DNA of 32,000 bases from Acaryochloris marina MBIC11017 (GTDB lineage Bacteria; Cyanobacteriota; Cyanobacteriia; Thermosynechococcales; Thermosynechococcaceae): the NCBI RefSeq assembly GCF_000018105.1, contig NC_009925.1:4530001-4562000 (forward strand), given 5' to 3'. Positions 1 to 32,000 of the stretch are shown here, piece after piece (the stretch's first letter is position 1; each line of letters opens with the position of its first letter). The translations under genes and the position numbers were made by a program. Below the pieces are notes generated by a model, which saw only the letters and a program-made list of their open reading frames with translations, did not search any database and was not told where the DNA came from.

Positions 1-1457
1 CACCATTCAGAAACATTGCCATGCATATCATAGAGGCCAAAAGCATTGGCGACCTTAAAGTGGCCTACAGGCGTTGTCTCTCGGCCTACCTTACCTGCTT
101 CTTCCCGGAATATATTGACAAAGGTCATGAGGATTGTGGAATCATAGTTAGCAAATTCAGGGCTGATTGTATTGCCAAAGTGAAAGATAGTTTCGGTTTT
201 GGCCCGACAGGCGTATTCCCACTCCGCTTCGCTCGGCAAGCGGTAAGCCATTCCCGTTAGTCGAGAGAGACGATCACAAAACTCGACGGCCTCATACCAA
301 GAAACACTCTCAACGGGCAGTTGACTTCCCTTAAAGTGGGATGGGTCAGCCTTTAATTCAATAGAAATTTTCTCTAGCTGGGCAACAGCACGCCACTGTT
401 CTTGAGTGATGGGATACTTACTCATGTAGAACGGCGGAAGTTCTACAACATGCTGTGGCTTTTCATTTTTATCATGATATTTGTCATCATCTGTGGATCC
501 CATATGAAATTTCCCCCCAGGAATTTCGGCGAGCTCTAGGTCCACGTCAGACACCAATGTCTCGACATAATATTGAATTTGATGTGTTGTGCGCTGTTTT
601 TCTTTTCCTTCCTGGTTTATCAACACCACATCGAATGGTGTATGTGTATCTGGCTCTGAGGGGGGCCACTCTTTCAGTATTTCCTGCTGAATTTGGCCAG
701 CGACGTCCTCCGAAATTCCTAATGCCAGACGCAGGTCATTTAGAACTTCTTGAGCTTTTTCCAACTTTCCTTGCCGATGTTGGAGTTCAAGCTGCACTGC
801 GTTTCTAAATTCCTGACGATTAGACTTTTCAGTGTCATAGGCGGCCTTCAGCTCAATCCTGATCTGATCGATATCCCTATCAGACAGTTGATATTGTTCA
901 GCCAACCGAGCTAACATTTTTCGCTCAGCCGGAGAGATATCACCATCTTGGAAAAACTTCTCTGCTAGCTGCTTATACTCCGTAATGCCTGTCTGCCTTC
1001 TCTGGGCTTGTTGTGCTGCCAGAATCTGTGCTTGAATATCTTGGGCGATTCGACTCACCTCTTGGACAACGGGTGTCCAAGAGGGGCCTTGAGTCATATG
1101 GGCAAACTGGGGTTGAGCCGTTTCAAGTTCTTGATCTTGAGCCACATCTTGGAGCTTGGGTAATGAAGTCTGCTCGAAGTAGCTGGAGCGGATAAAGATG
1201 GAGAGGGTTGGTGTGGCTGTTAAGAACAAAATCACATCAGCCTGGTGAAGGAGACTATCACTGGGGTGTTTTATAGGGACTCCTGTATCAGACCTGCGAT
1301 CGCACCCCAATTCAATTAACCCTTTCTGCTGCAAATCCCTCAGATGCAGTTCCAGTGACTGGCATAACTCAAGGTGCTGATCAGCATTCGAGATCATCAC
1401 TTTAACCGGCTTAAGTGCCTGGTCTAAGCAGGAATTGGGCATGGGACGTTTCACCAT
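1..1457 (-). CDS. Edge-truncated multidomain protein with a tentative N-terminal TIR-like module, a helical linker and a C-terminal formylglycine-generating-enzyme (FGE/SUMF1-type) domain. The 3' end lies beyond the window.
   Basis: It is absent from the ORF track because it has no stop inside the window. Hand translation of the minus strand is open from ATG 1457 down to base 3. A second in-frame ATG lies at 1442, and an in-frame TAA at 1464-1466 bounds the start. The C-terminal half reads EIPGGKFHMGSTDDDKYHDKNEKPQHVVELPPFYMSKYPITQEQWRAV...SWYEAVEFCDRLSRLTGMAYRLPSEAEWEYACRA...ANAFGLYDMHGNVSEW, the classic FGE-sulfatase pattern. The N-terminal ~80 aa are only loosely TIR-like. Confidence 0.85.
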   Translation of the reverse strand, partial: MVKRPMPNSCLDQALKPVKVMISNADQHLELCQSLELHLRDLQQKGLIELGCDRRSDTGVPIKHPSDSLLHQADVILFLTATPTLSIFIRSSYFEQTSLPKLQDVAQDQELETAQPQFAHMTQGPSWTPVVQEVSRIAQDIQAQILAAQQAQRRQTGITEYKQLAEKFFQDGDISPAERKMLARLAEQYQLSDRDIDQIRIELKAAYDTEKSNRQEFRNAVQLELQHRQGKLEKAQEVLNDLRLALGISEDVAGQIQQEILKEWPPSEPDTHTPFDVVLINQEGKEKQRTTHQIQYYVETLVSDVDLELAEIPGGKFHMGSTDDDKYHDKNEKPQHVVELPPFYMSKYPITQEQWRAVAQLEKISIELKADPSHFKGSQLPVESVSWYEAVEFCDRLSRLTGMAYRLPSEAEWEYACRAKTETIFHFGNTISPEFANYDSTILMTFVNIFREEAGKVGRETTPVGHFKVANAFGLYDMHGNVSEW

Positions 1458-1806
1458 TTCTCGTTAATGTTCCCCGGCCTTTATGTCTCGTGATCAACCC
1501 TGCAGACTAAACACCTATTTTGAGACAGATCACCAATCTGACTCAGATAGGAATGTCCAATAGGCTATCCCTGCAATACCTGGAGTTTTAGCGAACTTAT
1601 TAGGTTTTCTTATGCCGTTTAACCTTGACCCTCAAGCCAGCTTTAAGGATTAGCCTAAGAACATGGCAATAGTCCTTTGTACCCAGACAAAATTAGTACC
1701 CCATCTCGCAAGAGTTAAGTCTTTAGATCCTGGTATCACCCCCAAGGGATTGAATAGGCTGGGAACAAGAAATACAACCCATCCAGTCAGGAGTCACTCT
1801 ATACCT

Positions 1807-2268
1807 ATGAAGTTTCGTTCTTCGTTTTTAATCGCAGCAGTTCTTTTACCCGTCATTGGCCTAGTTGGCATGGGGCAACCCTCTCAAGCCCAACCCGGCC
1901 AGAACTCATCGACTGTGCTGGCACAACGCCAAAAGCTGAGTCCAGAAGAACGGGCGGCTAAACGAGAAAAGCGAGCTGCACAATTTAAGCAGACCCTAGG
2001 TTTAACGGATACCCAAGTCACTCAAATTAAATCTATTCGCGACTCCTATCGACCCAAGATCAAAACCTTACGCCAAGAGGCTAAAACGCTACGGGAGGGG
2101 GGTGCCACTCAAGACCAACTCCAAACCCTTCGCCAGCAACGAAAAGAATTGCGCAAGCAAATGTACAACGATATCAAAGCTGAGCTGACTCCAGAGCAAG
2201 CTCAGAAGTTAGAAGAGCTTAAAGCTCAAAGAAAAGCCCAGAAGCGCAATCGTCGCCGGGACCAATAA
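1807..2268 (+). CDS. Periplasmic Spy/CpxP-family (LTXXQ-motif) protein
   Basis: This is track ORF 1663..2268. I prefer ATG 1807, which has AGGAG about 13 nt upstream and begins a signal peptide, MKFRSSFLIAAVLLPVIGLVGMGQPSQA. Two LTxxQ motifs (LTDTQ, LTPEQ) sit in a K/R/Q-rich helical body. Confidence 0.7.
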   Translation: MKFRSSFLIAAVLLPVIGLVGMGQPSQAQPGQNSSTVLAQRQKLSPEERAAKREKRAAQFKQTLGLTDTQVTQIKSIRDSYRPKIKTLRQEAKTLREGGATQDQLQTLRQQRKELRKQMYNDIKAELTPEQAQKLEELKAQRKAQKRNRRRDQ

Positions 2269-2327
2269 GGCTGAATAATCGGCACTAACCTCACCCAAAA
2301 TACGCTTGCACCTTTTACTCTCACTTT

Positions 2328-2372
2328 CCCCCATGCCCCAGAAGACTGATCAGCTTTTGAGGTATGGGGGGG
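2328..2372. terminator. Candidate bidirectional hairpin between the convergent Spy-like gene and leuC
   Basis: CCCCCATGCC (2328-2337) pairs with GGTATGGGGG (2361-2370), including one G-U pair. The loop contains the palindrome CTGATCAG. No clear U-tract follows on either strand, so terminator function is uncertain. Confidence 0.25.
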
Positions 2373-2439
2373 TTATCTCAGAATGTCCCGATCAATCACA
2401 CTGCTCCAAATGCAAAGGCAAGATGCTGACTAGGCCGAA

Positions 2440-3855
2440 TTAAGGGCTTGCCTTAGGGATTTGGCGGACATCTGCAACTTCGCCTTTGATGGCAGCTGCC
2501 ACTACCATCGCCGGACTCATCAGCAATGTTCGCCCAGATGCAGACCCCTGGCGTCCTTTAAAATTCCGATTGGAAGAAGACGCACTGAGCTGCCGCCCTT
2601 GGAGCTTATCGGGATTCATAGCCAAACACATGGAACATCCCGGCTCTCGCCATTCAAATCCAGCTTGTTCAAAAATATGGTGTAAACCTTCCGACTCGGC
2701 CTGCTGTTTAACTTGCTCTGATCCGGGTACCACAAAAGCTTTTACCCCAGCGGCAACCTGGTTGCCTTTAGCAAACTGGGCAGCCTCGCGTAGATCACTG
2801 ATTCTGCCATTGGTACAACTGCCAATAAAACAGACATCCACCTTGGTCCCTTGAATCGGTTGCCCCGGCTGCAAGTCCATATACTTGTAAGCTTCAGAGG
2901 CAATGGGCTGATCGGCATCCGTAAAATGGTCGAGGCCAGGAATCGCCTCATCAATACCAATGCCCTGACCTGGCGTAATGCCCCAAGTCACCGTGGGTGA
3001 AATATCCTGGGCATCAAATACAACCACATCGTCATACACAGCATCAGCATCACTGCGAATACTCTGCCACCACGCCACCGCTTGGTCCCAATCTGCCCCC
3101 TTAGGTGCTGCTTCCCGTCCTTTGAGATACTCAAAAGTGATGGTGTCAGGATTGACGTAGCCACAGCGTGCTCCACCCTCGATGGACATATTGCACACCG
3201 TCATCCGCTCATCCATGGTCATTTGCTCAAAGGTAGTTCCAGCAAATTCATAGGCATACCCCACACCCCCTTTTACTCCCAGGGTGCGAATGATATGCAA
3301 GATCACATCTTTGGCATACACACCAGCAGGCAAAGTCCCGTTGACTTCCACTTTGCGCACTTTGAGTTTGGCAAGGGCAAGGGTCTGGGAAGCCAGCACA
3401 TCTCGTACTTGGCTTGTACCAATCCCAAATGAGATGGCACCAAACGCCCCATGGGTTGAAGTATGGCTATCACCACAGGCAATCGTCATGCCTGGTTGGG
3501 TTAAACCTTGTTCAGGTGCAATAACATGGACAATCCCCTGCTTACCTGAGCCAATGTTATGAAAGGTAATGCCATGGTCTTGGCAGCTCTGCTCCAATGC
3601 CTGCATCATTTCTTCTGCCAGAGTATCGGCAAAGGGACGCGCCTGATTTTCTGTCGGGACGATATGATCGACTGTCGCCACCGTTCGTTGTGGATATAAA
3701 ACGTTTAGCCCTCGATCTTTCAGCATCGTAAATGCTTGAGGACTCGTCACTTCATGGATAAGATGGAGGCCAATAAATAACTGGGTCTGACCAGAGGGGA
3801 GTACATCTACGGTATGTAAGTCCCAAACTTTATCAAATAGCGTGCCCTGGCTCAT
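2440..3855 (-). CDS. leuC: 3-isopropylmalate dehydratase large subunit
   Basis: The 471-aa ORF starts [16 protein letters not shown] and continues [13 protein letters not shown]...[15 protein letters not shown]...IGSCTNGR...GCSMCLAMN. These are aconitase-family Fe-S cluster cysteine motifs typical of LeuC. No leuD is adjacent. Confidence 0.97.
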
Positions 3856-3966
3856 ATATCGAAGTCAATAATGGTATCATCGGACTCCAATTTTATCTCA
3901 ATTATGGAAAGGGGTTAGGGCAGATTCTGGGGGGTAGTGACGGTTCAGTAGGGAAAGACAGGTTCT

Positions 3967-4308
3967 ATGGGTAAGAAACAGCGTCCTCAATCCGATCGCC
4001 GAGTGTATAGTGAATTTGGTAATTCTCCAGCACCCGATCCAACCTCCCGTCCCGATCCGCCTCCTGCTCAACAGACTTTGAAGATTCAAGTCTCCCGTAA
4101 GGGGCGTAAAGGCAAAACCGTAACCATTATTAGTGGCTTTCAAGCCCAACCGACCACCCTAGCCGATTTAACAAAAAAGCTGAAAGCTCAATGTGGTGCT
4201 GGTGGCACCCTCAAAGACAAAGAAATTGAGGTCCAAGGCGATCATCGCCAAAAACTCGCAGACTACCTCAAGAAACAAGGATATTCCGTTAAATTCGTGG
4301 GTGGCTAA
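3967..4308 (+). CDS. SUI1/YciH-family translation initiation factor-like protein
   Basis: The 113-aa protein reads ...IQVSRKGRKGKTVTIISGF...LKKLKAQCGAGGTLKDKEIEVQGDHRQKLADYLKKQGYSVKFVGG, the typical SUI1 core. Confidence 0.9.
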   Translation: MGKKQRPQSDRRVYSEFGNSPAPDPTSRPDPPPAQQTLKIQVSRKGRKGKTVTIISGFQAQPTTLADLTKKLKAQCGAGGTLKDKEIEVQGDHRQKLADYLKKQGYSVKFVGG

Positions 4309-4375
4309 GTCTAGGTTACAGACGTAGGTTCCCGGAACAAGGGAATCAGAAACATTGAGGTATCCTCTTCTGCCC

Positions 4376-4717
4376 TTAAATGTCGGCTTGCAAACCAAAA
4401 TAGGTTAATACCAGGTCTTCTTGCCCCGTATTTACCACTTCATGAACTTCATGGGGTTCTACCGTGATACAAATCCCCGGTGTTAGGGTGTGAGTGATGC
4501 CTTCAATCTGCATTGTCCCAGTCCCTGCTTCAACAAAGAACACTTCATACATATCTGGATGGGAATGAGCCTTGGCCATTTGACCGGCAGGGAAACGAGC
4601 TTGAGAGAATTGAGTCAGTTGAGAAATCTCTCCCGATCTCAACATCACCTTTTTAGAGATGGCCGCATTATGGCGAACAATTTCGTTAGGCAGGGTTTGC
4701 ATTTGGGTGATTTTCAT
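4376..4717 (-). CDS. Cupin-domain protein
   Basis: The track ORF extends to 4765. The internal ATG at 4717 (MKITQMQTLPNE) gives a typical ~113-aa single cupin with AHSHPDMYEVFFVEAGTG...VEPHEVHEVVNTG (cupin motifs 1 and 2). Confidence 0.75.
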   Translation of the reverse strand: MKITQMQTLPNEIVRHNAAISKKVMLRSGEISQLTQFSQARFPAGQMAKAHSHPDMYEVFFVEAGTGTMQIEGITHTLTPGICITVEPHEVHEVVNTGQEDLVLTYFGLQADI

Positions 4718-4826
4718 CGCAGTAATGAGGATTAGAGATCTCAGCACACAGGACTTACAAACCAATGGTGCCTAGCCTTAGTGATAGCAAAAAATCACCT
4801 ATCAGAGTTGCTGTGCATGAGGGGTT

Positions 4827-5048
4827 CTAATTTTTCCCAGAAGGTTCTGAGCGTACTTCTGATAAATAAAAAATTCCTTCTCGATCCAGGTCGATAACGC
4901 CTTGACCCCGCAAGTTTTGGCAAACCCAACTCACCTTTGCCGAGGTTGAATGGGTGTGGCCAATCAATGAGACTAAGGTCTGGGGCTCGTTGGAAATAAG
5001 TTCAATGATTTGAGCGGTCAGTGAGTCTTCTTCCTTCCCAGATACCAT
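4827..5048 (-). CDS. Small hypothetical protein, possibly winged-helix-like
   Basis: This is a 73-aa ORF 35 bp downstream of tRNA-Val on the same strand. I recognise no motif. The segment IIELISNEPQTLVSLIGHTHSTSAKVSWVCQNLRGQGVIDL looks HTH-like, which is weak support. Confidence 0.35.
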   Translation of the reverse strand: MVSGKEEDSLTAQIIELISNEPQTLVSLIGHTHSTSAKVSWVCQNLRGQGVIDLDREGIFYLSEVRSEPSGKN

Positions 5049-5083
5049 TGAACCCCCAATCTACCCTGATCAGAAAATGGTAA

Positions 5084-5157
5084 TGGACACATCCCGACTC
5101 GAACGGGAGACCCCCACGATGTCAACGTGGTGCTCTAACCAACTGAGCTATGCGTCC
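5084..5157 (-). tRNA. trnV: tRNA-Val (anticodon GAC)
   Basis: The reverse complement is GGACGCA-TA-GCTC-AGTTGGTTA-GAGC-A-CCACG-TTGACAT-CGTGG-GGGTC-TCCCG-TTCGAGT-CGGGA-TGTGTCC-A. It folds into a 74-nt cloverleaf with a 7-bp acceptor stem (one G-U), a TTCGAGT T-loop and anticodon GAC. CCA is not encoded. Confidence 0.92.
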
Positions 5158-5188
5158 GTAGACATTAAAATTATCACACGTAGAGAGT

Positions 5189-5551
5189 TTATGTAAACTG
5201 AGCATCACTGGAGTTCGCGCTCAGCCCTTTCTCTACATACTCAGATACGACATCTTGGAGATGCTCAACTAAGTCTGGGTCCATGTACTGATAGTCATCT
5301 GGGATATCCAGAATATGAATGGGGGTGTGGTCTGCCCATTGCTTAAATTGGGCCAGAATTCGATTTTTATGCTTTTTCTCCATCACTAGGACCAGATCGG
5401 CCCAGCGAAGATCGGCCATGGACAGAGTCCGCTTAGCTTTGGGGCTGGTGCCTGCGGATCGCACCTGCAAGCCTGGATAATTTTTCCAGACTTGCTCTGC
5501 TGTTGGACTGCGCCACTGGTTACGACTACAGACAAACAATATCTTCAGCAT
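5189..5551 (-). CDS. Low-molecular-weight phosphotyrosine phosphatase-like protein (COG4551-type)
   Basis: The 120-aa protein starts MLKILFVCSRNQWRSPTAE, which carries the CX5R(S/T) P-loop at the N-terminus as in LMW-PTP/ArsC-like enzymes. Confidence 0.8.
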   Translation of the reverse strand: MLKILFVCSRNQWRSPTAEQVWKNYPGLQVRSAGTSPKAKRTLSMADLRWADLVLVMEKKHKNRILAQFKQWADHTPIHILDIPDDYQYMDPDLVEHLQDVVSEYVEKGLSANSSDAQFT

Positions 5552-5560
5552 CTTGTGATG

Positions 5561-5845
5561 TTATCCAACGTCTTCCACCTCTAAAAGCAAGTCTCGCCAG
5601 GGTTTACGGGGATATTCAAACCCGAGCTGTGCCGCTCTTTTTAGCTTTCTGGACCGCCAATATAATAGCCTCCAGTCTTTACTGGGACGGATCTGGGCTG
5701 GCTCTCCATAGGATGGACAGCCTTTCACTTTCGCAAATCGGCCACGCTTGACGGTTTGACCACCTAACAGCCGGACTTGGCGATGTCGAATTTTGACCGC
5801 TCGCTGCCGTCGTCTCCATGCGCGATCGCGTTTGGTATTTATCAT
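5561..5845 (-). CDS. Small arginine-rich hypothetical protein
   Basis: The 94-aa ORF ends in TAA 9 nt before the ATG of the phosphatase-like gene, which suggests an operon. The product is very basic and has no motif I recognise. Confidence 0.45.
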   Translation of the reverse strand: MINTKRDRAWRRRQRAVKIRHRQVRLLGGQTVKRGRFAKVKGCPSYGEPAQIRPSKDWRLLYWRSRKLKRAAQLGFEYPRKPWRDLLLEVEDVG

Positions 5846-5944
5846 TAATCTTCTCTGATTTATCAGCAGTAGCAGCCGCGATAAGACCCAGAGAAATGGC
5901 TATTCAGGTGAGACCGGACTCTATCCTAGCCTAAGGAAACTGAC

Positions 5945-6799
5945 TCAATCAAAAACAACGGTGCGATGGTTATAGACCAAGACCCGGTTTTGCAGGTGAA
6001 GACGAACTGCTCTGGCCAATGCGGAACGTTCTACATCTTTGCCCTTACGGATAAATTCATCACTGGAATCCCGGTGACTGACTCGTACGACTTCTTGTTC
6101 AATAATGGGGCCTTCATCCAGCTCTTCGGTCACATAGTGGGCTGTCGCACCAATAATTTTGACGCCACGCTTATAGGCTCTTTGGTAGGGATTTGCCCCC
6201 GGAAAGGCAGGCAGGAAGGAGTGGTGAATATTGATGGTGGAAGAGAAGGCGGCGATGAATTGAGGGCTGAGGATTTGCATGTACTTGGCAAGGACCACTA
6301 AGTCAATGTTGTATTGCTTGAGTAAGGCAAGCTGTTGTTTCTCCTGCCGCGCTTTACTCTCTTTGTTGATGGGTAAGTGGTAAAAGTCGATGTTGAATTG
6401 TTCGGCAATCGGTTGCAGGGTGTCATGATTGCTGATGATCAGGGGAATTTCGACGGGAAGATCGCCAGCCTGTTGTCGCCACAGTAAATCCAGCAGGCAG
6501 TGATCCTGCTTGCTTACCCAAATAGACATGCGAGGTTTGCAGTCGGAAAAGTGCAGTTGCCAGTTGGCCCGTAAGGATTCTGCCAGTTCAGAGAATTGAG
6601 TACCGATTTGCGATCGCGATAACTGAAACCCCTCTAAACTCCATTCCAGACGACTGAGAAATAATTGATTGGTGAAATCCGTATGGTGATCGGCATGGAT
6701 GATGTTGCCATGATGAGTTGCAATAAAGTGGGCAATTTTAGCCACTAGCCCTTGTTGATCTGGGCAAGAAATGAGGAGCGTTGCTGTTGGTGCAGACAT
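5945..6799 (-). CDS. purU: Formyltetrahydrofolate deformylase
   Basis: The track ORF runs to 6910. ATG 6799 (MSAPTATLLISCPDQQGLVAKIAHFI, an ACT domain) gives the canonical ~284 aa. The C-terminal formyl-transferase core reads INIHHSFLPAFPGANPYQRAY..GVKIIGATAHYVTEELDEGPII. Confidence 0.93.
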   Translation of the reverse strand: MSAPTATLLISCPDQQGLVAKIAHFIATHHGNIIHADHHTDFTNQLFLSRLEWSLEGFQLSRSQIGTQFSELAESLRANWQLHFSDCKPRMSIWVSKQDHCLLDLLWRQQAGDLPVEIPLIISNHDTLQPIAEQFNIDFYHLPINKESKARQEKQQLALLKQYNIDLVVLAKYMQILSPQFIAAFSSTINIHHSFLPAFPGANPYQRAYKRGVKIIGATAHYVTEELDEGPIIEQEVVRVSHRDSSDEFIRKGKDVERSALARAVRLHLQNRVLVYNHRTVVFD

Positions 6800-7029
6800 A
6801 GCCGATCCCATTGTTTTAACTGCTGCCAAGCTTACACATTTTGTCTCCCAGTGACTAGTCCATGCATTGAGCCGATTGAGCTTGCAAAGACAAAGCGTGA
6901 GGACAACCACACGAATTGTTGGGTAAGTATGTTCAGCATTCCCTTATACCAGGAGAGTTCTACATTGCGGTATAACTTCAACACACCAGCATGGGGTTGG
7001 AGAGAATTGACTGAATTAACTGAATAGAT

Positions 7030-7620
7030 AAATTCTGATCATGGAAGTTCAAACAGGAAAACTTTTTCTGAGTGGGATCACCCAGTTTTTAGAAAAAGAT
7101 TAAATCAGGCTTCAATGATAAATTTCTATGCGTACAAGATACTAAATCAAACATTTAGTATACATAGGAAATAATAGGGCTAAAATGGGAGGCTCAATAT
7201 ATGATCTATAGCATGAGAGTTTTTCCAATAAATGATAAAAGTTTCGATGGCATAGATAATAATTTAAGTTCATGAAAATTTCATTAATGTAGGATAATTT
7301 GTTAATTAAAATATCCTTAAGTACTTGTATATAAAGGGTTATAGCCTTGAAAATTTCATATCTTTGTCTAGATAAAGACGTTTTTCTGCTTATTTTGTCT
7401 GTAGGAATTGATTTTTGATTTTAATTTAATTATTCTAGATTTATATCTAATTCGATAATAGATTATAGCTTAAGTGATTACACTGAAATTCTAATATATA
7501 TTCTAGGCAATTTATATTTTGATTATACATTAAGTTGAATCGATCGTTTTTTGATATTAAGTAATCGCACTGAAGAAAATAGAAGATTGGTAAGCCAAAA
7601 TAGGGGTAAGAGAGATGGCT
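7030..7620. promoter_or_regulatory. About 600 bp of very AT-rich non-coding DNA upstream of the HlyD-like/cellulose synthase operon and divergent from purU
   Basis: Three 60-nt lines I hand-counted give 17%, 20% and 30% G+C, against ~50% in the flanks. There is no ORF of 60 aa or more and no HIP1 site. The 12-mer TGAAAATTTCAT occurs twice (7273-7284 and 7348-7359). Confidence 0.3.
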
Positions 7621-7635
7621 TAGAGTTCGCGAGTT

Positions 7636-8931
7636 ATGACCACCGGAATTGAGAATTTCCCCAATAATGAATCAACTTACCAATTAGACAAAGAGAAACA
7701 AGCCCCGACTCCGTCTAAGCCTTTATCTTTGCCTTCCCGGCAAACCGTCTTTAAGTTCCTACGTCTAGGCACTGGTATTGGTGTTTTAGCAATTTTAGGT
7801 TCCTATTTATGGCGGAGCCAAACCTCAGTGGTTAGCCACCAAGCCTATATCAATGCCCCTATCCTGTCCTTGCACTCCCCAATGCAAGGACAGCTAACCC
7901 TCAACAATTTAATCCCTGGGGAAACCTTAACCGCCGGCACTCAAATTGGACAAGTACAAAATTTGCGTACCCCTGAGATCGAAGTTAATCGTCAGCAACT
8001 TCAGTCGCAATTGCGATTAGACCAATCTCAGCTGCTGCTCCTACAACAAAAAATTGCCAATCGGCGACAACTCCTGGCTGACTTCTCACAAAAGTTAGTG
8101 TTACAGCAGAACTACCAAGCCACCTATCATACTCAGCAAATCAGACTACAAGAAGCCCAGTTACGGGATGCTCAGCATGCAGCCAAACTAGCTGATGTGC
8201 AAGCTGAGCGGTATGGTTCCTTAGTCAAAGCAGGGGTCGTATCTCGCGATCGAGCAGACCAGGCTATTACTGCGGCTCAACGGGCCAATGAGGTAGTGCG
8301 AAATCGCCAGGCCGATCTGAACCAAGCCCGGGCAGAGCAGGCGGCCAGTACCAATGGCTTACAGCTCAGTGGCTCTAAAACCTTTAGTCTGCCAGATATT
8401 CGAGCCCGAGAACTGCGAACCGAGATTGCTGACTTAGAAGAGCAAGTCCAGGTCTTACGCACCCAAATTGAGCAAGATAATCTCAAAATCGCTCATATTT
8501 CCCAACAGCTCACCCTCAGGCAAAATGCTCCTATTACGGTTCCCACAGATAGCGTAGTGTGGTCAGTAGAACGGCGCGGTGGGGCCTTAGGTCAACATGT
8601 GGATAGTGGTGACCCACTGATTAAGCTCCTGGATTGTAAGCAGGTCTGGGTCGATGCCTTTATGGCTGAAGAAGATGTGCGTAGCCTGCAAATCGGCTCT
8701 GCTGTGAATGTCCGGTTACTGACCGATGGCCAGCAAGATCAAATTGAAGGTCGCATCCAATCCATTCGCTCAGGAGTCGGTCGAGTCGTCACGGGACAAG
8801 ACGTCGCTCTGCCACCCCCGGAATTAGTGAAGCGCGCTGTTGCCGTAAGGATTATGCTGGCCTCCGATGACCTGAAGCCTGAGCGGTTCTGTAGTGTCGG
8901 CCGCAGTGTCGAAGTTGTCGTCTCTCGCTAA
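7636..8931 (+). CDS. HlyD-family membrane-fusion (periplasmic adaptor) protein, of the type associated with cellulose synthase (XcsB-like)
   Basis: The 431-aa protein has an N-terminal TM helix (FLRLGTGIGVLAILGSYLW) and a barrel-sandwich start (AYINAPILSLHSPMQGQL). A long Q/L/R-rich coiled-coil hairpin and a C-terminal beta-barrel segment follow. Its stop lies 8 nt before the synthase ATG. Confidence 0.85.
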   Translation: MTTGIENFPNNESTYQLDKEKQAPTPSKPLSLPSRQTVFKFLRLGTGIGVLAILGSYLWRSQTSVVSHQAYINAPILSLHSPMQGQLTLNNLIPGETLTAGTQIGQVQNLRTPEIEVNRQQLQSQLRLDQSQLLLLQQKIANRRQLLADFSQKLVLQQNYQATYHTQQIRLQEAQLRDAQHAAKLADVQAERYGSLVKAGVVSRDRADQAITAAQRANEVVRNRQADLNQARAEQAASTNGLQLSGSKTFSLPDIRARELRTEIADLEEQVQVLRTQIEQDNLKIAHISQQLTLRQNAPITVPTDSVVWSVERRGGALGQHVDSGDPLIKLLDCKQVWVDAFMAEEDVRSLQIGSAVNVRLLTDGQQDQIEGRIQSIRSGVGRVVTGQDVALPPPELVKRAVAVRIMLASDDLKPERFCSVGRSVEVVVSR

Positions 8932-8939
8932 GGCCATCC

Positions 8940-11090
8940 ATGTTGAAACGAACTGAGATCGATGGGCTGGAACGGATTGTCTGGGGCTTAGTGATTATCC
9001 TTGGGGGCTTTTGGCTATGGAGCCAGTTTCAAGAACGATTGATTCTGGCTGATTTAGCTACACTGTGGCAACAGATGCAGGCCGTATTCACCCCTGATGC
9101 GAATCGTCTCGATCGGCTATTGTTGCCAACCGCAATTGGCGGTACCTTTGTTTTTTGCCTTAAAACCATCAGTCCCAGACCTCTTTTGTGGAGCCGAGCC
9201 ACCATTTCCATCCTGTTGGTGGGGCTGGGCGTTCGTTATGAGCTGTGGCGCTTATTTAATACTTTGAATTTGTCCGACCCTCTCAATGGCACTCTCAGCA
9301 TTTTGCTGTTTGTCATGGAGTTAATGGCCTTCACCAACACGGCAGCGTTTATGCTGCAAACCATCCCCAGCATTGATCGAAGTCCAGAAGCCGATCACCT
9401 GTCTAAGGCCGTCATTAGCGGAGCGTATCAACCCTGGGTGGACGTTTTAATTCCCACCTATAATGAACCACCTGACGTCCTCCGACGGACTATTATCGGC
9501 TGCCAGGCCATGAAGTATGACCACAAGCGGGTTTTCCTTTTGGATGATCTGCGGCGTCCTCATATTCGCGAGCTGGCTCAAGAGCTGGATTGCCACTACA
9601 TCATCCGTCCCAATAATGACCATGCGAAAGCTGGAAATCTCAACCATGCGATCGCAAAAACAGACGGAGACTTAATCGTTGTTTTTGATGCCGATTTTAT
9701 CCCCACCACCAACTTTTTAACTCGGACAGTCGGGTTCTTTCAGGACGAAAAAGTCGCCTTACTACAAACCCCTCAGAACTTTTACAACGAGGACCCCATT
9801 GGCGTCAATCTAGGGCTGCAAGAGGTACTCACCAACGAACAAGCCTTGTTCTTTCGCTATATCCAACCCAGTCGAGATGTCACCAACTCTGTGATTTGCT
9901 GTGGATCTTCCTTTGTTATTCGGCGCACGGCATTAGCCGAGATTGGCGGTATTCCCACCGAAAGTATCACCGAAGACTTCTTTACTTCTTTGAAATTACA
10001 GTCCTTGGGCTACAAGATTAAATATCTCAATGAAGCCCTCTCGGCTGGCATGTCTCCTGAGAATATGGGCGCTTACATTGACCAGCGCTTACGGTGGGGG
10101 CAGGGAACCTTGCAGTCTATGTTTTGCCCGGCCAATGTCTTCACCATTCCCGGATTGAACCTCTTACAGCGGGTGTCCCATTCCCTAGGATTACTGTACT
10201 GGTGCCTTTCTGTCCCTCGGTTCATCTTTTTGGTGATGCCCCTGTCCTACCTACTGTTTGAACTCGCCCCTCTGCGAGCAACGATTGATGGGGTCCTATT
10301 TTTCTACCTACCCTATTTTGTTTGTAATGCCATCTCTTTTTCATGGATGACCGAAGGACGGCGTTCTGCTTTTTGGTCCGATGTTTATGAGACCATCCTC
10401 TGCATTCCGATGATGCTAACGGTGATTCAAACCCTGAGGAACCCCTTTGGCAAAGCCTTTAAGGTGACCCCCAAAGGAATCGCGGCCAATCGCTTACATA
10501 TCAATTGGCACCTCCTCTGGCCCTTGGTGCTCTTGATCGTCTTGTCCTTGTTTGGTTTGGGCATGCGTATCTTTTATGCCCCTTGGAGTACGGCCAACCC
10601 AGATAGCCTCAGAATTAATATTGTGTGGACCACCTATAATCTGATCCTCCTGTACATTTGCGTTCTGGTGAATATCGATGTGCCTCAGCGGCAACACTCT
10701 CGATTTGACCGTCAGTTTCCCTGCGAGCTGCAAATTAACGGGGAATGGTTATTAGGGCGCAGCATCAACATCTCAGAAGGGGGAGCCGCTGTTCGCTTAA
10801 ATCGGAAATGGAAACAACCTCCCACCGATAAGTTAGGGGTATTGAGGATTCCTGGCTTGAAAACGGAACTAAAAGTTGAAATTCGCTGGAAGCAAAATAG
10901 CGATGCCGGACCATTTTTTGTGGGCTTGCGGTTTATTGAATGTGATGTCGTGCAGTTGCGATCGCTGATCCCGTTTCTCTACTGCCAACCTAACCAATGG
11001 ATCGAACAAAAAGTCCCCGAGCATTTAACCGTTTGGGCTCTCTTTCAATCCGTTTTCCGCCTCTATGCCTTAGCCGAAAGCCGTGGATAG
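8940..11090 (+). CDS. Cellulose synthase-like family-2 glycosyltransferase with a C-terminal PilZ (c-di-GMP receptor) domain (BcsA/XcsA-like)
   Basis: The 716-aa protein is multi-TM and carries the processive GT2 motifs IPTYNEP, VFDADF, TEDF and QRLRWGQG (QxxRW, 10083-10106). The PilZ motifs are RQHSR (RxxxR, 10689-10703) and NISEGG (D/NxSxxG, 10767-10784). Confidence 0.92.
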   Translation: MLKRTEIDGLERIVWGLVIILGGFWLWSQFQERLILADLATLWQQMQAVFTPDANRLDRLLLPTAIGGTFVFCLKTISPRPLLWSRATISILLVGLGVRYELWRLFNTLNLSDPLNGTLSILLFVMELMAFTNTAAFMLQTIPSIDRSPEADHLSKAVISGAYQPWVDVLIPTYNEPPDVLRRTIIGCQAMKYDHKRVFLLDDLRRPHIRELAQELDCHYIIRPNNDHAKAGNLNHAIAKTDGDLIVVFDADFIPTTNFLTRTVGFFQDEKVALLQTPQNFYNEDPIGVNLGLQEVLTNEQALFFRYIQPSRDVTNSVICCGSSFVIRRTALAEIGGIPTESITEDFFTSLKLQSLGYKIKYLNEALSAGMSPENMGAYIDQRLRWGQGTLQSMFCPANVFTIPGLNLLQRVSHSLGLLYWCLSVPRFIFLVMPLSYLLFELAPLRATIDGVLFFYLPYFVCNAISFSWMTEGRRSAFWSDVYETILCIPMMLTVIQTLRNPFGKAFKVTPKGIAANRLHINWHLLWPLVLLIVLSLFGLGMRIFYAPWSTANPDSLRINIVWTTYNLILLYICVLVNIDVPQRQHSRFDRQFPCELQINGEWLLGRSINISEGGAAVRLNRKWKQPPTDKLGVLRIPGLKTELKVEIRWKQNSDAGPFFVGLRFIECDVVQLRSLIPFLYCQPNQWIEQKVPEHLTVWALFQSVFRLYALAESRG

Positions 11091-11096
11091 ATCCCA

Positions 11097-11654
11097 TCAT
11101 GAAGCGGGGAGGGCGGGAGACCAAATATCTTTGTAGTAGCTTTCTAAACAGTGCTTCATAATGCCGTTATGGTTAAACGCCAACTGCATATTAATGGCCT
11201 CTCCCAGCTCATACCAACGGGTTTCAGCTACTTCATCTACGGCAACTTGGGGTTTTAACGGCGGCAGCTGAGTCATATTTTCTAAGAAAAACATCAGGGG
11301 AAATCGCAAGGACACATTTTGCAGCCGTAACGGCCGAGACCCCACATAGTAGGGCTGGTCTAAAGCTCCTTGAAACGGATACTGGCTCTGAAGATGGGGA
11401 ATATTGAGTCCCAGTTCTTCCCATATTTCTCGAACCATCGCTTCTCCAGCCGTTTCATCATAATCGAGATACCCCCCCGGCAGCCCCCATTTTCCTGGTT
11501 CTGTTGGCATTTGGTCCCCTCTGAGTCCCAAGGGAACATATGCCGTCTCGCCAATCACAAAAAAAATAACGCCTAAGACCGTCACATCTCGACTAATCCA
11601 ACAGGTCTTACCGGATACTTCAATACAACGATTGGGGCGATTGTTGAATTTCAC
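11097..11654 (-). CDS. NUDIX hydrolase
   Basis: The 185-aa protein has the Nudix box GLPGGYLDYDETAGEAMVREIWEELGL (GX5EX7REUXEEXGU). Confidence 0.85.
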   Translation of the reverse strand: MKFNNRPNRCIEVSGKTCWISRDVTVLGVIFFVIGETAYVPLGLRGDQMPTEPGKWGLPGGYLDYDETAGEAMVREIWEELGLNIPHLQSQYPFQGALDQPYYVGSRPLRLQNVSLRFPLMFFLENMTQLPPLKPQVAVDEVAETRWYELGEAINMQLAFNHNGIMKHCLESYYKDIWSPALPAS

Positions 11655-11914
11655 TGCAGTGGGTACGCGAATAGAACGGGAATGTAATTTTTGACAGAAC
11701 GCTGAGGTTTCGCCAGTTCAGGAGAAGCAATAAACCTCTTACTTTCGAACATATTATGGATCACCCTGTCTAATTCATCCATTTTTCTATTGTTTTCCTT
11801 CCGCATTCCTCCTAGAGACCAGATTGCTGATCAGACATATTAAAAAATCCCCAACTGGAGAAACACAGCAGTACAATCGACCCATTCACCAGCGACCGAG
11901 CGAGGGGTGCCCTT

Positions 11915-12865
11915 ATGAAACCATATCGACCTAGCAACAAAGTGCCTGGGACAGGATGGGTATGGTTACTAGCCCTATCAACCCTGGGGGGTGCAGTCGT
12001 AGGGGGTGGCATTGCATTTATCGCCCGTTGGATTTATTTATTGCTGATCTTCCCAGCCCTGATGGGGTTTACCAGTGGCAGTGCCACGACGGTCGCCATT
12101 AAAAAAGGCAAAGTTCGCAGTCCCCTGGTGGGCTTGTTGTTTGGGGTCTTAGCAGGCTTAAGCACCTATGGTGCCTATCATGGGGGTGAATATTTTTTTA
12201 CTCGCCAGTCCTTTGCCAAAGAGATTGAAGCTGAGCTGGGTCAAGACATGGAGCCGGCAGAGATTGATGCTCTGATGGATGCTTTTTTTCAAGAACAAAC
12301 TGGCTCATCTGGCTTTGTAGGGTATCTTAAATTTTCCGCCAAACAGGGACTCAGTATCGGTCGGGCGGGCAGCAGTAGTGAGGGTGTCCCTCTAAACGAA
12401 ACCTTTACCTGGATCTATTGGTTGATTGAGTTAGCCATCATTGAGGCCATTAGTGTGGTCATGGCCAAGTCTGCAGCTGAAGACCCTTTTTGCGAAACCT
12501 GCGATCAATGGTATGGCCTGGGCCAAAGGATTGGCATGGTCGAAGATGATCAGTCCCAGGTATTTCTCAAGGCTTTAGAGGCCGATCAGATCGTCCAAGC
12601 CGCCACTCATATTCAACCTAGAGTCACGACCATTCCTCATTTAGAAGTGGATCGACGGCAATGTCCAGGGTACCCCCAGGAAGATGTGGTGCTTGAAGTA
12701 CAACGGTATTCTGAAAATAAAAAAGGAGAGGGTAAACGCTCTCCAGTCTTACTTGGAATGTTGTCCCATCGACAAAATGTACAGTTGACTGAAGCAATTT
12801 CCACCTCGTCACAACCTGACCCCAAACCTGATACCAATGAGCCGGATACTAGTCCTGAGGGCTAG
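11915..12865 (+). CDS. Hypothetical integral membrane protein
   Basis: The 316-aa protein has hydrophobic helices at the N-terminus (WVWLLALSTLGGAVVGGGIAFIA, IYLLLIFPALMGF, LVGLLFGVLAGLSTYGAY) and one central helix (WIYWLIELAIIEAISVVM). It also has a soluble C-terminal part. I recognise no family. Confidence 0.7.
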   Translation: MKPYRPSNKVPGTGWVWLLALSTLGGAVVGGGIAFIARWIYLLLIFPALMGFTSGSATTVAIKKGKVRSPLVGLLFGVLAGLSTYGAYHGGEYFFTRQSFAKEIEAELGQDMEPAEIDALMDAFFQEQTGSSGFVGYLKFSAKQGLSIGRAGSSSEGVPLNETFTWIYWLIELAIIEAISVVMAKSAAEDPFCETCDQWYGLGQRIGMVEDDQSQVFLKALEADQIVQAATHIQPRVTTIPHLEVDRRQCPGYPQEDVVLEVQRYSENKKGEGKRSPVLLGMLSHRQNVQLTEAISTSSQPDPKPDTNEPDTSPEG

Positions 12866-12891
12866 AGCCCTATCCAACTATCGCAAAAATC

Positions 12892-14205
12892 ATGGGGTAT
12901 TCCTTAGGCATTGACTTTGGCACATCGGGGGCCAGAGCCATGGTGATTGATCACCAGGATCAGGTTCTGGCAGAAGCCAGTTATCGGTTCCCAGACCTAT
13001 CCCCAGAGGAGCGTACGGACTGCTGGCAAGAGATCCTATGGGCCTTAATAGGTGAGATCCCGGCAGACGTGCGATCGCACCTCCAAGCCATTGCCATTAA
13101 CGGCACCTCTTCCACCATTTTGCTGTGTGATGCTGAGGGCAAGCCCCTTTATCCACCGCAGATGTATAACGACACCTGCGATCCAGCCAGTTTAGAACTG
13201 CTGACCACCTTGGCTCCTGCAGGTCATCCCGTACTCAGCGCTAGCTCTAGCTTGGCGAAACTGTTGGGTATGAGTCGGACGGTGGATATGACTTCCGTTT
13301 GTTATCTGATGCATCAAGCTGATTGGCTCGCCTTTTTGTTGCATGGTCGCGTAGGACTCAGTGATGATCACAACAGCTTGAAACTGGGATACGATCCAGC
13401 GCTGGGGCAAGACCGCTCTACGTCCAGAGGACGGGCTATACCAACAGACCTCGTAGGCTATCCCGACTGGTTCCACCAACCACCCCTCAACCAGCTTCTG
13501 CCTTTGCTACCACAAGTTATTCGACCCGGCTCAAATATCGGCCCCCTACAACCTCACCTTGTCGATCGCTTTGGTATTCCCTCAACCTGTCAAATTTGTG
13601 CAGGCACCACAGATAGCATTGCCGCGTTTATCGCTAGTGGCGCCAATCAACCTGGGATGGCGGTCACCTCCTTAGGATCTACCCTCGTTCTCAAGCTATT
13701 AAGTCCGACCCGTATCGATCTGGCAGACTACGGCATCTATAGTCATCGTCTCGGAAAGTACTGGCTTGTCGGCGGTGCATCCAACACCGGGGGCGCTGTT
13801 CTTCAGTCTTTTTTCTCCCCTTCAGAACTGACTGAACTGAGCCAACACATCGACCCTCACCAGCCCAGCTCCTTAACCTACTATCCTCTGCTCAAGCCAG
13901 GAGAACGATTTCCCATTAACGATCCCTGCCTGGAACCGCAGCTCACCCCTCGCCCAGAAGATCCTGTCGAGTTTTTGCAGGGGCTACTCGAAAGCTTGGC
14001 CCGTATTGAAGCCCAGGGATATCATCTGTTAGTCGCCCATGGTGCGCCGCCATTAAAGGTAGTTTATACTGCTGGCGGTGGTGCCCAAAATATCGTTTGG
14101 CAAACCATCCGTCAACGCCATCTTCAGGTCCCTTGTTATGCCGCTCAGCACCAACAAGCCGCCTATGGCACTGCCTTACTTGCTGCCCATGGATCGCCCC
14201 TATGA
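12892..14205 (+). CDS. FGGY-family carbohydrate kinase (ribulokinase/xylulokinase-like)
   Basis: The 437-aa protein has the N-terminal phosphate-1 motif LGIDFGTSGARAMVID. Later motifs are CAGTTDSIAAF and GGASNTGGAV, then TAGGGAQN near the C-terminus. Confidence 0.88.
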   Translation: MGYSLGIDFGTSGARAMVIDHQDQVLAEASYRFPDLSPEERTDCWQEILWALIGEIPADVRSHLQAIAINGTSSTILLCDAEGKPLYPPQMYNDTCDPASLELLTTLAPAGHPVLSASSSLAKLLGMSRTVDMTSVCYLMHQADWLAFLLHGRVGLSDDHNSLKLGYDPALGQDRSTSRGRAIPTDLVGYPDWFHQPPLNQLLPLLPQVIRPGSNIGPLQPHLVDRFGIPSTCQICAGTTDSIAAFIASGANQPGMAVTSLGSTLVLKLLSPTRIDLADYGIYSHRLGKYWLVGGASNTGGAVLQSFFSPSELTELSQHIDPHQPSSLTYYPLLKPGERFPINDPCLEPQLTPRPEDPVEFLQGLLESLARIEAQGYHLLVAHGAPPLKVVYTAGGGAQNIVWQTIRQRHLQVPCYAAQHQQAAYGTALLAAHGSPL

Positions 14206-15044
14206 TTGTTCCGTTACCAACCCTGGACTATCAATCTGCCGATGCACCACAACAGTTTGCCCTATCTTTGCAGCACTCTGGGTTTGCGATTCTCCGCCAT
14301 TGTCCAGTGGACCATGAATTAGTGGCGCATACGTACCAAGATTGGCAAACCTTTTTTGAGGGGGATGATAAGGTCCACTATACCTTTGACCCCAAAATAC
14401 AAGTGGGCTACTACCCATTTCAAACGGAACAAGCTAAGGGACATACCACCCCGGACCTCAAAGAGTTCTTTCATATCTATGAAGGTCATCCTCTGCCGAG
14501 GGGCATAGGCGATGCGACTTGGAATTTATTTGACCAACTCAAGCAACTGGCCATCGAACTACTAACATGGATAGAAGCGCAAGCCCCCCTTAGCATTCGT
14601 TCGGACTTTACAGAACCGTTAGACACCATGATTGCAGATAGTAAGGAAACTCTGTTTCGGCTCCTGCACTATCCGCCTCTACCCGATACCATCCCACCCG
14701 GAGCTATTCGGGCAGCGGCCCACGAAGATATCAATTTAATTACGCTATTACCTGCAGCGACGGGAATGGGCTTAGAGTTATTGGATGCTGAAGGGCAGTG
14801 GCAATCCGTAAAGTGCGATCGCGGCGATATTGTCGTCAATGTTGGCGATATGCTGCAGCTTGCGAGCCAAGGGTTTTACCGCTCCACCACCCACCGTGTC
14901 GTTAATCCTGACGGTCCAGCTCGACATCAGTCCCGGTTATCCATGCCCCTGTTTCTCCATCCCCGGCCCGAGGTGGTACTCGCAGACGGCAAAACAGCCC
15001 GACAGTATCTGCAAGAGCGGCTGCGGGAGATTGGCCTCGTTTAA
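14202..15044 (+). CDS. 2-oxoglutarate/Fe(II)-dependent oxygenase (isopenicillin-N-synthase-like family)
   Basis: The track ORF starts at 14097 inside the kinase gene. ATG 14202 overlaps the kinase stop (ATGA at 14202-14205) and gives 280 aa starting MIVPLPTLDY. The facial triad is H-E-D (AAHEDINLITLL) plus THRV, with RLS near the end. Confidence 0.85.
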   Translation: MIVPLPTLDYQSADAPQQFALSLQHSGFAILRHCPVDHELVAHTYQDWQTFFEGDDKVHYTFDPKIQVGYYPFQTEQAKGHTTPDLKEFFHIYEGHPLPRGIGDATWNLFDQLKQLAIELLTWIEAQAPLSIRSDFTEPLDTMIADSKETLFRLLHYPPLPDTIPPGAIRAAAHEDINLITLLPAATGMGLELLDAEGQWQSVKCDRGDIVVNVGDMLQLASQGFYRSTTHRVVNPDGPARHQSRLSMPLFLHPRPEVVLADGKTARQYLQERLREIGLV

Positions 15045-15082
15045 GGACATCACACCTATTAATGTTGAGGGTTTCATACCTA

Positions 15083-16537
15083 TTAATTCGGGGGAGCGAT
15101 ACGGGTCGCAAAATTTTGTGATCGCGTTGGTGACAGCTGGCGCGCTTTCAAAATAGCCGCAGTTAAGAAGACGTAAGCCAACACACCCACCGTCATCAGT
15201 GACAGCACAGCTGCCAATTCTCCAAAATTCCGCGCCAAACTCCCTGACGCATTCCAAAAGGCATGAATCCCGGAAGACACCAGAAAGCCAATTCCTAGGA
15301 TCTGCCATCGCTGGGCTGGCTTGAGTATACTAAGGCCAATAAAATAGCCAAAAATACCGCTATAGGCCATATGGCCGGCAACAGAACCCAAGATCCTGGG
15401 AATCAATAGCTGTACAGCAGCCAATGCTCCCGCAAACTCATTGGCAGACGATCTGGCCACATCTGCCGCAATCCCCGGCACATATTGTCCTAAGGTCTCC
15501 ACCAATGTAAATCCAAGGGCTGAAGCTGCTCCAATTAAAATGCCGTCCAAGGGTTCCCAAACGCCAACTTTTTGCCGACTGGGGGGACGCAGCTGTGATC
15601 CCAAGAAAAAGAAGCCAAAAATTGGCAAGGCTTTCAGTAACTCCTCCATTAAACCCGCCCCAAAGAAGTGGCTAATCAGTTGTGAAATAAAATCTGGAGA
15701 AGCACCTTGAACATTCCCTGGCAAAATTCCTCGAAACACCAAAATAAATAGGCTTAAAACCGGCGTTACCAGAATCACCATGGTGAATATGGTACTGAGA
15801 AGCAGCACCCACCAGGGCTTCTGTTTACCGCACAGCCGATAGATAAAGTAAAAGCCGCCTCCCCCCAGATACAGCGCTAGGAGCAAATTAAACACCGGTG
15901 GGTTGCTGGCAAAGATAAACAGCAACACCACCATCATCACGGTCAGAATGCCGGGTATCAGATACCCTTTGCCCAAGAGATCTTTGCGAGCAGACACGAT
16001 GGGAAACAGTTGACTTACGGTCACCTGATTCGACACCGCGCCCGGTGTTGGCTGAGGGGGGTAAACCGGTGGTTGAGGGGGATAAGATGGTGGCGTTGGC
16101 GAAGGATAGGAGGGCGGTGCAGGCGCAGGAGAGCCCGTTGCCGCAAACTGATCCACTAGCTGGGTGGCGCGATGTTCAAATAGAAATTCAGGGCCGTTAT
16201 GGCTCAACATCACCCGATCCCCCACATTCAAGGTTTGACACCCCTGAATCTTCTGGCCGTTTACATAGGTGCCATTGGCACTATTGAGATCGCAAATTTG
16301 CCAAATGGGAGCACCCTGAGGCGTTCGAGACCCCGTGGGTTTTACCACTGCATGACGACGGGAGACGCCACCAAAAAGGTTGGAATCGATAATGACTTGA
16401 CAGTCCGCTGTCCGGCCAATTGCCGTTTCCTCCGTTTCCGATAGGGAATAACAGGACTGGGCAGCATCAGCATTGGACTGAGCCGAAATAAGTCTGAGTA
16501 AACCACTCTGCCGATCGTTCACCATAGGTTGGTCCAC
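15083..16537 (-). CDS. FHA domain fused to a PrsW-family intramembrane protease domain
   Basis: This 484-aa ORF has a GTG start. The FHA signature is IGRTADCQV...VSRRHAVV...NSANGTYVNG. A Pro-rich linker follows (PPSYPSPTPPSYPPQPPVYPPQP). The polytopic membrane domain carries PrsW-like motifs GLMEELLKALP, FTLVETLGQY, GHMAYSGIFGYF and GIHAFWN. Confidence 0.85.
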   Translation of the reverse strand: MDQPMVNDRQSGLLRLISAQSNADAAQSCYSLSETEETAIGRTADCQVIIDSNLFGGVSRRHAVVKPTGSRTPQGAPIWQICDLNSANGTYVNGQKIQGCQTLNVGDRVMLSHNGPEFLFEHRATQLVDQFAATGSPAPAPPSYPSPTPPSYPPQPPVYPPQPTPGAVSNQVTVSQLFPIVSARKDLLGKGYLIPGILTVMMVVLLFIFASNPPVFNLLLALYLGGGGFYFIYRLCGKQKPWWVLLLSTIFTMVILVTPVLSLFILVFRGILPGNVQGASPDFISQLISHFFGAGLMEELLKALPIFGFFFLGSQLRPPSRQKVGVWEPLDGILIGAASALGFTLVETLGQYVPGIAADVARSSANEFAGALAAVQLLIPRILGSVAGHMAYSGIFGYFIGLSILKPAQRWQILGIGFLVSSGIHAFWNASGSLARNFGELAAVLSLMTVGVLAYVFLTAAILKARQLSPTRSQNFATRIAPPN

Positions 16538-16845
16538 TGCTGATTAATTCTCATGATGGCGCTATTGGTATTGCTGTCTTGAACTAGGAGTCTGTCTTAT
16601 TTCTTAGCAGGATTGGGATATTGCTGCAATCCTAAGAATGCCCACTATTCAGCCATCTATAGCCTGTAGAAGCTTGAGATCGCGGTGATGATTGTCACGG
16701 CGGCACGGGTATGCTGAGGGGAAGGTAAGGATCTAGAGAGTCCTTAAAACAATTGGTACCTTATCCTGCTGTAAGCAAGATCCTGACTATTAATAGGGAA
16801 TACTGCTTCTGCACTTGATTCAGACCTTACGAGCTGGCGGCACCC

Positions 16846-17358
16846 ATGAGTGAATTAACACTCCAATGGTCAGAATTCGGCCAAACCAAAATCCAAGTTT
16901 TACGGGATCAACAGCCCAGCAAGCAGCTGGGGAAAATCCGTTTAGGGCGTGACCCCGCCTTATGCGATATCGTTTTTCAGGAGCGCTCAGTCTCTGGGCT
17001 ACATGTAGAAATTTTCTTTCAGCCCCAAGCTCAACAGTTTTTTATTCGCAATCTGCGCCAACAAAATCCCCCTCTCGTGGATGGCACCTTACTCAAACAG
17101 GGGGATTTGCCCGTGCGAACCGGGAGTCGGATCAAACTCGGACGGGTAGAGCTACAAATCACGGCGATGACCATTACCCCCGCTGCCACGCCACCCACTT
17201 TTCCCAAAAGTGGTCCCCCTTCAACGGCAGCCTATGGATTGCAATGTCCCCAATGTCACCATGTCGCTGCCTATAGTAATGATGCGATTAAGCAAGACTG
17301 TCCCATGTGTGGTCATTCCATGGCCACATCTAACACAGTTTTTATTGGCAAACCCTAA
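16846..17358 (+). CDS. FHA-domain protein with a C-terminal CxxC-x14-CxxC zinc ribbon
   Basis: The 170-aa protein has an FHA core, IRLGRDPALCDIVF...SVSGLHVEIFF...FIRNL. The zinc ribbon is CPQC (17245-17256) and CPMC (17300-17311). Confidence 0.85.
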   Translation: MSELTLQWSEFGQTKIQVLRDQQPSKQLGKIRLGRDPALCDIVFQERSVSGLHVEIFFQPQAQQFFIRNLRQQNPPLVDGTLLKQGDLPVRTGSRIKLGRVELQITAMTITPAATPPTFPKSGPPSTAAYGLQCPQCHHVAAYSNDAIKQDCPMCGHSMATSNTVFIGKP

Positions 17359-17370
17359 GAGTGGTGAAAC

Positions 17371-19329
17371 ATGAGCACTATTCCTGGGCAAGTACGGTTG
17401 AACTGGCAAGATCCCGTTACAGGGGAACAACGCACCCCACTTTTAACCTGTCCGATTGCCTTTGGTCGCGAATTTGCGCAGATGCCTGCAGAACTCAACC
17501 ATCAGCGGGTCGCTCGAATTGTCCTCAATAGTAGCCAAGTCTCCCGTTATCACACCCTGATTGAATGGGTCCAAGGCCATATTCGCGTCACCGACCAAAA
17601 CAGCAGTAATGGGACCTGGGTGAACGGAGTCCTCCAACCTAGCTGCAACGTCAGCAATGGTGATCAACTTAAAATTGGTCCCTACGAAATCACCTTGATG
17701 TTTACCCTGGACGGCACAGGTTTACCCACCGCCGAAGCCAGTGAGCAATCCATTATCCAGGTCCCCGAGCCAGACTCTCCCGTTCCAGCTGTACCTGCTG
17801 CAGCTTCACCAGTCAACATTTTACCCCCTAACTTTCAAGCTCATCAGATTGTTGTTCAAGATCTATATGCCACTCAGCTCCCGGTGGAAGAGATCGATTA
17901 CTTAGCCGTGGGTGCAGGACTCGGCAGCTTTATTTGGGTGAATTTTCTGCGGATTTTTGGTGCCGCCCCCCAGCAAATCCGAGCCCTTGGCATCGAAGAT
18001 CGTCCCTATGCGCGTTACCAGCGACTCTGTCTCAACTCCCAGATCCCCCCTCATGAACGCCTAAGGTCCAACTCAGATTCTTGCCCTGACAACATCTGGG
18101 GATGGCCAGGTTATGCCTTACGAGAAGCGTGGCATGAGTTTAATAAAGGCAAACTCAATCCTGCCCTGCAGTATTTGTGGCAGGTCTTTGCGGAACCCAC
18201 CTTTACCCAAACCTATACCCCCAGGGCAGGCAATGTATTTGCTTCCATTGATCGGGAAGCGGTTCGGATTGGCTGGTCTCAAATCTACCGATTTGGGCGG
18301 GTCCGAGCCATCCGCAAAACCAACGATGGCCGCTATGCCATCGCCTATTCCCCCGGTCGCAAGCAAACCGCCTTTGTGGTTGCCCGTCATGTCCATCTGG
18401 CAACGGGTTATCCCGTTTTACAGTTTTTACCGGACCTGAAAGCTTATCGAGAACAAACCCGAGACTTTAAATCCGTTGTCAATGCCTACGAAGACCATAA
18501 CCATGTTTATGAAACTCTAGAGCGTCAGGGGGGCACAGTCGTTCTGCGGGGGCGAGGAATTGTCGCCTCTCGCATTATTCAACGGCTCCATGAGGCCCGT
18601 CAGCGCAATCCCAATATTTCGATTTTGCACTTGATGCGATCTCCAAAACCGAAAGGCAACCGATTTCGCAAGGCGCAGCGATCCGTCGATAATCACTTTG
18701 AATTCCAGCCCTTTAATTGGCCCAAAGCCTGTTGGGGAGGTACCTTGCGAGAAGAGTTAGAGCAAGCGACCCCTGACCAACGCACGAATTTGCTAGCCGA
18801 CTGGGGAGGGACCACCACAGCAGACCGCAAAGACTGGAAAGAGCTGGTCCAAACAGGACTCGATCAAGGGTGGTATCAAATCACCTTTGGCGAAGTTACC
18901 CGAGTTGTGCCTAATGCCCAATCTCGTCCCACAACCTATATCCAAGAGAAAGGACCCCGGGGTGAGATCAAGCTGGAAGCGGACTTTATCATTGATGCCA
19001 CTGGTTTAGATAGCAAAGTCAAGGCCAGTCCACTCCTCAATGATTTGGTCACTCACTATAATTTGCCCTTGAACCCAGCAGGGCGCTTGGCCGTCGCCAA
19101 TGACTTTGAGCTATTAGAAATGCGTAACCAAAATGGTCGCATGTATGGTGCAGGTGCCATTACCTTTGGGGGACCCTATGCTGCAGTAGACAGCTTTTTA
19201 GGATTACAGTACACCGCCCTACAAGCCGTCGATGGCTTAGTTGCAGCCCGAGCCCCCAATCTCCGTCGGCTCAATGGCCTTAGCTCATTATTGCAATGGC
19301 TGAAATGGGCCCAAAACAAAACTCCTTAA
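17371..19329 (+). CDS. FHA domain fused to a two-dinucleotide-binding-domain flavoprotein (FAD/NAD(P)-dependent oxidoreductase-like)
   Basis: The 652-aa protein has the FHA signature IAFGREF...VSRYHTLIEW...NSSNGTWVNG and a Pro-rich linker. Next come Rossmann motif 1 VGAGLGS (17908-17928) and an ATG motif, HLATGYP. Rossmann motif 2 is LRGRGIVAS (18544-18570), followed by IIDATGLD. The gene starts 12 nt after the previous stop. Confidence 0.85.
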   Translation: MSTIPGQVRLNWQDPVTGEQRTPLLTCPIAFGREFAQMPAELNHQRVARIVLNSSQVSRYHTLIEWVQGHIRVTDQNSSNGTWVNGVLQPSCNVSNGDQLKIGPYEITLMFTLDGTGLPTAEASEQSIIQVPEPDSPVPAVPAAASPVNILPPNFQAHQIVVQDLYATQLPVEEIDYLAVGAGLGSFIWVNFLRIFGAAPQQIRALGIEDRPYARYQRLCLNSQIPPHERLRSNSDSCPDNIWGWPGYALREAWHEFNKGKLNPALQYLWQVFAEPTFTQTYTPRAGNVFASIDREAVRIGWSQIYRFGRVRAIRKTNDGRYAIAYSPGRKQTAFVVARHVHLATGYPVLQFLPDLKAYREQTRDFKSVVNAYEDHNHVYETLERQGGTVVLRGRGIVASRIIQRLHEARQRNPNISILHLMRSPKPKGNRFRKAQRSVDNHFEFQPFNWPKACWGGTLREELEQATPDQRTNLLADWGGTTTADRKDWKELVQTGLDQGWYQITFGEVTRVVPNAQSRPTTYIQEKGPRGEIKLEADFIIDATGLDSKVKASPLLNDLVTHYNLPLNPAGRLAVANDFELLEMRNQNGRMYGAGAITFGGPYAAVDSFLGLQYTALQAVDGLVAARAPNLRRLNGLSSLLQWLKWAQNKTP

Positions 19330-19341
19330 CGATATCCAACC

Positions 19342-19770
19342 ATGACCCCCACTCTGCTCGGACGCTGGCAAACCCGTATTCTGCTTATGGAAACTGTGGG
19401 TCTTGTGATTACCCTCTTGTTTTGCAGTGGTTTTTTCGGTAATCCTGAAGGCTCAGATTATTTTTGGTTGTTGCAATATATTGTTGTCTTTGGTTTAGGC
19501 TGGGACTACCTTTATATCCAAATCCAGAACTTCCGTTGGGACCAAGATTGGCCAGCAGCCCTGCAATGGATCGCAGCGTTATGGGAAGGGCTTTTTATTA
19601 TTTTGCTCAGCGATGTTGCTGAGATTAAATTACCAGGAACCGATGCCTGGAATTTAGGCTGGTTTATCGTTCACTATAGTTTTGTCTGGATAGCCGTTTT
19701 TATCACCTCACAAAGTTTGATGCGCCTTATTTTTCCTCGTTGGCGATTCCGTGGAGGCCAATGGTTCTAA
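19342..19770 (+). CDS. Small Trp-rich integral membrane protein (about 4 TM), last gene of the FHA operon
   Basis: The 142-aa ORF starts 12 nt after the previous stop. It has hydrophobic helices (VGLVITLLFCSGFF, LLQYIVVFGLGW, IAALWEGLFIILL, WFIVHYSFVWIAVFI). I recognise no family. Confidence 0.65.
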   Translation: MTPTLLGRWQTRILLMETVGLVITLLFCSGFFGNPEGSDYFWLLQYIVVFGLGWDYLYIQIQNFRWDQDWPAALQWIAALWEGLFIILLSDVAEIKLPGTDAWNLGWFIVHYSFVWIAVFITSQSLMRLIFPRWRFRGGQWF

Positions 19771-20002
19771 CGCTATGGTGACGGATCAACCCCTAGCTTT
19801 AGCATGCAAGAATCCCTAGTTTAACCTGAGTTCAACACAAGTTAGCCCTTTCCTAATCCCGCAACCATTGTCGTGGAGAGAGAGTCTCTTGATAATAGTG
19901 AACAGAATTATCTCAGGTTAAAAGTTAGAAATCCGTTGTTTAGGAAGGTTCAGTGATTAAAGGAGTCGATTAAATCAAAATTATGGCCTATTAGGCTTAT
20001 AT

Positions 20003-20464
20003 TTAGTCTCTAGACTTAGCATTCGAAGCATCAACTAGCGTAAGTTGAAATTTATCCATTTTCAATTCTGTTCCATTGACCCAGGCAACTTGCTTCCCGC
20101 TCTGATTAAAGACAGTGATGGTTTTATCCTGCTGCATTTCCCAAGAAAATTCCCCCTGATTTTGAAGCGCAAACAAATGCTTTGTTTCAGGAGTATCCAG
20201 GTTGTCTGCGCTTGCTGGCAAAGAACGAAAAATACAATCTCCGACTGTATTACCCACCATAAGTAGAAAGCCAAGATGCTCTCCATTGGAGTTTTGAATA
20301 GCAAACGTTAGACCTGATTTTTGGGGCACACTAGTTTCTTCCTTTATGATGGGCTCTTCCTTTATGATGGGCTCTTCCTTTTGAGAACGAGTATTCACCT
20401 CTTTAGTAGATGTACATGAAGCCAGCAAAATAATCCCAATTGAGAGCAAGAGTCTTATCAACAT
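20003..20464 (-). CDS. Hypothetical lipoprotein
   Basis: The 153-aa protein has the signal peptide and lipobox MLIRLLLSIGIILLASC. The gene is noticeably more AT-rich than its neighbours and contains an in-frame 18-bp tandem duplication. Confidence 0.6.
   Translation of the reverse strand: MLIRLLLSIGIILLASCTSTKEVNTRSQKEEPIIKEEPIIKEETSVPQKSGLTFAIQNSNGEHLGFLLMVGNTVGDCIFRSLPASADNLDTPETKHLFALQNQGEFSWEMQQDKTITVFNQSGKQVAWVNGTELKMDKFQLTLVDASNAKSRD
20338..20381. repeat. 18-bp perfect tandem repeat (2.4 copies) inside the lipoprotein gene
   Basis: CTTCCTTTATGATGGGCT occurs at 20338-20355 and 20356-20373, with a partial third copy. It encodes EEPIIK-EEPIIK-EE on the minus strand. Confidence 0.9.
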
Positions 20465-20572
20465 AGGTAGGGTTGTCTAACAGCAATAGGCAGTAGTGAT
20501 AAAACATGAATGCAGCTCCAAAACCCACATTCAGGCAGAGTGGCTGCGGTCAATAAGGAATAGATGCAGGTT

Positions 20573-22216
20573 TTAAGAAGTGGCCCGATTGTGCTGCATG
20601 CGCAGAGCCAGAATATGCTCACAGGGGCCTTTGAAAAGCTTATTTTGCTGATGCCAATTACACGTACATTCGCCGTGAACCATTCGTTCATCTCGATCAA
20701 TGGCCACAATCGGCTGAAATGTCTTATCCCGATGCTGAACCGTTCCCTGTAACAGCAGGGTGCCCTTCCCATCCACCGAAGACTGACTGACCCGCACCGC
20801 ATTTTGATCCAGGAATCGCGTGGCTTGGGCTTCCCGTTCATTGCTAAAGCGCAGTTTATCCATGGGGAGTGGATCGCGGGCGAGTTCTCTTACCCGATAG
20901 ACCTGCTGGTTGAGATCATAGATGGCTCGTCCCGCTTGGGTATAGGCACTGAGTGCTCCTAACACTATCGATTGATCCAACCCCAAGCGTTTAGCCAGAG
21001 TAGCAGGAGCCTCCACCCAATTTTGCTTCAATGCTTCAAAGACCTGGCGCTTGGTCCAATCATCCACTTGGGCGCGGGGGGCCATTAGGTCGAAATTGCC
21101 TGCCCGTGACCAGTCATTGGCCGTCCATCCCGATAGCCCTAACGTGAAGGACATATCGTTGAGATCAGCCACATAAAACGAGGGCAGTCCTGTTCCCAAC
21201 AGATGCACCGTAAACTTCCGGGCGACAGGAATCAAACGCTCTAAAGTCAGCAATCGTCGTCGCCCCCAAACCCTGACCATTTCTGGTTTACTCCCCTGAT
21301 AAATAGAGCGGGCACAGACGATCTCTTGGTCCCAGGGCTCAAGGACCATGCGAATTGGTTCTCCGGGGGTAAGGTGATAGCGGAGGCTGCGCGGGCCATG
21401 CTTTTCTCGACGACGGCGGAGGGCAAAACAAAGGTTGTAAATATCCATCGGATGCAGGTCGAACTGAATGGCGGGTAGAGCCATGGCCGAACTGACTTGC
21501 AAAAAGCCTCGCACCCAAGTGTCGGGCAAATCGATTTTGACCTCTTTGTAGGCCGCCATGCCTGTGGTCTCGACTTCAAAGCCAGATGGATCAACTTCTA
21601 AGAGGGTTTGCCGATAGCTGCGGATTTTTTGAAATTCGTCGTATAGTGCTGCGGAGTAGTCAACATTGGTGGTGCCACAGGCAAACTCATTGACCTGATC
21701 AAAGACGTTATAGCTGGCCCCTAAGCGACCGTAGCTGGACTCATCCTGACTAAAACACTCAAAGAACACCTCATCTGGGTGGACCGTAATGACGGGGTCG
21801 AGGACAAACCAGGCATCGTAGTCTCTGCGATAGAGGTAGTCAAAATATTGTTGTCTGGCCCGATAGAAGGGGGCTAACCGACTTGAACTGCGGTGGTGTA
21901 GGTCTGTGAGTTCCGATTGGAGGGCTTGGAGTTTGTGGGTGACTTCTTGGCGTTGAGCCGCTACTAATTGCCAATCAATCTCATCCCGTTGCGCTGCCCA
22001 AGCTTTGTAGGCGGTTTTATCTTGGGGCTGAAATCGCAAGTCAGAGACCACCACATCATGAAGGGCACTAATGGCTTCGCGAAAGGCAATATTTTGCCGC
22101 AAGTGCCCCCGAAAATAGGTCGGTTCGCGGGTCAAATCCGGGGAGAAGGACATTTGGGCTTGATTGCCCTGTCCCGATACCCTGCTATTCCGCTTGTAGT
22201 TGTAGTTAAACTCCAT
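20573..22216 (-). CDS. SWIM zinc-finger protein
   Basis: The track ORF extends to 22282 and overlaps the upstream gene. ATG 22216 (MEFNYNYK) lies 35 nt after the WGR gene stop. The C-terminal CTCNWHQQNKLFKGPCEH is a CxCx12CxH SWIM signature (20615-20668). I do not recognise the large N-terminal region. Confidence 0.85.
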   Translation of the reverse strand: MEFNYNYKRNSRVSGQGNQAQMSFSPDLTREPTYFRGHLRQNIAFREAISALHDVVVSDLRFQPQDKTAYKAWAAQRDEIDWQLVAAQRQEVTHKLQALQSELTDLHHRSSSRLAPFYRARQQYFDYLYRRDYDAWFVLDPVITVHPDEVFFECFSQDESSYGRLGASYNVFDQVNEFACGTTNVDYSAALYDEFQKIRSYRQTLLEVDPSGFEVETTGMAAYKEVKIDLPDTWVRGFLQVSSAMALPAIQFDLHPMDIYNLCFALRRRREKHGPRSLRYHLTPGEPIRMVLEPWDQEIVCARSIYQGSKPEMVRVWGRRRLLTLERLIPVARKFTVHLLGTGLPSFYVADLNDMSFTLGLSGWTANDWSRAGNFDLMAPRAQVDDWTKRQVFEALKQNWVEAPATLAKRLGLDQSIVLGALSAYTQAGRAIYDLNQQVYRVRELARDPLPMDKLRFSNEREAQATRFLDQNAVRVSQSSVDGKGTLLLQGTVQHRDKTFQPIVAIDRDERMVHGECTCNWHQQNKLFKGPCEHILALRMQHNRATS

Positions 22217-22250
22217 GCAAACTCTCTCGGCTAATAGACGGCTCAATGAT

Positions 22251-25200
22251 TTAGGACAAGGCAGCAGGCTCTCGCACAGCAACTGGCTTGACTTGCAAGG
22301 GTACTGAGATCTGGGGATAGGCGCTGTGAATCTTTAATAAAATCTCCAATGCCCGAGCGCGATCGCAAATGGCAATCGTCACGGACTGGCGAGTCAAAAT
22401 TTCAGCGATAATCTCTGCAGCTTCCAGACTTTTGGTTGCTTCGGTTTCCAGAAAGGCATAGACCCGCTGCTTGGTGATCCGACCGCGATTGACTTGGGCC
22501 AAGACCCGCGTAAAGTAAGGCTTCAGTTCTTGCAGTCGCTGGGGATTATCCACCACATAGGTCTGCAGATATTGGGTAGCAAAAAGCTGCATATCGGTGG
22601 CGGGATGCTCACTAAATTTGAGCAAGTAGCTGTCTCCATCGGCATCGCGGAAACAGCGACCCACCAAATCGCGACCCAGTTGGCGAACCTGGGGAAGGTT
22701 GCTATCGCAAATGCTAATCACCACCGCAGGGGTGAGTTCATCGGGCTTTAGATCATCGCGAAACAGCTTAAAGCCAAATTGGCGGGTGTCTTCCCAGGTG
22801 GACTCCAGCACTCGTACGATATCCAGCAAATCCAATTCGCTCTGCCGCAACCGGGGCAAAATCGCTTCTAGCATTCGCCATCCGGCGGTGCGCACGGATA
22901 GCATTTCATGGTGGGTGAATTGGGCAATCTCAGTGGTGGGCAGGGTAGCCGACCAGCGATCGCAATGATGTTGCAACACATAACCTGCCATTTCCTGGGC
23001 TGCGGGGGATTCTGATTCTAGGAGTGGGTGAACCTGCTCAGGGATAATAGGGTCCATCCATCCCGGCAGATCCTGACGCAGTAGCTCCGTTAAAAAGCGA
23101 TGGATGCCCTCTGCTTCTTCCGGTGTTTGCAAGACCTCCAGTAGTGGTTGGGCCAGGTGCTGACTAAAGCTTGGTTGGGCCGCAGCCATACGCTGAATGG
23201 CTGGACGAATGGCCGAACGCATGTCAGCGAGGGGATGAGCGATCAGGGTGAGTAATAGTCCTGTTTGTTCCATCAACACCGCATCGGGCAATTGACTGAG
23301 GAGCCGTACCCCAACCACCCGCACGGAATCGAAGGGAGAATCAATCAGAGCATCAATCAGACCCGGCGGCAGTTCCGTCACCGGAGTGGTGTGGTTCAGC
23401 AGAATCCGCGCTCCAAAGGTCTGCATCTCTGCAGTGGGGTAGCGCAAGATATCCAAAACCACTTCCAAACCGAGGGTCCGCAACTGAGCCCCAAAACTGA
23501 GAAATAGGGTTTCGCTAATATCGATGACCCAGTCTTCTGTTGGGATGCTTTCAGGCGCTTGGTTTAAGAGAATGGCAATCACCTGATCCAAAATCGCCCG
23601 TGCCCTTGTATCCTCCAGTAAGGCCGTGCTTAACAGTCGGCGACTAAAGGCCCGCATATCGGCAGGTTTACAGGTTATCAACTGGGCAATTAGCTGACTG
23701 TCGTTGAGGAACACATCCCGCTGAGCCATAATCCAGTCTTGAGCTTGCTGACGAGCGGGGGCATAGTTACAGGCTGCGATCGCAAGTATCAATTCCCGAT
23801 TGGGTTGGGCTGGGTTATAGCGAGCCTGGGCGATCTCAAACCCCAACTGGGCCGTGATTTCATAGGGACGTTCCAGCAACCGGATCACGCTCTCTAAGGG
23901 TAAGTGCTCCAGAAATGATCGATTGGACCGAAGGGCTTTAACCGCAAACCCATGAACGGGCTGGCAGCAGCTGTCCAACAATAAGCGCAGTAATGCATTA
24001 GGCTGCTGGTCCCATAAATGGGGAAATGCCTCTTCCCGTCCAGGGGGAGCCGGATCACCCGGTTTATAGGAGGGCTGACAACGCCAGGCTTTATTGGCAG
24101 GCTTAAGGACATAGCGAGGGCTTTGTTCATAGAGAACATGGTTAAAAGCGAGATACCCCGCAAAGAGATCCCAGTTAACCCGCCCCGTTTCCACTCGGCT
24201 ATAGCTATTCCGCCAATCCCAACGATAGAAAACCGATTCCCGAGTGCACCCGGCATCCTCATCGGCATATTGCAACAACAGATCCACGGCAAAGGTGACA
24301 TAGCTAGGGTCGCCTGCTTGACCAAGCTTGCGCAAGGTCCGCCAAACTCGACGCCGCAGGTAGGCGCGGGTTTTGTCGCTGTAGGCTAAGCGAGTATCTG
24401 GACGCCGTTGTTCTGCGGTAATCGGATTATCCGTGGTCCGCTCATACCGTCCTGTTCGGGAATTATAGGTATACCCGGCATAGAGATATTCCCCATCCGG
24501 CAGTCGTACCCCATAGCCTTGGTTGCGGTAGAGGGCCTCTTCTTGCTCAAATCGGTAGGCCAATAGCCCAAAGACTTCAGTATCCTGGCGATATTCGGCC
24601 ATCTTGAAAATATGGCGGAGTCGCTGGAAGTAGCTGGGGCGCAATGGGGCCGATTGAATCACCTCAAGTATGGCAGGCCGGGTTAGCTCACTATCAATTT
24701 GGTACAGGATATCGAGCACGGCCAAGGTCTGGGGAGAGGCATTCGCGTCTAAGGTGCTTCTGAGGGTCTCTGTTAGTGCGTTGGCTGGGCCTTGGCGAGC
24801 CAGGGTACGCAAATCTGGCGGCAATTGTAAAATTCGCTCTTGCCGCAGGGCATCCCGTTGAGCCTCAGTCCCCAGCTTCAGGAGCGCTTCCAGGGTAATG
24901 CGCTGCACAAACTCTGCCCCAGGCTGGCGATAACGCTGTTCTAACCCCGCGTAGGTGGTCTGATCGCCACATTGCCCCAGTGCCCAGGCAATACAGTAAT
25001 TTCTCAGATCTTCTGGACTCCAAAGTTGCAGCAATAGGGGCGCTGCAGCTTGAATTTTTAATTCGCCCGCCCGCCAGATTACCCGATTTAGGGACCATTG
25101 CTTAGCCCCAGGACGGGGGGCTGCAGAGGATTGAAGAGCAGCGGCTAAGCGATTTAAGACGGCTTGCGATCGCGCATTCGGATCAACCGGTGTCTCGATT

Positions 25201-25487
25201 GGGGTGGGTGCCGGGACCGCCGTCGTCTCTGGTGGGCTAGCTTCTCCCGTACTGACGCGATACCCTTTGCGCAATTTGGCATTGATTAGTCGATCAAAGA
25301 TACGCTGCGCCATTTCTAACGGCACCGCAGACACCGTTTCGGAACCTTCCTTTAAGGCGGTGCCTTGGCGACCATAGCGAAAATTAACCACATAAGCCTC
25401 GTCACTCACCTGGCACAGATCCACCTCATACACTTTTTCAGTACGACCCGCTTGATATACCAGGGTGGTTCGCTGAATCAGTTGCAT
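22251..25487 (-). CDS. Large WGR-domain protein with a HEAT/ARM-like alpha-solenoid body
   Basis: The 1078-aa protein has an N-terminal ~80 aa that match the WGR pattern: TLVYQAGRTEKVYEVDL...YVVNFRYGRQGTALKEGSETV...A..IFDRLINAKLRKGYR. A Pro/Thr linker follows, then PBS-lyase-type HEAT motifs (e.g. AAPLLLQLW...CIAWALGQCGD). The rest is a long leucine-rich helical repeat region. Confidence 0.88.
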   Translation of the reverse strand: MQLIQRTTLVYQAGRTEKVYEVDLCQVSDEAYVVNFRYGRQGTALKEGSETVSAVPLEMAQRIFDRLINAKLRKGYRVSTGEASPPETTAVPAPTPIETPVDPNARSQAVLNRLAAALQSSAAPRPGAKQWSLNRVIWRAGELKIQAAAPLLLQLWSPEDLRNYCIAWALGQCGDQTTYAGLEQRYRQPGAEFVQRITLEALLKLGTEAQRDALRQERILQLPPDLRTLARQGPANALTETLRSTLDANASPQTLAVLDILYQIDSELTRPAILEVIQSAPLRPSYFQRLRHIFKMAEYRQDTEVFGLLAYRFEQEEALYRNQGYGVRLPDGEYLYAGYTYNSRTGRYERTTDNPITAEQRRPDTRLAYSDKTRAYLRRRVWRTLRKLGQAGDPSYVTFAVDLLLQYADEDAGCTRESVFYRWDWRNSYSRVETGRVNWDLFAGYLAFNHVLYEQSPRYVLKPANKAWRCQPSYKPGDPAPPGREEAFPHLWDQQPNALLRLLLDSCCQPVHGFAVKALRSNRSFLEHLPLESVIRLLERPYEITAQLGFEIAQARYNPAQPNRELILAIAACNYAPARQQAQDWIMAQRDVFLNDSQLIAQLITCKPADMRAFSRRLLSTALLEDTRARAILDQVIAILLNQAPESIPTEDWVIDISETLFLSFGAQLRTLGLEVVLDILRYPTAEMQTFGARILLNHTTPVTELPPGLIDALIDSPFDSVRVVGVRLLSQLPDAVLMEQTGLLLTLIAHPLADMRSAIRPAIQRMAAAQPSFSQHLAQPLLEVLQTPEEAEGIHRFLTELLRQDLPGWMDPIIPEQVHPLLESESPAAQEMAGYVLQHHCDRWSATLPTTEIAQFTHHEMLSVRTAGWRMLEAILPRLRQSELDLLDIVRVLESTWEDTRQFGFKLFRDDLKPDELTPAVVISICDSNLPQVRQLGRDLVGRCFRDADGDSYLLKFSEHPATDMQLFATQYLQTYVVDNPQRLQELKPYFTRVLAQVNRGRITKQRVYAFLETEATKSLEAAEIIAEILTRQSVTIAICDRARALEILLKIHSAYPQISVPLQVKPVAVREPAALS

Positions 25488-25684
25488 GCAAATATTCCTA
25501 ACGATTCAATCAACAAAGGGAGAGGAAGCAAAGGGATTAGAATAGTATTTATGTACTAATTCTAGGCTACCTTTATCCCAACAGCAAGTCCGTCCTTCTG
25601 GAACATTGCCAGGTCGGGGAATGGACAAACCATCCCCCTAGGTTTCCCAATGCCACGCTCTAGTCCAGCTTTTTAATCGAGCAA

Positions 25685-27007
25685 TTAAGATTCTTGGGCA
25701 AACTCTTCAGGATCCGTATCCCAATTCACCCAGCGAATGGCTTCCCGTGCGGACTGAATACTGGGGGGAACCCGAGTGGCGTGAATATAGCCTGTGCTAG
25801 GACAGGTCATCTTCAATAAATAAATCGGTTCCACATCAATCGCGGGGGAAATGCGCAACAGTGTATATTCTCGCCATGTATTCAGGGCTTCGGCCTGCAA
25901 TTCCTGACAAAGGCGGTCATAGCCAATCCCTTGAATCAACACCCGCCGCAGTTCGGCATTCTGTTCATGGATCAGCCAATCGGCCTTCCAGACATGGGGA
26001 TGGACGGTGCCATATCGCTCTGGGATTTGCACGCCATGAAACTGATAACTACGATAGCCGTCCGCAAACTGGAGGGCTGCCCCCCCTTCGTAGTGAAAGC
26101 GCCCTTCGGGGTCCGCATGGCACTGTATAGGCCGATCGAACACGACACACATCTGCTCAAAAGGAAGGATTAAACCGCAATGCGTGGATAGCGATCGCAA
26201 CTGTGTCCACGCTTCTGGCTCATGATCGCACTCTAGAACCTCAATGCAATAGTCCAAAAGAGCAGGATGTAAGACTTCAGAAGTTTGGGTTAAAGCCTGC
26301 CAGCCCATACCAACCAACCCCATGGTCGTGAGCATTTGCTGCATTCCCTGTTCCCAAGCCTGTACCTCAGGCTGTTGGCGAAAAGGGTGAATTACAGCAT
26401 CTTCCAAGGCCTGTCCTACCGGCTCTCCCCATTGCCACAGGGTCTCTCCCACATGGACCAGCAAGTCTCCGCCAGGCTGACTTTGAATCGCTTGTCGCCA
26501 CTCCGTTTGTTGCTGCTGCCACAGTTGGTCCCACAGACTGGGGGACCAACCTCCCCAGGGGGCCGTATCTTCTTCTACATGCTGGGTGTTCCACGCAAAC
26601 AGCTCAGCCAAAGGGGTCCAGGTAATCAGACTCAAATTTTGGGATAGGGTTGCTAATTCGGCAACTTTTAGGCGTTCACTAATTTCTACCAGCAATTCCG
26701 CCCGCAGCTGAGATCGAACTTGGTGACTGAGCTGTTTGGCTAAAGGAAGGGTCAACAAAGGGACCCCCCACTGGTTGAGCAGTTGATCAATCCGGCGTTC
26801 TTGCAGGTAAGCCTGGGCTTCTAAAGGGCCAGAAAAAAATAGAATTTCAGGTTGCCGCTTCCCCATCAGAGCATAGCTGCGCTGAATGGTTTGCTCCACT
26901 TGCTGCGTTTCAATGGGCGTTGTGGCGCAGGAAACCGCTAGCCAACGCTGAAAGAACGCTTCAATTTGTGCATCTTGAATGGGCGTTAAGGTATCAATCG
27001 GCCACAT
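25685..27007 (-). CDS. Hypothetical protein with a C-terminal DUF6745-like domain (family assignment from memory)
   Basis: The track ORF extends to 27169 across the upstream gene. ATG 27007 (MWPIDTLTPIQDAQIEAFFQRW) overlaps the upstream stop by 14 nt. The C-terminal part reads FHYEGGAALQFADGYRSYQFHGVQIP...NAELRRVLIQGIGYDRL...CPSTGYIHATRVPP...A.EAIRW. Confidence 0.75.
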   Translation of the reverse strand: MWPIDTLTPIQDAQIEAFFQRWLAVSCATTPIETQQVEQTIQRSYALMGKRQPEILFFSGPLEAQAYLQERRIDQLLNQWGVPLLTLPLAKQLSHQVRSQLRAELLVEISERLKVAELATLSQNLSLITWTPLAELFAWNTQHVEEDTAPWGGWSPSLWDQLWQQQQTEWRQAIQSQPGGDLLVHVGETLWQWGEPVGQALEDAVIHPFRQQPEVQAWEQGMQQMLTTMGLVGMGWQALTQTSEVLHPALLDYCIEVLECDHEPEAWTQLRSLSTHCGLILPFEQMCVVFDRPIQCHADPEGRFHYEGGAALQFADGYRSYQFHGVQIPERYGTVHPHVWKADWLIHEQNAELRRVLIQGIGYDRLCQELQAEALNTWREYTLLRISPAIDVEPIYLLKMTCPSTGYIHATRVPPSIQSAREAIRWVNWDTDPEEFAQES

Positions 27008-27305
27008 AGTGCCAACCTTCTGGCTCATATTCCCGTTGAATACGAACCTGCCAAGTCCCTTGAGGGATGGAGAGGGCGTTATGTTCTTCGTGGGTGAGGG
27101 TGGCTTCCGGTGAGAGAACCCGCAAGTAAAGGGTGCCATCCTTTTCATACAGCTCGGCTTGTCCTTCACTGATGCGATGGCTGTGTCCCGTCACTTCACC
27201 TTCCGCCAACGTCAAATGGGGAAGTTGCCGACCTAAGCTAGGCGTGGTGTTGGACAAAGGTCTGAGGATTACATCACCTTGACGAATGGGTTGCATCTCT
27301 GTCAT
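26994..27305 (-). CDS. Small beta-rich hypothetical protein (about 103 aa)
   Basis: The track ORF starts at 27335. GGAGGA lies 12 nt upstream of ATG 27305 (MTEMQPIRQGDV), so I prefer that start. Conserved-looking motifs are QGDV, AEGEVTGHSH, THEEH and QREY. I recall similar small proteins in phage and bacterial genomes but cannot name a family. Confidence 0.6.
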   Translation of the reverse strand: MTEMQPIRQGDVILRPLSNTTPSLGRQLPHLTLAEGEVTGHSHRISEGQAELYEKDGTLYLRVLSPEATLTHEEHNALSIPQGTWQVRIQREYEPEGWHYVAD

Positions 27306-27859
27306 CTCTCTAATGTCTCCTCCATTGTGGCACATGCATTTAAGAGATCTTCAAGGCTCCATTTCTCCTTTATACGCAAGTGGTTTCGGGGTATATTCCA
27401 CGGACGAACTTAGCTAAAATACCTGACCCGCATAGCATTCCACCGAAGCAGACTAAAATGGCTTCAGCCTTTAGCTTGACGTTCGATTAGGAGTGCAAAT
27501 ATCTCAAACTCAATCCTGTAAATGGATTCCAATATTCTTAACCCTTGAGCAGTTTGAGACATTTGTCTTGCCCCATTTACACATCGGCAGCCGAGGTCCC
27601 CAACCAGAGCTTTCTTGGCATACCATCTTCAACTATAGTCTGAAGTCCCTGCATACGGGATGTCAGTGAAAACAGCTGCCCATTGAAAATAGCCCACACT
27701 TTGTTGAGGCGCAATCTGGCAATTTTAAAGAGTTTGGCTAACCATACCTAACACTTTCTTGTTCGACACTTTCTTGCTCGGAGCACCTAAATTGCCCCAT
27801 ATCTCAGCTTTGGTTGTTTTAGACCAAATGAGAGGAGAAAAAAAATGTAAAAAGGAAAA

Positions 27860-30800
27860 TTAGACAAGTGTAACGTGAGTATTTATGTTGAAGCCCACTT
27901 GATTGGTAAGAATAGCCAACGTATCACTGTAAGCCCCCCCCACAAACAGCTCACCTGTAGCTGCATTGAACGTAATATCACTGAGGCTCGTCACCCCAAA
28001 AGAAGCTTGGGAAATCTCGATAATATCTCCCTGGTTAGCGTTGAAGTCTGTAATGCGGTCAATTCCTCCTGTAGCAGCGAGCCCAGCAAAAGCGAAAGTA
28101 TCCGCATCGGCTCCGCCAGTGAGGATATCGTTACCTGCTCCCCCCACAAGTCGGTCGTTTCCAGTTCCGCCAATTAAGATATCGTCAACGCTGTTAGAAA
28201 GCGATACTATGACTTGACTTTCTCCAAAACCGATCACATCGGCTTGACCATCTCCATTTACATCAGCTAATTGTCGAGGATAACGGTCGTCGCTTGTCCA
28301 GCCGCCTTTTGTATGGGTAAATACATCAGTGGCAGTAAAAGCAGTCCCAAAGGTGCCATCACTTTGTCCTAACGACACGACGACGGAGCGATAGCCAAAG
28401 CCAACAATGTCCGCGCGACCATCTCCATTCATATCGGCCAACTGTCGTGGGAAGCGGTCGTTGCTGGTCCAACCACCACCTGTATTTGAAAATAAATCGG
28501 TAGCCGTAAAAGCAGTCCCAAAGGTGCCATCACTTTGTCCTAACGACACGACGACGGAGCGATAGCCAAAGCCAACAATGTCCGCACGACCATCTCCATT
28601 CACATCGGCCAACTGTCGTGGGAGGCGGTCGTTGCTAGTCCAACCACCACCTACACTAGAAAATAAATCGGTAGCCGTAAATGCAGTGCCAAAGGTGCCA
28701 TCACTTTGTCCTAACGACACGGCGACGGAGCGATAGCCAAAGCCAACAATGTCCGCGCGACCATCTCCATTCACATCGGCTAACTGTCGTGGGAAGCGGT
28801 CGTTGCTAGTCCAACCACCACCTGTATTTGAAAATAAATCGGTAGCCGTAAATGCAGTGCCAAAGGTGCCATCACTTTGTCCTAACGATACGATGACGGA
28901 GCGATAGCCAAAGCCAACAATGTCCGCACGACCATCTCCATTCACATCGGCTAACTGTCGTGGGAAGCGGTCGTTGCTAGTCCAACCACCACCTGTATTT
29001 GAAAATAAATCGGTAGCCGTAAATGCAGTGCCAAAGGTGCCATCACTTTGTCCTAACGACACGACGACGGAGCGATAGCCAAAGCCAACAATGTCTGCGC
29101 GACCATCTCCATTCACATCGGCCAGCTGTCTTGGGAAGCGATCGTTGCTGGTCCACCCCCCATTCGCAAGAGTAAAGGCAGTAGTAGCAGAAATTATTCT
29201 GCCGAAGGCTATAGCATCAGAGTTGATTGCTCCGTTACTTACTCCATCGATAAGAACATCATCACCTGCACCGCCTTCTAGGATATCTGCTCCCAGTCCA
29301 CCGATGAGGGTGTCATTACCGTCATTACCGATGAGACTATCATTCCCCTCCCCTGCATCGATGTTTTCTGCTTGGCTGCTTCCAGAAATGGTATCGTTGC
29401 CACCGTTAGTCTTGATAAGAATTGGCGGACTCGTGATTAAACTGGTAGGGACGGTAATTGTGTTGGTTCCATCCCCTGTTGCACCAGCTATGGTGTGACC
29501 CAGTAGATTATTGGGGTCATGAATGGTGACATTGGTTCCATCTGAAGAAATTGACAAATTATCGTTGTCGGTAATGAAGGCATCGGTGATAATCAGATTG
29601 CCAGAGCTGTCTAAAGAGACCAACGTGTCATAAACGCCATTGATCGTGACGGTTGCAGTTTGTGGGGTATTGCCACCATTGCCATCAGAGACAACGTAAC
29701 TGTATGTGATAACTTCACTTTCGCCTACTGCCAATGAGTTGTAGGCATTCGGGTTAACTTCTAGACGATTGCCATTGACCGTCACTCCAGATGCATCACC
29801 ACTGGTTACGGTGAGGCTACTGACATTGATCGTGTCAGTCGTATCTGGATCTGAGGCTCTTGCTAGAAGGTCTACGTTGAAGGTGCCATCATCTTCAGTG
29901 GCTGTGGCTGTAACGGCGGAGGCTACGATAGGTGCATCATTGGCACCTGTAATAGTGACGGTTGCAGTTTGTGGGATATTGCCACCATTGCCATCAGAGA
30001 CAACGTAGCTATAGACGATAACTTCACTTTCACCTACCGCTAGGGCATTGTAGGCACTGGGGTTAACTTCTAGACGATTGCCATTAACCGTCACCCCAGA
30101 CGCATCACCACTGGTTACGGTCAAATTAATCGCATTGAGTGTGTCAGTCGTATCTGGATCTGAGGCTCCTGCTAGAAGGTCTACGTTGAAGGTGCCATCA
30201 TCTTCAGTGGCTGTGGCTGTAACGGCGGAGGCTACGATAGGTGCATCATTGGCACCTGTAATAGTGACGGTTGCAGTTTGTGGGATATTGCCACCATTGC
30301 CATCAGAGACAACGTAGCTATAGACGATAACTTCACTTTCACCTACCGCTAGGGCATTGTAGGCACTGGGGTTAACTTCTAGACGATTGCCATTAACCGT
30401 CACCCCAGACGCATCACCACTGGTTACGGTCAAATTAATCGCATTGAGTGTGTCAGTCGTATCTGGATCTGAGGCTCCTGCTAGAAGGTCTACGTTGAAG
30501 GTGGCAGCATCTTCCGAGGCTGTGGCTGTGACAGCGGCTGCTACGACAGGTGCATCATTAGCACCTGTAATCGTGATGGTTGCAGTTTGTGGGGTATTGC
30601 CACCATTGCCATCCGAGACAACGTAGCTATAGACAATAACTTCGCTTTCGCCTACTGCCAGTGAGTTGTAGGCAGTGGGATTAATCTGAAGGCTGTTGCC
30701 ATTGACCGTCACTCCAGATGCATTTCCACTGGTTACGGTGAGGCTACTGACATTGATCGTGTCAGTCGTATCTGGATCTGAGGTTCCTGCTAGAAGGTCT

Positions 30801-32000
30801 ACGTTGAAGGTGGCAGCATCTTCAGAGGCTGTGGCTGTAACGGCGGAGGCTACGATAGGTGCATCATTGGCACCTGTAATAGTGACGGTTGCAGTTTGTG
30901 GGATATTGCCACCATTGCCATCAGAGACAACGTAGCTATAGACGATAACTTCACTTTCACCTACCGCTAGGGCATTGTAGGCACTGGGGTTAACTTCTAG
31001 ACGATTGCCATTAACCGTCACCCCAGACGCATCACCACTGGTTACGGTCAAATTAATCGCATTGAGTGTGTCAGTCGTATCTGGATCTGAGGCTCCTGCT
31101 AGAAGGTCTACGTTGAAGGTGGCAGCATCTTCCGAGGCTGTGGCTGTGACAGCGGCTGCTACGACAGGCGCATCATTAGCACCTGTAATCGTGATGGTTG
31201 CAGTTTGTGGGGTATTGCCATCATTGCCATCCGAGACAACGTAGCTATAGACGATAACTTCGCTTTCGCCTACTGCTAGGGAGTTATAAGCACTGGGGTT
31301 CACCTGCAGACTGTTGCCATTGACCGTCACTCCAGACGCATCACCACTGGTAACAGTGAGGTTACTGACATTGATCGTGTCAGTCGTATCAGGATCTGTA
31401 GCGCCCGCTAAAAGGCTTACGTTGAAGGTGGCAGTATCTTCAGTGGCTGTGGCTGTGACAGCGGCTGCTACGACAGGTGCATCATTGGCACCTGTGATCG
31501 TGACCGTAGCGGTTTGAGGGACAGACCCCCCATTCCCATCAGTGATGTTGTAGCTATAGACGATAACTTCACTTTCGCCTTCTGCCAGTGAGTTGTAGGC
31601 AGTGGGATTAATCTGAAGGCTGTTGCCATTAACCGTCACCCCAGACGCATCACCACTGGTTACGGTCAAATTAATCGCATTGAGTGTGTCAGTCGTATCT
31701 GGATCGGTGGCTCCCTGTAGAAGGTCTACGTTGAAGGTGGCAGCATCTTCAGAGGCTGTGGCTGTGACAGCGGCTGCTACAACAGGTGCATCATTGACAC
31801 CCGAGACAGTGACGGTGACGGTTGCTGAGGCACTGGTGGCATTGGACTCACCACTGTTATCAGTGGCAGTGTAGGTAAAGCTAACATCTCGCATTTCGCC
31901 CGCGGCCAAGTTTTGGAAGGCACTGCCGGGGTTAAAGGTGAAGGTACCATTGTTGTTGTTAACGACACTGCCTTCGCTGAGACTACTTGTGATGTTAAAG
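27860..32000 (-). CDS. Giant repetitive RTX-type adhesin, a probable type I secretion substrate. The domain order is VCBS/cadherin-like 103-aa repeats, RTX nonapeptides, a six-blade FG-GAP-like repeat block, and RTX plus a C-terminal tail. The 5' end lies beyond the window.
   Basis: The track starts it at TTG 31909, but the frame stays open to base 32000 ([38 protein letters not shown]). There are at least 7 units ending in GANDAPV. The RTX runs are [24 protein letters not shown] and [26 protein letters not shown]. The FG-GAP-type blades carry [14 protein letters not shown]. Confidence 0.92.
28195..29165. repeat. 171-bp (57-aa) tandem array of about 5.7 units encoding FG-GAP-like blades
   Basis: The period was measured from GATAGCCAAAGCCAACAATGTCCGC at 28390 and 28561. 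In the one pair of adjacent units I counted, they differ at about 12 of 171 positions, with the differences clustered at the blade junction. Confidence 0.93.
29640..32000. repeat. 309-bp (103-aa) tandem array of at least 7 units encoding VCBS/cadherin-like domains, which continues past the window edge
   Basis: Antisense shadow ORFs start at 29769, 30078, 30387, 30696, 31005, 31314 and 31623, exactly 309 bp apart. The stretch 29860-30194 is identical to 30169-30503. Confidence 0.95.

Follow-up and report, generated by a model that had tools for sequence, protein, structure and literature searches.

A WGR/HEAT and SWIM gene pair of Acaryochloris marina as the probable protein half of a split type XIII retron

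Two adjacent genes of Acaryochloris marina MBIC11017, one encoding a WGR-domain protein with HEAT repeats and the other a SWIM zinc-finger protein, were analysed within a stretch of 32,000 nucleotides (contig NC_009925.1, positions 4,530,001 to 4,562,000; hereafter the window). A preliminary description of this DNA had presented the pair as an uncharacterised, self-contained two-component module, possibly a nucleic-acid sensor and a minimal relative of the Escherichia coli yeh cluster. As judged by sequence profiles, the pair is no new module: its two proteins are the catalogued accessory proteins by which type XIII retrons (Mx162/Mx65 group) are defined. The first retrons to be discovered (Mx162) belong to type XIII, which ranked third of 28 retron groups in a 2026 metagenome survey and is one of the commonest and taxonomically most widespread types.

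Identity of the gene pair

Both genes were intact in the ORF list of the window and co-oriented on the minus strand, at the coordinates already given in the preliminary description (Table 1). The mechanical ORF of the SWIM gene runs to a TTG at 22282, and the ATG at 22216 (MEFNYNYK...), common to all orthologues, was used instead. The genes are closely adjacent, as had been said, with a spacer of 34 nt rather than 35 nt, and the 34-nt gap was also seen in independent assemblies. By exact sequence look-up, the WGR/HEAT protein is identical to ABW29502.1 (AM1_4526) and the SWIM protein to ABW29501.1 (AM1_4525), both of A. marina MBIC11017. The window contains 12 HIP1 sites (GCGATCGC), where 0.29 would be expected by chance, and four of them lie within the WGR gene, where such sites had been pointed out. 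Promoter and terminator signals predicted at the locus were not above chance.

Table 1. Coordinates of the features in the window (residue numbers refer to the encoded proteins)
Feature	Position	Strand	Basis and remarks
Synteny breakpoint at SWIM stop codon	20571..20583		blastn alignments of the window with L002 and L004 stop at 20571 and 20583
SWIM protein, 547 aa: coiled-coil, clamp-like, winged-helix, SWIM	20573..22216	-	ORF list, PADLOC, exact look-up; retron accessory cluster 114_1
SWIM zinc finger CxCx12CxH (C517, C519, C532, H534)	20615..20668	-	Translation; conservation; PF04434
Winged-helix domain, residues ~385-445	20882..21064	-	Family profile against PDB sequences; Pfam; Mestre 2020
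Predicted two-domain PCNA-like DNA-clamp fold, residues ~137-365	21122..21808	-	AlphaFold2 and Foldseek
Long helical, coiled-coil-like segment, residues 42-131	21824..22093	-	AlphaFold2 helices 42-57, 68-86, 90-131
Intergenic spacer, WGR/HEAT to SWIM	22217-22250	-	34 nt, from ORF coordinates
WGR + HEAT/ARM solenoid protein, 1078 aa	22251..25487	-	ORF list, PADLOC, exact look-up; retron accessory cluster 216_1
First recognisable HEAT repeats, residues 136-202	24882..25082	-	Pfam HEAT_2; helical solenoid on to C-terminus
WGR domain, residues 13-79	25251..25451	-	Pfam PF05406, 21.9-23.8 bits; translation checked
p103 and DUF6745 genes (overlapping)	25685..27305	-	Conserved block in window, L002 and L004
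DUF6745 protein gene	25685-27007	-	DUF6745, 85 bits
p103 gene	26994-27305	-	Overlaps DUF6745 gene

Pfam and NCBIfam alone placed both proteins below threshold, and their identity was settled by PADLOC. The WGR/HEAT protein matched the WGR_XIII model with 1155 bits (residues 1–1071 on model positions 1–972 of 973), with HEAT-ARM_XIII models covering residues 229–1066, and the SWIM protein matched SWIM_XIII with 806 bits (residues 1–544 on model positions 1–505 of 509). Type XIII is defined by the clusters 216_1 (WGR-like plus HEAT/ARM) and 114_1 (SWIM), the latter with a winged helix, a C-terminal CxCx12CxH and a central Dx7[D]x4Ex30-32Dx37E motif, and its RT is a clade-10 retron RT adjoining the accessory genes; examples are Retron-Mxa1/Mx162, Mxa2/Mx65, Nex2/Ne144 and Sau1/Sa163 (Mestre 2020, PMC7736814). 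In the window, a WGR and HEAT/ARM gene precedes a SWIM gene whose product has the winged helix, the CxCx12CxH finger and the acidic motif, and the cassette has neither an adjoining RT nor an msr-msd RNA. With dedicated PADLOC models and published clusters, the pair is already a recognised one. A literature search returned no paper on the mechanism or function of type XIII retrons and no solved structure of the partners, in line with the earlier remark that no function had been established.

The domain readings of the preliminary description held up on inspection of the families. The full-length WGR/HEAT protein is borderline for Pfam WGR (21.9 bits, cut-off 22; 23.8 bits for the N-terminal 400 aa alone), and PF05406 was matched in all 21 orthologues tested (best E 4.5e-10). 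The HEAT solenoid is supported by HEAT_2 matches in 21 of 21 orthologues and HEAT_PBS matches in seven. The C-terminal finger of the SWIM protein, which reads CTCNWHQQNKLFKGPCEH, scored 16.1 bits, under the Pfam cut-off of 19.6, but PF04434 was matched in 44 of 56 family members, and none of C517, C519, C532 and H534 varies among 56 homologues (26–95% identity). Across the 32-kb window, domain and profile searches turned up no gene for an ATPase, a vWA protein, a nuclease or an RT, and the preliminary description is also correct in stating that ATPase, nuclease and toxin-like domains are lacking. Sequence searches of the PDB returned no solved relatives of either protein.

The p103 and DUF6745 genes upstream form, together with the pair, a 6.8-kb block that is confined to Acaryochloris, being conserved in the window and in L002 and L004 (3 of 84 loci when the window is counted) and missing from the other 80 loci; the two genes have dN/dS values of 0.06–0.09. 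They were considered as a third retron component and rejected: because they lie beside the pair only in Acaryochloris, they are not canonical type XIII parts. The upstream genes have PHROG relatives.

Location of the RT and the ncRNA

Orthologous loci show the usual order WGR-HEAT gene, SWIM gene, msr-msd RNA and RT gene. RT_XIII was present within 10 kb in 47 of 83 loci, in 46 of these downstream on the same strand, and an ncRNA of ~205 nt, with 36 of its 51 predicted pairs backed by compensatory changes, started at most 400 nt from the SWIM stop codon in 60 of the 83 (median ~31 nt). In the window, retron RT and msr-msd RNA were absent over 20 kb on one side of the pair and 6.5 kb on the other. 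Rfam in E-value mode returned tRNA only and no retron RNA in the window; the best hit there of an nhmmer profile of the ncRNA had 4.9 bits (E 0.14), against 100–200 bits in 60 or more loci; and a tblastn search of the window with the RT, RNase T, p169, p158, WGR-propeller and NACHT proteins of the neighbour had no significant match.

Both missing parts are present elsewhere in the species. The RT of MBIC11017 is ABW29762.1, which matched RT_XIII with 662.8 bits and keeps the NAxxH, YADD and VTG motifs. The complete A. marina chromosome AP026075.1 aligns collinearly with the window (97.4% identity) and carries the SWIM gene at ~1.410 Mb on the minus strand and an intact ncRNA and RT_XIII at ~1.684 Mb on the plus strand, a separation of ~273 kb as measured in this chromosome; the ncRNA lies 63 nt upstream of the distant RT. 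The sequencing sample DRR194263 contains both the exact SWIM protein of the window and the exact RT. This split layout was seen in at least two A. marina strains, and the spacing of protein accessions suggests that CCMEE 5410 is split as well. Since the genome also encodes a type XIII RT and its msr-msd RNA, at a distance of ~273 kb, the proposal of a self-contained two-component system does not stand.

In a sister genome (L002, SWIM protein 95% identical) the halves are contiguous in the order pair, three genes, ncRNA and RT (RT_XIII 660 bits), and alignment to the AP026075.1 loci showed this arrangement to be the two A. marina loci back to back. Synteny with L002 and L004 breaks at the SWIM stop codon, which is followed by the ncRNA and, farther on, the RT in other genomes, and by a lipoprotein gene in the window. 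A single clean inversion was considered, and it fits strand and distance in AP026075.1, but it was rejected because the window and L002/L004 also have different sequences upstream of the 6.8-kb block; for the same reason, more than one rearrangement separates these genomes.

No RT was found within 6–10 kb in 20 of the 67 evaluable loci. The ncRNA still directly follows the SWIM gene in 13 loci lacking a nearby RT. Seven loci whose flanks reach 6 kb or more in both directions, among them that of Chamaesiphon minutus PCC 6605 (CP003600.1), have no RT and no ncRNA close to the pair; six further loci without ncRNA had shorter flanks. Pairs with no RT or ncRNA nearby also occur in Lusitaniella coriacea and Chlorogloeopsis fritschii PCC 6912. 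In Tumidithrix, where the SWIM gene and the RT are over 10 kb apart, pAgo and TA genes lie between them, in Limnofasciculus the RT is more than 10 kb from the SWIM gene on the same contig, and in Cyanosarcina the two are apart, on contigs of unlike size. In every checked case without an RT near the pair, an RT was found elsewhere.

Despite its separation from RT and ncRNA, the pair is maintained by purifying selection. The dN/dS of the WGR/HEAT gene was 0.064 against L002 and 0.086 against L004, that of the SWIM gene 0.035 and 0.041, at dS values of 0.24–0.76. The ORFs are full length and identical in 11–14 independent assemblies, and the SWIM protein is 66–78% identical across cyanobacteria and Acidobacteria. 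The type XIII family is reported to be largely vertically inherited (Mestre 2020, PMC7736814). Because strong conservation and vertical inheritance are atypical for defence genes, a housekeeping role may be indicated.

Predicted fold of the SWIM protein

An earlier AlphaFold2 model of the SWIM protein, built from 13 close orthologues, was unusable (pLDDT 46.7) and was rebuilt with 56 diverse homologues (pLDDT 83.3, pTM 0.80). The best 50 Foldseek matches of the clamp region in the PDB were all PCNA or sliding clamps, with E-values down to 1.6e-8, probability 1.00 and target-normalised TM scores of 0.56–0.72 to PCNA monomer chains. Among viral structures (BFVD), PCNA, DnaN, herpesvirus processivity factors and unnamed proteins were matched, with clamps at the top (probability 1.00). 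On this one model, the central region is predicted to have a PCNA/sliding-clamp fold. Such a predicted fold for the type XIII SWIM protein was found in no paper, and an earlier paper had proposed a transposase-like fold.

At the sequence level, the SWIM family profile showed no similarity to clamps among PDB sequences, where only wHTH proteins were matched (eS25, TFE, MarR/AdcR and Z-alpha; profile positions ~368–445), weakly, with a best E of 4.9e-4, and hhalign detected no internal duplication between the two predicted clamp domains. Pfam matches to MarR, DprA_WH and HTH_5 occurred in single family members, and a winged helix in this protein was also predicted by Mestre 2020 (PMC7736814). 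The acidic ‘DEDE’ residues lie inside the predicted clamp region with the spacing D140-x7-D148-x4-E153-x32-D186-x38-E225, the last gap being one residue longer than published. All five are invariant in cyanobacterial orthologues; in the wider family E153 is invariant and D186 nearly so.

Interpretation and comparison with known systems

We consider it very probable that the two genes encode the protein partners of a type XIII retron that was split at the SWIM stop codon; these proteins would bind RT and msDNA in trans, in a surveillance role. Rearrangement would have broken the retron exactly at this codon, leaving the intact ncRNA and RT ~273 kb off on the opposite strand. The RT would make msDNA from the adjacent ncRNA, and the diffusible msDNA/RT particle would be bound in trans by the two proteins of the window, with the WGR domain and HEAT solenoid as msDNA/RT-binding scaffold. 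In the SWIM protein, the predicted PCNA-like clamp module together with the winged helix would grip the long msDNA duplex stem, and assembly would be the task of the SWIM finger and the coiled coil. Such a complex would serve as a nucleic-acid surveillance device, by analogy with other retrons most likely anti-phage and without a recognisable catalytic effector. Since the separated partners are under strong selection, the system is probably able to act in trans. A further proposal, which we put forward tentatively and regard as rather doubtful, is a trans-acting retron without an enzyme effector whose PCNA-like clamp loads on the msDNA hairpin or on invading DNA, that is, a vertically inherited device of DNA surveillance or metabolism and not of toxin-based abortive infection. 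If this were true, the ncRNA would be linked to the SWIM gene, and not to the RT gene, because the RNA is expressed together with its protein receptors.

SWIM fingers are known from MuDR transposases, and a domesticated DDE/Mutator-like transposase or nuclease effector would also agree with the invariance of the five acidic residues in cyanobacterial orthologues and the retention of E153 and D186 in the wider family. This reading was suggested by Mestre 2020 (PMC7736814) from the DEDE motif. The predicted fold of residues ~137–365 nevertheless matches clamps, with no RNase H-like or transposase fold among the matches listed from two structure libraries, and Pfam transposase or nuclease families were found in none of the 56 members, which makes this reading unlikely. 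The preliminary description's stand-alone two-protein sensor, needing neither RT nor msDNA, appears more improbable still. It would account for the empty surroundings of the pair in the window, for the 20 of 67 loci without a nearby RT, for the seven long-flank loci lacking RT and ncRNA alike, and for purifying selection on a separated pair, but the same species has an intact RT_XIII and ncRNA, the ncRNA stays behind the SWIM gene in 13 loci without a nearby RT, an RT existed elsewhere in every checked case, and the RT is reported to co-evolve with the WGR/HEAT protein (Mestre 2020, PMC7736814).

That the retron is a decaying remnant, broken by rearrangement and its orphaned pair non-functional, would suit a canonical order disrupted exactly at the SWIM stop codon. 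Against it stand the full-length ORFs, identical in 11–14 assemblies, the low dN/dS (0.035–0.086 across the pair), the intact RT and ncRNA at the other locus, and the recurrence of the split in at least two strains, with CCMEE 5410 as a suggested further case; we give it very little credence. A minimal yeh system that lost its MoxR and vWA genes is the least credible of the alternatives. The E. coli cluster (yehF/yehH(molR)/yehI and yehLMPQ) does share the two domain types, WGR in YehF (PF05406, 61 bits) and SWIM in YehQ, but the analogy is one of domain names, with no homology detected beyond these small domains. The finger of YehQ is N-terminal (residues 56–88), at the opposite end from that of the window protein, and hhalign gave a probability of 0.8% for YehQ and the SWIM family, with no other similarity. 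Pfam found no DUF4132 in the WGR/HEAT protein, which has no BLASTP similarity to the DUF4132 protein YehI (best E in the Yeh comparison 0.66), and MoxR AAA+, vWA and YehM genes are absent from the window. Yeh-type genes brought none of the 83 loci into the set and were shown in none of them, and PADLOC assigns the pair to retron XIII.

Because its parts are 273 kb apart, the A. marina type XIII retron is likely to be missed by neighbourhood-based defence finders. Since the presumed effector is predicted to be clamp-like and not a nuclease, assays of msDNA and DNA loading make sense rather than toxicity assays.

Compared with known systems, the window protein shares its N-terminal WGR domain (PF05406) with PARPs, in which WGR is a reader of DNA ends and nicks, but lacks the PARP catalytic domain and has WGR fused to a HEAT/ARM solenoid of ~1000 aa. 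The likeness of the SWIM protein to PCNA and beta clamps is predicted only, its two domains of beta-alpha-beta-beta-beta type superposing on whole PCNA monomers; unlike those clamps, the module sits between a coiled coil and the winged-helix and SWIM domains and has no sequence similarity to them. With type XIII retrons the locus shares both accessory families from end to end, the HEAT/ARM gene before the SWIM gene, and a species that has RT_XIII and a structured ncRNA; it differs in that RT and msr-msd lie outside the cassette, ~273 kb off on the other strand, and in the p103 and DUF6745 genes accompanying the pair in Acaryochloris. Characterised retrons (Ec86/Eco1, Eco8, type I-A Ec78/Ec83) follow the same general scheme of RT and msDNA complexed with accessory proteins of the same system, but they are contiguous cassettes with an effector whose toxic or enzymatic nature is obvious (NDT, OLD nuclease, PtuAB and others), whereas the A. 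marina locus is split and its proteins carry no recognisable catalytic domain.

Identity of the gene pair

Both window proteins were matched over their whole length by PADLOC-DB models, the large one by WGR_XIII (1155 bits) and the small one by SWIM_XIII (806 bits). These models trace back to Mestre et al. 2020 (PMC7736814), who classified retrons and defined type XIII (Mx162, Mx65, Ne144, Sa163) through two proteins, and the published acidic motif was found (D140, D148, E153, D186 and E225), invariant in cyanobacterial orthologues. Based on the whole-length matches, the type definition and the motif, the pair is a catalogued retron accessory pair of known kind, type XIII, and not an unrecognised module of the sort put forward as a candidate in the preliminary description. 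New here are the split genomic layout, in which each half is conserved, the tight association of the ncRNA (msr-msd RNA) with the SWIM gene across the wider family, and a predicted sliding-clamp fold at the place of the proposed transposase-like motif.

[quoted passage not shown] The SWIM gene lies directly downstream, with a spacer of 34 nt rather than the 35 nt first counted, and its start ATG (MEFNY...) is common to all orthologues. Pfam support was marginal from the window proteins alone, all below the cut-offs (WGR 21.9 bits vs 22, HEAT_2 26.2 vs 27.7, SWIM 16.1 vs 19.6), but solid across both families: WGR (best E 4.5e-10) and HEAT_2 were matched in 21/21 large-protein orthologues, HEAT_PBS in 7/21, and SWIM in 44 of the 56 small-protein homologues. 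C517, C519, C532 and H534 of the SWIM finger did not vary among homologues ranging from 26 to 95% identity. The several HIP1 sites (GCGATCGC) described in the WGR gene were counted as 4, with 12 in the window vs 0.29 by chance. The reported lack of an ATPase or nuclease held, as Pfam and PADLOC searches of ORFs across the 32-kb window recovered no gene for an ATPase, a vWA protein, a nuclease or an RT.

Only in Acaryochloris are the p103 and DUF6745 genes inherited together with the pair, the block measuring 6.8 kb; both have phage-family relatives (phrog_27831, phrog_31813). The giant surface-protein gene contains many near-identical internal repeats, where short-read assemblies break; its homologue in AP026075.1, a complete A. 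marina chromosome, has at least 2634 aa. Three FHA-domain genes, with a small membrane protein gene after them, form a cluster at 15083-19770. A GC dip at 7001-8000 (0.34 vs ~0.49 elsewhere) sits upstream of two genes (7636-11090), one HlyD-like, the other for a cellulose-synthase-like glycosyltransferase with a PilZ domain.

Coordinates of features in the window, in loci from other genomes (L numbers), in AP026075.1 and in the SWIM protein
Feature	Location	Strand	Basis
WGR-HEAT ORF, 1078 aa	window 22251-25487	-	ORF coordinates
SWIM ORF, 547 aa	window, start ATG 22216, end 20573	-	ORF coordinates
Intergenic spacer, WGR-HEAT to SWIM	34 nt	-	
p103 + DUF6745 gene (440 aa), 14-nt overlap	window 25685-27305	-	
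Giant repetitive surface protein; cadherin-like, FG-GAP-like, RTX-like repeats	window 27860-31909, continues beyond	-	
FHA-PrsW intramembrane protease	window 15083-16537	-	
FHA + zinc-ribbon protein	window 16846-17358	+	
FHA + large uncharacterised C-terminal region	window 17371-19329	+	
Small membrane protein	window 19342-19770	+	
WGR + beta-propeller gene	L002 15340-16761; L091 11415-12836; also L006, L009, L021, L029, L034, L041, L082	- (L002, L091)	
ncRNA tandem arrays	L029 11738-12704; L076 11729-12705; L082 11739-12581; also L056, L061, L068, L075, L031		
SWIM gene	AP026075.1 ~1,409,888-1,411,531	-	
RT gene	AP026075.1 1,684,442-1,685,872	+	
SWIM protein, beta strands	N-terminal		AlphaFold2
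SWIM protein, long helical segment	residues 42-131		AlphaFold2
SWIM protein, beta/alpha region	residues ~137-365		AlphaFold2
SWIM protein, winged helix	residues ~385-445		AlphaFold2
SWIM protein, beta-rich domain bearing SWIM finger	C-terminal		AlphaFold2

RT and ncRNA in related loci and in Acaryochloris

No RT was found in the window by Pfam or PADLOC (every ORF ≥100 aa) or by tblastn with the RT of a neighbour as query, and an Rfam search of the window returned tRNA only. For comparison, 83 loci encoding SWIM orthologues were collected, mostly cyanobacterial, with Acidobacteria at 67-71% identity. The WGR-HEAT gene was upstream of SWIM on the same strand in most of the 83. An RT_XIII-like gene was present within 10 kb in 47/83, downstream on the same strand in 46 of these 47 (gaps 280-8111 nt), and 20 loci with ≥6 kb of flank on each side had no RT.

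A conserved RNA of ~205 nt was recovered from the regions upstream of RT genes; RNAalifold predicted 51 pairs, 36 of them backed by compensatory changes, and its nhmmer profile scored 100-200 bits in >60 loci. In 60/83 loci, 13 of them without RT nearby, the start of the ncRNA is no further than 400 nt from the SWIM stop codon (median ~31 nt), and its distance to RT varies from 27 to 7789 nt; its linkage to SWIM is thus closer than that to RT. The best match to the profile in the window reached 4.9 bits (E 0.14), and the ncRNA is therefore absent there. Tandem arrays of 2-5 copies follow the SWIM gene immediately 3' in 12 loci, the longest in Acidobacteria; several msr-msd copies arrayed in a single retron locus are unusual. 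The first hairpin has a conserved loop containing GATCGC (alignment A2 columns 17-36; e.g. L044, L056), and in some cyanobacteria this loop makes up a complete HIP1 site (GCGATCGC). In all Chamaesiphon loci (L001, L017, L018, L019, L022, L077) neither ncRNA nor RT was near the pair, which is well conserved relative to the window (SWIM 73-74%, WGR-HEAT 50-54% identical).

The SWIM protein of the window is identical to ABW29501.1 and the WGR-HEAT protein to ABW29502.1 (AM1_4526), both from A. marina MBIC11017, whose RT is ABW29762.1 (RT_XIII, 662.8 bits), with the NAxxH, YADD and VTG motifs kept. In AP026075.1 the neighbourhood of the pair matches that of the window at 97.4% nucleotide identity, and the ncRNA (E 3.9e-54, 63 nt upstream of RT) and RT lie ~273 kb away on the opposite strand, preceded by RNase T and p169 genes and followed by a convergent WGR/beta-propeller gene. 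The halves are contiguous in the relative L002 (SWIM protein 95% identical, block 87% in DNA), where 4839-11646 aligns with the pair locus, 12289-21644 aligns with the RT locus, and a single 158-aa gene is all that lies between. The strands and positions are consistent with an inversion that had one of its breakpoints exactly at the SWIM stop; the second flank of the 6.8-kb block is also unlike between genomes, and therefore more than one rearrangement event took place. The exact SWIM protein and exact RT were both present in sequencing sample DRR194263. Separation of RT and SWIM is not limited to A. marina: in Tumidithrix helvetica RT adjoins the WGR-HEAT gene and both are separated from SWIM by pAgo and TA genes, in Limnofasciculus RT is >10 kb off on the SWIM contig, and in Cyanosarcina it is on a contig that differs in length.

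An orphaned pair could be a decaying remnant. Both ORFs are however full length and unchanged across 11-14 independent assemblies, and against L002 and the second relative L004 (dS 0.24-0.76) SWIM had dN/dS values of 0.035 and 0.041, WGR-HEAT values of 0.064 and 0.086. Judged by these substitution rates the pair is maintained by selection, which argues against decay.

Predicted structure of the SWIM protein

No solved relative of either protein was detectable by sequence. The AlphaFold2 model of the SWIM protein, built with 56 diverse homologues, reached pLDDT 83.3 and pTM 0.80 (13 close orthologues alone gave pLDDT 46.7). The top 50 Foldseek matches in the PDB were exclusively PCNA and sliding clamps (E down to 1.6e-8, probability 1.00; target-normalised TM 0.56-0.72 vs PCNA monomer chains), and a viral structure library returned PCNA, DnaN beta clamps, herpesvirus processivity factors and unnamed proteins. 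The beta/alpha region of the SWIM protein (residues ~137-365) is thus predicted, from one model, to have a clamp fold. No sequence similarity to clamps was detectable with the family profile vs PDB sequences, nor any internal repeat in the clamp-like region. The winged helix has weak sequence support (eS25, TFE, MarR, Z-alpha, best E 4.9e-4, and single-member Pfam matches). The "DEDE" residues are located in the first clamp-like domain of the model; a transposase-like reading of this motif is unlikely, as no transposase or nuclease family (Pfam) or fold (among the Foldseek PDB matches listed) was recovered. No paper linking retrons to a clamp-fold partner was found in the literature library searched.

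Possible role and comparison with known systems

WGR in PARPs is a reader of DNA ends and nicks. In structurally characterised retrons, as established for types I and II, accessory proteins are held or positioned by a particle of RT and msDNA. For type XIII, co-evolution between RT and the WGR/HEAT protein was reported by Mestre et al. 2020 (PMC7736814). From such particles and this co-evolution, binding in trans is proposed: the RT/msDNA particle would be produced at the 1.68-Mb locus, diffuse, and then be bound by the proteins encoded in the window, with the WGR domain and HEAT solenoid as scaffold and the SWIM protein binding the long msDNA duplex through its clamp-like module and its winged helix. 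No catalytic domain was recognisable in the pair.

Defence genes in or beside the loci weakly suggest an immune role: type I R-M and YgjP in Chamaesiphon minutus (L001 2617-9887), where they separate the WGR-HEAT gene from SWIM, Piwi/pAgo and a PhD/YefM antitoxin at the Tumidithrix locus (L088 1-2329), a NACHT NTPase upstream of the type XIII locus in L002 (2405-4705), and type I R-M and ParE adjoining the A. marina RT (L091 1-6343). In contrast, the family is strongly conserved and reportedly inherited vertically, which points to a domesticated function.

A 473-aa WGR + beta-propeller (PQQ/WD40-like) protein, 56-71% identical across phyla, is encoded repeatedly at distances of up to 10 kb from type XIII loci, and may be a further accessory component outside the table of Mestre et al.; its A. 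marina gene is convergent with RT, overlapping the RT 3' end by 17 nt.

The pair had also been likened to the E. coli yeh cluster. Both do contain WGR and SWIM, but in K-12 WGR is in YehF, DUF4132 in YehI and the SWIM finger at the N-terminus of YehQ; the SWIM family alignment gave an hhalign probability of 0.8% vs YehQ, and BLASTP found no significant match between the large protein and YehI. On these comparisons the likeness is limited to two small, promiscuous domains.
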